Sequence record: SRR31156797_1634
Length of the DNA: 42,567 nucleotides
Direction: 5' to 3' (one strand)
Part shown: positions 1 through 42,567 of the stretch, in pieces
How the letters are laid out: every line of letters begins with the position of its first letter
Numbering within the stretch: position 1 is the stretch's first letter
Notes under the pieces: model-generated
What the model saw: the letters and a program-made list of their open reading frames with translations, nothing else
Database searches by the model: none
What the model was told of the DNA's origin: nothing
Made by a program: the position numbers and the translations under genes

Positions 1-1275
1 TTTGCCGCCCTGTATATTTCAGGCATTCCGGGCATCAAACAACTTTCCATCTTCTCTGTAGCCGGGATAATCGCAGCCAGCGGCTACGCCCTGCTCTTTG
101 TTCCCCGATTCTGTAATTCATTCCCTGAAGCCGGGAAGACTCAATCTTTTCTTCAAATTAACGGAAACAAAAAACTCATATTTTGGTGTACAGGACTCAT
201 ATTTGCGGTTTCAATTGTAGGCGCATTGAACAATAATTTTGACACGGAACTGAAAAACCTAGGCTATATTTCAAAAGATATTTCCCACACGGAAAAACAT
301 TTTCAGGAGAAATGGAGCCGAATGCACGCCCAATCCATGCTTTTTGCTACAGGGGAAAATATGGATCTTGCCCTGCAAAAGAATGAAAACGCATGGTCCG
401 ACATCAGACAAAACCTGAACGACATTAAAGCGGTCAATATTGCGGAAACCCTGCCTTCCCCCAAAACCATTGCGGAAAACAGAAACCGCTGGTCCTCATT
501 CTGGGATGAAACCAAAGAACAAACAGAGCATGCCGTTTTGGAAAGCAGCAAGAAACTCGGCTTCACGTCCAGAGCATTTCTCCCGGCAATGGACCGAATT
601 TCGTCCCCCCCTCCAGCCCTTAATGCAAATATTTACAGCACCGGACCGCTTAATTTTCTCTATGAGCTACTCATTCCTCCCAGCAACAACGGATCTGATA
701 AACTGATCATGACCCTGCTCCCGGACAATGAACAAGTGGATGAATACTATTCTCCACAAAAAGAAAAAGAACTGGGCGTGCGCCTTGTTTCCCAGTCCCG
801 CTTTAAAACCAGCCTTGAACAGGAAATGAAGCAGGACATCATCAAATTCATCACTTGCTCGGGACTTATGGTTGCGGTGCTTATTTTCGGGTTGTTTCGG
901 AACCTGCGCCAAGCAATTCTGGCACTTTTCCCTGCAATTTTCGGTGTAGCGGTGACTTTCGGAATACTGGGGATTCTTCAGATTCCGTTGAATATTTTTC
1001 ACATCGTAGCTTTACCCCTTGTAATCGGCCTTGGAGCCGACTACGGAATCTTCATGGTTTTTCAAGAAATAAGAACTCCCTCACTATGGACCGTCAAAGC
1101 GGTCAAAATTTCGGGCCTGACCTCACTTGCAGGCTTCGGAGTGCTGATCTTTGCCAAACATCCCTCGCTGCACTCATTGGGAGCAACTGTTTCCATCGGA
1201 ATCACAGCAGCCCTGTGCTGCGCGATTTTTGTGCTCCCGCAACTGCTGCGATTACAAGGAGGTAGACATGCATAA
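1..1275 (+). CDS. MMPL/RND-family lipid exporter, 5'-truncated by the window edge
   Basis: Frame is open from base 1 (FAALYISGIPGIKQLSIFS...). C-terminal transmembrane bundle has the GLGADYGIF motif and SLAGFGVLIFAKHPSLHSLG, typical of MMPL exporters in aryl-polyene-type clusters. Confidence 0.85.
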   Translation, partial: FAALYISGIPGIKQLSIFSVAGIIAASGYALLFVPRFCNSFPEAGKTQSFLQINGNKKLIFWCTGLIFAVSIVGALNNNFDTELKNLGYISKDISHTEKHFQEKWSRMHAQSMLFATGENMDLALQKNENAWSDIRQNLNDIKAVNIAETLPSPKTIAENRNRWSSFWDETKEQTEHAVLESSKKLGFTSRAFLPAMDRISSPPPALNANIYSTGPLNFLYELLIPPSNNGSDKLIMTLLPDNEQVDEYYSPQKEKELGVRLVSQSRFKTSLEQEMKQDIIKFITCSGLMVAVLIFGLFRNLRQAILALFPAIFGVAVTFGILGILQIPLNIFHIVALPLVIGLGADYGIFMVFQEIRTPSLWTVKAVKISGLTSLAGFGVLIFAKHPSLHSLGATVSIGITAALCCAIFVLPQLLRLQGGRHA

Positions 1276-1789
1276 GTTCAAAACTATACTCCCCCTGCTA
1301 CTCTTAACAATTATAGCCGGATGTGCATCGCGAAGCACAATCGATCCTACTAACCCCGCAGATTCATCCACCTATCTGCTGCAACATTCCGGGGTGCTCT
1401 CCATCGCGGAAAAGCGGATGCCCTTGCGCGGCATGCTGCAACTCAAACCGAAGCAACGAAGCGCACGGGTGGTCATGCTCAATGACATGGGCATGAAACT
1501 ACTGGTCGCTGAAATCACTGCCGATAATGCTGGCGGTTTTGAATCTAAAAAACTTTTCGTCTCACCTTTCTTGCGTATGATTCCGCCTTTTTATGATGAA
1601 TCCATGCGTTGCATCTATGAAATGTACCTCGCCCCGCAACACGCGAATTCCCAAAAGGCAAATATCACCACCGAAGGCAAAAAAAGAATCGGCAACCGTG
1701 AATTCGCAGCCCATACCATCATCAACGATCCGCAAGGCAACTACAGTCTTGAACTTTTTCTTGATTCCGGATCACAAAAGGATTCTTAA
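1268..1789 (+). CDS. Lipoprotein, DUF3261-like accessory protein of the lipid cluster
   Basis: ATG 1268 follows GGAGG. MHKFKTILPLLLLTIIAG-C has a lipobox. 'VVMLNDMGMKLL' resembles DUF3261 proteins (family call from recall). Confidence 0.65.
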   Translation: MHKFKTILPLLLLTIIAGCASRSTIDPTNPADSSTYLLQHSGVLSIAEKRMPLRGMLQLKPKQRSARVVMLNDMGMKLLVAEITADNAGGFESKKLFVSPFLRMIPPFYDESMRCIYEMYLAPQHANSQKANITTEGKKRIGNREFAAHTIINDPQGNYSLELFLDSGSQKDS

Positions 1790-1793
1790 ACAG

Positions 1794-2180
1794 ATGGAAC
1801 TGAACGAACATATTTCAAACAGCTGTGGCGACCTTGAAAAAACAGAATCAGGCTACAGCCGTTCATATCTTTTCAAGGAATCATTCCCCGGATTCGATGG
1901 ACACTTCCCCGGCAACCCCATCCTGCCCGGAGTGATTCAGACCTTGCTCGGACAAGAGTCCTCCATGGAAGCACTTATTCTTGAATACCCTGCTGAAAAG
2001 CTTACTTTGCAATCGGTAACCCGCTGTAAATTCCTGCGCCCGGTCAAACCCATGGAAAAACTGGACCTCATTTTTTCCCTCAAGACCAAAGGACTGACCC
2101 ACATTTCCATATGCACGCTCACCGTGGAAGGAAAGACCGCGGCAACCTATCAGCTAATCTTCGGACCGGAGGCAACGTAA
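1794..2180 (+). CDS. 3-hydroxyacyl-ACP dehydratase (FabZ/ApeI-like hotdog fold)
   Basis: FDGHFPGNPILPGV motif. Start placed at ATG 1794, just after the upstream stop. Confidence 0.85.
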   Translation: MELNEHISNSCGDLEKTESGYSRSYLFKESFPGFDGHFPGNPILPGVIQTLLGQESSMEALILEYPAEKLTLQSVTRCKFLRPVKPMEKLDLIFSLKTKGLTHISICTLTVEGKTAATYQLIFGPEAT

Positions 2181-2659
2181 TGGCACGCAAATCATATTTT
2201 CCAAAAATCGAAGGTGCACCGGAACCGCTGCGCCATATTGTTGAACGCAAGGTCCGTTTCGAGGAAGTGGATCCCATGAATATTGTCTGGCATGGACGTT
2301 ATCCGAGTTATTTTGAAGACGGACGCACAGCACTCGGAGATATGTACGGGGTAGGTTATCTGGATTTCTACCGATACAAAGTGGCTGCGCCGATCAAGAA
2401 AATGAAGGTGGATTACATCAAACCGCTCCGCTTCGGCGAGACATTCAGCATTGAAACCTTGTTGCATTGGACCGAAGCCGCACGCATGAATTACGAATTT
2501 ATAATCCGCGATTCTGCCGGGGAGAAAGCCACCACCGGATGCACTGTTCAGCTCTTTGTCAAAGATAATGAGCTCATGATGTTCCAGCCTGATTTCTTTG
2601 CCGAACTGTGTGAGAAGTGGAAGAACGGCACTCTCGCTCCCCTAAGCGAAAGCCTCTAG
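2180..2659 (+). CDS. Acyl-CoA/acyl-ACP thioesterase (4HBT/YbgC family)
   Basis: VRFEEVDPMNIVWHGRYPSYFEDGR motif. ATG 2180 overlaps the upstream TAA (TAATG). Confidence 0.88.
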   Translation: MARKSYFPKIEGAPEPLRHIVERKVRFEEVDPMNIVWHGRYPSYFEDGRTALGDMYGVGYLDFYRYKVAAPIKKMKVDYIKPLRFGETFSIETLLHWTEAARMNYEFIIRDSAGEKATTGCTVQLFVKDNELMMFQPDFFAELCEKWKNGTLAPLSESL

Positions 2660-2666
2660 GTGCACC

Positions 2667-4061
2667 ATGCCCACCATTTTCCTCATTTCAGCAAACACCA
2701 ATGTGGAACCTTACCCTGTATATCCCATCGGTATGTCGGTCATTGCCGGAGCCTTGCATGATGCCGGACATAAGGTCATCCAATACGACATGCTCGCGGC
2801 AGGCAACTCCCTTGACCACCTGCGCAGCACACTTGCTGAAGCAAGACCGGATTACGCCGGAATATCCATCCGCAATGTAGATAACGTGGATTCCTTTACC
2901 TCCCACACCAACAAATACATTCACAAAGCAAAACTTATTGTGGAAGTGCTGAAAGAAACCGGAATCCCAGTTATTGCCGGGGGCGCAGGCTTCTCGCTAC
3001 TGCCGGAAGAAATTCTTGAATTCACCGGAGCGGACTACGGCATTGTGGGCGAAGGTGAACGCAAGATGGTCGAACTGATTGCGCAACTTGAACGGGGTCA
3101 GGAGACAAAACAAATTTACGGCAGAGAAAATGGGATTCCCGGTAATGAAATTCATGTTCCACGCTGGGATCAGAAACTGCTAAGCTACTACCTCAAGGAA
3201 AGCGGGGTCATCAACGTGCAGACCAAGCGCGGCTGCGAACATTGCTGCGCCTACTGTACCTATCCCTACCTTGAGGGACGCAAAATGCGAGTCCGTCCGG
3301 TGAATAAAGTAGCCGACGAGCTTGAAATGCTCTGCAGTTACGGAGCTGATAATATTTTCTTTACCGATTCCGTGCTCAATGACCGTGGAGGCCATTACCT
3401 GCAACTGGCTGAAGAAATTGTACGCCGGGAGATTAAAATCAGCTGGTGTGGTTTTTTCCAGCCAGGCCCCATTGAAAATGACGAACTGGCCCTGCTCAAA
3501 CGGTCCGGTTTGCAAGCCATGGAAGTAGGAACCGACGCAACCAGTGATGCAACTCTCAAAGGGCTTAACAAAAGCTTCACTTTTGACGAGGTCATGGAAT
3601 TCAATGAAAAATGTGTGGCGCAACAGATTCCCTGTGCTCATTTCGTGATTTTCGGCGGCCCAGAGGAAACCATGAATACGGTCCGCGAAGGGATCGAAAA
3701 CATGAACTCCCTGCGCAACTGCGTGGTTTTTCCCTTTTCCGGTATCAGGCTGCATGAAGGAACCCCGCTCTTTACAAGAGCGGTTAAAGAAGGTTTAATC
3801 CGCCGCGACCAATCGCTGCTTGAACCTTTTTATTACTTCTCCCCCCGACTCGATAAAGATGAGATGAACGCGGCCCTGACCGAAGGATTCAAGAAACGCA
3901 GGGATCGGCTATTCCCGCCCGACGAAGGCCAGCAACGCATTAACATTATGAAAAAATTTGGATTCCGGGGAATTCTCTGGGACCAGTTAATAAAATTCGA
4001 TGACCAGTCCGGAAACAAAATATCTTCTCAATCATTCACAGATTCCGCTCATGCAGGTTAA
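2667..4061 (+). CDS. Cobalamin-binding radical SAM protein of the lipid-biosynthesis (ladderane-island-type) family
   Basis: N-terminal B12-binding domain (PYPVYPIG...ISIRNVDN), TKRGCEHCCAYC (CxxxCxxC) and FFTDSVLN, embedded in a fatty-acid cluster. Confidence 0.85.
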   Translation: MPTIFLISANTNVEPYPVYPIGMSVIAGALHDAGHKVIQYDMLAAGNSLDHLRSTLAEARPDYAGISIRNVDNVDSFTSHTNKYIHKAKLIVEVLKETGIPVIAGGAGFSLLPEEILEFTGADYGIVGEGERKMVELIAQLERGQETKQIYGRENGIPGNEIHVPRWDQKLLSYYLKESGVINVQTKRGCEHCCAYCTYPYLEGRKMRVRPVNKVADELEMLCSYGADNIFFTDSVLNDRGGHYLQLAEEIVRREIKISWCGFFQPGPIENDELALLKRSGLQAMEVGTDATSDATLKGLNKSFTFDEVMEFNEKCVAQQIPCAHFVIFGGPEETMNTVREGIENMNSLRNCVVFPFSGIRLHEGTPLFTRAVKEGLIRRDQSLLEPFYYFSPRLDKDEMNAALTEGFKKRRDRLFPPDEGQQRINIMKKFGFRGILWDQLIKFDDQSGNKISSQSFTDSAHAG

Positions 4062-5205
4062 ACCGCTGATCGTTATCCCGGTCTACAACCATGGCGCAAC
4101 TTTGCGCGATGTGGCTAGACGGGCCATGAACTACGGCGAAGTGCTTATTGTTGATGACGGCAGTACTGATGGCATTTCTGCTGAAGTCCGTGACCTTGAA
4201 CTAACCGTGGTCAGCCATGATGAGAACCTCGGCAAGGGGCAAGCGATCCTCACCGCTGCGGAAAAAGCTCGCGAACTGGGCAAAACCCACATCATCACCA
4301 TTGATGCCGACGGCCAGCATTTCCCTGAGGATCTCCCGATTTTTATGGAAGCGATCAAGCAGAACCCGGAAACTATCTTCGTGGGCAGCAGAAATTTCGA
4401 AGGCCAAAACGTGCCCGGAGCATCCAAATTCGGACGCAGTTTTTCCAATTTCTGGCTGCGGGTCCAGACTGGAACCAAACTTAGTGACGTGCAAAGCGGG
4501 TTCAGGGCCTATCCGCTGGAAATTTTCTCCGTAATCACAACCTTCGAACCCCGTTACGCCTTTGAGGTGGAGATTCTGGTTAAATCCGCATGGGCCGGAT
4601 ACGATCTAAAAGACCTGCCCATTGAAGTGCACTATCCCTCACCAGAAAAACGGGTTTCCCACTTCGACGCCATCAAAGACAATATTCGCATTTCACTCTT
4701 GAATACAAAACTGACCATGCGCTCTTTCGTACCTGTGCCCCATCGCCAGTATGATAAGGACGAGAATGGAAAGATCAGCCCTATTCACCCCCTGCGTTCA
4801 CTGCGCATCCTGCTTTCCAAGGATGAAACGCCACTTAATCTGGCTGTTGCCGGAGCCATGGGCATGTTGCTGGGCACCTTACCGCTCATTGCCATGCATT
4901 CCATTGCCATCATCCTTTTTTGCGGATTTTTCCGGCTGAGCAAGATCACCGGACTGGCTGTAAGTCAGCTATGCATTCCGCCACTGATTCCGGCCCTATG
5001 TATCGAGGCTGGACACTATATGCGTTACAACCAGTTCCTGACCGAAATATCATTACAAACACTGGGCTACGAAGCTCTGGATCGTTTCTATGAATGGGTA
5101 TTAGGGTCACTAGTGCTGGGACCAGCATTTGCAGCAATTATAGGTATTACGATTTACATTATGGCGTTTACCATTAAACGGTTTTTAGATATGAAACCGC
5201 AATAG
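4051..5205 (+). CDS. Family 2 glycosyltransferase fused to a DUF2062-like membrane domain
   Basis: IVIPVYNH, VDDGSTD, GKGQA, DADGQH and DVQSGFRAYP motifs, followed by a hydrophobic C-terminal domain. Confidence 0.85.
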   Translation: MQVKPLIVIPVYNHGATLRDVARRAMNYGEVLIVDDGSTDGISAEVRDLELTVVSHDENLGKGQAILTAAEKARELGKTHIITIDADGQHFPEDLPIFMEAIKQNPETIFVGSRNFEGQNVPGASKFGRSFSNFWLRVQTGTKLSDVQSGFRAYPLEIFSVITTFEPRYAFEVEILVKSAWAGYDLKDLPIEVHYPSPEKRVSHFDAIKDNIRISLLNTKLTMRSFVPVPHRQYDKDENGKISPIHPLRSLRILLSKDETPLNLAVAGAMGMLLGTLPLIAMHSIAIILFCGFFRLSKITGLAVSQLCIPPLIPALCIEAGHYMRYNQFLTEISLQTLGYEALDRFYEWVLGSLVLGPAFAAIIGITIYIMAFTIKRFLDMKPQ

Positions 5206-5220
5206 TTCGGGGCGGCCATT

Positions 5221-6144
5221 ATGAAGCGCGACAAGAAATGGTCCAGCAAAAGTCTGGCCCCCGCATTTTTCCATAATATTTTTTATGGACTGATCCGGCT
5301 GCTGGGCAGACCCGGTGCATACTGCCTGCTGTTTTTCGTGGTCATTTTTTACAGCCTGCTGCCCGGAGTAAGCAGAAAACCTGCTGAATACATCCGCCGC
5401 AGATTCAAACCGCAAAATGGACTAAGCAGGATGCGCCATACCTTCCTGCTCTACTGGAATTTCGGAAAAATACTGGTCGACCGTGCGGTATTACGCATTC
5501 TGGGAAATTTCAAAGCCGTCGGTTCCGACGAAGATATATGCCAATTGCAGGAGCTTTACGCCAAGCACAAGCGGCTGATCCTGCTCACCGGACATGTCGG
5601 CTGTTGGCAGATGGGCTTTTCTTATCTCGGTTTTCTGGACGCACCCAAGGCGGTGGTCATGCTCATGGAACACGGCGATGTGGACAAGCATTCCTTTAAA
5701 TGGAAGATGTCCGGCGGCTCGGGAAAAGAAGAGGAAGTCACGGTCATCAATCCGGCGGCCCCTATGGGCGGCACTCTGGAAATGCTCACTGCTCTGCGTG
5801 AAAACTCAGTGCTTTGCATCAACGGAGACCGAACCATGGGCGAAAGCAGGCACAATGTACAGGTGGATTTTCTGGGCGGAAAAATTGAAATGCCGATCAC
5901 CCCGTTCAAAATTGCAGCGACAACCGATACGCCTATAGCTATAGTTTTTTCCAGCCGCAGCAAATCCGGGGAAGGGTTCTTCCGGGTAGCGGAAATTATC
6001 AACGTACCCACAGATACAGGCAAAAAGGAAATTCGCGGAGCTGAAGCATTCACCCCCTATGCACAGAAATTTTCCGCTGAACTGGAAAGGTATTGTCAGG
6101 AAAATCCTTACCAGTTCTACAATTTTTATAACATGTGGAACTAA
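5221..6144 (+). CDS. LpxL/HtrB-like lysophospholipid acyltransferase family protein
   Basis: LLTGHVGCWQ, NGDR, VDFLG and C-terminal PYQFYNFYNMW motifs. Confidence 0.82.
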   Translation: MKRDKKWSSKSLAPAFFHNIFYGLIRLLGRPGAYCLLFFVVIFYSLLPGVSRKPAEYIRRRFKPQNGLSRMRHTFLLYWNFGKILVDRAVLRILGNFKAVGSDEDICQLQELYAKHKRLILLTGHVGCWQMGFSYLGFLDAPKAVVMLMEHGDVDKHSFKWKMSGGSGKEEEVTVINPAAPMGGTLEMLTALRENSVLCINGDRTMGESRHNVQVDFLGGKIEMPITPFKIAATTDTPIAIVFSSRSKSGEGFFRVAEIINVPTDTGKKEIRGAEAFTPYAQKFSAELERYCQENPYQFYNFYNMWN

Positions 6145-6167
6145 CCATTCTTTATAACGAGGCAAAA

Positions 6168-6413
6168 TTGCATACTAAACTGAAAGAGCTACTTATTGAA
6201 GAGCTGAATCTTGTCGACGTAACCGTAGACGAAATTGAAGATGACGCGCCCCTGTTCGGTGAAGGACTGGGCCTTGATTCACTGGACGCTGTGGAAATTG
6301 TCGTTCTGGTTCAGAAGAATTTCAATGTGGAAATCAAAAATATGGAAGAAGGCAAGGCAGCCTTCCTGTCCGTGAACAGCCTTGTGAATTTCATCAAGGA
6401 AAAACAGGCTTAA
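6168..6413 (+). CDS. Acyl carrier protein
   Basis: LFGEGLGLDSLDAVE phosphopantetheine site. TTG 6168 follows GAGG; alternative start is ATG 6135. Confidence 0.9.
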   Translation: MHTKLKELLIEELNLVDVTVDEIEDDAPLFGEGLGLDSLDAVEIVVLVQKNFNVEIKNMEEGKAAFLSVNSLVNFIKEKQA

Positions 6414-6417
6414 TTTC

Positions 6418-7605
6418 ATGGACAGTCCCGTCAGCATCTGCGCCAGCGGCTGCATTTGTGCCGCCGGAAAGGACACCCGAGCATGTTTTGAAACCATGTT
6501 GAACGGAGATGTCCAACCTACTTTTGCGCCCGGTTTTTCCTATGACCAGCCCATGCATTCCCCTGTGTTTGCGGTGCCGCAGGAATGGCTGAGCAGACAG
6601 AAACAAACTCCTGCGCTGACTGAGACCATGCAGCTGCTTTTCCCGGCTATGGATGCGGCATTAGCCCAAGCCGCGCTTACCCCGGAAAAACTCTCCAGCC
6701 TGAAAGTGGGTTCCTGCATCGGCTCATCCACCGGGGCCTCGCTCAATTTCAAATCATTCTATCAGCAGTGGCGGGAAGGCAACGAACCAGACCTTGAAGT
6801 CATTGAAAGCTATCTCAACTGCAACCCGGCCGCGGCTCTGGCTGAAAAATACGACTTGAACGGTCCGGTTCAGACGGTGACCAATGCCTGCTCTTCCGGT
6901 ACTGATGCCATCGGAATTGCGGCTTCATGGATCAGGCAGGGACTTTGTGACCTGGTCATTGCCGGAGGCGCTGACGCGCTAAGCGGCATTTCCTATACCG
7001 GATTCTCACGGCTGATGATCACCAGCCCGGAAAGATGTCGGCCCTTTGATAAGGACAGACAGGGGTTGAACCTTGGAGAAGGCGCGGCAGTACTCATCCT
7101 TGCAAGCGAAAAGGCAATGCAGGATCTGAGACTTACTTCCATGGCTAAAGTCATGGGGTACGGAACATGCTGTGATGCCCACCACCTGACTGCCCCGCAC
7201 CCTGAAGGGACCGGGTTGAAACAAGCCATTAACGATGCTCTTAAGCGCAGCGGAATCAGTACTGATGAAATCGGATTCATTAATGTGCACGGCACAGGAA
7301 CTGAGAACAATGACCGCATTGAAGGTCAAGTCGTCAGCAAACTTTTTCCGGGAACCCCGTTCACCGGAACCAAAGGTTTTACCGGACACACTCTGGGTGC
7401 TGCAGGGGCCATTGAAGCTGTGATGACTATCATGTCATTGCAAAACGGATTGCTCATGCCTACCAGTGGATTTTACGAAGCAGCGGAATCAACAGCAATT
7501 CCAGTCACTGAACGGACAGAAATCACAGCTGAATACGCACTCAGTGATTCTCTGGCCTTTGGCGGCAATAATTCCGCCCTTGTTTTCAAAAAGGGGGCCG
7601 CATGA
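6418..7605 (+). CDS. Beta-ketoacyl-ACP synthase (FabF-like KS)
   Basis: TNACSSG catalytic Cys, plus NVHGTGT, KGFTGHTLGAAG and SLAFGGNN. Confidence 0.92.
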   Translation: MDSPVSICASGCICAAGKDTRACFETMLNGDVQPTFAPGFSYDQPMHSPVFAVPQEWLSRQKQTPALTETMQLLFPAMDAALAQAALTPEKLSSLKVGSCIGSSTGASLNFKSFYQQWREGNEPDLEVIESYLNCNPAAALAEKYDLNGPVQTVTNACSSGTDAIGIAASWIRQGLCDLVIAGGADALSGISYTGFSRLMITSPERCRPFDKDRQGLNLGEGAAVLILASEKAMQDLRLTSMAKVMGYGTCCDAHHLTAPHPEGTGLKQAINDALKRSGISTDEIGFINVHGTGTENNDRIEGQVVSKLFPGTPFTGTKGFTGHTLGAAGAIEAVMTIMSLQNGLLMPTSGFYEAAESTAIPVTERTEITAEYALSDSLAFGGNNSALVFKKGAA

Positions 7606-8486
7606 TCCGTCTCAGCCTTCATGGAATCGGGACCGCACTAGCTGATGGCGCAGACACAGTCGACACCTCCGATCTCAATTCATATTTCGCGCCACGCCGT
7701 TTGCGCAGAGTGGACCACTTTACCCGCATGACCATGCTCGCCGGATGCCGCGCCTTGCATGATGCAGCCGGAACAGTGCAGGAAGACTTCAAAACCCCAC
7801 TGCCACAGCCCGAGGACATGGGTATTGTCATCAGCACCGGATACGGGCCTTCACAAACCATCTTTGAATTTCTGGATTCCATCATCGACCATGGGGCGGG
7901 CTGCGCTTCACCGCTGGCTTTTTCACATTCAGTGCACAACATCCCTGCGGCAACCATGTCCCTTTTTCTGAATAATCCCAAACCGAACACCACCCTCTGC
8001 CAACTGCACGGTCCTTTGCTGGCCGGATTGCAGACCGCCGGATGCTGGCTGAACGAAGGAAGGGTGCAAAAATTACTGCTTGGTGTGGTGGATGAAAAAA
8101 CCGCCCTGCTGGAAGCCAATACCATCCGTTTACTCGAAAAAGAAGGACTTGCGGGCGATCATATTCCGGTAGGTGAAGGAGCCTGTTTTTTCCTGCTCAG
8201 CCTTGCTGAAGAAACAGAAAACACAAAATACGGCGCGCTGGAATTCGAAACCCTTTCCGCCCAAGAATTGCAACAAACAAAGTTACCCAACCAAACCTTT
8301 GGTCCGGCCCGCTCACTGCGCAGACTGGCAAAGCTGGGTATCACCGCCACAGCCACTCAACAAGCAGACATGGTCTGCGCCGCCGGACCGGAGCTTGTTG
8401 CTGCAGCCAAACAACCAAGTGCCAGCTGCTGTATTGAACAAGCCGGAAATAATTTCGGCCTGATCTCCATAAAACCACAGGGCTGA
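7602..8486 (+). CDS. Ketosynthase chain-length-factor-like protein (non-catalytic)
   Basis: RRLRRVDHFTRM, SPLAFSHSVHN and GEGA motifs; no ACSS cysteine motif; ATGA overlap with the KS gene. Confidence 0.8.
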   Translation: MIRLSLHGIGTALADGADTVDTSDLNSYFAPRRLRRVDHFTRMTMLAGCRALHDAAGTVQEDFKTPLPQPEDMGIVISTGYGPSQTIFEFLDSIIDHGAGCASPLAFSHSVHNIPAATMSLFLNNPKPNTTLCQLHGPLLAGLQTAGCWLNEGRVQKLLLGVVDEKTALLEANTIRLLEKEGLAGDHIPVGEGACFFLLSLAEETENTKYGALEFETLSAQELQQTKLPNQTFGPARSLRRLAKLGITATATQQADMVCAAGPELVAAAKQPSASCCIEQAGNNFGLISIKPQG

Positions 8487-8489
8487 TCC

Positions 8490-9650
8490 ATGTCTGTATC
8501 GCTAATGCTTACTACGCAGGATATCATGGAGATTCTCTCCTCTACCCTGCTGGCAGAAATGGATTACAGCCAAAAGCTGGTCCATTGTCAGGGACAATCC
8601 CTTGCCAAAGAGTTCACTCCTGATGCAGAAACACTTCAGGAACCGGAAAGTATTCTTGAACGAATAGGTATTCAGTTCACCATTGATTCAGACCTATTAA
8701 GAGAAAAAAGCATCGCTCAAATGGCGGAACAAATTTTCGCAGAAACTAAAGGCAAACCGCAGCAACTGACCTTTTTCACCTCCGGCAGTACCGGGAGCCC
8801 TGTCCCTGCAATCTCCCGCTTCGCTGACCTTGAACAGGAAATCCACTCCCTTGCTAAAATCTTTGCGGATCGCAAACGGGTGGTCAGCTTTGTTCCCCGC
8901 CACCATATTTACGGATTTCTGTTTTCCGTCCTGCTACCCAAAGCTCTGGATATTCCAATTGAATACAGGGCGGCACTCCCCGCTGCCGAGCAGATTAAAA
9001 CCATGCTTCCGGGCGACCTGATCATCTCCTTTCCCTTACTTTGGAAAAAGCTGGAAAAACTGAATTGCCGATTCCCGGAAAATGTGTACGGAGTAACTTC
9101 TACCGGACCATGCCCAGCTGAAACCATCAACAGCCTGCGCGCACAGGGGCTAACCCGCATGACAGAAGTCTACGGTTCCTCCGAGACAGGAGGGGTGGGC
9201 TTTCGCCATGACCCTGCTGACATGTACACCCTGCTCGAACACTGGAAACAGACCGGAAATTCCACAATCGAACGGACCTCGGCAGACGGCACCAAACAGC
9301 TTCACACCCTTCAAGACAATCTGGAATGGCAGGGGACACAATTTAAGCCGCTGAAAAGGTCTGACAAAGCCGTCCAAGTGGGCGGAATCAATGTCTACCC
9401 CACGCGGGTGGAATATATTTTCAAGAAAAATAAGCAAATCCGCGAATGCTCAATAAGGCTGATGCGTCCAGAAGAAGGGGAAAGATTAAAAGCCTTTATA
9501 GTTCCCGCTGATGGAATTGACCACGCTGCACTTGAAAAAAAATTACGCGCACTTGCGGCTGCCGAACTTTCCCGCCATGAAAAACCCGGCAAATACAGCT
9601 TTGGTTCGGCCCTTCCTGTTTCGGAAATTGGTAAGTTAAGCGACTGGTAA
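8490..9650 (+). CDS. Short AMP-dependent acyl/aryl ligase
   Basis: FFTSGSTGSP, HHIYG, EVYGSSETGGVG, VQVGGINVYP and LPVSEIGK adenylation motifs. Confidence 0.82.
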   Translation: MSVSLMLTTQDIMEILSSTLLAEMDYSQKLVHCQGQSLAKEFTPDAETLQEPESILERIGIQFTIDSDLLREKSIAQMAEQIFAETKGKPQQLTFFTSGSTGSPVPAISRFADLEQEIHSLAKIFADRKRVVSFVPRHHIYGFLFSVLLPKALDIPIEYRAALPAAEQIKTMLPGDLIISFPLLWKKLEKLNCRFPENVYGVTSTGPCPAETINSLRAQGLTRMTEVYGSSETGGVGFRHDPADMYTLLEHWKQTGNSTIERTSADGTKQLHTLQDNLEWQGTQFKPLKRSDKAVQVGGINVYPTRVEYIFKKNKQIRECSIRLMRPEEGERLKAFIVPADGIDHAALEKKLRALAAAELSRHEKPGKYSFGSALPVSEIGKLSDW

Positions 9651-9750
9651 CCAGAGCAAATAAGCAATTACCCACATTTCTTGCCGCTCCTTCTGGCAAT
9701 CTCTGTGAAAAAAGATTACGTTTTTAATAAACATAATCCGGAGCGCAAAG

Positions 9751-10614
9751 ATGAATACGATCAGTAAAACCATACTTCTTTTTTTCCTACTTACCCTTTC
9801 CACCACCTCCTTTGCTCACGCCGAAGACGCTGCCAAAGGGGTAAACTGTCCTCCCGGATGGAGCGACAATCAGGTTGCCCGCGGAGACAACCGGGTCAAA
9901 CAATGTATCTCCCCTTCCCTTGATTCCAGTATTGAGCTTTACATCACCCCCGGGGAAAAAATACCCATGGATAAGCTGCTGCACAACTGGATTACCGCGC
10001 TGAAACAGCAGGGATTCCCGCTGGAAAAACTGGTTAGCAAAAAGAAAGGACATGTATCAGGTGCCCCGGCAATTTTCCGCGAATATGAAGGGAAGGCTGA
10101 CGGCGTGACCTATGAATCGCTGCTGGCTGCCAGCCGTCATAACGGGGTAAATTACATCTTTCAGGGCCGCTACCCCGATTCAGACCGCGAAGCCGAACGG
10201 CTGGTCAGGCACTCCCTGAACACATGGAATTTTTCCGAAGACAGCTCCAAGGAAGATACTCCCTACGACTCCCCGAAAAATTCCGGAACCAGCGGTAGTT
10301 TCAAGAATATTGGAGGTTGCTGGGCTTGGGGACTCTGGAAAGCCCCTTCCGGAGCATCTGTGGTTATCCTCCCGGATGGTCGGGCCATATTTGACGGTCA
10401 GACTCTGAAACACTGGCGTCCCACAGATCAGGAAGACACCATTATCATGGAAATTCCCGGCAAATGGGGTGGCGGAAGTGCCATGTGGACCCATCCCGAA
10501 GGACGCCATGATGTGGTCATTCAGGAAGAATTTCCTGAAGCAAGGCAAATTCTTTTCCGCGATTCATGGGAGTACAGCTACAAGGGTAAGGCTTTCAAAG
10601 CCTGCCATCATTAA
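9751..10614 (+). CDS. Secreted hypothetical protein, apparently two domains
   Basis: GGAG RBS, signal peptide ending AHA-E, Ser/Asp-rich linker and Trp-rich C-terminal part. Confidence 0.7.
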   Translation: MNTISKTILLFFLLTLSTTSFAHAEDAAKGVNCPPGWSDNQVARGDNRVKQCISPSLDSSIELYITPGEKIPMDKLLHNWITALKQQGFPLEKLVSKKKGHVSGAPAIFREYEGKADGVTYESLLAASRHNGVNYIFQGRYPDSDREAERLVRHSLNTWNFSEDSSKEDTPYDSPKNSGTSGSFKNIGGCWAWGLWKAPSGASVVILPDGRAIFDGQTLKHWRPTDQEDTIIMEIPGKWGGGSAMWTHPEGRHDVVIQEEFPEARQILFRDSWEYSYKGKAFKACHH

Positions 10615-10693
10615 TAGGAAAGTTGCTACCCACTCTTCAGCCATGGTACATGTTTCAATAGCGGAGACCAATTCCTGTAAAAGAGGAGGGCTT

Positions 10694-12637
10694 ATGCACG
10701 GCTGGGCAGGATGGATTTTACGGGTTGATCTGAGCAGTGGAAAAATCAACAGAATCCCCCTTGAACCTGACATTGCGCGTAAATTCATCGGCGGACGGGG
10801 ATTGAATTCACTAACCTTATTTAATGAAATCAACCCGCACATCGATCCTCTTTCCCCTGAGAATGTATATTGCTTCGGAGCTGGTCCCCTATCCGGAACA
10901 CCTTTGGGACTGACCAGCCGAGTGGAAATCAGCACCCTTTCCCCGTATTCCGGCATACTTGGTGACGGCAATGCCGGCGGTTCTCTTGCATTCATGATGA
11001 AACGGGCCGGATTGGACCAGATTATTATCAGCGGACAGGCCGACACTCCCTGCTACCTGCTGGTGGAAGACGGACGGGCTGAACTGCGTGATGCTGAGGA
11101 ATTATGGGGACTCTCGGTCTGGGAAGCCACTGACAAATTGCAGGAAAAGCACGGTAAATCAGCCAGCGTGGCCTGCATCGGTCAGGCCGGAGAAAATCTG
11201 GTCCGGGTGGCGACCACCATGGTAGAGAAATACGCTTCCGCCGCCCGAGGTTCAGGGGCGGTGCTCGGTTCCAAAAGACTCAAGGCCGTTGTGGTCAAAG
11301 GCAGCGGGCGGGTCTCGCTGGCAGACCCTGATAGATTCAAAAAACTTGCAAGCGAAGACCGTAAATTTTTCAAAGAATCCGATTTCCAGCGCGAAGTAGT
11401 GGGACAGTATGGAACACACATCGGAATGATGATGTGGGAACCGGGCTTCCGCAATTACGAAAAGTACTGGGACGGTAAGGATGTACCGGACAAGCTGCGT
11501 CCCGAAGCATGGAAAAAGTTCTCGCTGGGAAGACATGGCTGCCACGGCTGCCATGTGCGTTGCAAAGATTATTACCGCATCCCCTCCGGATCCCGTGCCG
11601 GGGAAACCGGTAAGGCCATGGAATATGAATGTATCTTCTGCCTCGGCACCAATTGCGGCATCACCGATCCGATAGCAATCATGGAGATGGAAAACATCTG
11701 CGATGCTTACGGAATGGATGTGCTGGCCCTCGGGAACACCGTGGCTATGCTCAAGGATTTATACAGCCGGGGATTGATTGATGATAAATTTACCGATGAA
11801 CTTGACCTGAGCTGGGAAAACCACACCGACCAGATCGAACTGCTGCACCGCACTGCCATGCGCCAAGGGCTGGGTAATCTCGTAGCGGAAGGTATGTACA
11901 CCCTCGCCAAGCGGCTTGGCGGTCAGGCCATGGATTATTGCTACCACGTCAAAGGACTCTCGCGCGGCCCTTACCCTAGTGGGGTTTTCTCGCTTTCCCA
12001 CGCAACCTCAACCCGTGGTGCCGACCACTTGCGCGGACGTTCATGGGCCTTCAGTCAGCCGGACCCGGACATGTTTCCAATCCTTAAAGAACAAGGACTG
12101 CTGCTGGAAAATGTAGATAAAGATCCGGCCCCGGCAGTCATTATCGGCGAACGCATGACCACTCTGACCGACTGCATAGGACGCTGCAAAGGGGCGGTCA
12201 ACAATTGGATCAGTGCCATGCCTCTGGTCTGGAAGAAACCCATTTTCGAAGGATTGGCCGAGCTGCTCAGCGCAGCCACCGGATTCAATTACAGCACCGA
12301 AAAACTAGAGCAGGCGGCTGATCGTGTTTACGCGCTGGAACATGCTTTCAACATCCGACAGGGAACCTCCCGCAAGGACGACCGTATGCCTCAGAAACCG
12401 GAAATCCGCGACACAGAAAAAGGAAAGGCCGACCTGCGCCAGCACGAACAGCACTTAAGCCGCTACTACAAGCTACGCGGCTATGACCAGCAAGGTCGTC
12501 CCACCCCTGAACGGCTCAAGAAGCTGGAACTGGAATTTGTATCCCAAGTTCTAGCAGAGAGTCCGGCCCGCAAAGAATGGGACGGACCGCCCATGTGGAA
12601 ACTGGAAAACTATCCCCATGGGGGAAAGCGTTGCTAA
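10694..12637 (+). CDS. aor: Aldehyde:ferredoxin oxidoreductase family protein (W/Mo-pterin)
   Basis: ATG 10694 follows GAGGAGG. Motifs: GWAGWILRVDLS, FIGGRG, CIGQAGENLV, GSKRLKAV, CHGCHVRC, EYE, DAYGMD, RGADH. Confidence 0.88.
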   Translation: MHGWAGWILRVDLSSGKINRIPLEPDIARKFIGGRGLNSLTLFNEINPHIDPLSPENVYCFGAGPLSGTPLGLTSRVEISTLSPYSGILGDGNAGGSLAFMMKRAGLDQIIISGQADTPCYLLVEDGRAELRDAEELWGLSVWEATDKLQEKHGKSASVACIGQAGENLVRVATTMVEKYASAARGSGAVLGSKRLKAVVVKGSGRVSLADPDRFKKLASEDRKFFKESDFQREVVGQYGTHIGMMMWEPGFRNYEKYWDGKDVPDKLRPEAWKKFSLGRHGCHGCHVRCKDYYRIPSGSRAGETGKAMEYECIFCLGTNCGITDPIAIMEMENICDAYGMDVLALGNTVAMLKDLYSRGLIDDKFTDELDLSWENHTDQIELLHRTAMRQGLGNLVAEGMYTLAKRLGGQAMDYCYHVKGLSRGPYPSGVFSLSHATSTRGADHLRGRSWAFSQPDPDMFPILKEQGLLLENVDKDPAPAVIIGERMTTLTDCIGRCKGAVNNWISAMPLVWKKPIFEGLAELLSAATGFNYSTEKLEQAADRVYALEHAFNIRQGTSRKDDRMPQKPEIRDTEKGKADLRQHEQHLSRYYKLRGYDQQGRPTPERLKKLELEFVSQVLAESPARKEWDGPPMWKLENYPHGGKRC

Positions 12638-14334
12638 TCAGTCCATAGTCCGGTGAAACCAAATGCCTCCACATCCACTAATCCCCGGTCAGTAAGTTTC
12701 AGGCTGGGGATTACCGGGAGGGCTAAGAAAGAAATGAGCATGAAAGAATTATAGGAACAACCAAGTTTCCCAGTAGCCCGGTCCAGTTCGCGTACCCCGT
12801 CAGCCACATCTGCAAGCCCTTTGTCACTCATGAGTCCGGCCACAGGCAAAGGCAAGGTAGCAAGAACACTACCTTCACGGACAACTGCAAACCCGCCCCC
12901 CATGCGTACGACTTCCCGTGCGGCCATAACCATGTCCGCATCATTCATCCCGGCAACAATCAGGTTGTGGGAATCATGGGCCACTGTTCCGGCAATAGCT
13001 CCGTGAGCAAGCCCCAGCCCGCTCACAAATCCGGTGGCGCGGTTGCCTGTAGCCCGATGCCGTTCGATGACCGTAAGCTTGCAGATATCCCGTGCGGGGT
13101 CGGCAATGGGAATGCCTCCCTCAAGCAGCGGTTCCACTACCAGATTTTCTGTCAGCAATTGCCCGTGGGAAGTGCCGATAACCCGGATTTTCCCGCTGCC
13201 CTTTTCCGGTGCAAACATGGATTCATCAATTTCTGACCCCACATGCATGGAACTGCGCACAGGCAATCCATTGCCGGATTCAAAGCTATATTCATCCAAA
13301 GGCACGCCATCCAGAAAAACTTCATGGATAGCAAAATCCTTAAGGTCATCCACCAAAAAGCAATTGGCTCGAAAACCCGGACCAATTGCCCCATAACCGT
13401 TTAAACCGAAGTAGCGGGCCGGATTGATGGAAACCATCTGCACTGCCCTAAGCGGGTCCATACCCAAAGCAACGGCTCGGCGTAAACCGTAATCAAGATG
13501 CCCGTTCTCGCACAGGTCCAGCACGTTGCGGTCGTCAGTAACGATGGAAATATTCTGGGAATTGAAATCATTGACCACGCCGAGCAGGTCTTCCATGTTC
13601 CGCTCAAGAGAACCTTCACGCATCATCAGGTGCATGCCCGCGCGCAGCTTCTCCATTGCTTCTGTAGTATTGGAACATTCGTGATCGCTACGCGGTCCGG
13701 CAAGCACATAGCCGTTCAAGTCCATGCCTGAAAGAAGCGGGGCATGACCGTCAATAATCTTGCCCGCGGCAGCCTTAAGCTTAAAAAGAACCGACTCATC
13801 TCCGGCAAGTACTCCGGGAAAATTCATCATCTCAGCCAGCCCCAGAATCCTGTCTGGATAAAGGCGCAGAAAATGCTCCACATCAATGGAGCTGAGCCGT
13901 GCGCCGGAATCCTCCAAAGCAGTAGCAGGAACGCAGGAGGGAAACATGAAAAATATGGACACAGGCAGGTCGCGGGAGCTCTTAAGCATATATTCCACTC
14001 CCACCCGGCCCAAGACATTAGCAATTTCATGGGGATCGCAAACCACAGCAGCCGTGCCGTGTTCAGCCACTGCCCGGGCAAAACGGGGCGGGGTCAGCAA
14101 AGTAGATTCAATATGAATATGCCCTTCCACCAACCCCGGAAGCAGGAACCGTCCATTGGCATCATACTCGCGTTTGCCCTCATAAGCACCGAACCCCAAA
14201 AACAAACCTTCAGCAATACCTACATCCGCTTGATGAATTTCCCCGCTGAGAACATTGAGCACCCGGCAATTACGAATAACCAGATCAACTTTTCCTGATC
14301 CACGGGCCAAATCAATCATTCGGGCCAGCTGCAT
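12634..14334 (-). CDS. ade: Adenine deaminase
   Basis: PGLVEGHIHIES, DPHEIANV, LAEMMNFPGV, DGHAP, SDHEC, VTDD and AHDSHN motifs. ATG 14334 follows GGAGGGGG. Confidence 0.92.
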   Translation of the reverse strand: MQLARMIDLARGSGKVDLVIRNCRVLNVLSGEIHQADVGIAEGLFLGFGAYEGKREYDANGRFLLPGLVEGHIHIESTLLTPPRFARAVAEHGTAAVVCDPHEIANVLGRVGVEYMLKSSRDLPVSIFFMFPSCVPATALEDSGARLSSIDVEHFLRLYPDRILGLAEMMNFPGVLAGDESVLFKLKAAAGKIIDGHAPLLSGMDLNGYVLAGPRSDHECSNTTEAMEKLRAGMHLMMREGSLERNMEDLLGVVNDFNSQNISIVTDDRNVLDLCENGHLDYGLRRAVALGMDPLRAVQMVSINPARYFGLNGYGAIGPGFRANCFLVDDLKDFAIHEVFLDGVPLDEYSFESGNGLPVRSSMHVGSEIDESMFAPEKGSGKIRVIGTSHGQLLTENLVVEPLLEGGIPIADPARDICKLTVIERHRATGNRATGFVSGLGLAHGAIAGTVAHDSHNLIVAGMNDADMVMAAREVVRMGGGFAVVREGSVLATLPLPVAGLMSDKGLADVADGVRELDRATGKLGCSYNSFMLISFLALPVIPSLKLTDRGLVDVEAFGFTGLWTD

Positions 14335-14379
14335 ACCCCCTCCGGCGTTAAAATAGATCAAAATGATCACTTCACTTTG

Positions 14380-14409
14380 ATTTTAACACCTTTCTGCCGA
14401 GTATGACAG
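14380..14409 (-). promoter_or_regulatory. Possible sigma70-type promoter for ade
   Basis: Minus strand reads CTGTCA-N18-TAAAAT with a TG extension, within the fliD-ade gap. Confidence 0.3.
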
Positions 14410-14430
14410 CTTTGCCAAGTGTAAGTCAGG

Positions 14431-16173
14431 TTACTTTTTAGCTCCACTGCCCAGCTTGGCAATCTGCCCCTGCAGCATTTTCAGCTTTCCGCCATAGTTG
14501 GACAGCACAGCATCAAGACGGGCATATTTTGCTTTAAGGGTTTTCTCCAGATTTTCCAGACGGGTCTTCTCATAATCAAGTTTCTTATCAATATTCTTAA
14601 TAATTCCGCTGTAATTTTCGCTGATGATGTTCAGGATACCTGTCTTGGAGTTGGTCATATCCTTCAGGGTCTCAATCATTTCAATTGTTTTCCCGGTCTT
14701 GATGCCAGCGGTGCCTGAATATGTACCATCACTCTTGTTATCCACCCGAATAGCCATACCTAACCCGGACATATCATCGGCAGTAATTTCCCATCCGGAA
14801 ATCCGCGCAGCTTTGCCATTGATAGTAGCAGAAGTTATTTTACCGCCGCTGACGGTATATGAAACTTCGTGACTTCCGGGCTTAGTGACCCCTTTGACTA
14901 AAGACTTAATCGTAAAATTCGGAGAACTGGTGCTGGCTTCATAATCAGCGGAAAAGAGCTTGGCCACCCCGTCCGGATTATCTTTCATGGCTTTTTCAAA
15001 TTTTTCATCATCAATCTTCAACAATCCAAAATTGGGTGAACTCTGGTCTGTCTCTGTTTCAATGCCAAGGGTACTCAATGTGTTGTATTTGTCTCCGGTT
15101 CCGGTTTTGCCATTATAATTATTAAACCCCTGTCCCTTTGTGGCGGTAATATCCTTAAAACGATGAGAAGCCAGTTGAACTCCATAATTCCCGGTAAGAA
15201 TAGAGCCTTTATCCTTGTCTTTTGTTGTATCAACCTTGGAAATATCACGCAGAGCCTGGCGCACCACATTCACCTGCTTAACAAATTCGCGCACGTTTTC
15301 AATAATCTTCTCGGTATCGGTATTTACGTTGATTATGACCGAGTCCGGGGAAGTGGTTTTTTTCAGATTAAGGGTCAGGCCCTTGGAACCGTCGGTAACT
15401 GTGTTGGTATCACGTTCAATCCAATTAGCGGCCCCTTCAGGAAATCCATCAATCTTAATTTTAGAATTCTGACCTTGCTGCAGATTGGTCATAGACGCTG
15501 GCGTAAGGGCACCAAGAGTGGTGGCACTATTGAAAGTGATGCGGTTAGCCTCCCCCATTTTCAAGCTGCTGAATTTGAGACGAAACTCACTCCCGGTCTT
15601 AATAGCTTCCACCTGCACCAAGCCCTGCAACTCCGTAGTGGCATTAAGCATCTTAACCAGCCCCTGAACGGTTGTTCCTCCCGGAACATCAATATTTGCA
15701 GTCTTGCCCCCGCAACTGAGGCTGATCTTGCTGGCCGTGGGAGAAATGACATCCTTTTCCGATGCAAACCCGGAGCTGGAAGTCCAGATATCATTACGGG
15801 CAAGTTGCTTGATCTCAACTTTGTAAGGCGAAGTGGGCGCTGTGCTGTCTGCTGTGGCAGTTACACATGATGAATCTGAAGAAGAAGTAACCCGGCCCAT
15901 AAATTTACCGATGGAATCCATCTTTTTAAGCGAGGAACTCAACTCGGTCATCTTAGTGTTGAGATCCTTGAGACTTTCCTGTTTCTTAACCCACTGAGAT
16001 TTCCAATTCTCCAGCCTGCGTTGGTGGAAGCCCTGTTGCTTGATGGTATTTTTTACAATCTCCCCAAAATCAGTCCCGTTACCCAGCTTTTCGAACTTGG
16101 TTTTCCCGGACCAGTAACTGGAGGTTGTCCCGGCGGTGGAGACCTGTGCCCCTACTTTTCCTACATCTGCCAT
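14431..16173 (-). CDS. fliD: Flagellar filament cap protein
   Basis: LGNGTDF N-terminal motif, VEIKQLA, and C-terminal coiled coil ...LKAKYARLDAVLS. Confidence 0.9.
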   Translation of the reverse strand: MADVGKVGAQVSTAGTTSSYWSGKTKFEKLGNGTDFGEIVKNTIKQQGFHQRRLENWKSQWVKKQESLKDLNTKMTELSSSLKKMDSIGKFMGRVTSSSDSSCVTATADSTAPTSPYKVEIKQLARNDIWTSSSGFASEKDVISPTASKISLSCGGKTANIDVPGGTTVQGLVKMLNATTELQGLVQVEAIKTGSEFRLKFSSLKMGEANRITFNSATTLGALTPASMTNLQQGQNSKIKIDGFPEGAANWIERDTNTVTDGSKGLTLNLKKTTSPDSVIINVNTDTEKIIENVREFVKQVNVVRQALRDISKVDTTKDKDKGSILTGNYGVQLASHRFKDITATKGQGFNNYNGKTGTGDKYNTLSTLGIETETDQSSPNFGLLKIDDEKFEKAMKDNPDGVAKLFSADYEASTSSPNFTIKSLVKGVTKPGSHEVSYTVSGGKITSATINGKAARISGWEITADDMSGLGMAIRVDNKSDGTYSGTAGIKTGKTIEMIETLKDMTNSKTGILNIISENYSGIIKNIDKKLDYEKTRLENLEKTLKAKYARLDAVLSNYGGKLKMLQGQIAKLGSGAKK

Positions 16174-16185
16174 GGCCTTTCTCCC

Positions 16186-17679
16186 TTACATATAATTGAG
16201 GATGGACATTTCATTAATCATCCGCGAACTGCGGGCCACGACCTCATAGATAAGCTTACTCTGCTTTAACTCACTGAGCAGTTCCCCAAGATCGGCATCT
16301 TCCAGCCTGCTAAGAAGAGTTGTGTTGTTGTCCTTACGGATATCTGCCAGTTTTTCGGCACTGGCCGCCCGGTTCATGCGCGCGCCTATTTCTGCGGCTT
16401 TCATTTCCACATGCTCATGGACTTTTTTCAATTCGGCCACGCATTCACCGATGCCATTCTTGTCATTTGTCTCAACGTAACCGATCAGCTTACCCAATGT
16501 TTCAAAGAGGTTGCTGTTCTTGTCGTCTGGAGAAGGAGTCGGGTTTGAAGCTCCGGGCTTGGTATAAATCCCGCCAAAAATTTCCTTGCCCACATTGTTG
16601 ACCCGTATGGAACGGCTCTGGGAGATATCAAGACGCAAGTCTGCAGTATTGGGGCGAATAACAAACTGGTCGCCCTTGTTGAAGGTAGTGCCTGCACCGG
16701 GAGAGAGAGTCAGACTGCCGCCGGGAACTTCAAGGCGGGTATCTGCGGAAACATTGGAATGAACCCAGCTGGCCCCATTATCAAGACTGTAGGAATAGGT
16801 GATGGGCGGAGTGTTTACGTCCCCGTTTTTATCGATTTGAACCAACACATCTGAATGAAATTTACCATCAGCCCCAGTATTGACTTGGGTATTCCCATAC
16901 TTGATGACATTTAGATCATCGTTATCATCCCCGTGATACTGAAGAGCTGGACGGACGATCAGCCGACTCCCGGTTCCCTTGTCCGTAAATTCAGTGACTG
17001 CGGTCCCGTTCTTCAGTTCCACTGTAGCCGGACCAAGATCAAGTTCAGTATCTCCGGGATTCAAAGTGCCGGTTTTCCATGTCTTGCCGCCGTCGGAACT
17101 ATATTTATAGTTGATGGTATCGGTGCCCACGGTTCCGCCGGAAGTGAAACGGACATCCACCGAACTATCCGAAGCACCTTTCACAGCAACAACAGATCCC
17201 GCAGGCAGGTTCGGATCGGTTGTTGTGGCATGCAGGGTTTGCTCGTAAGCGTTGGTCTCCAACTTATGTCCGGCAAAAATGGATTTGCCCCCGAACTCGG
17301 TATTGGACTTATTGAGCAGATTGCCCAGAATCCCGCGCAAATTCTGGCCGATGGAACGACGCTGTTCAGCGGTCAGAGTTCCGGTAGCAGCCTGTTCAGC
17401 TAAAGTCTTGATACGTCCGATATCAGTACTGGTCTGCTGCAGCACTCCGTCAGCCAGACTCAGCCAGCTGGAGGCGGTCTTGATGTTCTTAATGTACTGC
17501 TTGGTCTCCAACCCGAAGGAACGGCAATTGATAATTCCACCCATGGCCGCCGGATCATCAGAAGGGACCAGCACCCTCTTCTGCGCGGAGTTACGCATCT
17601 GCGCCTCAGCCATGCGACTCATGGATGAGTTCAAGTTATAAAGCGACATGTTGAAAATCTGATTAGTAGAAATCCTCAT
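16186..17679 (-). CDS. flgL: Flagellar hook-associated protein 3
   Basis: MRIST start, PSDDP, IFAGHK and IGARMNR...LEDADL; position directly after flgK. Confidence 0.9.
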   Translation of the reverse strand: MRISTNQIFNMSLYNLNSSMSRMAEAQMRNSAQKRVLVPSDDPAAMGGIINCRSFGLETKQYIKNIKTASSWLSLADGVLQQTSTDIGRIKTLAEQAATGTLTAEQRRSIGQNLRGILGNLLNKSNTEFGGKSIFAGHKLETNAYEQTLHATTTDPNLPAGSVVAVKGASDSSVDVRFTSGGTVGTDTINYKYSSDGGKTWKTGTLNPGDTELDLGPATVELKNGTAVTEFTDKGTGSRLIVRPALQYHGDDNDDLNVIKYGNTQVNTGADGKFHSDVLVQIDKNGDVNTPPITYSYSLDNGASWVHSNVSADTRLEVPGGSLTLSPGAGTTFNKGDQFVIRPNTADLRLDISQSRSIRVNNVGKEIFGGIYTKPGASNPTPSPDDKNSNLFETLGKLIGYVETNDKNGIGECVAELKKVHEHVEMKAAEIGARMNRAASAEKLADIRKDNNTTLLSRLEDADLGELLSELKQSKLIYEVVARSSRMINEMSILNYM

Positions 17680-17688
17680 CTCAGCCTC

Positions 17689-19773
17689 CTACTTAAGCGA
17701 AAGCAACGTTTCGAACATTTCGTTGGCAGTTTTAATCAGCTTGGAAGCAGTCTGAAACGAGCGCTGATAGCTGGTGATAATATCCATCTCTTCATCAATA
17801 CTGACCCCGCCCACAGATTCCTGTTTATCCACCAGCCCCTTAAGAACTGTCTGGGATATAGACAGGTTGGCCTTGGCATCAGCCGTGTGCGAACCGACAG
17901 TAGACACAAGGGAGGAATAGAAATCATTGAAGCTGGACTCAGTGGATGTTCCCCCGGCCTTAAAGTTGATGTTCTTCTTTCCGGCAAGAGCAGCCACCGC
18001 CCGCGCGGTGCTATTATCACCCTTGTTAACTTCCCCGGCTCCATTCACATGGGCAGCAGCAACCTTTGATGGATCAGCCTCAATGGATGAATGCACTTTA
18101 ATGGAAGTGGCATCATGCCCTTCAAAGAAAGTATTGAGTCCCAATCCGGCCAACACTCCACTGCTGTCGTTGGAAAACTGGAACCGATTATCACCCAGCC
18201 CTTTGATGGAAAGCTTGCCGTTGGTGATCACGGCCTGAGCTTTTCCGGGGAAACTGGCATTTATGGCGTCACGGACATTTTCAAGGGAATGAACTGCGGG
18301 ATCAAAATTTGTTTTTCCCGGTGCAATGGAGGAGAAATCCACAGCTGAAACTGAAACTTTATTTCCGGTATTGGCATTGTAAAAAGCCATGCTGAAGCTG
18401 CCCGAAGTAAGCTTGTCCGCATAAGGCAGATTGCTCTTGGCAAGGGGGACAGAGCTATCACGCACCTCGTAGGTTCCGATGGTATTGGCATGATTGACCA
18501 GCCCCGCCCCCTGTGAATGGGCGCGGTTAACTTCCCAAGCAATGGATTTAGCGAACGCATTCAACTTATCAATGTAAGAACCGATCTTCTCATCACGAGC
18601 ACGGAGCAGTCCGGCAATAGAACCGCCTTTCAAACGGCGTTCACCATTATTTCCGGCGAGGGGACTTACTGATTCCGAAGTGGAGCTGTTCCGGTACCAG
18701 CGAACTTCTGTCTTCGGAGTCAAGGTGAAACGGTCCCCATCCTTGAGCTGAGTAGTGGCCGCGCTGGCACTGCTGCCCGCTTTACCGAACCAGAGTTTGA
18801 CCCCGCCCACGGTCACGGCATCATTCTGCCCTCCGGCATTGAACAATTTTTCGCTGCCGTCCGGGTTACTGATCCAGGTCTTGCCGCCATCCCGCGAAAC
18901 CTTGAACTGCGCTGCCGGGGCTACGCCGGAGGCATTACCATTGCTGACCACCTGAATGGTCAATTCTTCACCGGACTGGCCGCTGAAATGGACTTCATCC
19001 TTGAAAGGGGAACCAAGAACCAATGAATTACGGACTCCGCCCTGTTCAAACTTCAGTTCAAAAGCTTTATCTCCCTCAACCAGCTTCTGCCCTTCGCCCA
19101 GTGAAACAATGACCTGACCGGAAGGCTCTTCCTGCACACTGATATCCACCAGTGAAGACAGTCCGCGCAGCACCACATCCCTGCGATCCAGCAAAGTATT
19201 GTCCTTGGGATTGGCAATGATCTGTTTATTCAGCTCAGCCAGTTCCTTGATAGCGTCATTGGCCTTGCCAACTTCCTGCTTCAAATGACTGGTGATCAAA
19301 TCCTGCTGGCGGCGCAGGTCTCCCACAACCGAACCCAGCTGGGCGGAAAACTTCTGAGCCGCGCCAACAAGGGCAACCCTGTTCGCACCCAACTGCGGAT
19401 TATTGGCAAGAGATTGCCATGCAGCCCACATGTCGCCCATGGATTTGCTGATTCCGGCGTCTTTGCTTTCCACAAAGAACTTCTCAACCATGGAAAGGTT
19501 ACCGGCCTCAGCATTCCAGCGCGAAAATTCCGGACTTTTGGCCAGCACTCCCTGCTCAAGGAACTGGGACAGATTTCGCCTGATACTATCAACGGACGCC
19601 CCGGTACCGTAAGACCAGCGACCTTCCCTGATCGACATGCTCTCGTCCTGAATAACGGTCCTGCGCCGGTATCCGGGGGTCTTAAGGTTAGCTACGTTGT
19701 TACCGTGAACAGACAAGCCTATCTGGGCGTTCTGCATGGCTCCGCGGCCTATGGAAAATATATTGCCAAGCAT
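17689..19773 (-). CDS. flgK: Flagellar hook-associated protein 1
   Basis: GNNVANLKTPGYRR, LLDRRD, GGSIAGLL and GVSIDEEM...YQRSFQTASKLI. Confidence 0.92.
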   Translation of the reverse strand: MLGNIFSIGRGAMQNAQIGLSVHGNNVANLKTPGYRRRTVIQDESMSIREGRWSYGTGASVDSIRRNLSQFLEQGVLAKSPEFSRWNAEAGNLSMVEKFFVESKDAGISKSMGDMWAAWQSLANNPQLGANRVALVGAAQKFSAQLGSVVGDLRRQQDLITSHLKQEVGKANDAIKELAELNKQIIANPKDNTLLDRRDVVLRGLSSLVDISVQEEPSGQVIVSLGEGQKLVEGDKAFELKFEQGGVRNSLVLGSPFKDEVHFSGQSGEELTIQVVSNGNASGVAPAAQFKVSRDGGKTWISNPDGSEKLFNAGGQNDAVTVGGVKLWFGKAGSSASAATTQLKDGDRFTLTPKTEVRWYRNSSTSESVSPLAGNNGERRLKGGSIAGLLRARDEKIGSYIDKLNAFAKSIAWEVNRAHSQGAGLVNHANTIGTYEVRDSSVPLAKSNLPYADKLTSGSFSMAFYNANTGNKVSVSAVDFSSIAPGKTNFDPAVHSLENVRDAINASFPGKAQAVITNGKLSIKGLGDNRFQFSNDSSGVLAGLGLNTFFEGHDATSIKVHSSIEADPSKVAAAHVNGAGEVNKGDNSTARAVAALAGKKNINFKAGGTSTESSFNDFYSSLVSTVGSHTADAKANLSISQTVLKGLVDKQESVGGVSIDEEMDIITSYQRSFQTASKLIKTANEMFETLLSLK

Positions 19774-19806
19774 GGTGTGCTCCTGTGCCTACGGCAATTA
19801 AATTAA

Positions 19807-21396
19807 TTATCTCTTCAACTGAATCAATTCGCCTAAAAGCTGATCAGCTGTAGTGATCGCCTTACTATTGGCCTGAAAACCGCGCTGGGTGGTGATCAGC
19901 TTGACCATTTCATCCCCCACATCGACGTTGGATTGCTCCAATTTGTTGGAGGCGATGGACCCCAGCGGGCCTGTTCCGGCACGTCCTGTCAATGCAGGGC
20001 CGGAATCGCGGGTCTTGGAGAAAAGATTTCCCCCTTCGCGGCGCAACCCGTACTGGTTGTTGAAGTTGGCGAGAGTAAGCACATAGAGATCGAGCACCTG
20101 ACCATTGGAATAACGACCGGTGACAACGCCGTCGCGATCGACCTCCACGGCCTGAAGGAACCCCGCTCCGTAACCGTTCTGGGACTGGGAGTTACGGGCA
20201 TTACCGGTATCGTAGGAAGTTGAATAAGAGGCACTCCGTTTGGGAGAACTGAAGTTGGGGACCTTTGCCAAAGTAGTGCCTACGGTAGAGGCATCAGCAG
20301 GTGTCGGGGTGGACCAAGTGGGCGGATTGCTGCCGTTGCTCAAACCGAAATCAAGGGTAATGGGATTAGCTTTAGCGTCAGTAGCAAGGTTGGCATTAGC
20401 CTTTCCAAGGAAATTGGCAGTAAAAATGGGCTTACCGGACTCTGACATAGGCGAGGGAGTCCAGTTATTAAGATTCTGCATCCCCCCTGTGGCACCGCCT
20501 TTGAGAGAGAAGGAACTCATGCCGATCATCTCCCCGCGCGGGTTGAAAGTCATGGTTCCGGTCATGAGCAATCCGGCAGCGGAAGTTGTTTTCAAGGCAG
20601 TACCACCGATTGTCCGGCCATCCTCGTTAGGCGGTACAGTAACGATAAATTCATAAACCCTGTTACCAGCAGCATCAGTGGTAACGGTGTTGTCCTTGAC
20701 CGGGTCAAAATAGATAGTCAGGTCATGGGAGGTTCCGCTTTCATCAAAAGTCTTGATGGTGTTCTGAAAGGCATAGCGGTCTGCCGGAAGGGGCGGATTA
20801 TTTTTCCCGTTCCAAGTTTGATGCAGAGAAAAGAACGGCTGTCCGGCCACGTTGCATTTGTCCTCGGCCTTGGAGCTGAGGTTGACGTTCATAGCAATAT
20901 CGGAGGTACGCACCGGCGGCGACTGAAAACGGTCCAGTTTAATATCTGTGGGAGTACCGATGATGTCCGGTTTACCGCTTTCGGAATTAGGATTGACCTT
21001 CCAGCCCTGCACTACATAGCCGTGAGGATCAGTAAGTACACCCTGCTTGTTGAAGATAAAATTCCCGGCCCGGGTATAATAAGTTGCATCAGTGTCCGGG
21101 TGACGGACGGAGAAAAAGCCCTTGCCGCCAATAGCTACGTTTGTGGCCTCAGACGATGGCTCGAAGGGGCCCTGCTTGAAATCACCGTAGATGGAAGCGA
21201 TGCCGACACCATGGCCGACCTGCCCGAGCCCAGCGCCGGTGTTGACCGCGCTGTAAAAAGCATCTTCAAAAGAAGTACGCGCTCCCTTAAAACCGATGGT
21301 GTTGCCGTTGGCAAGGTTGTTGCCGATAATGCTCATAGCCTGACTGTGAGCACGGATGCCGCTGATACCGTTATACATTGATCCTTTCAAACCCAT
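19807..21396 (-). CDS. flgE: Flagellar hook protein
   Basis: IGNNLANGNTIGFK, YYTRAGNF and LEQSNVD...LITTQRGFQANSK. Confidence 0.95.
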   Translation of the reverse strand: MGLKGSMYNGISGIRAHSQAMSIIGNNLANGNTIGFKGARTSFEDAFYSAVNTGAGLGQVGHGVGIASIYGDFKQGPFEPSSEATNVAIGGKGFFSVRHPDTDATYYTRAGNFIFNKQGVLTDPHGYVVQGWKVNPNSESGKPDIIGTPTDIKLDRFQSPPVRTSDIAMNVNLSSKAEDKCNVAGQPFFSLHQTWNGKNNPPLPADRYAFQNTIKTFDESGTSHDLTIYFDPVKDNTVTTDAAGNRVYEFIVTVPPNEDGRTIGGTALKTTSAAGLLMTGTMTFNPRGEMIGMSSFSLKGGATGGMQNLNNWTPSPMSESGKPIFTANFLGKANANLATDAKANPITLDFGLSNGSNPPTWSTPTPADASTVGTTLAKVPNFSSPKRSASYSTSYDTGNARNSQSQNGYGAGFLQAVEVDRDGVVTGRYSNGQVLDLYVLTLANFNNQYGLRREGGNLFSKTRDSGPALTGRAGTGPLGSIASNKLEQSNVDVGDEMVKLITTQRGFQANSKAITTADQLLGELIQLKR

Positions 21397-21423
21397 GAGA
21401 ATCTCCTTTCGGTAAAAAAATAA

Positions 21424-22086
21424 TTAAGCAACAACTCTTGTCACGTTGGACAAAAGCACCTTGCGGCCATCTTCAAGCTCCAGAATATTTTGGCCACCAG
21501 CCGTATTAACGGCTTTGACCTTTCCGGAGACTTCAATATTGGCGAGAACTTTTTTACCTTTGGGGGATTCCGCACGAACTGCGATCCTGTACTGACCGTC
21601 ATCTGCGGCATTGCCGTCTTTATCGTTACCATCCCATTGAAAATCAAATTTTCCGGCAGCCTTGCTACCCATTTCCACAGAGCGGATCAATCCACCGTCT
21701 TTATCATAAATGTCCACATAAACAGACTTGCAGGCTACAGGGAGGGAGATGTTGGCGGAAGTGATATCCGAACCATCTTTGGCCACACCGAATCCTTTGG
21801 CCATGACTGACTTGCCGATGTAACCGGTAGCGTTAACACCGATCACGGTCTTAACTGTCTCAGTCAGGCCATCCATTGCCTTGGAAATATTGGTGAGTCT
21901 TTCAACGGTAGAAAACTGGGCCAGCTGAGCCAGCTGTTCCTTGTTGTCCATGGGATTGACGGGGTCCTGATTCTTGAGTTGGGTAACAAAAAGTTTCAGG
22001 AAAGCGTCTTTGTTAAGATCCTTACTGGGAGTCTTAGGCTTGGCGTTCTTATTTACATTATTTAAATACGTAGTGGCGTCGATCAT
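21424..22086 (-). CDS. flgD: Flagellar hook cap (scaffolding) protein
   Basis: FLKLFVTQLKNQDPVNPMD...QLAQFS and FQWDG motifs; AGGAGG RBS. Confidence 0.95.
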   Translation of the reverse strand: MIDATTYLNNVNKNAKPKTPSKDLNKDAFLKLFVTQLKNQDPVNPMDNKEQLAQLAQFSTVERLTNISKAMDGLTETVKTVIGVNATGYIGKSVMAKGFGVAKDGSDITSANISLPVACKSVYVDIYDKDGGLIRSVEMGSKAAGKFDFQWDGNDKDGNAADDGQYRIAVRAESPKGKKVLANIEVSGKVKAVNTAGGQNILELEDGRKVLLSNVTRVVA

Positions 22087-22100
22087 GATTTCCTCCTGTT

Positions 22101-22245
22101 CTGCACAACAGCTTGGGTCCGGCGTGAAATACGCAAGACAAGTTGATGCGCCTCAAGGAGGCAATCAGCCTATGAACCGGGATTCGGCATGATCAAGGCA
22201 GGAAAGAAACAGTTGATGAAGGGGTAACTGTTTCCAGCTGTGCAG
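22101..22245 (-). other. Candidate structured RNA leader upstream of flgD
   Basis: Closing stem CTGCACAGCTGG / CCAAGCTGTTGTGCAG with bulges; 9-bp hairpin at 22206-22234; small hairpin GCCTC-CTT-GAGGC at 22150-22162. Confidence 0.4.
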
Positions 22246-22279
22246 ACGTGAGAGGAAGTGGGTTGGGGAGGTCTTTCTA

Positions 22280-22594
22280 TCACGCCATGACCTTGAACTC
22301 CCGGTCATTATCGTTATCTGAATCTTTTTCTTCAACAAGCTCCTTGGCTTTTTCAATGCAGTGTCCGCCGAAAGGGGCGACTACCGCTCCTTGGAGGTTG
22401 CGCCTCATCTCCATGACAGCCTTTCTGCAAGACTGGCACTCAGCAAGATGGGCCTCAAGGCTGCTGACCTGTTCATCGGTAGCAGTTCCGTCGAGATACA
22501 TGCATATCTCATCGATTTCCGGGCAGGCAGGAGTCGGTCCGAAAGGAAGGTCCTTATCCGTGCGGCTGCAACTTTTACGTCCGGTTCCGTCCAT
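22280..22594 (-). CDS. Small soluble zf-HC2 (ZAS) anti-sigma-factor-like protein
   Basis: YLDG...LEAHLAECQSC (HxxxCxxC), no transmembrane segment, directly downstream of an ECF sigma gene, GAGGTG RBS. Confidence 0.82.
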   Translation of the reverse strand: MDGTGRKSCSRTDKDLPFGPTPACPEIDEICMYLDGTATDEQVSSLEAHLAECQSCRKAVMEMRRNLQGAVVAPFGGHCIEKAKELVEEKDSDNDNDREFKVMA

Positions 22595-22667
22595 GGAACA
22601 CCTCGTGTTGTTTTGTCTGCCGATTCATCCATGCACCGACAGGGTTTGCTGTGTCCATTAAATCCAT
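22584..22667 (-). promoter_or_regulatory. Cluster of CsrA/RsmA-type ANGGA sites in the anti-sigma leader
   Basis: Four ATGGA within about 80 nt. Two lie in ANGGAN hexaloops: GTTCC-ATGGAC-GGAAC (22584-22599, contains the start codon) and TGTCGGTGC-ATGGAT-GAATCGGCA (22618-22641). Confidence 0.6.
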
Positions 22668-22689
22668 AAAAAGAATTTAATTTACGACA

Positions 22690-23277
22690 CTAACGGGTCA
22701 GTACATAAGATTCTCCACTGACTCCGTGGTAGGAACGAAGCTTAATCAGGGCCTTATGCTTGGCGCTCCTGACTGACTGTTCCTTGATTCCGATAAAATC
22801 GGAAATTTCTGAAATATCTAGCCCGTCCTCAAAGAAAAGCTTCACAATAAGCTTCTGGCGAGGAGAAAGCAGCTGCTCCGGAATATCCAGTCCTTCCTGA
22901 ACCGGATCTGCAGGAGCCTCAAGTTCGTTAATAAAGTCATCCAAAGGAGCTAAACAATACACCCCCTTGCGCAAAAAATCCATGGTCACACTTCTGGAAA
23001 TGACCATCAGCCAGGTTGTAAGCTTGGCTTTATGTGGATCATATCTTTTTAACAGACTTCTATCATTCTGTACAAGACGCAGGAAAACGTTCTGACAAAT
23101 ATCATCAGCATGATGCGGAGAGTAGAACTTAAGCTTACTCTTTAATGTATTATTGATGGTAAAATAAATTATCCCAGAATATTTTTCCACAAAAGTATTC
23201 CAAGAGGACCTATCACCTTCAGTACACTTTCTGATAATATTTACTATTGCCTTCTGTTCTAAGCTCAAAACAATCAC
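22690..23277 (-). CDS. ECF-family sigma-70 factor
   Basis: Region 2 (ADDICQNVFLRL...LTTWLMVISRSVTMDFLRK) and region 4 (LSPRQKLIVKLFF...SEISDFIGIKEQSVRSAKHKALIKLR). GTG start is uncertain. Confidence 0.88.
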   Translation of the reverse strand: MIVLSLEQKAIVNIIRKCTEGDRSSWNTFVEKYSGIIYFTINNTLKSKLKFYSPHHADDICQNVFLRLVQNDRSLLKRYDPHKAKLTTWLMVISRSVTMDFLRKGVYCLAPLDDFINELEAPADPVQEGLDIPEQLLSPRQKLIVKLFFEDGLDISEISDFIGIKEQSVRSAKHKALIKLRSYHGVSGESYVLTR

Positions 23278-23808
23278 CCGATGTCTTTGTTTAATGCTTC
23301 TTAATACTTTCCCTTCATCATAACAGGCTGATTGCCTCCATGGGCATTCTTACAACTGTATACGCAAGGAAAAACCGAAACATCCCCACCTACTTAATCA
23401 AAACTTGATAAAAACTAATCTTTCTTAATTTAATCAAGTCAAAACAAGACCTTAACGGAAACAACTTTTTTCCATTTTACCGAGGGATAAAGACTCATGT
23501 CCCTTACTCATTAAATCCGGCGCGAGGCTGATTTTTCAAAGTAAGCTCATGCCGTAAATACGAGAAACGTATTTGAACTTGAATGAAATCAAAAAAAGTC
23601 CACGCTGATATTCAAAATTGGCAGGAAAGAAACCTGCCGGATTGGTTGTAAGTCAACTTTATATAACTTTATAAATCATCTCAATAGGCAATATTTTCCG
23701 CACATTATAACACAAGAAGAGCATCAAGCCTTGCACTCAAAAAAGCTCATATCTTCAACAGGTTTAACCCAAACAACATCAAGAAAAAGACTTTATCACC
23801 ACAACTTA

Positions 23809-23837
23809 TTGACAAGATAAGTCGCATGGGGCAATAT
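23809..23837 (+). promoter_or_regulatory. Putative sigma70 promoter of the gal operon
   Basis: TTGACA (23809-23814), 17-bp spacer, CAATAT (23832-23837), immediately followed by LacI-type operators. Confidence 0.55.
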
Positions 23838-23841
23838 TTCC

Positions 23842-23877
23842 GAAAACGTTTGCGGTTACGTTTGCACAATCGTTTGC
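23842..23877 (+). promoter_or_regulatory. Three tandem 12-bp LacI-family operator-like boxes
   Basis: GAAAACGTTTGC / GGTTACGTTTGC / ACAATCGTTTGC; a LacI-family gene lies in the operon. Confidence 0.65.
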
Positions 23878-23900
23878 AGAATTCGGAGCAAAGATCAAAA

Positions 23901-24947
23901 ATGAGTAATAATTTTCAAGATTACCCGCATAAAAGATTCAATCCCCTAACCGGGGAATGGGTGCTTGTTTCCCCACATCGCACCAAACGCCCATGGCAGG
24001 GCAAACAGGAAAAACCTTCCCGCAACACCCTGCCTGTTTACGACAACAAATGTTACCTCTGCCCCGGAAACACCCGTAACCAAGGTGCGAGCAATCCTGA
24101 GTACACAGATGTTTTTATTTTCGATAATGACTTCCCCGCCCTGCTCCACGAATCTGTGGACGGCTTCAGTGACGACGATCTTTTTAAAGTTGAACCGGAG
24201 AACGGAGTCTGCCGAGTAGTCTGCTTCTCGCCCCGTCATGACCTGACCATCTCACGCATGCGTCCTGAAAATGTACGCAAAGTAATTGATGCATGGTGCG
24301 ACCAGTATAAAGAACTGGGGGAACGTGAAGATATCGGCTACGTACAGATTTTTGAAAACCGGGGAGACATCATGGGTTGCTCCAACCCGCATCCCCACGG
24401 CCAGATCTGGGCCACCCGCTCCACTCCGGTTATCCCCAAAGCTGAAGATAAGCGCCAGCGGGAGTACCTGGATAAACAAAGGCAATGTTTACTCTGCCGC
24501 TACGTTGAGCGGGAGCTTAAAAAGAAAGAAAGGGTCATTTTCGAGAATGATTCCTTTGTCTCCCTTGTTCCTTTCTGGGCGGTCTGGCCCTTTGAAACCA
24601 TGCTGTTGCCCAAAGCCCACATGGGCGCAATTACTGACATGACTCCGACCCAGCGCGAAGACCTTGCAAATGCGCTGGTGCGCATGGGCATCCGTTACGA
24701 TAATCTTTTCGAAACATCTTTCCCCTACTCCATGGGCATCCACCAGCGCCCGACACAAAACAACAAGAAAGAACACTGGCACTGGCACATCCACTACTAT
24801 CCGCCCCTGCTGCGTTCGGCCACAGTGAAAAAATTCATGGTCGGTTTTGAAATGCTGGGCATGCCTCAACGAGACATCACAGCAGAACAAAGCGCCCAGC
24901 GACTGCGCGACCTGCCGGAAACCCATTATCTGGACCGTGGTGAATAG
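23901..24947 (+). CDS. galT: Galactose-1-phosphate uridylyltransferase
   Basis: RFNPLTGEWVLVSPHRTKRPWQG, CYLCPGN and GCSNPHPHGQIW. ATG 23901 follows GGAG. Confidence 0.95.
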   Translation: MSNNFQDYPHKRFNPLTGEWVLVSPHRTKRPWQGKQEKPSRNTLPVYDNKCYLCPGNTRNQGASNPEYTDVFIFDNDFPALLHESVDGFSDDDLFKVEPENGVCRVVCFSPRHDLTISRMRPENVRKVIDAWCDQYKELGEREDIGYVQIFENRGDIMGCSNPHPHGQIWATRSTPVIPKAEDKRQREYLDKQRQCLLCRYVERELKKKERVIFENDSFVSLVPFWAVWPFETMLLPKAHMGAITDMTPTQREDLANALVRMGIRYDNLFETSFPYSMGIHQRPTQNNKKEHWHWHIHYYPPLLRSATVKKFMVGFEMLGMPQRDITAEQSAQRLRDLPETHYLDRGE

Positions 24948-24948
24948 C

Positions 24949-26271
24949 ATGCATTCTATCGATGCTTACCGTGAACATCTGGAACAGGGCGGTTTTGACA
25001 AGCAATTCAGCCTGATCCATTCCTGCACCAGAATTGAAGAATCGCGGGAGCGCATGCGCAGACTCATGCTCTGCATGCTTGAAAATTTTGACCCCGATGA
25101 AATCTGCTTTGCCAGCGCCCCGGGACGCACTGAGCTGGGCGGCAACCACACCGACCACAACCACGGGCACGTGCTGACCGCAGCAGTTAATCTGGACTGT
25201 CTAGCCGCATTTTCCAAAGCTGAAAATAATGTGGTTACCATTGTCTCTGAAGGGTACAAGCCCATCAAAGTAAATATTTCCGACACAGATCCGCACGAAG
25301 ACGAATATGAAACCAGCGCCGCCATTGTGCGCGGTGTAGCCGACGGTTTCCGTAAACTGGGATTAAATATAGGTGGTTTCAACGCATGCGTACACAGCAC
25401 CATCCCTGCCGGAGCAGGACTTAGTTCATCGGCAGCTTTTGAAGTGCTGGTAGGCCGCATTTTCAACTATCTATTCAATGACAACAAAATTGGCCCACTG
25501 GAAATCGCCAGTATTGCCAAGCAGGCCGAAAATATTCATTTCAACAAGCCCTGTGGATTCATGGACCAGATGGCCTCCTCTTATGAAGGAATCCTGTCCA
25601 TAGACTTTACCGATCCCGCTGATCCGGAGGTAACCCGAGTGGAGCCGGATTTTAAAACCGACAGCTGTGCTGATGGATTTTACGGAACCGGATACCGGCT
25701 CTGCGTAATTGAGACCGGAGGCAGTCACGCCGACCTGACCCCGGATTACGCAGCTATTCCAGAAGAAATGTTTCAAGCCGCTGAATGTTGCGGGCAGGAA
25801 CATGCCAAAGGACTGACCCTGAACAGAATACTGGGAAATATTGACTACATCCGCGAGAACGCCGGAGATCGCGCTGTGCTGCGACTCCTACATTTCATCG
25901 GCGAAGATGAACGAGCTGTGAAACAAGGCCAAGCCCTGCATAAAGGGGATATGCCTGAATTCCTGCGCCTTGTTGCCGAGTCCGGCCATTCGTCCAGAGA
26001 CCTGCTGCAAAACTGCTACAGTCCTGCCACCCCTAAAAGACAGCCCATCCCGCTAGCCCTTACCCTGACCAAACAGATTCTCGGTGCACACGGAGTGGGC
26101 CGGGTCCATGGCGGAGGATTTGCGGGAACCATCCAAGTCTATGTTCATGAGTCTGATTTCAACAGGTACAGCCGTTCCATGAAAAATATTTTCGGCGAAA
26201 ATTCAGTCATTGAATTGTCTATCCGCCAACCGGGCCACGAATTTCTAACTATCCCTCAAAACAGGACGTAA
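24949..26271 (+). CDS. galK: Galactokinase
   Basis: APGRTELGGNHTDHNHG, PAGAGLSSSAA, CGFMDQ and GGGFAG. Confidence 0.92.
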   Translation: MHSIDAYREHLEQGGFDKQFSLIHSCTRIEESRERMRRLMLCMLENFDPDEICFASAPGRTELGGNHTDHNHGHVLTAAVNLDCLAAFSKAENNVVTIVSEGYKPIKVNISDTDPHEDEYETSAAIVRGVADGFRKLGLNIGGFNACVHSTIPAGAGLSSSAAFEVLVGRIFNYLFNDNKIGPLEIASIAKQAENIHFNKPCGFMDQMASSYEGILSIDFTDPADPEVTRVEPDFKTDSCADGFYGTGYRLCVIETGGSHADLTPDYAAIPEEMFQAAECCGQEHAKGLTLNRILGNIDYIRENAGDRAVLRLLHFIGEDERAVKQGQALHKGDMPEFLRLVAESGHSSRDLLQNCYSPATPKRQPIPLALTLTKQILGAHGVGRVHGGGFAGTIQVYVHESDFNRYSRSMKNIFGENSVIELSIRQPGHEFLTIPQNRT

Positions 26272-26277
26272 TCATAC

Positions 26278-27300
26278 ATGGGACACATGACTCTCAAAGA
26301 TCTCGCCCGCAAGCTCGGCATCTCCGCATCAACGGTTTCCCGCGCCCTGCATGACCATCCGGACATCAGCGACAAAACCAAGGAAGTGGTCATGGCGGCG
26401 GCAGAAAAATACGGCTATCAGCCCAATCCCATCGCCCAGAGTTTGAAAAAACAGAGCAGCAAAGTCATCGGGGTTATTGTACCCGAAATCCGGCACAATT
26501 TTTTCGCCACTGTAATCAGCGGTATTGAGGAAGTGGCTTACAATGCCGGGTATATCATCATGGTCTGCCAGTCCAACGAGACCTTGCAGCGGGAGATCAT
26601 GACCACCAAGGCTCTGGCCGCCAATCGCGTGGCCGGGGTTCTCATGGCTATTTCCCTTGAAACCACCAGCAATGATCACATGCGCACCTTAATGCGCCAA
26701 AACATCCCGCTGGTCCAATTTGACCGGGTGGTGGATGAACTGGACACCGGAAAGGTAGTTATTGACGACTTCCGGGCCTCCTACAAAATGACCTCTCACC
26801 TCATCGACCGCGGCTACAAGCGCATCGGTTTCCTTGCCGGACGTGAAGGCATTTCCATGAACAGACTGCGCTTCAACGGTTACCTGCAAGCTCTCAAAAA
26901 TCACGACATCCCCTTTTACCCGGAACTGAACATCAACATCGGGGGTTGCCGGGGGAGCAACGGACGGGCCGGAGCGGAAGAATACCTGAAAATGGACAAC
27001 CCTCCTGACGCTATTTTATGCATCAATGATCCGGTGGCTGTAGGCGCATTCTGCCGTTTCCGTGAAGAAGGCTGGCGCATCCCCGAAGATGTGGCTTTGG
27101 CCGGTTTTTCAGGGTCCCCGGAATCCGCGCTTATTGATCCGGCTCTTAGTTCTGTGGCCCAGCCGGCTTTTGAAATGGGCAAAACCGCAGCCACCCTGCT
27201 ACTCAAACAGCTTAAGGAAAAAGAAAATTTCCGGCCCGAAACCATCACCCTTGAAACCGAACTGCTCATCCGCGGATCAAGCTACAAGGAGGAAAGCTGA
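26278..27300 (+). CDS. LacI-family transcriptional regulator
   Basis: TLKDLARKLGISASTVSRAL helix-turn-helix, YQPNPIAQSL hinge and a sugar-binding domain. Confidence 0.95.
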   Translation: MGHMTLKDLARKLGISASTVSRALHDHPDISDKTKEVVMAAAEKYGYQPNPIAQSLKKQSSKVIGVIVPEIRHNFFATVISGIEEVAYNAGYIIMVCQSNETLQREIMTTKALAANRVAGVLMAISLETTSNDHMRTLMRQNIPLVQFDRVVDELDTGKVVIDDFRASYKMTSHLIDRGYKRIGFLAGREGISMNRLRFNGYLQALKNHDIPFYPELNINIGGCRGSNGRAGAEEYLKMDNPPDAILCINDPVAVGAFCRFREEGWRIPEDVALAGFSGSPESALIDPALSSVAQPAFEMGKTAATLLLKQLKEKENFRPETITLETELLIRGSSYKEES

Positions 27301-28316
27301 TGGGTGTCACCCGCAAATCATGGGGCCACACCTCCTCTTACGCGGAGGTACAACTCTTCACACTGGAAAACAGTGCGGGCTGCAAGGCCCATATTTCAAC
27401 GTACGGAGCCACCCTCACCGGGCTGGAAATCCCGATCGGCGGAGACATGATTGACGTGGTACTCGGCTTTGACTCCCTTGAAGAATATATGACAGACGGC
27501 AACTACATGGGAGCTACCGTAGGGCGGGTTGCCGGAAGAATTTCAAATGCATCCTTTGAGCTGAACGGACAGAAGTTTCAACTGGACAGCAACGAATCCC
27601 CGAACCACCTTCACGGCGGAACAAACGGTTTCAACCGACAAGTCTGGGAAGTTGTAACAATTGATAACAAACAAGACACTCCCTCCCTGACCCTTTCCCT
27701 TCTCAGCCTGCACCTTGCAGGCGGCTATCCCGGTAACCTGAAAGTGGAAGCAACTTTCGCCCTGAGCGGAACAACCCTGCACATCATCTACCGGGCAACA
27801 AGTGATAAGCCCACCCCCCTGAACATAACCGCGCATCCCTATTTCAATCTAAACGGAGACGGCCGCGAAATAAACAATCATCAATTGAAGATTTTTTCAG
27901 CAAAATCGACCAAATTCGACAATGCCCTCATTCCTGACGGCGAACTCATTGATATTTCCGGCACTGATGCTTATTTCGACGATTTTAACCCGTTGGAAAC
28001 AAACGAACAGGACCGCTTTTATGTTCTGAACAATAAACGCGAAGACCTCATCCCGACGGCAATTGCCCGCAGCAGTGAGTCAGGGCTGGAAATGGAAGTA
28101 CGCACCACCCAACTCGGAATGCAACTTTACACTGCTGACGGCTTAAAAAAAGGAACACCCGGCAAAAACGGATTGCAATATGGACCGCGCTCAGGATTCT
28201 GCATTGAGCCCATGGGCTACCCGGATGCGGTCAATAGACCCGAATTCCCATCCGTGATTTTAAATCCCGGAGAAAAATACAATCATTCAACCGAGTACAG
28301 ATTCCGTACCTTTTAA
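27300..28316 (+). CDS. galM: Aldose 1-epimerase (galactose mutarotase)
   Basis: GATVGRVAGRI, NHLHGG, GYPGNL, HPYFNL and GFCIEP. Confidence 0.92.
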   Translation: MGVTRKSWGHTSSYAEVQLFTLENSAGCKAHISTYGATLTGLEIPIGGDMIDVVLGFDSLEEYMTDGNYMGATVGRVAGRISNASFELNGQKFQLDSNESPNHLHGGTNGFNRQVWEVVTIDNKQDTPSLTLSLLSLHLAGGYPGNLKVEATFALSGTTLHIIYRATSDKPTPLNITAHPYFNLNGDGREINNHQLKIFSAKSTKFDNALIPDGELIDISGTDAYFDDFNPLETNEQDRFYVLNNKREDLIPTAIARSSESGLEMEVRTTQLGMQLYTADGLKKGTPGKNGLQYGPRSGFCIEPMGYPDAVNRPEFPSVILNPGEKYNHSTEYRFRTF

Positions 28317-28349
28317 AAGAATCTGAAAACAAGCAAGGCGAGATGAAAC

Positions 28350-29447
28350 ATGGCAAACGTAGAGCTTAAAAACGTCATTAAACGTTATGGATCAGTCGAG
28401 GTCATCCACGGTGTGGATCTTTCCGTAAACGACAACGAATTCATCGTGCTGGTCGGCCCTTCGGGATGCGGCAAGTCCACTCTGCTGCGCATGGTAGCCG
28501 GACTGGAGGACATCAGCGGCGGAGACATCCACATCGGCGAACGCGTGGTCACCAATGTTTCCCCCAAAGACCGCAACGTGGCCATGGTATTCCAGAACTA
28601 CGCCCTCTATCCGCACATGACCGTCGGTGAAAACATGGGGTTTTCATTGAAAATGCACAAAAAATCCAAAGACGAGATTGAGCAGCGCGTGAACGACGTT
28701 GCCAAGATTCTCGAACTTGAACCCTACCTGCACCGCAAGCCTTCAGAACTTTCCGGCGGCCAACGTCAGCGTGTAGCCATGGGACGAGCCATGGTCCGCA
28801 ACCCTGACGTCTTCCTTTTCGACGAACCGCTCTCCAACCTTGATGCTCAGTTGCGTACCCAGATGCGAATGGAACTGCGCAAAATGCACATGCGCCTCAA
28901 AACAACCACCATATACGTCACCCATGACCAGATTGAAGCCATGACTTTGGCTGACCGCATTGTCATTCTTAAGGATGGCTACATCCAGCAGGTAGGCACA
29001 CCGGTGGAAGTTTTTGAAAGGCCCAACAATGTCTTCGTAGCCCAATTCATCGGCAACCCGCCCATGAATATCCTTGAAGGGGTCATCAAAGTAATCGACG
29101 GTAAAAGGTACGTGGTTAAAGGCAGTACAAAATTTCCAGTGCAGGATCATCAAGGACCCAACCTTAAAGACGGCGATCCGGTACTTGCCGGACTGCGCCC
29201 GGACTCCATCAAGATGGGTGACAACATTGAACGGCTGCAAAAGGACTGGTGGTGCAGCGGCGAGGTCGTGGTTTCCGAAATCCTCGGTGCCCATTCACTG
29301 CTTGAAATCGTCATTGATGGCGAGAACGAACTTATCGCCGAGGTGGAAGGCCGGGTCATTGCTCATCCCGGTGAGACCGTCCCCATCGGCTTTGAATTCG
29401 ACCGCATGGTCCTTTTCGATCCTGAAACGAAAGAGGCGCTCTACTAG
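28350..29447 (+). CDS. Carbohydrate ABC transporter ATP-binding protein (MalK/UgpC family)
   Basis: [27 protein letters not shown] and DEPLSNLD. Confidence 0.95.
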
Positions 29448-29528
29448 AGATTTACCATCAACAGTAGAAGCGACAATTTATACAAGGCTTAAGGATAACG
29501 TAGATTGTTTTAACATTTAGGAGGAAAC

Positions 29529-30791
29529 ATGAAACAGTCCCTGATTAAACTTTGCTTGGTGTTCGCGGCAGTAATGCTGCTGGCAGTTCCGCAGGTCTCT
29601 CAGGCCAAAGAACTCAAAGGCGATCTTGAAATTTTCTCTTGGTGGGCAGGTGACGAAGGTCCGGCCCTGCAGGCTCTGATCGGTCTCTACAAAGGCCAGC
29701 ATCCCAATGTAAATGTCATTGACGCAACTGTTACCGGCGGTTCCGGAGTTAACGCCAAAGCAGTACTCAAAACACGCATGCTCGGTGGTGAGCCGCCGGA
29801 CAGCTTTCAGGTTCACGCTGGTCAGGAACTAATCGGTACCTGGGTTAAGTCTGACCGTATGGAAGACTTGACCTTCCTGTTCAAAGAAGAAGGCTGGATG
29901 GACGTTTTTCCTAAAGGTCTGGTTAAGCTGATCGGTACCGACAAGGGGATCTGGTCCGTTCCGGTAAACATCCACCGTTCCAACGTAATGTGGTACATCC
30001 CTGCCAACCTGAAAAAATGGGGCGTGGAAGCACCTAAAAACTGGAATGATTTCCTGAAAATCGCTCCCAAGCTCCAGAAAGAAGGCATCATCCCCCTTGC
30101 CATGGGCCAGAACTGGACCGCAACCCACCTCTGGGAATCCGTTGTTATCGCATCCATCGGTGCTGACAAATGGAATGATCTCTGGTCCGGTAAGCTGAAG
30201 TTCAACAGCCCTGAAATGATCAAGGCCTGGGAACTCTTCGGCAAAATCCTGCCTTACACCAACAAAGACGCTGCTTCCCTTTCCTGGCAGCAGGCGACCG
30301 ACATGGTCATCGACGGCCGCGCAGCATTCAACATCATGGGCGACTGGGCCGCAGGTTACATGTCCACCACCAAGAAAATGGTTCCGGGCAAAGACTTTGC
30401 ATGGCTCGCATCCCCTGAAACCGAAGGTGTATTCATCTTCCTCGCCGACTCCTTCGGCCTGCCCAAGGGCGCACCCAACCGCGACAACGCCATTGCATGG
30501 CTGAAACTACTCGGTTCCAAGAAAGGCAGTGATACCTTCAACCCCCTCAAGGGTTCCATCTCCGCCCGTACTGACACTGACCTCAGCAAGTACAACGTAT
30601 ACCTGCAGTCCGCAGCGAAGGACTTCGCCAAAGATGCAGTTGCTGCTTCCCTGATCCACGGCGCAGCAGCAAACGAAACCTTCATGGGCGGCTTCGCACA
30701 GGTTATGGAAATGTTCCTGAAGACCAAAAACGCCAAGGCAACCGCCATGGCAAGCCAGCAGCTGGCTAACAAAGCCCAGATCGGCAAGTAA
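29529..30791 (+). CDS. Sugar ABC transporter substrate-binding protein (glucose/galactose type)
   Basis: Signal peptide; [30 protein letters not shown] and MGDW. Confidence 0.9.
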
Positions 30792-30836
30792 TGAAAGTCT
30801 GCCGCTGGCAGGGCAAAATCTTATTAAAAGGTTTAA

Positions 30837-30850
30837 GCCGCCGGAGGCAT
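30837..30850 (+). repeat. GCCGCCGGAGGCAT interspersed repeat core, copy 1
   Basis: Exact 14-mer also at 32930-32943 (+) and 42525-42538 (-). Confidence 0.8.
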
Positions 30851-30866
30851 TCTACTAAAGAATAAT

Positions 30867-30892
30867 ACCGCGCCGGGATTTCCCGGCGCGGT
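30867..30892 (+). other. Strong intercistronic hairpin
   Basis: ACCGCGCCGGG-ATTT-CCCGGCGCGGT, a perfect 11-bp stem with no U-tract. Confidence 0.75.
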
Positions 30893-30911
30893 CCCAAAAG
30901 GGGTTCGGCAT

Positions 30912-32030
30912 ATGAGGGAAGCATCACGGGACAGGCTGAAGGCGTTTTTAACCCTTCTGCCATCAATCATCCTTGTCGCCGTTTTTGTTTACGGTTTTAT
31001 CGGCAACACCATCTGGATTTCCATGACCGACTGGGGCGGCTCAGGAGCACTGGCCCTTGATCCGCAAAAAAATTTCATCGGTCTGGATAACTATGTGGAA
31101 CTGTTCAACGGATTCCTTTCAGGCGGTTTCAGACAGGACCTTGTCAACGCAGTATATTACTCGGTCCTACTGCTGGCCGGGGCCATCGGCCTTGGCATGT
31201 TCATAGCCATCCTGCTGGACCAGAAGCCCAAGGGCGAGGACCTCCTGCGCACAATTTTCCTTTACCCCATGTCCCTTTCCTTTATCGTTTCCGGTACCAT
31301 CTGGCGCTGGTTGCTGGCACCGCAGGGCGGGGTCAATGTGCTGCCCACATACTTTGGATTTGATGCCCTTGATTTCCAGTGGACCTCATCCACTAAGGCT
31401 ATTCTTGAATTCAATTGGCAGAATATTTTGCAGATTCTCATTTACATCGCAGCTTTCATCCTAATCATGATCGGGCTGTTCCTGCTCAAGGGTGATCCGC
31501 AAAAAGCAATAAAACGCTGGCTTGGTCCCGGTGTGGTTATCGGAGCATTCGCATGGCTGGGTGGCTCCCTGCTTCCAAAGGCCCTGTTCATGGAAGAAAT
31601 GCACGGATTCAATCTTGCCACACTGGGTATCATCATTGCCACAGTCTGGCAGTATGCAGGCTACACCATGGCCCTTTACCTTGCCGGGTTCAACGGAATT
31701 TCACAGGATCTGCGTGATGCGGCTATGCTCGACGGAGCCAGCAATACCAATTACTACCGCTATGTGGCCATTCCCATGCTCAAGCCGATCACCATCAGCG
31801 CAGTGATCATCCTCTCACACATCTCACTAAAGATGTTCGACATCATTTTTGCCATGACCGGACCAGACAACGCGCAAACCGGACATCCGGCCCTGAACAT
31901 GTATATGACCACCTTCCGAGCCAATGACTTTGCCCAAGGTGCGGCCATAGCCATTGTGCTTTTCCTTGTGGCAGGAACATTCATCGTTCCCTATGTAATC
32001 AGCCAGTACAAGCAAAGGAGAAAGGGATAA
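30912..32030 (+). CDS. Sugar ABC transporter permease
   Basis: FIGLDNY, RTIFLYPMSLS and the EAA-like loop LRDAAMLDGA. Confidence 0.92.
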   Translation: MREASRDRLKAFLTLLPSIILVAVFVYGFIGNTIWISMTDWGGSGALALDPQKNFIGLDNYVELFNGFLSGGFRQDLVNAVYYSVLLLAGAIGLGMFIAILLDQKPKGEDLLRTIFLYPMSLSFIVSGTIWRWLLAPQGGVNVLPTYFGFDALDFQWTSSTKAILEFNWQNILQILIYIAAFILIMIGLFLLKGDPQKAIKRWLGPGVVIGAFAWLGGSLLPKALFMEEMHGFNLATLGIIIATVWQYAGYTMALYLAGFNGISQDLRDAAMLDGASNTNYYRYVAIPMLKPITISAVIILSHISLKMFDIIFAMTGPDNAQTGHPALNMYMTTFRANDFAQGAAIAIVLFLVAGTFIVPYVISQYKQRRKG

Positions 32031-32033
32031 ACC

Positions 32034-32873
32034 ATGAGTACTACAACCCAGAAAACCGGAATAACTCCCGGCTCCATACTGCTCTACGGCTCACTTTTCG
32101 TGCTGGCCTTGTTTTTCCTTATGCCGGCCTACATGGCTATTGTCACCGCGCTCAAGGACCCGGCAAATATCAGCCTGCCCACCGCGTGGGAATTGCCTGA
32201 AAAATTCAATTGGCAAAGTTTCCCTGAAGCCTTTGGGCTGCTTAAATCCAACATTGCCAGTTCCCTGATCCTGACCGTCTGTGCCACCGTGCTTTCCACA
32301 GTGCTCGGTTCCTTGAACGGTTATGTCTTTTCCAAATGGAAATTCAAAGGCAGTGAGCTGATCTTCACCCTGTTCCTGTTCGGCATGTTCATCCCCTATC
32401 AGGTTATCCTGATCCCGCTCTTCCAGACCCTGCGGGCCATGAACCTTTACGGAGGATTGCCGGGTTTGATCCTCGCCCACGTGGTTTACGGTTTGCCGAT
32501 AACCTCGCTGATCTTCCGTAACTTCTACGCCCAGATTCCCACTGCACTGGTGGAGTCGGCAAGGCTGGACGGAGCCGGATTCTTTTCCATCTACACCAAG
32601 ATCGTCTTTCCGCTATCCATCCCCGGATTTGTGGTCACCAGCCTCTGGCAGGTTACCCAGATCTGGAACGAATTCCTCTGGGGTATCTGTCTGACCCGCC
32701 ACGAGGACAACCCTATCACCGTGGGACTAGCCCAGTTGGCAGGCGGACAGGCCGTAAGCTGGAACCTGCCCATGGCCGGATCGATCATGGCAGCTTTCCC
32801 GGTGCTCATGATTTATATTTTCTTGGGTCGCTACTTTATACGCGGATTACTTGCTGGATCAGTAAAAGAATAA
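32034..32873 (+). CDS. Sugar ABC transporter permease
   Basis: [20 protein letters not shown] and [13 protein letters not shown]. Confidence 0.92.
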
Positions 32874-32929
32874 ATAACAACCACACAAAGCGGCGAAGCC
32901 CTAATAAAAGTTTCTCTGGACCTCGGAGA

Positions 32930-32943
32930 GCCGCCGGAGGCAT
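32930..32943 (+). repeat. GCCGCCGGAGGCAT interspersed repeat core, copy 2, overlapping the RBS of the next gene
   Basis: Exact 14-mer; its GGAGG lies 5 nt before TTG 32946. Confidence 0.8.
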
Positions 32944-32945
32944 AC

Positions 32946-33833
32946 TTGACTAAACAACTATTCATCGCCGGACTTGGCGAAATCTTATTTGATGTACTGG
33001 CTGATTCCGAAGAAATCGGAGGTGCCCCGGTCAACTTTGCTTACCATGCAGGACGGCTGGGCGCAGACGGCGCGGCCATCTCCACCCTCGGGGATGATGA
33101 ACGCGGACGGAGGGCCACCAGCGAACTAATGAACCGCGAACTCTGCCTTTCCGGAGTCAGCATTGACCCGGACCATGCGACCGGATACGTGGAAGCACGT
33201 CTGGATGATCAAGGCGTGGCAACTTATTATTTTCCTGATGACATCGCCTGGGACCACCTGAAACTGAACGATACCGCCATGGGCTTTGCTACGCAGGTGG
33301 ATGCGGTCTGCTTCGGCACCCTTGCCCAGCGTAGCGAGCAATCCCGGAAAGCAATCCATACCTTTCTTGATACAGCCCCGCAGGCTCTGAAAGTATATGA
33401 CATGAACCTGCGTCAGCTTTTTTACAGCGAAGAAATCATTGCAGAATCACTGCATCGGGCTGATGTGTTAAAATTGAATGACGATGAAATCAAAGTCGTT
33501 GCTCCAATGTTCGGTCTAAGAGGCAGTGAACGGGACATGCTCAAATCATTGCACGATGAATTCAAACTGAAATGCTCAGTGCTGACCCGGGGCAGCAAGG
33601 GCAGCCTGATCATCGGGGAAGATGGAGAAATGGAACATCCCGGCATTGAAGTGGAAGAAATTGCAGATACTATAGGTGCCGGCGATTCTTTCACCGCTGC
33701 GGTAGCACTCGGGCTGCTGCTGGGACATTCGCTGAAAGAGATCAGCGATCATGCCAACAGGCTGGCCGCCCATGTCTGTTCCTGCAAAGGGGCCATGCCT
33801 GCCATCCCCGTTGAATTTAAGTTAATAAAATAA
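32946..33833 (+). CDS. PfkB-family carbohydrate kinase (fructokinase-like)
   Basis: GLGEILFD, GGAPVNFA, DMNLR, LKLNDDE and DTIGAGDSF. Confidence 0.9.
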   Translation: MTKQLFIAGLGEILFDVLADSEEIGGAPVNFAYHAGRLGADGAAISTLGDDERGRRATSELMNRELCLSGVSIDPDHATGYVEARLDDQGVATYYFPDDIAWDHLKLNDTAMGFATQVDAVCFGTLAQRSEQSRKAIHTFLDTAPQALKVYDMNLRQLFYSEEIIAESLHRADVLKLNDDEIKVVAPMFGLRGSERDMLKSLHDEFKLKCSVLTRGSKGSLIIGEDGEMEHPGIEVEEIADTIGAGDSFTAAVALGLLLGHSLKEISDHANRLAAHVCSCKGAMPAIPVEFKLIK

Positions 33834-33857
33834 TTTTTTTTAATACAGGATAGAACC

Positions 33858-34529
33858 ATGAAAAGAAGTGAAATAAATGCACTTATAACCAAGGCCAAAA
33901 AATTTTATTCCGGACACCATTTCAACCTGCCCAAATGGGCTTTCTGGGAACCGAAAGAATGGAAAGGTAAAGGCGATAGCGAAGTTGTGCGCAACATGCT
34001 CGGCTGGGACCTGACCGATTACGGCAAAGGAGACTTTGATAAGCTGGGACTGATCCTGTTCACCATCCGCAACGGCAATCTCCAGACCGGAGATCCCAAA
34101 CCTTACGCGGAAAAAATAATGATCCTGCGCGAAGGACAGCTCTGCCCCATGCATTTCCACTGGTCCAAACGCGAAGACATCATCAACCGTGCCGGCGGCA
34201 AATTGGTTATCAAACTTTACGGCTCCAACGAAGATGAATCCATGTCCGACCAGCCGCTGGAGGTAAGTGTAGACGGTTTTGTGCGCACAGTGGAACCAGG
34301 CGGCGAAATCGTGCTTGAACCGGGTGAATCCATCTGCCTTGAACCGGGCATGTACCACTGCTTCTACTGCGAAAAAGGAACCGGTGATGTCATGGTCGGC
34401 GAAGTCAGTGCGGTCAATGATGACAACATCGACAACCGTTTCCACGAGCCTCTGCCACGTTTCCCGGAAGTGGACGAGGATGAGGAGCCTATTCACCTGC
34501 TGGTTACTGATTATAAAAAATATGTATAA
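33858..34529 (+). CDS. D-lyxose/D-mannose family sugar isomerase (cupin)
   Basis: MKRSEIN, LGWDLTDYG, YAEKIM, PMHFHWSKREDIINR and GEVSAVNDDNIDNRF. Confidence 0.88.
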   Translation: MKRSEINALITKAKKFYSGHHFNLPKWAFWEPKEWKGKGDSEVVRNMLGWDLTDYGKGDFDKLGLILFTIRNGNLQTGDPKPYAEKIMILREGQLCPMHFHWSKREDIINRAGGKLVIKLYGSNEDESMSDQPLEVSVDGFVRTVEPGGEIVLEPGESICLEPGMYHCFYCEKGTGDVMVGEVSAVNDDNIDNRFHEPLPRFPEVDEDEEPIHLLVTDYKKYV

Positions 34530-34551
34530 AAACTAAACAATACACACAAAT

Positions 34552-34583
34552 AATCCCGGACAGGAGCTCTCCAATCCGGGATT
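34552..34583. terminator. Hairpin between convergent genes, probable bidirectional terminator
   Basis: AATCCCGGA...TCCGGGATT stem with AT-rich flanks. Confidence 0.6.
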
Positions 34584-34606
34584 TCTAATTTGTATCCTTT
34601 CAGCTT

Positions 34607-35515
34607 TTACTCAGAATCAATCAACCTGAAACGAACCAGCTGGCGATGTAAATCCTCAAACCTGACCGGTTTGATCAGATATGTGTCGGCCAGACACTCA
34701 TAAACGGCCTTGTATATGGTTTTTTCATCGCTCAAGCAGCTGGCAATAAAGATCTTTGCTTCATCACCAAAAGTATCCAAATTCTTACTGCGCTCCATCT
34801 GACGGATAGCTTTGCAAGCCTGCAAACCGTCAATATTGGGCATCATGATGTCCAGCACAATAAGATCAAAATGGGGACTACTGCCGGAAATACTTTCGGT
34901 AAACGCCTGAATAGCCTCAACTCCATCCTTGGCTACATAACAGTCCATATATTTGGAAAGATAATGATTCATGACCTTACGGCTGGTAAAATCATCATCA
35001 ACAATCAAAGCTATAGGGTTCTTGCGAACCTGAATTTTGCTTGAAACCTCTTTGGAGACACGCTCACTGGACTTAGCAACGGACTCCGGCTCAGTAGCTA
35101 CTGCTTCAGAATCCAATTCTCCTGATTCTAAATCATAGCTTTTGAGTAGGGCATATCCGCGACCATAATCAATCTTATCGTCACCAGTACCAATAATATT
35201 CCCAAAAGCATCCTCAATCAGGTCAAAACTCTTGAGCAGAATATCAATGACTTTTTTATCCGGCCCTCGCTCGCCCGAACGAATAGCCGAACAGGCATCT
35301 TCCACCATGTGCACAAATTCGGCAAGATCCATAAATCCCATCATGGACGAGTTGCCTTTAATAGTGTGCAGCACCCTGAAAATACGGTCAATTGAATCCT
35401 GATTACGAATTTCTTCGAAATTAAGAATATCCTGCACCGCCAAGTCTGTTGCTTCCCGGCATTCGTTCACAAATTCGCCCAGAAACAAATCCTGTTCAAA
35501 TTCATCACTCATCAT
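34607..35515 (-). CDS. Hpt (CheA-P1-like) plus receiver domain protein
   Basis: IFRVLHTIKGNS Hpt histidine; LIVDDD...LDIMMPNIDG...YLIKP receiver domain. Confidence 0.85.
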   Translation of the reverse strand: MMSDEFEQDLFLGEFVNECREATDLAVQDILNFEEIRNQDSIDRIFRVLHTIKGNSSMMGFMDLAEFVHMVEDACSAIRSGERGPDKKVIDILLKSFDLIEDAFGNIIGTGDDKIDYGRGYALLKSYDLESGELDSEAVATEPESVAKSSERVSKEVSSKIQVRKNPIALIVDDDFTSRKVMNHYLSKYMDCYVAKDGVEAIQAFTESISGSSPHFDLIVLDIMMPNIDGLQACKAIRQMERSKNLDTFGDEAKIFIASCLSDEKTIYKAVYECLADTYLIKPVRFEDLHRQLVRFRLIDSE

Positions 35516-35912
35516 CGAGAATCCCCAACTCTTTCAGCTTAGTTGTCATGACCTCAGCGGTCAGCGGTTTAACGATATAATCAGTGGCTTCACTCTTGTT
35601 GAAAGCTTCAAAAACAGTTTTCACATCAGAGAGAGCGGTCACCATTATGATCACGGCTTCTTTAGCCGGGACAACCTTAAATTCACGTTCTATTTCCCTA
35701 ATTTCCCTGGTAGCATCAAGCCCGTTTTTTTCCGGCATCATAATGTCCATGAAAACATACTGATACGGGTCACTTTCCTCCAGAGCGGACTGATAAACTT
35801 CCACAGCCTCAGCCCCGTTCACAGCTACGTCGACCTCTCCGTATTTCCTGAGAAACAGCTGTAAAAAATTTCTTGAGGCAAAGTCATCTTCAGCAACCAA
35901 AAACTTCATCAC
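35505..35912 (-). CDS. Single-domain response regulator (CheY-like)
   Basis: LVAEDD, MDIMMP, MVTA and YIVKP. Start is GTG 35912 or ATG 35909. Confidence 0.9.
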   Translation of the reverse strand: MMKFLVAEDDFASRNFLQLFLRKYGEVDVAVNGAEAVEVYQSALEESDPYQYVFMDIMMPEKNGLDATREIREIEREFKVVPAKEAVIIMVTALSDVKTVFEAFNKSEATDYIVKPLTAEVMTTKLKELGILDDE

Positions 35913-36001
35913 GCCACCTCACGTACTGGGATTAAGAATATGCACTATTAAAATTAACACAGCACTGCTTGTTTTTCAAACTACTGAACTACAAATATAT
36001 C

Positions 36002-37642
36002 TCAACCCTCCCTCCCCGGCAGTTCAATCATGATTGAAGTTCCTTTCTCGCTTGAACTTTCAAAAGAAATACTTCCGTCCATAGTTTCGGTAATAAGTTT
36101 TGCAGAATAAGTCCCCAGACCTGTTCCATCAGATTTGTCGGCAGTAACGTATTTCTCAAAAAAAGTATCCCGGATACTTTCAGGAACCGCGCCCATATTA
36201 TGGATCCGTATGACAACATTTCCGGCAATCATCCGGACATCCAACGTGATCACTCCGCCGACAGGAGATGCTTCTACGGCATTCTTCAAAATATTGGACA
36301 AAAGCGAATAAGTCAGAAATTCATCACAACAGACACTAAAAGAAAAATCACCTTCAACTTCTCGACCTTCGAACTGTTCCCTTATGACCAGCTTCTTGTA
36401 CTTGATCAGATCAAACAGATCTTTAACCACAGAACGGGCAAGCTCATATATGTCCGCAACTGCAGGCTTATATTCATACGAACCTGTTTCCATTTTGTAG
36501 AGATCAAGAGAAAGGTTAATCATATTCAACAACTTATAGCCGGAGACCTGTATGTACTCCAAAACTTCCCGCTGACTTTCAGTCAGGCTGCTTTCATCAT
36601 CCTTCAACAATAAATCAGGAAGACCGATAATACCGTTTAAAGGGCCTTTAAGGTCATGGCGGACAATGCGGTCAACATGTTCCTTTAAATCAGCAAGCTT
36701 TTTCTGTTCGCTAATATCGATAAAATTTTCGACCATATGCAGCTTGCCATCAATCATGACCCTGCTTACGGTTTTTTGAACTGGGATAAGCTCCCCGTCC
36801 TTTGTTTCAATAGTATATTCTCCGTTGATTTCTTCCAAACCACGATCAGCAATGGGGCAATCCCCTTTGCATGCGGTACAGAGCACATTAAAACACTCTG
36901 TCCCGATAACCTCTTCCCAATCCCTCCCCATCATCTCGAGTGCCTTGGGGTTTGCATCGACAATCCTGTAATTTTCCGCTTCCACCACCATGACTCCGGC
37001 CTGCATGGCGTTCAAGGTAATATCCAACCGATCATAGGCATCAACAAGATCCTGAGTACGCTGTTGAACCTTACGCTTAAGTTCCAAACTATGATTTCGC
37101 ATGATTTCACGAGTTTCGTAATTTTCAAGGGCATTGACCGCGGAAAGCATGAACACTGAAAATAATTTCAAGGTTGTATCAAGAATCTCTTCCTTGCTCT
37201 GTTGCATTATCCCTGCAAACATTCCCCGCACCCGAAACGGGGTTAACAAAGAATGGAGCAGTATGTGACTATCCCCTGTAGAATCAAGAAAAAACACCGG
37301 ACCGTCAGACTGTAATGCATAAGCAAAAGACTGGTCCGTGATAAGTGAACCTATTTCCCCTTCCAGCCTTGCTGTGGCGCTATCCGGACAGGATCTGGCC
37401 TGCACAAAATCCTGCGTCTCATTATCCACAAGATAAACTGCACAAGACTGGAACGGAATCATCCTTTGAGCACGATCACAGATATCCTGCAGTAGTTTTT
37501 CCAGCGAAGACTGCTGAGGAGACAGTGAAGTTATGGTCCCCAATTCCCGGGCCAAATCCAAAGCCTCCATAGCAGCAGCCTTCTCTTCCTGCAGGGCTTT
37601 AATCTGTTGCCGCTGAAATCTTATCAATTTTTTTTCGTCCAT
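36002..37642 (-). CDS. GAF-like/PAS sensor histidine kinase (cytoplasmic)
   Basis: RHDLKGPL H-box, NILKNAVEA N-box, GTGLG, and PAS segment IVDANPKA. ATG 37642 follows GGAGG. Confidence 0.88.
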   Translation of the reverse strand: MDEKKLIRFQRQQIKALQEEKAAAMEALDLARELGTITSLSPQQSSLEKLLQDICDRAQRMIPFQSCAVYLVDNETQDFVQARSCPDSATARLEGEIGSLITDQSFAYALQSDGPVFFLDSTGDSHILLHSLLTPFRVRGMFAGIMQQSKEEILDTTLKLFSVFMLSAVNALENYETREIMRNHSLELKRKVQQRTQDLVDAYDRLDITLNAMQAGVMVVEAENYRIVDANPKALEMMGRDWEEVIGTECFNVLCTACKGDCPIADRGLEEINGEYTIETKDGELIPVQKTVSRVMIDGKLHMVENFIDISEQKKLADLKEHVDRIVRHDLKGPLNGIIGLPDLLLKDDESSLTESQREVLEYIQVSGYKLLNMINLSLDLYKMETGSYEYKPAVADIYELARSVVKDLFDLIKYKKLVIREQFEGREVEGDFSFSVCCDEFLTYSLLSNILKNAVEASPVGGVITLDVRMIAGNVVIRIHNMGAVPESIRDTFFEKYVTADKSDGTGLGTYSAKLITETMDGSISFESSSEKGTSIMIELPGREG

Positions 37643-37643
37643 C

Positions 37644-38870
37644 CTAACCTCCGAATATGGCAAGAATGTCCGCAATCTGACGTCTGCCCTTCAATAAGGT
37701 GGTTACAACCGCGCCATCAGGAAGGCCAAGAATATCCCATGACCCAGGATAAGGGGTATTTATAAGACCGAAACTGTCTGTCCCGTACTGCATTGCGACC
37801 GCCATGGAATCAGCGACAGAGCATATTGCCGACTCAATACAGAAATCTCCGGAGCGGCTACCATGATGCCCGACCACACCGGCAGTGATCGATAGCGGGA
37901 TATTCCAGAGTTCAAAGAGTTTTCCGGCAAGCTCACAATGATTAAATCCAAAAATGATTGACTCTGCAACGCAATAACTGATGTTGCGGGCCATGCGCAA
38001 TTGAAGGGCCAGATCTATTTTTTCCGGATACTGCTGCAACATAATCAACTGACCGATGTCATGAAGCATTCCCACAACAAAACATTTATCTTGTGAAACA
38101 CCGGGGACCTGTTGGGCTATAATGCGACAAAACACCGCGCAGGCGAGTGAATGTTTCCAGAAATCAACCATAGAAAAGCCGACGTCATGATCTCCCTTAA
38201 AAGTTTCCATAACCGAGACACTCAAAGCAAGCTGGCAAACACCATCTGTTCCCACCAGAGAAACAGCCCTGCTCAAGGACTCCACCGGAAGGTCAAAACC
38301 GTACAGAGGACTGTTGACCAGACTGATAAGCTTTGCACTCAAACCGGAATCCTTGGAAATTATATCCGCAAGGTTTTCTGAACCTCCTCCAGGATCATTT
38401 AATGTTTCCATAATTTTATAATAAATGTCCGGGAAAGCCGCCAAACGGATACCGCTCTTCAAAAACACATCAGCACTAGCAAAAAGCGGGGTATCGGGGA
38501 TATCGAGCTCACTGCCCATGGAAATCATGGTCTGGGGCAGTTTGTTATTCTTCTCCAACTCACCCACAAAATGCTTGATGCAGGCTTCCTTCAAAATTTC
38601 CATGGGCGCCACAGTCATATCCACATATGCAAAAACGCCATCCACATATTCCTCTGCAAGAGCCTGTAGACGGGGATCAGAATCCGCATAGTCTTCTCCG
38701 GCTCTGTTTCCGCCGAGAACATCTACTTCACTAACTCCCCAGATATTAAAAATTCGCAGATGCCGCTCTTCCAGAACAGTATCTGCCGCCAGCAAAAAAC
38801 GGCCATTAGCCCCTTTAGCATCTTCAGCCAGACGCATTCCGACTTTCAAGTCACCGACAAAAACTTTCAT
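37644..38870 (-). CDS. HDOD domain protein
   Basis: DSGLSAKLISLVNSPLYG, FWKHSLACA, GMLHDIGQL and GHH. Confidence 0.9.
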   Translation of the reverse strand: MKVFVGDLKVGMRLAEDAKGANGRFLLAADTVLEERHLRIFNIWGVSEVDVLGGNRAGEDYADSDPRLQALAEEYVDGVFAYVDMTVAPMEILKEACIKHFVGELEKNNKLPQTMISMGSELDIPDTPLFASADVFLKSGIRLAAFPDIYYKIMETLNDPGGGSENLADIISKDSGLSAKLISLVNSPLYGFDLPVESLSRAVSLVGTDGVCQLALSVSVMETFKGDHDVGFSMVDFWKHSLACAVFCRIIAQQVPGVSQDKCFVVGMLHDIGQLIMLQQYPEKIDLALQLRMARNISYCVAESIIFGFNHCELAGKLFELWNIPLSITAGVVGHHGSRSGDFCIESAICSVADSMAVAMQYGTDSFGLINTPYPGSWDILGLPDGAVVTTLLKGRRQIADILAIFGG

Positions 38871-38977
38871 ACCCTACCCTTCACTATTACAAAAAAACTG
38901 AAAACAAATTTAGTTTTAACTGGCTAACAGTAACAGATGAGGAACGATTAGAATATAAATTTACTTTGCATAGAAAC

Positions 38978-39013
38978 AAAAAAAGGAGGAGCAGCTATCA
39001 GCTGCACCTCCTT
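38978..39013 (-). terminator. Rho-independent terminator downstream of the HAD gene
   Basis: AAGGAGGAGCAGCT-ATC-AGCTGCACCTCCTT stem with an A-run at 38978-38984 (U-tract on the minus strand). Confidence 0.75.
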
Positions 39014-39035
39014 CAAGGGTCATATTTTGAAATAA

Positions 39036-39698
39036 TTAAAGCAGGGACACTAAATCAGCCGGGGTATCAAGCACAATATTTGCCCCGGACTTTACAAGCT
39101 CCCCTTCTCCACGAAATCCCCATCCGGCCCCGACAGCGATCATACCTGCGTTGACACCGGTCTTGATATCCACATCAGTATCACCGACGAACAAAGTCTG
39201 CTGCGGAGAAACACCCATTTTCTTAGCAAGTTCAAAGGCAGCATCAGGTTCCGGCTTAAGGGGAACATCTTTGCGTCCGCCATAAACGGCTGCAAATTCA
39301 ATGTTCGGTAAATATTTTTTTACGGCTTCAACAGCATGATCGTGAGGTTTGTTGGATAGAATCGCTATTTTTTTACCGGCGGACACAAAAGCCGCAAGAA
39401 CCTCAGGAATTCCGGCATATGGCCGGACGTGCTTATTCAACTCTTTTTCAAATTCATCCAGCAAAACAGGTACAAACAGATCATAATCATCCTGATTCTG
39501 CTTATCCTCCGGCAGAACACGCCAAGCTAATTTCTTAGCACCATCCCCCACAAATTTACGATATGCATCTACCGGATGGATTGGATATCCCATACGGTCC
39601 AAGGCAGAATTTCCAGCTGCTGCTATATCGCTCAATGTATCAAGCAGGGTTCCATCCAAATCAAAAATAACAGCTGAAAAATCAAGTGAACTTTCCAT
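39036..39698 (-). CDS. HAD-family phosphatase (phosphoglycolate phosphatase-like)
   Basis: FDLDGTLLDT, LSNK, KPEP, VGDTDVD and WGF. Confidence 0.9.
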   Translation of the reverse strand: MESSLDFSAVIFDLDGTLLDTLSDIAAAGNSALDRMGYPIHPVDAYRKFVGDGAKKLAWRVLPEDKQNQDDYDLFVPVLLDEFEKELNKHVRPYAGIPEVLAAFVSAGKKIAILSNKPHDHAVEAVKKYLPNIEFAAVYGGRKDVPLKPEPDAAFELAKKMGVSPQQTLFVGDTDVDIKTGVNAGMIAVGAGWGFRGEGELVKSGANIVLDTPADLVSLL

Positions 39699-39817
39699 AT
39701 ATCAAACCAAATCTTTTTTAAAAATTAGTATAGAAATTAACGACACACCACCCCATCCAAGACAACCAGCCCTATCTTTATGGCGGTCCTTGGCAATCAG
39801 CATCTAATTTGTCCACA

Positions 39818-41053
39818 TCATTTGATAAGAACCTCCGCCGGAACAGCATCCGGTCCCTTGCGGGCCGTGGTGGAAGGCGGGGCCGTGTGCCACGGATTCG
39901 GGGCCTTAGCCATGCTATGGCCGAGCACAAAAAGCTTACTCATATAGACCGGGCTGAACATCTCGTCTGACTCTTCATTGTAATCCGGTGGGATAAAAGT
40001 CAGCTTAAAATCCACCCCGTCACGCTCGGCAGTATAGTACATGCGGTAAAGATCACCGATGCCCTGATTACGAATCAATCCGGCGAGTGAACGGGCGGCA
40101 ATACCCCCAATGTACGGCTCCACCTGCACCCCTTCGGTAACTAGAGCGTCATTGCGGATTATGTAAAGAGTGATTTTCCTTTTCTCACCTATCTTTTCCA
40201 GTTCCTCGGCAAGATGAATACTAGGCGGATAGGAAAAGACCTGATTGCTGACCCCACCGTCCACATGCATTTCATCATAAATTTTGTCCCCGGCCTTAAC
40301 CTTGAAATAAACGGGAGGGAAGGCCACTGGAATTGAGGCTGAAGCAAGGATAACATCACGGATAAGCTGATCCGCCTCTGAAGTGCCGTACTGAGCCAAA
40401 GCGCCGATGTCCCAATAAACCGGGCGCATGGCATCTAGATTGGTGGTTCCGATCAAAAGCCTGCGCCCCTTGCGGTGCTCCACTGCGATTTTGGCTATGA
40501 AATCATGATTTACGAACTTTTTCAGAGCTTCCCGAAGTGGCTCAGTGCTGTATACTGAATCCCCGGAAATAGCGGAAACATAGGAACGCTGCTGCACAAG
40601 ATCACTAGTTTCAAAGGTAGTATAGAACATCTCAATGAAAGGGTCGTAATCCGACCCCATGAAGGCAAAAGGAGCAATCAGTGCCCCGGTACTGATCCCC
40701 GTTACCAGCCCGAAAGCAGGACGGTCACCGCGCTCGGTCCAACCGCAGAGAAAGCCTGCCCCGAAAGCACCATCAGCTCCACCGCCGGAAAGGGACAAAA
40801 AGCTGATCTCCGCCGGCAGTTTGTTCATGCGACTCAGTTCGGCCCACTGCTTCATGACCTTCTCCATATGTTTCGGGGTGGTATCCCCAAAAAAACGGAC
40901 CTGATCATAACCGGGTAGACTGGCCTGCGCCTGCATCTCCACCGGAATGGGATTACGCTTCAAACCACACGCTGAAATCAGAAACAGTAACAGGAAAATG
41001 AAAAGTTGCCTGCAACCCCGTCCAATATCTTTTTGCTTAAATTTCATACTCAT
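39818..41053 (-). CDS. Patatin-like phospholipase, probable lipoprotein
   Basis: LISA-C lipobox; SGGGADGAFGAG, GISTG and DGG. Confidence 0.88.
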   Translation of the reverse strand: MSMKFKQKDIGRGCRQLFIFLLLFLISACGLKRNPIPVEMQAQASLPGYDQVRFFGDTTPKHMEKVMKQWAELSRMNKLPAEISFLSLSGGGADGAFGAGFLCGWTERGDRPAFGLVTGISTGALIAPFAFMGSDYDPFIEMFYTTFETSDLVQQRSYVSAISGDSVYSTEPLREALKKFVNHDFIAKIAVEHRKGRRLLIGTTNLDAMRPVYWDIGALAQYGTSEADQLIRDVILASASIPVAFPPVYFKVKAGDKIYDEMHVDGGVSNQVFSYPPSIHLAEELEKIGEKRKITLYIIRNDALVTEGVQVEPYIGGIAARSLAGLIRNQGIGDLYRMYYTAERDGVDFKLTFIPPDYNEESDEMFSPVYMSKLFVLGHSMAKAPNPWHTAPPSTTARKGPDAVPAEVLIK

Positions 41054-41272
41054 CTATTGCTCCGCCATAACGCATGGCCAGATTATCTATTCCAATTTCC
41101 TTTATACAAAGCCTTGGCTGGGCAAAAAACTGTCAAACTATCCCTAACATTTCATTATAGCAGGGGTCCAGCCCATCGCAAAGCTGGACATTGCAGCCCA
41201 AGCGTTTAAAAGTATACGCTGGTAATAGAACGAATCGAGATATGAATTTCCCAGAGAGCGCACGGAAACGAG

Positions 41273-42496
41273 ATGAACATACTCTACTACGATTGTTTTT
41301 CAGGTATCAGCGGTGACATGAATCTCGCCGCCATGATCGGGCTTGGAATCAAACCCGATTTCCTGCGTAATGAACTTTCCAAACTTGGGCTGGATGAAGA
41401 GTTCTCTCTCAAAATGTCCCAAGATTCCCGCAAGGGCATTTTCGGCACCCGTGTGGATGTGAAACTGGCCCGCCAGCACAAACATCATCATGACCATGGT
41501 CACCATCAGCACGGGCATCACCACCATCACGAACACCGAAACCTAAAAGACATCGAAGAGCTTATCAATTCCAGTGGTCTCAGCGACAAGGTCAAATCCA
41601 CCAGTCTGGCAATTTTCAAACGGGTTGCAGAAGCTGAAGCAAAAATCCACGGCAGCACCATTTACCAAGTCCATTTCCACGAAGTAGGTGCAACGGATTC
41701 CATAGTAGACATTGTCGGCGCGGCAATCTGTTTTCACAAGCTGGAAATCGACGAAGTCTGGTGTTCATCCATTGAGTTGGGCGGCGGATTCGTCAATTGC
41801 GCCCACGGCAAAATGCCCGTCCCCGCCCCGGCCACATCTGAAATCCTCGCCGGATTGCCTTCCACTCAAGGCGCGGTGCAAAAGGAAACAACAACTCCTA
41901 CGGGTGCAGCAATTCTCGCCGAATTGATTGATAACTTTTCCGATTCCCCGCGCATGGCTGTACAGAAAACAGCATACGGTATCGGACACCGAGACAATGA
42001 AATCCCAAACGTGCTCCGCGTCCAGCTTGCCAGAATGGAACAGCAAGCCACATCCCTGCCCACGGTTCCGGCAAAACTGCTGCAATGCAACATAGACGAC
42101 ATGACCGGGGAAATGCTCGGCGCTGCCCTGGATCAACTAATGGAAGACGGGGCCATGGATGTACATTTTACGCCCATCGTCATGAAGAAGAACCGTCCGG
42201 CCACCACCCTTTCCCTGCTCTGCTCAGCCGAAGATGAAAATAAATTTAAGCGGCTTATTTTCAAGCACACCACTACGTTAGGCATCAAGAGTACTGACAT
42301 TGAAAAAACTGTGCTCAGTGTATCATTCGACAAGCTCGAAACACCGCTCGGCAGCGTAACAATGAAGAATGCTATTCTCGACGGCAAAATCATCCGCTCC
42401 AAGCCCGAACTCGAAGACTGTCGCGCTTTAGCAAAGCAGCACGAAATTTCACTGAGTGAAGTATATTTGCAGATCGGGAAAGTAAGAGACATTTGA
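41273..42496 (+). CDS. larC: Nickel pincer cofactor biosynthesis protein LarC
   Basis: DCFSGISGDM, His-rich tract, VHFHEVGATDSIVDI, HGKMPVPAPAT, NIDDM and MKKNRP. Confidence 0.92.
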   Translation: MNILYYDCFSGISGDMNLAAMIGLGIKPDFLRNELSKLGLDEEFSLKMSQDSRKGIFGTRVDVKLARQHKHHHDHGHHQHGHHHHHEHRNLKDIEELINSSGLSDKVKSTSLAIFKRVAEAEAKIHGSTIYQVHFHEVGATDSIVDIVGAAICFHKLEIDEVWCSSIELGGGFVNCAHGKMPVPAPATSEILAGLPSTQGAVQKETTTPTGAAILAELIDNFSDSPRMAVQKTAYGIGHRDNEIPNVLRVQLARMEQQATSLPTVPAKLLQCNIDDMTGEMLGAALDQLMEDGAMDVHFTPIVMKKNRPATTLSLLCSAEDENKFKRLIFKHTTTLGIKSTDIEKTVLSVSFDKLETPLGSVTMKNAILDGKIIRSKPELEDCRALAKQHEISLSEVYLQIGKVRDI

Positions 42497-42524
42497 TTCG
42501 CTTCGCGATTTTTATGCTCTGATT

Positions 42525-42567
42525 ATGCCTCCGGCGGCCAAAGAACCCTTTTGAAAAAGGGTTCTCT
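42525..42567. repeat. Interspersed palindromic (REP-like) repeat, copy 3, running off the window end
   Basis: ATGCCTCCGGCGGC (reverse complement of the core) followed by the hairpin AGAACCCTTT-TGAA-AAAGGGTTCT. Confidence 0.75.

Follow-up and report, generated by a model that had tools for sequence, protein, structure and literature searches.

A candidate module in Maridesulfovibrio: an ECF-type sigma factor and its ZAS-type anti-sigma factor linked to hook, junction and cap genes of the flagellum

In a Maridesulfovibrio near M. salexigens, a marine sulfate-reducing bacterium, genes for an ECF-type sigma factor and a predicted ZAS anti-sigma factor head five genes for external flagellar parts. 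We consider it reasonably probable that the region forms a single module of regulation and structure, whose own sigma/anti-sigma pair drives extra hook, junction and cap proteins. The window, i.e. the whole stretch of DNA analysed, is 42,567 nucleotides long (sequence record SRR31156797_1634); the original prediction, made from its letters, had assigned it to Desulfovibrionaceae, and the host agrees with this. Pfam and TIGRFAM matches confirm the predicted identities of seven co-oriented genes on the minus strand at 14431-23277. The features of the region are the following.

23361..23385, minus strand: ECF-type promoter GGATGTT-N14-CGTA, −10 element 84 nt upstream of the sigma start codon
22690-23277, minus strand: sigma, 195 aa, GTG start; Sigma70_r2 and r4, no r3 (Pfam); TIGR02937 at 59.6 bits (cutoff 42.9)
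22280-22594, minus strand: anti-sigma, 104 aa; zf-HC2 (PF13490) at 29.8 bits (cutoff 22.2); HLAECQSC motif
22087..22279, minus strand: anti-sigma/flgD spacer, 193 nt, holding a conserved box at 22155-22167
21424-22086, minus strand: flgD (hook cap/scaffold), 220 aa; Pfam FlgD, FlgD_ig and FlgD_tudor
19807-21396, minus strand: flgE (hook protein), module-type paralogue, 529 aa; TIGR03506 at 317 bits
17689-19773, minus strand: flgK (hook-filament junction protein 1), 694 aa; TIGR02492 at 293 bits (cutoff 171)
16186-17679, minus strand: flgL (hook-filament junction protein 3), 497 aa; TIGR02550 at 193.5 bits (cutoff 127)
14431-16173, minus strand: fliD (filament cap), 580 aa; Pfam FliD_N and FliD_C
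12634-14370, minus strand: ade, the neighbour on the fliD side

Gaps between the flagellar genes, from flgD to fliD, are 27, 33, 9 and 12 bp, within the predicted 9-33 bp. Two wider gaps that had gone unmentioned separate sigma from anti-sigma (95 bp) and anti-sigma from flgD (193 bp). The flgL product scores far under the cutoffs of the flagellin models. A profile scan of the flanking ORFs confirmed the expected ade and gal neighbours: one flank holds ade and an aldehyde:ferredoxin oxidoreductase, the opposite flank galT, galK, a LacI-type regulator and galM. Of the 30 further ORFs of the window that were scanned, none matches a flagellar family, in line with the original claim, and genes for the export gate, the basal body, FliK, chaperones or flagellin are missing from the module.

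The sigma is of ECF type (group 4), with regions 2 and 4 only, and reaches no NCBIfam equivalog cutoff. Its closest solved chain is SigW (5wuq_A, E 1e-3) and that of the anti-sigma is RsiW (5wuq_C, E 7e-3); the best solved matches of the two proteins, at marginal E-values, are thus the two chains of one SigW/RsiW complex. Residues C24, H49, C53 and C56 of the anti-sigma are invariant in 6/6 aligned homologues, and no membrane helix was found in the protein (maximum 19-residue Kyte-Doolittle mean 0.57). Judged by its sequence, it is a soluble ZAS (zf-HC2) anti-sigma factor. Structure prediction gave the sigma/anti-sigma complex a score of 0.85 (best of three controls, 0.01), a mark reached by 51 of 78 solved complexes and by 2 of 108 mismatched pairs; contacts agreed by at least 87% between runs and partner pLDDT was at least 69. 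Because like complexes have already been solved, this pass shows likeness and not binding. Against the related locus L001, dN/dS is 0.048 for sigma, 0.19 for anti-sigma, 0.097 for flgD and 0.037 for flgE, and the four genes are under purifying selection.

The cluster is found in other genomes too. The seven window proteins were compared by tblastn with 80 flgE loci, an arbitrary part of the genome-scan matches that does not include M. salexigens, and the same cluster with a homologous sigma was present in four of the loci listed (L001, L006, L008 and L010; a small sample) and in no others. The proposed linkage of gene set and sigma therefore goes beyond chance. In L001, which ends just past flgE, sigma, anti-sigma, flgD and flgE are 78-92% identical to those of the window. 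The sigma homologue itself is 87% identical in L001 and 37-40% in the other three, and it lies upstream on the same strand, divergently, or convergently downstream. FlgK adjoins FlgE, among the 80 loci listed, only in L006, L008 and L010; a fliD homologue follows flgL in L006 and L010, not in L008. FlgD of the window is 40-44% identical to FlgD of L002-L008 (tblastn). The ORF directly upstream of flgD is FliK in 59 of the 65 loci listed, a zf-HC2 protein in L001, L006 and L008, and ZAS-like (by blastp only) in L010; in L026 and L079 this ORF gave no match. By sequence, then, the ZAS gene occupies the place of fliK ahead of flgD in the module loci, and in L006 and L008 it lies within about 30 bp of flgD. 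We conclude that the link between the module and its sigma and ZAS homologues is conserved.

The strict GGATGTT motif has a single match in the 42.6-kb window (expected 0.03). Of the 80 loci listed, L001, L008 and L010 alone carry it, in every case 84-94 nt ahead of the first operon gene, and relaxing the motif adds L006 and one stray match in L040. Its form across the window and the module loci is GGATGTT-N14/15-CGTA, with L006 included by the relaxed form. It is important to note that the motif was spotted by eye in the same sequences as those counted, so that absence from the other loci is the sole independent control. In L006 the variant GGATGAA is found 51 nt ahead of the ZAS gene adjoining flgD, with no sigma gene in between. 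In L008 and L010 the motif precedes a gene for another sigma-like protein that is more divergent (identity to the window sigma 21-25%), and the reader of the motif could therefore be another sigma. No sigma-54-like site was found at 21400-24000 of the window. Together with the ECF-type promoter and the conservation of its motif across lineages, this supports the original view of a separately switched set, as far as promoter sequences can tell.

In the anti-sigma/flgD spacer, the box TGATTGCCTCCTT (22155-22167), unique in the window, is complementary to the flgD ribosome-binding site. In a consensus fold of the window, L001 and L010, of which two are close to each other, the box pairs with the AGGAGG region; among these three there is no double compensatory change in the helix. 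Neither a terminator-like site on the minus strand of the spacer nor a second ECF motif was found in it, matches with two mismatches being at chance level. A weak sigma-70-like site (9/12) at 22335-22307 could give flgD a separate promoter.

As to copy number, FlgE of the window falls into a 17-row clade (SH-aLRT 100) together with FlgE of L001, L006, L008 and L010. This clade stands apart from the 542-564-aa FlgE adjoining fliK, which in Maridesulfovibrio (L003, L005, P0079, P0123) is 49-52% identical to that of the window and falls into other clades. Maridesulfovibrio sp. FT414 has both types, with FlgE of 529 aa at 78% identity to FlgE of the window and FlgE of 548 aa at 52%; LRMN2 has a fliK-flgD-flgE-flagellin locus (L005) as well as a module-type FlgK at 86% identity; and one MAG holds L007 (fliK type) and L010 (module). 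FlgE is thus paralogous, FlgD is so by adjacency, and both types coexist in relatives; the idea that these two proteins are second copies proved right in at least two close relatives, FT414 and LRMN2. FlgK of the window belongs to an 18-row clade (SH-aLRT 99) with FlgK of L006, L008 and L010. A FlgK from Nitratidesulfovibrio also lies inside this clade, which may therefore not be specific to the module. We infer that FlgK, FlgL and FliD are extra copies too.

These three proteins may instead be the sole copies. It is possible, though we hold it for the less probable course, that the region is the primary junction/cap operon with an added hook pair, only flgD-flgE being duplicated, and that the ECF/ZAS pair serves these bacteria as their ordinary late-stage flagellar sigma/anti-sigma, in the place that FliA/FlgM take elsewhere, and not as the switch of a spare set. 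The Nitratidesulfovibrio FlgK fits this explanation. So does the listing of one FlgK each, with no second, for the large contigs of FT414, LRMN2, 2496324 and 2383434 and for Oceanidesulfovibrio marinus, in a search that is insensitive at distance. However, the same search named no FlgK of M. bastinii, M. frigidus, M. zosterae or M. ferrireducens, whose FlgE had been found in the FlgE search, and since it misses FlgK of four species with known FlgE, absence from it is uninformative. These four species are motile and have no close homologue of the sigma or of the module FlgE; they must therefore possess other FlgK, FlgL and FliD. The homologous sigma of L008 and L010 is preceded, at a distance of about 100 nt, by a sigma-54-like promoter, which would put that sigma in the ordinary flagellar cascade. 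On the other hand, an Azospirillum strain without RpoE6, the sigma of a comparable module, had no detectable swimming defect (PMC12826043).

We think it improbable that the region is a piece of a complete second flagellar system, with genes for the basal body, export, motor and flagellin at other sites of the genome and controlled by the same ECF sigma. There are well-known cases of dual flagellar systems (Vibrio parahaemolyticus, Bradyrhizobium, Azospirillum). The ECF41 sigma RpoE10 controls lateral flagella in Azospirillum (PMC12826043). Moreover, some flagellin must come from elsewhere, since the module has none. Yet no basal-body, export or motor gene is present in the window or in the Pfam-scanned parts of L006, L008 and L010, and the promoter motif occurs only once in the window. 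M. salexigens, for its part, is described with a single polar flagellum.

That the pair is a mere neighbour with an unrelated stress regulon, flgD-fliD being read from their own promoter in the usual flagellar regulon, is very unlikely: ECF pairs abound, with an average of about 10 per genome (PMC7826278), and the wide gap and weak sigma-70-like site ahead of flgD would suit it, but a sigma homologue lies within about 4 kb in 4/4 module loci and in 0/76 other listed loci despite changed position and strand, the ECF-type motif of L006 directly precedes ZAS-flgD, and the ZAS gene stands in the place of fliK.

The original prediction knew of no described system of this form, and this did not hold. 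A similar flagellar ECF module, RpoE6/Asf6, was reported from Azospirillum brasilense Sp7 in J Bacteriol in December 2025 (PMC12826043), where RpoE6 and Asf6 govern part of a cluster of this kind; Rhodopseudomonas, Bradyrhizobium and Magnetospirillum are reported to have orthologous clusters. The ECF reclassification (PMC7826278) notes flagellar neighbours for ECF290s3 and ECF18s9, and RpoE6/Asf6 probably corresponds to its ECF290s3. In both modules the ECF sigma has about 190 aa and the gene just downstream encodes a small anti-sigma that interacts with it (here the interaction is predicted), and both pairs lie in a partial flagellar cluster with flgD, flgE, flgK, flgL and fliD and without basal-body genes. 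In Azospirillum the sigma gene is inside the operon that it drives, and the same would hold here, judging by the promoter position. The two sigmas are compared here by gene context and description. Unlike RpoE6/Asf6, the window module belongs to Desulfovibrionales and not to Alphaproteobacteria, and it lacks flagellin and fliS. Its ECF promoter stands ahead of sigma, anti-sigma and flgD, in this order, which would place the hook genes within the ECF unit, whereas in Azospirillum the RpoE6 promoter is upstream of fliC2 and drives fliC2-fliD-fliS-rpoE6-asf6, with flgL not co-transcribed with fliC2. The promoter elements also differ (GGATGTT/CGTA against CGCCAG/CGTGAG), and the window anti-sigma is of ZAS type, while the words "zinc" and "transmembrane" are absent from the text of PMC12826043.

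With FliA (sigma-28)/FlgM the pair shares the coupling of a dedicated sigma and a small soluble anti-sigma to genes of outer flagellar parts. However, the window sigma has no region 3 and matches FliA_WhiG over region 4 only (25 bits, cutoff 189.6), the anti-sigma is a zinc-finger ASD and not FlgM, and the unit takes in hook genes, which in enteric bacteria are not known to be sigma-28 targets. The C...HxxxCxxC ligand set, invariant in homologues of the anti-sigma, is that of SigW/RsiW and SigR/RsrA, and the −10 element CGTA is the same as in sigma-W promoters. Like RsrA, the anti-sigma is soluble with little beyond the anti-sigma domain; RsiW, in contrast, is membrane-anchored and the window protein has no such helix. 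The RsrA and SigW equivalog cutoffs are not reached (27.6 against 62.5 and 37 against 243), and the known regulons of these pairs consist of stress genes, not of flagellar parts. The usual hook locus of Desulfovibrionaceae, fliK-flgD-flgE(-flagellin) (L005, L003 and others), encodes FlgD and FlgE that are homologous to those of the module and share their domain sets. There flgE is followed by flagellin and not by flgK (L005), and the ordinary hook loci listed have no ECF motif, bar the stray L040 match.

Returning to the module with its own sigma, we propose that sigma and anti-sigma would be transcribed from the ECF-type promoter at 23385-23361, and that transcription most likely continues through the 193-nt spacer into flgD, flgE, flgK, flgL and fliD. 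The cytoplasmic, presumably zinc-binding ZAS protein would keep the sigma inactive until a signal frees it; the sigma, probably reading GGATGTT-N14-CGTA, would then activate its own operon and so close a positive loop. With a ZAS protein that has no other domain, the simplest candidate signal may be thiol oxidation, as in RsrA. The cell would then make a paralogous hook cap, hook, two junction proteins and filament cap. Since genes for the export gate, basal body, FliK, chaperones and flagellin are missing from the module, its products would depend for export and assembly on a flagellar type III apparatus from another part of the genome, probably on a shared basal body, and would work with flagellin made elsewhere. 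If so, the module would provide this bacterium with an alternative set of the proximal and distal flagellar parts outside the cell, under separate regulation.

A conserved, ECF-switched hook-to-cap module of Desulfovibrionales is a real feature of this DNA, recognised by the identities of its genes, their linkage, a promoter-type motif and the paralogy of FlgD and FlgE. The original prediction had described seven co-oriented genes at 14431-23277 with gaps of 9-33 bp between the flagellar ones, and the ORF listing and family matches confirm it in coordinates, strand and gene content:

22690-23277, minus strand: sigma factor, 195 aa; Pfam Sigma70_r2, r4 and r4_2 without r3
22280-22594, minus strand: anti-sigma factor, 104 aa; zf-HC2 (PF13490), motif HLAECQSC
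21424-22086, minus strand: flgD; Pfam domains, NCBIfam equivalog below cutoff
19807-21396, minus strand: flgE, 529 aa; general FlgE/F/G subfamily NCBIfam model above cutoff
17689-19773, minus strand: flgK; Pfam domains, NCBIfam cutoff passed
16186-17679, minus strand: flgL; NCBIfam FlgL model 193.5, cutoff 127
14431-16173, minus strand: fliD; Pfam domains, NCBIfam equivalog below cutoff

Each of the five flagellar proteins matches the Pfam domains of its own family, and on FlgL the NCBIfam flagellin models stay far under their cutoffs. The flagellar genes are 27, 33, 9 and 12 bp apart; 95 bp lie between the sigma and anti-sigma genes and 193 bp between the anti-sigma gene and flgD. One flank carries the genes for adenine deaminase (ade) and an aldehyde:ferredoxin oxidoreductase, the other galT, galK, a LacI-type regulator, galM and a sugar ABC transporter. 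Scanned against Pfam and NCBIfam, the 30 other window ORFs show no flagellar match, in agreement with the earlier view of unrelated ade and gal neighbours and of a window without rod, export or flagellin genes; neither flagellin nor FliS is found in the 42.6-kb window. A compositional island was rejected, the GC content of the module (0.465-0.526) being within the window range of 0.427-0.546. Rfam at gathering scores gave no match in the window.

Several observations concern the surroundings of the module. The ade gene is co-oriented with fliD across a gap of 60 bp (14371-14430), where no terminator-like hairpin was found and where positions 14409-14380 carry a sigma-70-like site whose -10 element is extended; ade may thus have its own promoter or receive partial read-through from the module. 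The plus strand of 1-9650 holds a lipid-type gene cluster that resembles those for the biosynthesis of aryl polyenes or unusual lipids. It encodes an MMPL exporter, a thioesterase, a B12-binding radical SAM enzyme, a family-2 glycosyltransferase with DUF2062, a lipid-A-type acyltransferase, a pair of ketoacyl-synthase-like proteins and an AMP-binding enzyme. A signalling cluster occupies 34607-38870 of the minus strand (Hpt-receiver protein, GAF-PAS histidine kinase and HDOD-domain protein). Two ORFs are artefacts of ORF calling. One is galK as called (24847-26271), with a TTG start about 100 nt within galT; its real start probably lies further downstream. The other, at 33840-34496 on the minus strand, has no family match and overlaps the plus-strand D-lyxose isomerase gene.

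The sigma factor scores 59.6 bits against the general ECF model TIGR02937 (cutoff 42.9), which places it in ECF group 4. It belongs to no named ECF subfamily in NCBIfam, all 45 other sigma matches being far under their cutoffs (best, the BldN family, 50.2 against 206). A FliA/WhiG-type sigma-28 is rejected: TIGR02479 covers residues 137-182 (region 4) only, with 25.1 bits against a cutoff of 189.6. A protein named from Maridesulfovibrio salexigens is 96% identical to it. Among 125 candidates there were 38 matches, and 14 cluster relatives have at least 70% identity; the named ones are all from Maridesulfovibrio or 'Desulfovibrio sp.' JC010 and JC022, and the next identity is 41% or less. Representative relatives number 22 at E ≤1e-30, 359 at ≤1e-10 and 2564 at ≤1e-3, and a protein atlas search returned generic ECF-like clusters only. 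The comparison with L001, a locus fetched from another genome, shows purifying selection on four genes (dN/dS: sigma 0.048, anti-sigma 0.19, flgD 0.097, flgE 0.037).

The anti-sigma protein matches PF13490 with 29.8 (cutoff 22.2) and has, within its N-terminal anti-sigma domain, HxxxCxxC preceded by a further Cys, the signature of a ZAS protein (zf-HC2 zinc-finger anti-sigma factor). The ligand set C24, H49, C53 and C56 is invariant in all six small proteins aligned, none of which has a membrane helix. The RsrA model reaches 27.6 against its cutoff of 62.5. The nearest solved chains are marginal matches, SigW for the sigma (E 1e-3) and RsiW for the anti-sigma (E 7e-3), and both belong to 5wuq, the single complex whose two chains match the two proteins respectively. 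Complex prediction for the pair gave a score of 0.85 compared with 0.01 for the best of three controls; like complexes have already been solved, so this score shows likeness and not binding. Of 78 solved complexes 51 attain that mark, as do 2 of 108 mismatched pairs. Prediction runs share at least 87% of contacts with partner pLDDT of at least 69, and the predicted contacts fall on sigma residues 18-103 and 132-163, although the pass may reflect the model's memory.

To see the module in other genomes, a scan with the FlgE alignment was used, which gave at least 601 matching stretches; 80 loci (those with L numbers) came from it, a set without M. salexigens, Maridesulfovibrio sp. FT414 and the module locus of Maridesulfovibrio sp. 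LRMN2. In tblastn with the seven window proteins, flgK adjoins flgE in L006, L008 and L010 only. L001 stops 30 nt past flgE, with identities of 87% for sigma, 78% for anti-sigma, 86% for flgD and 92% for flgE. The sigma homologue occurs in exactly four of the 80 loci, these same four module carriers, so that the linkage, which the original prediction wanted checked by synteny, proves to be conserved. The three more distant carriers are built as follows:

L006: divergent upstream sigma (37% identity), OmpR-type regulator, 7TMR-DISM kinase, ZAS gene, flgD-flgE-flgK-flgL-fliD
L008, upstream part: divergent sigma-like protein on the same strand and small ZAS-like protein, then flgD-flgE-flgK-flgL, no fliD
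L008, downstream part: second ZAS protein and homologous sigma (40%), convergent
L010: as L008 but fliD present; homologous sigma 38%

The upstream sigma-like proteins of L008 and L010 have 187-189 aa and are 21-25% identical to the window sigma. Two paralogous sigma/ZAS pairs flank the module in these loci, at 5650-6485 and 12512-13527 in L008 and at 8191-9124 and 17534-18522 in L010. Around the module lie genes for ade and gal (window), cheY and cheA (L008), an RND pump and cheB (L010) or holB (L006); the flanks are unlike in every lineage, and the module therefore travels as a unit. The ORF directly 5' of flgD was compared in 65 loci. It is FliK in 59 (58 above the Pfam cutoff) and a zf-HC2 protein in L001, L006 and L008; in L010 it is ZAS-like by blastp only, and in L026 and L079 it has no match. 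In the module loci the ZAS gene thus stands in the place of fliK. Neither flagellin nor FliS was found in the scanned parts of L006, L008 and L010, where tblastn with FlgL matches flgL itself only.

Regarding the control of the module, an ECF-type motif, GGATGTT-N14/15-CGTA, occurs once in the window (23385-23361, with N14; expected 0.03), 84 nt 5' of the sigma start codon. Among the 80 loci the strict motif is present in L001, L008 and L010 only, 84-94 nt 5' of the first gene of the operon, and with the relaxed form GGATGWW L006 joins them (51 nt 5' of the ZAS gene), while L040 gives a single stray match. It is important to note that the motif was read by eye from the upstream regions of the same sequences, and its independent evidence is its absence elsewhere. 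In L006 the motif directly heads the ZAS-flgD structural operon with no sigma gene between. The sigma gene of the window accordingly has both an anti-sigma gene 95 bp 3' and a conserved ECF-type motif upstream, as in ECF units; use of the motif by this sigma is predicted.

The 193-nt spacer before flgD shows neither a second ECF promoter, two-mismatch matches being at chance level and absent from the spacer, nor a terminator-like hairpin. By eye it has no sigma-28 promoter, that is, no TAAA element suitably spaced from the GCTGATTG box. Control of the window module by sigma-54 is rejected, with no site of up to three mismatches in 21400-24000 and no regex match in the window. Within the spacer (22087-22279) there is a conserved box, (T/C)GATTG(C/T)CT(C/T)CTT, at 22155-22167, complementary to the flgD ribosome-binding site. 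The box recurs at 2111-2123 of L001 and at about 9165-9180 of L010 and is kept between Maridesulfovibrio and the distant L010; in L006 and L008 there is no spacer between the ZAS gene and flgD. The consensus fold pairs the box with the ribosome-binding site, and on this modelled structure it may be an element of translational control.

The downstream sigma genes of L008 and L010 each have a good sigma-54-type site about 100 nt 5' of them, TGGCACGCTCCCTGCT at 13647 in L008 and GGGCACGCTTTCTGCT at 18632 in L010; the same pattern has 66 matches in the 1.29 Mb of all 80 loci. The position of these sites suggests that in these lineages sigma-54 acts on the module by way of the ECF sigma, and together with the two flanking sigma/ZAS pairs it suggests three tiers of sigma control.

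The question of second copies was approached through FlgE and FlgK. Among the best 120 of 2509 FlgE matches, relatives of the window FlgE have 93, 91 and 78% identity. FT414 has the 78%-identical protein and also a 548-aa FlgE at 52%, and another genome has a 530-aa FlgE (58%) together with a 549-aa one (50%); for M. bastinii, M. frigidus, M. zosterae and M. ferrireducens only FlgE of 546-548 aa appear among these best 120. In a tree of 34 FlgE the window protein groups with its three close relatives (100 SH-aLRT), and a nine-row Maridesulfovibrio clade of longer FlgE stands apart. In a 36-row tree made with a quick method, all module FlgE fall in a 17-row clade of 522-533 aa (100 SH-aLRT), which also takes in Desulfocurvibacter, Fundidesulfovibrio, Oceanidesulfovibrio, Desulfocurvus and others; FlgE of 542-564 aa fall outside it. 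All module FlgK likewise lie in one clade, of 18 rows, in a 35-row tree (99 SH-aLRT), together with a Nitratidesulfovibrio FlgK.

The complete genome of LRMN2 (NZ_CP182344.1) has the ordinary context at L005 (glycosyltransferase, fliK, flgD, flgE of 556 aa, flagellin) and also a FlgK 86% identical to that of the window, which means that both sets are present. About 50 nt 5' of the L005 flagellin gene, at 12109-12124, there is a sigma-54-type site, TGGCACGTGCTCTGCT. L007, of the fliK type, and L010, of the module type, come from one MAG. FlgD and FlgE thus have second copies in at least two relatives (FT414 and LRMN2) and in one distant MAG. The FlgK search gave one FlgK per large contig, with 123 of 8000 candidates significant, and none under the names of M. 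bastinii, M. frigidus, M. zosterae and M. ferrireducens, whose FlgE were found; a search with so few significant candidates is too insensitive at that distance. The proposal of a separately switched second kit is supported for regulation and for FlgD/FlgE; FlgK, FlgL and FliD may be second copies as well.

Some database names disagree with the relationships of the proteins. L007 and L010 (JBKICU01) are labelled Acidobacteriota bacterium bins.101, in disagreement with the gene trees, which place L010 by both FlgE and FlgK as sister to Fundidesulfovibrio (99 SH-aLRT). The FlgE in protein row P0040, 91% identical to that of the window, is named from Marinifilum sp. JC120, of a Bacteroidota genus. 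Both assemblies are probably mis-binned or contaminated.

How would such a module work? The ECF sigma and the soluble ZAS anti-sigma would form an autoregulated switch whose promoter drives the whole seven-gene unit, the window sigma being the presumed reader of the ECF-type motif and transcription presumably reading through to fliD. Thiol oxidation is the simplest candidate signal for a ZAS protein without another domain. Once released, the sigma would direct the making of a paralogous hook cap, hook, junction and filament cap, which the flagellar apparatus encoded elsewhere would export and assemble, probably on a shared basal body. A complete secondary, lateral-type flagellar system does not fit, as no basal body, export, motor or flagellin genes are found in the 42.6-kb window; none were found in the scanned module flanks of L006, L008 and L010 either.

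A more speculative, and in our view rather unlikely, extension is that strict anaerobes use the module to retool a single flagellum under redox control. Once oxidised, the minimal ZAS anti-sigma, encoded where fliK usually stands, would free the ECF sigma, and new flagella would receive the paralogous hook cap, hook, junction and filament cap with basal body, motor and flagellin unchanged; in L008 and L010 the second sigma/ZAS pair and the sigma-54 promoter would turn the switch into a three-tier cascade. In a bolder form of the retooling idea, the small anti-sigma would itself leave through the flagellar apparatus and so serve as an assembly checkpoint, comparable to FlgM but acting at the stage before.

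The original prediction knew of no described system of this form, but a similar one has been described: RpoE6/Asf6 of Azospirillum brasilense is the nearest (PMC12826043). Both it and the window module have an ECF sigma and a small anti-sigma among flgD, flgE, flgK, flgL and fliD, and both are without basal-body genes; the likeness is one of gene content. In that system the small flagellin gene fliC2 and fliS are direct targets of RpoE6, its alphaproteobacterial orthologues share more than 50% identity among themselves, Rhodopseudomonas, Bradyrhizobium and Magnetospirillum are reported to have clusters with the same synteny, and Azospirillum without RpoE6 has no detectable swimming defect (PMC12826043). 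By comparison with that account, the Desulfovibrionales module belongs to another phylum, lacks flagellin and fliS, has hook genes inside the ECF unit, uses a ZAS protein as anti-sigma, and has promoter elements GGATGTT/CGTA instead of CGCCAG/CGTGAG. In the available part of the PMC7826278 supplement, ECF290s3 has flagellin, FliD and FliS as neighbours and ECF18s9 has FliJ, FHIPEP and CheR; the supplement may also hold an ECF group linked to flgD/flgE. The Desulfovibrio and Maridesulfovibrio literature, as far as it was accessible, gave no description of the module. The 'salexigens' of PMC4490391 is Chromohalobacter and has no bearing on it.

If our reading is true, ECF sigmas serve outer flagellar parts also outside Alphaproteobacteria, where this was first reported in 2025, and sulfate reducers carry an old, conserved module that is probably mobile, since its flanks vary among genomes. 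The conserved promoter motif is a direct handle on the regulon in any complete genome. With a second hook protein that has no FliK of its own, one may ask what determines hook length, and the ZAS anti-sigma hints that redox stress and motility structure are connected in strict anaerobes. Hook, junction and cap would be swapped or supplemented as one block, which makes the module a tractable test of whether bacteria adapt one and the same flagellum through exchange of its extracellular parts.

Follow-up and report, generated by a model that had tools for sequence, protein, structure and literature searches.

A candidate long-range RNA switch between the leader of an ECF-type sigma factor gene and the flgD leader in a flagellar gene cluster

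We asked why the region upstream of an ECF-type sigma factor gene in a flagellar cluster carries two blocks that are exactly complementary to the region upstream of flgD, on the far side of two genes. The window (the whole stretch of DNA that was analysed, 42,567 nucleotides of sequence record SRR31156797_1634) has on its minus strand a gene cluster in the order sigma, anti-sigma, flgD, flgE, flgK, flagellin-N protein, fliD:

22690..23277, minus strand: ECF-type sigma factor gene (Pfam Sigma70_r2 and Sigma70_r4)
22280..22594, minus strand: anti-sigma factor gene (zf-HC2, 104 aa; Pfam zf-HC2 29.8 bits, cut-off 22.2)
21424..22086, minus strand: flgD, hook cap protein (Pfam; start codon 22086-22084)
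21396-19807, minus strand: flgE (Pfam)
19773-17689, minus strand: flgK (Pfam)
17679-16186, minus strand: Flagellin_N protein gene (Pfam)
16173-14431, minus strand: fliD (Pfam)

The sigma protein (195 aa) matches Pfam Sigma70_r2, Sigma70_r4 and Sigma70_r4_2 and no region 3 family, and it scores 59.6 bits against NCBIfam sigma70-ECF (cut-off 42.9). It is thus small and has regions 2 and 4 only, as in the ECF (group 4) sigma-70 factors, and the cognate anti-sigma gene expected directly downstream in this group is represented by the zf-HC2 gene 95 nt downstream, an arrangement that is preserved in syntenic loci. The anti-sigma protein has a weak RsrA-like match, under the cut-off. The sigma start codon is GTG at 23277 or, more likely judging from the alignment, TTG at 23268; TTG is invariant and GTG is replaced by GTA in two loci (L055 and L057). 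The cluster can be described as a paralogous set of hook and hook-associated genes with its own sigma/anti-sigma pair.

The earlier note on this DNA had reported exact complementary blocks of 15 and 10 nt in collinear order, and we found both. GGAGGCAATCAGCCT (22157-22171, plus strand) has its exact reverse complement at 23325-23339, and TGATGAAGGG (22214-22223, plus strand) has its own at 23311-23320, in the same order as the 15-mer pair. The two blocks are 4 nt apart on the sigma side and 42 nt apart on the flgD side. Together they enclose the sigma and anti-sigma genes, with the halves ~1.1-1.2 kb from each other. Read on the minus strand, the blocks are:

23325..23339, minus strand: U15, leader block GGAGGCAAUCAGCCU, 20 nt after CGTAT
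23311..23320, minus strand: U10, leader block UGAUGAAGGG, with a core GAUGAAGGG that is identical in 16/16 sequences
22157..22171, minus strand: D15, AGGCUGAUUGCCUCC, the complement of U15; in the consensus fold of the D region alone it is divided over two local helices, GCCU:AGGC and UGCC:GGCR
22223-22214, minus strand: D10, CCCUUCAUCA, in an 11-nt hairpin loop

Among the exact inverted repeats of the window with arms 30-2000 nt apart, none is as long as the 15-mer. Taken by itself it is only borderline, because 4/100 shuffles of the whole window contained an exact inverted repeat of at least 15 nt; when regulatory region was compared with regulatory region (160 x 213 nt), a length of 15 was reached in 0/300 shuffles. 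We judge the feature to be real because it is conserved in relatives and has been re-invented with other letters in other genera.

Within 16 Maridesulfovibrio-type sequences, 398 of the 400 cells in the alignment of 25 pairs are paired, and the two unpaired cells are both at helix ends. Four changes on one side only were observed in these sequences, all of them yielding G-U, and a further one-sided G-U in L022 brings the count to five. Changes blind to RNA pairing would be expected to give A-C about equally often, and the exclusive occurrence of G-U therefore argues for pairing as RNA. As the earlier note had proposed, both regions were also checked for covariation, with a mixed outcome: the complementarity is conserved and there is one double compensatory change (C-G to U-A), but 19/25 paired columns never vary within the genus and the U:D covariation score was matched by 24/500 shuffles. 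Although the sigma proteins have diverged down to ~75-85% identity and third codon positions vary freely, the blocks are kept exactly. Invariant columns make up 62% of the leader and 47% of the spacer, compared to 14-24% of third codon positions in the flanking genes; the non-coding leader and spacer RNA is hence under selection.

Outside this genus the same arrangement is found with different letters. In syntenic loci from other genera of the Desulfovibrionaceae, whose sigma protein is only ~38% identical, the same two places carry blocks of 15, 11 and 13 nt that are complementary to each other but unrelated in sequence to those described above. The word is GAAGACATGCCGGTC in L018 and L027 (0/300 shuffles), CGCGAGCAGGC in L019, L020 and L060 (p = 0.003-0.01) and TGCGAGCAGGCCG in L021 and L061 (0/300 shuffles for L021); L063 has a complementary word of 10 nt. 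The downstream block lies 76-98 nt ahead of the flgD ATG. In an exact-word test, p <= 0.05 was obtained for 19/25 flgD-linked loci versus 4/70 sigma loci unlinked to flgD, and the matches in these 70 are at chance level. A convincing pair was absent from three syntenic loci, L023 (which has a 52-nt spacer), L024 and L039. As for sampling, 21/401 family genomes scored E <= 1e-80, all of them already included, and a separate sample of 401 genomes at the order level yielded no new syntenic lineage either. Among the metagenome loci that were kept, 5/80 were flgD-linked.

Where would the RNA that carries the upstream block begin? A promoter-like motif precedes the block:

23358..23387, minus strand: ECF-type promoter-like motif, GGGGATGTTTC (23387-23377), a 12-nt spacer and CGTATAC (23364-23358); invariant in 16/16 Maridesulfovibrio-type sequences

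The CGTATAC element resembles a -10 element. ECF sigma genes typically have an autoregulated promoter with characteristic -35 and -10 elements, for which this motif is a candidate. In other genera the corresponding sequence 5' of the sigma gene reads TGGATG(T/A)(T/A)T, ~15 nt, CGTAT, so that a conserved GGATGTTT / CGTAT motif is found in all lineages. The motif is rare (one copy in the window, and three copies and one copy in two relatives' genomes, with the sigma locus counted), and a second copy ahead of flgD was not found in the window or in these two genomes. In every group the upstream block starts 8-20 nt past the conserved CGTAT; therefore the mRNA probably has the leader block at its 5' end, with U15 within the first ~30 nt, if the motif does act as the promoter and sets this start site, as its position and conservation suggest. 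The sigma start codon, 48-62 nt downstream of U15, is left uncovered; U15 and U10 together end at least 34 nt short of the sigma start region, and the sigma Shine-Dalgarno (SD) sequence is outside both.

From 23340 to 22087 the minus strand has no site that looks like a terminator, and flgD is not preceded by a further copy of the promoter motif; a single transcript across both block sets is hence plausible. No RNA run containing this sequence was listed for 21300-23900. Several other elements were considered and rejected. A hairpin 3' of the anti-sigma gene was discarded as a terminator because its U-rich tail is not conserved, and short upstream ORFs over the leader blocks were discarded because L056 has no ATG and L047 lacks the first ATG of the second candidate. 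The aligned spacer was also compared by eye with the sigma-54 and sigma-28 consensus patterns; an flgD promoter of either type was dropped, since the possible elements varied in their spacing (4-6 nt) or lacked conservation in L056, L017 and L058. The 9-mer CTTGCGTAT, which occurs on the minus strand at both 22129-22137 and 23360-23368, could also not be upheld as a shared promoter. Its letters vary on the flgD side (GCGTAT, GCGCAC, GCGTTT, GCGCGT, GCGCAG, GTGCGG), where the region forms a small hairpin with UA/CG covariation, and only the CGTATAC of the sigma side is invariant. This speaks against the earlier suggestion that leader RNA is targeted to a flgD promoter at CTTGCGTAT.

The downstream blocks are located in a structured spacer between the anti-sigma gene and flgD, with the following elements:

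22087..22279, minus strand: structured intercistronic flgD leader (D region), with a stable fold and conserved columns
22092..22096, minus strand: flgD SD sequence GGAGG (flgD start codon at 22086-22084)
22250..22258, minus strand: pyrimidine box CUUCCUCUC, partner of the flgD SD in the consensus fold and in the single-sequence 196-nt fold
22205..22235, minus strand: hairpin with D10 in its 11-nt loop and a 10-bp stem (22235-22226 with 22214-22205)

Including the stop codon, the spacer (196 nt, 22087-22282) folds with a minimum free energy of -66.5 kcal/mol compared to -44.7 +/- 4.2 for shuffled sequences (z = -5.25), and 0/200 shuffles fold as stably. An Rfam search of 21900-23900 gave only three chance-level matches to eukaryotic families, far under the gathering scores. 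The pairing of the pyrimidine box with the flgD SD (alignment columns 28-35 with 197-203) is present in 16/16 sequences, and this helix exhibits no covariation because both sides are invariant. The D10 hairpin, on the other hand, has four pairs changed on both sides among the 16 sequences, a covariation score that 0/500 shuffles match. Its loop contains 9/10 letters of the 10-nt block, in agreement with the loop exposure described in the earlier note, and the stem as we find it has 10 bp. The first 11 nt of U15 resemble the flgD initiation region (10/11 positions match). Nevertheless, a role of D15 as a direct anti-SD was rejected, as equal pairing occurs in 3-42% of other windows of the locus and there is no lineage-specific match. 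The best local partner of D15 was the flgD initiation region in 6/11 sequences and lay elsewhere in 5/11. When the segment was folded from D15 onward, D15 paired with the start region in 11/11 sequences, a design that favours end pairing; in full context the probability of this pairing ranged from 0.00 to 0.90.

We then asked what the leader is predicted to do to this fold. In the window's own lineage (A), the probability that the SD is unpaired was 0.00-0.01 with the spacer alone and rose to 0.47, 0.59, 0.55 and 0.61 when the spacer was co-folded with the leader (4/4 sequences). In lineage B it rose from 0.00-0.01 to 0.41 and 0.20 (2/2). In each of these six sequences, 0/12 shuffled leaders reached the SD opening obtained with the real one. 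The GC-rich lineages C and D behaved differently: in five sequences the values alone and co-folded were 0.26 and 0.43, 0.25 and 0.12, 0.08 and 0.03, 0.06 and 0.03, and 0.36 and 0.02. In these models co-folding thus fails to free the SD in lineages C and D, which counts against a switch. When leader and spacer were co-folded as two molecules, pairing was predicted in 11/11 sequences; the energy gain was -6 to -23 kcal/mol. When the whole 1292-nt 5' segment was folded, its minimum-energy structure included all 15 U15:D15 pairs.

The reading that we prefer, with a probability of about 0.5 and with its mechanism resting on these models, is a long-range intramolecular RNA switch that would open flgD translation. 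One polycistronic minus-strand transcript from the sigma gene's own ECF-type promoter would carry both block sets. Its first ~30 nt (U15 and U10) would pair with D10 and D15, ~1.1-1.2 kb downstream, both within the 196-nt spacer between the anti-sigma gene and flgD and D10 being offered in a hairpin loop. The spacer on its own would hide the flgD SD; invasion by the 5' leader would break the inner helices and make the ribosome-binding site accessible. Only RNAs with the 5' end made at the sigma promoter would then be licensed for translation of the hook gene and, perhaps, of the genes that follow. Of the earlier proposals, the one favoured here is a coupling of the sigma leader to flgD by long-range pairing, in view of its conservation, its tolerance of G-U, its turnover between genera and the 1292-nt fold; the variant with a 3'-derived sRNA gained no support, as no terminator-like site lies between the blocks. 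It counts against the switch that a signal to flip it is hard to name if the leader is on the transcript constantly. A separate flgD promoter may lie downstream of D15.

A more far-reaching form of the switch, which we put forward tentatively and consider rather doubtful, is a translation licence coded by the promoter and acting over >1 kb. Only transcripts of the ECF sigma promoter would bear the 5'-terminal key, which would dock by a kissing loop into the intercistronic lock, so that a second set of hook/filament-junction genes is translated; RNAs without the key (read-through or processed) would be silent. If this were true, sigma activity would gate the structural genes twice, at transcription and at translation, and key and lock would be free to co-evolve; the presence of three unrelated block sequences in different genera suggests such freedom.

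Could the duplex serve the RNA rather than its translation? The U:D pairing may be a processing or stability element, i.e. a stalk around the sigma and anti-sigma cistrons that is cut by a double-strand-specific RNase or shields the 5' end, giving separate sigma/anti-sigma and flgD-fliD mRNAs with different lifetimes. It draws on the same pairing evidence as the switch and on the position of the upstream block at the extreme 5' end in all lineages, and it also fits lineages C and D because opening of the SD is not needed. The mechanism is an established one: RNase III stalks flank excised RNAs, and in 16S/23S rRNA the complementary flanks of a 1-3 kb segment form an enclosing long-range helix much as they would here (PMC6582327). 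The rRNA stalks described there are longer and surround stable RNAs, whereas the segment here consists of two protein-coding cistrons and its cleavage is hypothetical. For a classical RNase III site the helices are short (15 + 10 bp, broken by 4/42 nt, and 11-15 bp in other genera), and a stalk leaves unexplained why the downstream sites are located in a fold that buries the SD. We regard processing as an unlikely explanation; stalk and translation switch are compatible and can coexist.

Pairing between molecules seems less probable still. Here flgD would have its own promoter upstream of D10/D15, or an RNA would be derived from the 3' part of the anti-sigma transcript; the flgD leader or the derived RNA would pair with the leader of the sigma mRNA, and the two units would be coupled in trans. 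Complementarity alone cannot separate cis from trans, the display of D10 in a loop is like the initiation of antisense kissing, and the two-molecule co-folding described above predicts pairing in every sequence. However, no terminator-like site follows the anti-sigma gene, where the hairpin lacks a conserved U-rich tail, and upstream of D10 we recognised nothing conserved that resembles a promoter. The blocks are on one strand, 1.2 kb apart, with nothing predicted to part them.

We give slightly less credence again to the idea that the blocks act as DNA, either as two inverted operators of one protein or as the ends of an invertible sigma/anti-sigma segment, both of which the earlier note had raised. 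The inverted repeats are exact and their core, AGGC-N5-GCCT, is partly palindromic, recombinase crossover sites would also need mutual identity, and the partial third copy that had been claimed, AGGCTGATT, is indeed present at 23525-23533, upstream of the promoter-like motif and with only partial conservation. As for inversion, gene order and orientation are constant in the 16 Maridesulfovibrio-type sequences and in 12 loci of other genera, and the five one-sided changes all give G-U, which is a mismatch in DNA. No recombinase gene was found among the ORFs scanned (14.4-27.3 kb), which are flagellar, galactose or LacI-like (Pfam or by eye); the segment between the blocks contains only sigma and anti-sigma, with flagellar genes and galT as the scanned neighbours. 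No strand-changing joint was seen in contigs of four runs, including the source contig that spans the region; this is weak evidence, since contigs drop rare variants. A protein site is unlikely as well, as each of two relatives' genomes (G001 and G002) has the exact 15-mer nowhere but at these two places and other genera have unrelated letters. Finally, chance or a decaying relic without present function (e.g. a leader hairpin split by insertion of sigma/anti-sigma) would be compatible with the 4/100 window shuffles and with the invariance of most paired columns within the genus, but is very improbable given the exact retention of the blocks while third codon positions drift, the other complementary words in three further lineages and the control loci at chance level.

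How does the preferred switch compare with known systems? Translation of rpoS is activated by an anti-antisense mechanism by DsrA, RprA and ArcZ. The likeness is that a leader structure hides the SD and that RNA pairing with part of this structure opens it; burial of the SD was seen in silico in 6/6 sequences of lineages A and B (unpaired probability 0.00-0.01), and release of the rpoS type by a pairing RNA was predicted in lineages A (4/4) and B (2/2) but not in C and D (5 sequences). In rpoS the opener is a separate Hfq-dependent small RNA, whereas here it would be the 5' end of the same operon RNA, and in this lineage the leader is predicted to pair with inner helices of the fold and not with the strand opposite the SD. 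We therefore file the flgD system as one that works like the rpoS type, not as a member, because the complement is the same-strand leader of upstream cistrons with no terminator-like site in between.

A closer parallel in regulatory logic is described for the Bacillus subtilis sigma-B regulon, in which long-range mRNA folding makes translation sigma-dependent and isoform-specific (McCormick et al., RNA 2021, PMC8208050). In both cases the 5' sequence from an alternative sigma promoter would decide whether a downstream ribosome-binding site is buried, and transcription and translation would be induced together. In B. subtilis, as described there, the sigma-B promoter shortens the RNA and omits an inhibitory sequence; here an opener would be added, ~1.2 kb away and across two cistrons. 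Isoforms of the kind described in that report come from two promoters, and one conserved promoter-like motif was found here. The icaR mRNA of Staphylococcus aureus offers another case of distant parts of one mRNA that pair and affect translation and RNase III: its 3' UTR pairs with the 5' UTR on its own SD and represses (PMC3868564). Unlike in icaR as reported there, the gene's own SD is not covered here, and the leader is predicted to activate the next gene downstream.

That long-range folding in bacterial mRNAs commonly regulates translation has been recognised only lately (PMC8208050; preprint PMC12697547), and natural cases with comparative support are few. The locus provides a clean key-and-lock pair, with conserved halves 1.2 kb apart that have been rewritten at least three times and yet are complementary, and it belongs to a defined developmental pathway. 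The 196-nt spacer is, in addition, a conserved structured RNA that is absent from Rfam. The literature matches listed for flgD and sigma/anti-sigma factors of Desulfovibrio contained no account of this locus. An ECF-type sigma gene inside a flagellar cluster has a counterpart in RpoE6 of Azospirillum brasilense, which is described as an ECF sigma in a late-gene cluster with flgK, flgL, fliD and a flagellin paralogue (PMC12826043). That cluster, as described, belongs to another phylum, with no mention of RNA pairing, and the one studied here also includes flgD, flgE and the zf-HC2 anti-sigma gene.

The sigma factor gene in the window begins a minus-strand cluster ordered sigma, anti-sigma, flgD, flgE, flgK, a gene whose product carries a flagellin N-terminal domain, and fliD, with galT as the divergent upstream neighbour. 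Judged from its relatives, the source organism is a Maridesulfovibrio. We propose that the sigma operon mRNA pairs through its 5' end with the flgD leader, the segment (spacer) between the anti-sigma gene and flgD, as a long-range and probably intramolecular RNA helix. The elements concerned are as follows.

23325-23339, minus strand: U15, GGAGGCAAUCAGCCU, in the sigma leader
23311-23320, minus strand: U10, UGAUGAAGGG, 4 nt from U15
23277-22690, minus strand: sigma factor gene, 195 aa (Sigma70_r2 and r4; NCBIfam sigma70-ECF above cut-off)
22594-22280, minus strand: zf-HC2 anti-sigma gene, 104 aa
22214-22223, minus strand: D10, CCCUUCAUCA, in the spacer
22157-22171, minus strand: D15, AGGCUGAUUGCCUCC, 42 nt from D10
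22086-21424, minus strand: flgD

The complementary blocks lie exactly where the earlier note had placed them. Judged alone they are only just beyond chance, and the matter is decided by comparative evidence. Of all exact inverted repeats in the window, the 15-mer is the longest; 15 nt or more was reached in 4/100 whole-window shuffles and in 0/300 shuffles of the two regulatory regions alone. The genomes of two relatives hold two copies each of the exact 15-mer and no further ones. The sigma start codon is ambiguous: GTG at 23277 is GTA in two relatives (L055 and L057), and TTG at 23268-23266 is invariant (16/16).

The window was aligned with 13 genomes and two metagenome contigs, giving 16 non-redundant sequences (sigma identity 97-70%), from the promoter through the flgD start. 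In the non-coding leader and spacer, conservation greatly exceeds that of silent sites: 62% and 47% of columns, respectively, are invariant, versus 14-24% at third codon positions. Nineteen of the 25 U:D pairs are invariant, and standard pairs fill 398 of the 400 pair cells (16 sequences × 25 pairs); the two unpaired cells (L056, L052) are both at helix ends. All four one-sided changes (L047, L058 and two in L017) yield G-U, and the one double change, in L017, turns C-G into U-A. The direction of these changes is the one that RNA pairing, not DNA identity, would predict. In the covariation check proposed earlier the formal score is weak, being reached by 24/500 shuffles.

In a search across the family, the flgD-linked sigma turned up in 21/401 genomes at E <= 1e-80 (next matches at 7e-61), with the same gene order. 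The sigma proteins of other genera are ~38% identical to that of the window and their non-coding regions cannot be aligned with it, yet most of these syntenic loci have complementary words in the same two places:

GAAGACATGCCGGTC: L018, L027
CGCGAGCAGGC: L019, L020, L060
TGCGAGCAGGCCG: L021, L061
TGCGAGCAGGCCG with one G-U: L022
10-nt version: L063

The CGCGAGCAGGC and TGCGAGCAGGCCG words are mutually related, their first pair being C-G versus U-A. A convincing pair was absent from three syntenic loci, L023 (spacer only 52 nt), L024 and L039. In an exact-word test, which is blind to helices containing G-U, p <= 0.05 was obtained for 19/25 flgD-linked loci versus 4/70 homologous sigma loci without flgD downstream, the latter being the chance expectation. 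The same positions are filled by at least three unrelated sequences, and this is the strongest argument for selection on complementarity itself. Together with the conserved complementarity and the G-U changes, it favours the long-range RNA pairing suggested in the earlier note; we put the probability that the pairing is functional as RNA at about 0.75.

Two orthologous sigma/anti-sigma loci without flgD downstream, L025 (706 with 2314) and L026 (1412 with 2594), each have a 12-nt complementary word (p = 0.005 and 0.01), the leader copy at the same place, 37-38 nt 5' of the sigma start, in different letters. In L026 the leader copy is complementary to the 3' arm of a hairpin that resembles a terminator and lies past the anti-sigma gene. 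These words may be chance among 70 loci or a case of the same principle acting on transcription. In the GC-rich lineage of L021, L061 and L022, the downstream block also matches the flgD interior (+70 to +83, codons 24-28, up to -22 kcal/mol), which may be a further partner or a by-product of G+C content.

The flgD leader is strongly folded: the 196 nt that run from the anti-sigma stop codon up to the start of flgD reach -66.5 kcal/mol compared to -44.7 ± 4.2 in shuffles (z = -5.25). No Rfam family matches this fold. The consensus of the 16 sequences contains:

outer helix: invariant pyrimidine box CUUCCUCUC (22258-22250) with the flgD Shine-Dalgarno sequence (SD)
second helix: CUGCACA with UGUGCAG
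hairpin with D10 in its loop, as the earlier note had described, and with real covariation
two short helices, each using part of D15
inner hairpin, with covariation

In folding models, the probability that the SD is unpaired rose from 0.00-0.01 for the spacer alone to 0.47-0.61 with the leader in 4/4 sequences of this lineage, and from 0.00 to 0.41 and 0.20 in two sequences of the GAAGAC... lineage; shuffled leaders (12 for each of the six) never reached the real value. In five sequences of GC-rich lineages it was 0.06-0.36 alone and 0.02-0.43 with the leader, increasing in 1/5 and decreasing in 4/5. When the entire 1292-nt 5' segment is folded, its minimum-energy structure includes all 15 U15:D15 pairs. 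In this lineage the pairing would most likely act by freeing the flgD ribosome-binding site. An output through the opening of translation, as opposed to processing or stability, is a tentative prediction from these models, to which we give even odds or slightly less. The main rival, in which the U:D duplex is an RNase-cut or stability element and not a translation switch, is compatible with the long-range helix. Readings at the DNA level, such as the inversion sites or protein site considered earlier, fit poorly with a constant orientation in all loci, changes to G-U, just two copies per genome and unrelated letters in other genera. Ten of the first 11 positions of U15 are identical to the flgD initiation region, a likeness that suggested D15 as an anti-SD and U15 as its decoy; tests of this idea were not significant and we do not rely on it.

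Every lineage has a promoter-like pattern 5' of the sigma gene, TGGATG(T/A)(T/A)T, ~15 nt, CGTAT, with almost no further copies in the genome. The distance from CGTAT to the upstream block is 8, 12 or 20 nt, which would put the block among the first few to ~30 nt of the predicted transcript. As to CTTGCGTAT, the motif of the earlier note, the sigma-side copy is this -10-like element; the flgD-side copy is not conserved and is part of a small hairpin with UA/CG covariation. We found no terminator-like sites between the blocks, nor does the promoter motif recur ahead of flgD, so a single transcript carrying the sigma leader and flgD would be the simplest assumption.

The partial third copy of the block, AGGCTGATT at 23525-23533, is present but only partly conserved (kept in some relatives, altered in others); being ~140 nt 5' of the promoter-like motif, it is probably not in the sigma transcript. 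The 14-nt sequence GGCAGGAAAGAAAC is repeated exactly, in direct orientation, at 22197-22210 and 23620-23633. Its upstream copy is part of a hairpin that is terminator-like on both strands (23618-23640, ~230 nt 5' of the sigma promoter motif). Because relatives differ in the part of the flgD leader that contains the other copy, the repeat may be coincidental. Between the sigma and anti-sigma genes, where the sequence otherwise varies, a hairpin CUGYCGG...CCGRCAG (~22617-22642, minus strand), whose letters vary among relatives, is kept directly 5' of the invariant anti-sigma ribosome-binding region GAGGUGUUCCAUGG.

A limited literature search found no description of this locus among the papers it listed. 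Among published principles, the closest is sigma-B-dependent isoform-specific translation via long-range folding in Bacillus subtilis (PMC8208050). There the promoter removes an inhibitor, whereas the window's promoter would add an opener acting across two cistrons.

The genomes compared here have two or three FlgD paralogues each, and where genus members lack this sigma, their best FlgD homologue comes directly after a ~450-aa ORF and before a flgE-like gene. The window cluster is therefore an additional group of genes for hook, junction and cap, under a sigma/anti-sigma pair of its own. In four members without this sigma (L137, L139, L140 and L141) the homologue is 40-42% identical and without a long leader; the gap to the ~450-aa ORF is 134 nt in L141 and 22 nt in the other three, which have the flgE-like ORF 3' of the homologue. 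A third module also recurs in the genus, with a more distant sigma homologue (E ~1e-19 to 1e-23) directly 5' of a FlgD-like paralogue (25-30% identity) and no space for an anti-sigma gene between them:

G003:C1:2295989-2296713
G177:C10:63040-64187
G011:C9:140254-141374
G156:C5:827889-828985

Follow-up and report, generated by a model that had tools for sequence, protein, structure and literature searches.

A conserved pair of GGA hairpins between an ECF-type sigma gene and its anti-sigma gene: a candidate CsrA operator in a Maridesulfovibrio-type flagellar operon

Sigma and anti-sigma genes ahead of a third hook, junction, and cap set

The window, i.e., the whole stretch of DNA analyzed (42,567 nucleotides, record SRR31156797_1634), contains a tightly packed row of minus-strand genes that starts with a sigma factor gene, continues with an anti-sigma factor gene, and proceeds through flgD, flgE, flgK, a flgL-like gene, and fliD, ending at position 14431. 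The organism is a sulfate-reducing member of the Desulfovibrionaceae. The sigma gene (22690 to 23277, minus strand) has a GTG start and encodes an ECF-type factor of 195 aa in which the Pfam domains are those of regions 2 and 4 only (Sigma70_r2 and Sigma70_r4). Its product scores 59.6 bits against the NCBIfam model TIGR02937 (sigma70-ECF; cutoff, 42.9) and is matched by Maridesulfovibrio proteins of 96 to 97% identity, the GTG/VIVL start being kept across relatives. The gene that follows (22280 to 22594, minus strand) encodes a soluble, ZAS-type anti-sigma factor of 104 aa, which scores 29.8 bits against Pfam zf-HC2 (cutoff, 22.2). Its zinc motif, H49-x3-C53-x2-C56, is invariant in 14 sequences, as are C24 and C31. 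Assignment as an RsrA equivalog was rejected, the RsrA model giving 27.6 bits, under its cutoff of 62.5. A different start for the anti-sigma gene was also considered and discarded: the sole upstream in-frame ATG is that at 22594, and codons 14 to 31 vary synonymously, which argues that they are coding.

The predicted complex of the two proteins scored 0.85, compared with 0.00 for the best of three controls; of 78 solved complexes, 51 attain the mark applied to this score, as do 2 of 108 mismatched pairs. Contact agreement between runs was at least 81%, with a partner pLDDT of at least 70, and the modeled anti-sigma factor, placed between sigma regions 2 and 4, touches sigma residues 18 to 103 and 118 to 163. 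Because the pair is of a textbook type, the score may in part echo likeness to solved sigma/anti-sigma complexes. Domain matches and model together support the identification of the downstream ORF as a zf-HC2 anti-sigma gene adjoining an ECF-type sigma gene. An earlier reading made from the letters of the window (here, the sequence-only reading) had proposed such a pair, and Pfam, TIGR02937, and the predicted complex bear it out.

The remaining genes of the row are a third set of paralogs for hook, junction, and cap (14431 to 22086, minus strand), assigned by Pfam: flgD (21424 to 22086), flgE (19807 to 21396), flgK (17689 to 19773), the flgL-like gene (16186 to 17679), and fliD (14431 to 16173). 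FlgD, FliD, and FlgK are each present in three copies in operon-bearing genomes and in two copies in two genomes without the operon, copy numbers that agree with the earlier description of these genes as spare. Among 25 loci from more distant Desulfovibrionaceae, 20 likewise have a small zf-HC2 gene ahead of flgD-flgE.

Two GGA hairpins in the sigma/anti-sigma spacer

Four ATGGA motifs occur on the minus strand at and upstream of the anti-sigma start (22590 to 22594, 22628 to 22632, 22654 to 22658, and 22663 to 22667), exactly where the sequence-only reading had placed them. The pentamer is generally frequent in the window, with 162 occurrences on both strands versus 115.1 ± 11.2 expected from shuffles. 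The 78-nt stretch that holds at least four of them is unique in the window on either strand, and when the window was shuffled with dinucleotides preserved, 3 of 200 runs produced a cluster of this kind. The longer motif CANGGAYG is found 20 times (12.45 expected; 2 of 100 shuffles get to 20), and for 9 of these 20 a hairpin of at least 5 bp can be drawn with the motif in its loop. The sole CANGGAYG pair on the same strand and 10 to 63 nt apart is that formed by two hairpins in the sigma/anti-sigma spacer, HP1 and HP2.

HP1 (22617 to 22642, minus strand), the proposed upstream CsrA site, has a GC-rich stem of 7 to 8 bp, CUGUCGG(U)/(A)UCGGCAG, and an apical hexaloop, C-[AUGGAU]-G, with CANGGAYG at 22626 to 22633 and the GGA at 22628 to 22630. 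HP2 (22584 to 22599, minus strand), the proposed start-codon CsrA site, reads GUUCC-[AUGGAC]-GGAAC, its hexaloop holding both the anti-sigma AUG (22592 to 22594) and a GGA (22590 to 22592). The anti-sigma Shine-Dalgarno (SD) sequence, GAGG (22601 to 22604, minus strand), immediately precedes HP2 at a distance of 6 nt from the AUG, and HP1 is located 38 nt upstream. The two CANGGAYG hexaloops described from the sequence at the outset, one of them containing the AUG, were both recovered at these places.

HP2 is part of the predicted MFE fold. Since the fold energy of the 141-nt spacer is ordinary (z = −0.65), the case stands on conservation rather than on the single sequence. Folding of single sequences gave both hairpins in 12 of 14 cases, and both are present in the consensus fold and in the fold of the metagenome leader L086; in the single-sequence folds of the window and of locus L077, the HP1 and HP2 loops pair with each other instead. 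HP1 was rejected as an intrinsic terminator, a U-tract being absent after the hairpin and the terminator scan giving no call. A palindromic operator acting as DNA was rejected too, since G-U intermediates and a stem rebuilt in one lineage (see below) are as expected of RNA. An Rfam search at E ≤ 1 returned just two sub-threshold chance matches to lncRNA families.

Orthologous loci were gathered by protein, independently of the motif, and comprised 16 distinct loci: the window, 13 genus genomes, and 2 metagenome leaders. Five weak loci from outside the Desulfovibrionaceae (L008 to L012) were dropped as carrying unrelated ECF sigmas. In all 16 of these Maridesulfovibrio-type loci both loops carry CANGGAYG, with variation at the N and Y positions, the two GGAs are 37 to 42 nt apart, and the HP2 GGA is at +2 of the AUG. 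The spacer is otherwise variable, ranging from 56 to 170 nt in length and differing in sequence. The base preceding CA is A in 7 loci and G in 9, so that the full ACA is present in just 7 of the 16.

Stem pairs were counted in 14 genus sequences. Three pairs of the HP1 stem have changed on both sides, with G-U intermediates; 93.8% of HP1 cells are paired or, in the comparison with slid registers (12.6 to 45.6%), 96.2%, and the covariation score was matched by none of 500 shuffles. The metagenome leader L086 was left out of these counts and judged by its own fold because MAFFT misplaced its rebuilt hairpin. This leader has a longer HP1 stem of other sequence that carries the same CAAGGAUG loop (fold z = −4.59).

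HP2, by comparison, is invariant apart from the Y position in all 16 loci, as is the GAGG, and it gives no covariation because it never varies. Its 5′ arm and the SD together amount to 10 fully invariant noncoding bases, GAGGUGUUCC, whereas just 7 of 23 fourfold synonymous sites of the anti-sigma gene are invariant. The conservation of HP2 could partly be protein level (MDGT). The hairpin is retained in the outgroups L052/L091 and L092, whose sigma and anti-sigma proteins are 35 to 39% identical to those of the window and whose SD also contains GGA. More distant Desulfovibrionaceae that keep the anti-sigma-like/flgD/flgE synteny have different leaders. The kept loop on the covarying HP1 stem and the persistence of HP2 support the view that the RNA is under selection.

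The two further ATGGA motifs (22654 to 22667, minus strand) are lineage specific and may be auxiliary sites. The sequence-only reading had suggested that the GGAs be checked for conservation in orthologues. Those in the HP1 and HP2 loops are conserved throughout; the upstream two are not, 6 of 16 loci having the first and 8 of 16 the second, and the pair is restricted to the closest relatives of the window.

The sigma leader and a long-range complementarity

The 5′ leader of the sigma gene contains a further GGA hairpin, UGCC-CAUGGA-GGCA (23333 to 23346, minus strand), which overlaps the 15-nt complementary block described below. It had been reported in the sequence-only reading and is indeed present, one base away from the position given there, but its conservation is incomplete: 13 of 14 genus loci retain the GGA, L084 has lost it, and the outgroups lack it. 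Upstream of it lies a candidate sigma promoter, GGATGTTTC-N12-CGTATAC (23358 to 23385, minus strand), that is invariant in the genus and is also found upstream of sigma in the outgroups L091 and L092. The motif occurs once per genome in three relatives (G001, G004, and G005), and a search of these three genomes for a regulon returned the sigma locus itself and no second target. Since the sigma gene alone is preceded by the motif, a role of its product in expressing flgD-fliD stays putative. A promoter motif common to the upstream regions of sigma and flgD was rejected, the shared sequence being just TGCGTAT, which 4 of 14 loci have not retained. The sigma leader was also considered as the site of a conserved uORF, a reading rejected because the frame is broken in L084 and L051.

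Two blocks of the sigma leader (within 23311 to 23339, minus strand) are complementary to two blocks of the anti-sigma-to-flgD spacer (within 22157 to 22223, minus strand) in a colinear antiparallel arrangement. GGAGGCAAUCAGCCU (23325 to 23339) matches AGGCUGAUUGCCUCC (22157 to 22171) over 15 nt, and GAUGAAGGG (23311 to 23319) matches CCCUUCAUC (22215 to 22223), which lies in a hairpin loop, over 9 nt. Three changes are seen in the 15-nt block within the genus, one compensatory and two giving G-U wobbles. In the outgroups an entirely different 15-mer stands at both places, and the complementarity is still perfect. The 15-nt long-range complementarity flanking the sigma/anti-sigma pair covaries as one entire block.

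CsrA, FliW, and the interpretation of the two-hairpin element

csrA is present in 26 of 26 genus genomes, including one whose sigma is 96% identical to that of the window, and it adjoins fliW in 5 of 5 relatives checked. The sequence-only reading had called for both genes elsewhere in the genome, and the adjacent pair in the relatives agrees with this. In these relatives csrA (79 aa, extending past the core domain) overlaps fliW (150 aa), and the pair lies downstream of the main flgK-flgL and opposite the canonical flgM. Both products score above the NCBIfam equivalog cutoffs (FliW, 165.2 versus 130).

A script was used to find the two-site layout, for which a hairpin with a stem of 5 bp or more had to carry ANGGA in its loop and to be followed, 10 to 63 nt downstream, by a GGA at the SD or start. 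This layout was found at 12 of 15 flagellin leaders of G001, G004, and G005, in which the stems show compensatory changes between orthologues, and at 1 of 7 flgL-like genes. Among 35 genes of the window, the negative set, for which start codons are approximate, it was found at one start, that of the anti-sigma gene. The bare pattern CANGGAYG-N15-45-CANGGAYG occurs 8 to 19 times per relative genome (71 versus 24 for a reversed control in five genomes), so that the two-motif sequence pattern alone is not diagnostic; many of its matches look coding by eye. An intergenic element that resembles an sRNA, having GGA hairpins as well as a terminator, was also seen in relatives.

The CsrA-FliW pair is a posttranscriptional homeostat for flagellin. 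Its partner switch, as outlined in passages of two published accounts, is such that retained flagellin titrates FliW, thereby freeing CsrA (PMC7652899, PMC4894983). For Escherichia coli CsrA, PMC7652899 gives the SELEX consensus RUACARGGAUGU, most ligands presenting a six-nucleotide loop with paired flanking residues and most hairpins having no more than 4 contiguous pairs; dual-site bridging is stated there to work at 10 to 63 nt. The HP1 and HP2 loops fit this hexaloop form and their spacing falls within the bridging range, but the HP1 stem, with its 7 to 8 GC-rich pairs, is longer than that of most SELEX hairpins.

We propose, with a probability that we put at about 0.55, that the ca. 65-nt core of the spacer (22584 to 22642, minus strand) serves CsrA as a conserved operator with two sites, through which translation of the anti-sigma gene would be repressed. 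That CsrA binds there, which way the effect goes, and what belongs to the regulon of the sigma factor are what we infer beyond the comparative data. One CsrA dimer would bridge the HP1 and HP2 loops and block ribosome entry at the anti-sigma AUG, and anti-sigma translation would drop relative to that of the cotranscribed ECF-type sigma. Given that the genus encodes FliW beside CsrA, CsrA would be free while flagellin is cytoplasmic and sequestered by FliW after export. The sigma factor would then work ahead of filament export or in its absence, or when export stalls and retained flagellin titrates FliW away from CsrA, and would be silenced afterward. A FliW checkpoint that acts through this sigma on the third hook, junction, and cap set, as the sequence-only reading had suggested, is plausible and fits the known logic of the partner switch.

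Several known systems resemble parts of this proposal. The hag leader of Bacillus subtilis is likewise described as the target of a FliW-type CsrA, with an upstream GGA and a site in the ribosome-binding region through which initiation is blocked, and CsrA activity in the Hag-FliW-CsrA switch reports flagellin export, as would be the case here (PMC7652899, PMC4894983). The proposed target in the window, however, is an anti-sigma gene inside an operon instead of a flagellin gene, and its second site holds the AUG in a hexaloop, whereas that of hag covers the SD. According to passages of PMC4894983, the flaA stem-loops SL1 and SL2 of Campylobacter jejuni are also a pair with ANGGA loops backed by compensatory changes, C. 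jejuni CsrA shifts the mRNA of flgM, an anti-sigma-28 gene, and it binds between the genes of polycistrons, giving discoordinate operon regulation from an intercistronic position like that of HP1 and HP2. FlgM is nevertheless an exported anti-sigma-28 factor, whereas the protein considered here is a ZAS anti-sigma factor of an ECF-type sigma, and the relatives in addition have a canonical flgM next to csrA-fliW. In E. coli, Csr is similarly linked to an ECF sigma, the sites in rpoE (sigma E) overlapping the SD and the initiation codon (PMC7652899). There the sigma is repressed, and two sRNAs, CsrB and CsrC, antagonize CsrA; here repression would fall on the anti-sigma, reversing the sign, and FliW would be the antagonist.

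The proposal also recalls the FlgM/sigma-28 hook-completion checkpoint, in which the assembly state is relayed to a sigma factor via its anti-sigma. FlgM is exported after hook completion, and sigma-28 is thus turned on late. The timing inferred for the present system would be the inverse, with less anti-sigma synthesis while flagellin is retained and an active sigma early or upon stalling.

Three other explanations have to be weighed against a CsrA operator. That the GGA motifs are functionless products of chance or composition is highly improbable. The general excess of ATGGA in the window, the ordinary fold energy of the spacer, and the ease with which GGAs can be placed in the loop of one hairpin or another (22 to 32% of all GGAs, with stems of at least 5 bp) are as this explanation would have it, but it leaves unaccounted for the conservation in 16 of 16 loci combined with stem covariation, the persistence of HP2 in the outgroups, and the rarity of the ATGGA cluster in shuffles. 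An element that works in cis without CsrA is a more substantial, if somewhat unlikely, alternative: HP2 would limit initiation at the AUG and so fix the sigma:anti-sigma ratio, and HP1 would serve in processing or stabilization, or be bound by a different RNA-binding protein or by an sRNA. The bases around the AUG are sequestered by HP2, which never varies, the stoichiometry of sigma and anti-sigma needs tuning in any such pair, and a GC stem as long as that of HP1 is not typical of SELEX ligands. RNA structure is, moreover, clearly used in this mRNA, as the other conserved RNA-RNA complementarity within it indicates. What such an element fails to explain is that the CA-N-GGA-Y-G loop persists in all 16 loci while the stem beneath it changes or is rebuilt, and that the same loop form recurs at flagellin leaders and in the GGA-hairpin sRNA-like element of the relatives. 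A conserved complement to the loop was not noticed.

It is also conceivable, though we consider it quite unlikely, that CsrA does bind but with another outcome, i.e., polar repression or destabilization of the operon from the anti-sigma gene to fliD, or a damping of both regulatory genes, free CsrA then lowering the expression of the hook, junction, and cap genes. An early translation block can be polar where, as here, genes are tightly packed from sigma to fliD and a consensus scan calls no terminator between sigma and flgD. Most genus members have, in addition, a GGA hairpin of their own in the sigma leader, and the sigma gene rpoE is itself repressed by CsrA in E. coli (PMC7652899). Against this, the strictly conserved sites flank the anti-sigma start only, the GGA of the sigma leader is lost in L084 and the outgroups, GGA is absent near the sigma start, and a separate promoter could lie in the 193-nt spacer between the anti-sigma gene and flgD, which is conserved.

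The dual-site operator, which we retain as the preferred reading, is short and sharply defined, and the site itself resembles known CsrA sites. Full-text searches turned up no published description of the proposed wiring, in which FliW would provide the input to a ZAS anti-sigma/ECF sigma pair within a hook operon. They yielded no study of CsrA-FliW in Desulfovibrio or the Desulfovibrionaceae, and the listings and abstracts that they returned held no direct report of a CsrA link to an anti-sigma factor or an ECF sigma, or of flagellar sigma work in Desulfovibrio. If CsrA-FliW does set the sigma:anti-sigma ratio, the assembly state of the flagellum would come to switch an alternative set of hook, junction, and cap genes at the level of transcription, and an intercistronic route would exist to the discoordinate control of a sigma factor and its anti-sigma. 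More speculatively, and unlikely to hold in all its parts, the FliW-CsrA export sensor of Maridesulfovibrio may be wired into transcription as a complete circuit. Free CsrA would block the ZAS anti-sigma and release an autoregulated ECF sigma that drives the third hook, junction, and cap set, with timing inverse to that of FlgM/sigma-28, and the covarying duplex between the mRNA 5′ end and the flgD leader would loop out or excise the two regulator cistrons. The module, as traced by its anti-sigma gene, is present in 13 of 26 Maridesulfovibrio genomes, and the half of the genus species that carry it, set beside the other half, offer natural controls.

Complementary blocks around the sigma/anti-sigma pair

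Two blocks in the 5′ leader of the ECF-type sigma gene, GGAGGCAAUCAGCCU and GAUGAAGGG (window 23311-23339, minus strand), are complementary to two blocks in the spacer between the anti-sigma gene and flgD, AGGCUGAUUGCCUCC and CCCUUCAUC (22157-22223, minus strand), with the blocks in colinear antiparallel order and 1.1 kb apart. Within Maridesulfovibrio, the 15-nt block has undergone three changes, i.e., one compensatory substitution and two G-U wobbles, while the outgroup lineages L091 and L092 carry an entirely different 15-mer at both sites (about position 774 with about 2020) that is still perfectly complementary. This pattern suggests that the blocks form a long-range RNA duplex, with the sigma and anti-sigma cistrons looped out between them. 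Complementary blocks could also represent the inverted repeats of an invertible segment, but this is less likely given that a single orientation was found in all 18 loci examined (16 orthologous loci plus the two outgroups).

A candidate promoter, GGATGTTTC-N12-CGTATAC (window 23358-23385, minus strand), precedes the sigma gene without variation across the genus, is also present at that location in both outgroups, and occurs once per genome in the relatives G001, G004, and G005. This motif is a candidate for an autoregulated ECF promoter, and an mRNA 5′ end set by it would fall just before the 15-nt block. Farther upstream (window about 23540-23600, minus strand) lies a conserved palindrome, AAATACG-N5-CGTATTT, which has AAGTTCA/TGAACTT on either side and adjoins a sigma-54-like sequence, CGGCATGAACTTAC; an activator might bind here, or the region might serve as an additional promoter.

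GGA hairpins in relatives

A conserved intergenic element composed of three parts was detected in L136 (about 1490-1610, plus strand) and L134 (reverse strand), with pattern hits also in G001 and G004. The first part, GCUUCC-ACGGAC-GGAAGC, has a hexaloop of the C-[ANGGAY]-G type; a hairpin bearing CA[A/G]GGAUG makes up the second; and the third consists of a GGA followed by a terminator-like hairpin with a U-run. The element resembles a small RNA, one potentially able to bind CsrA or titrate it.

Flagellin leaders of G001, G004, and G005 (L023-L038) have a GGA in a hairpin loop and a second GGA in the SD, as exemplified by GUGCA-AGGA-UGUAC followed by ACACGGAGG. One flagellin is preceded by a sigma-54-type promoter, TGGCAC-N5-CTGCT (L023, L024, L028), and sigma-28-like TAAAG...CGAT motifs are found at others.

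The sigma/anti-sigma spacer of one relative (L004/L082) is 170 nt long and holds a degenerate second copy of the 3′ end of the sigma gene (its final ~30 nt, with the stop region), suggesting a local duplication upstream of the GGA-loop hairpin HP1.

Association with hook genes

Weak anti-sigma homologues in 25 loci from Desulfovibrionaceae genomes (L052-L076) are small zf-HC2 proteins with the pattern C-P...YLDG...H-x3-C-x2-C. Since the anti-sigma-like gene is immediately 5′ of flgD-flgE in 20/25 of these loci, its association with the hook operon is family-wide. The sigma homologue lay within the flanking sequence covered in 8/25 loci, and most leaders in this set did not match the two-hairpin form.

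In G001, the hook-cap, junction, and filament-cap genes occur in three paralogous sets (contig positions about 0.40, 0.95, and 1.03-3.38 Mb). One is the sigma operon, another is a flagellin-flgD-flgK-flgL-fliD cluster, and the third is the main set, which is dispersed and includes flgK-flgL-csrA-fliW. Two sets are present in genus members without the sigma operon.
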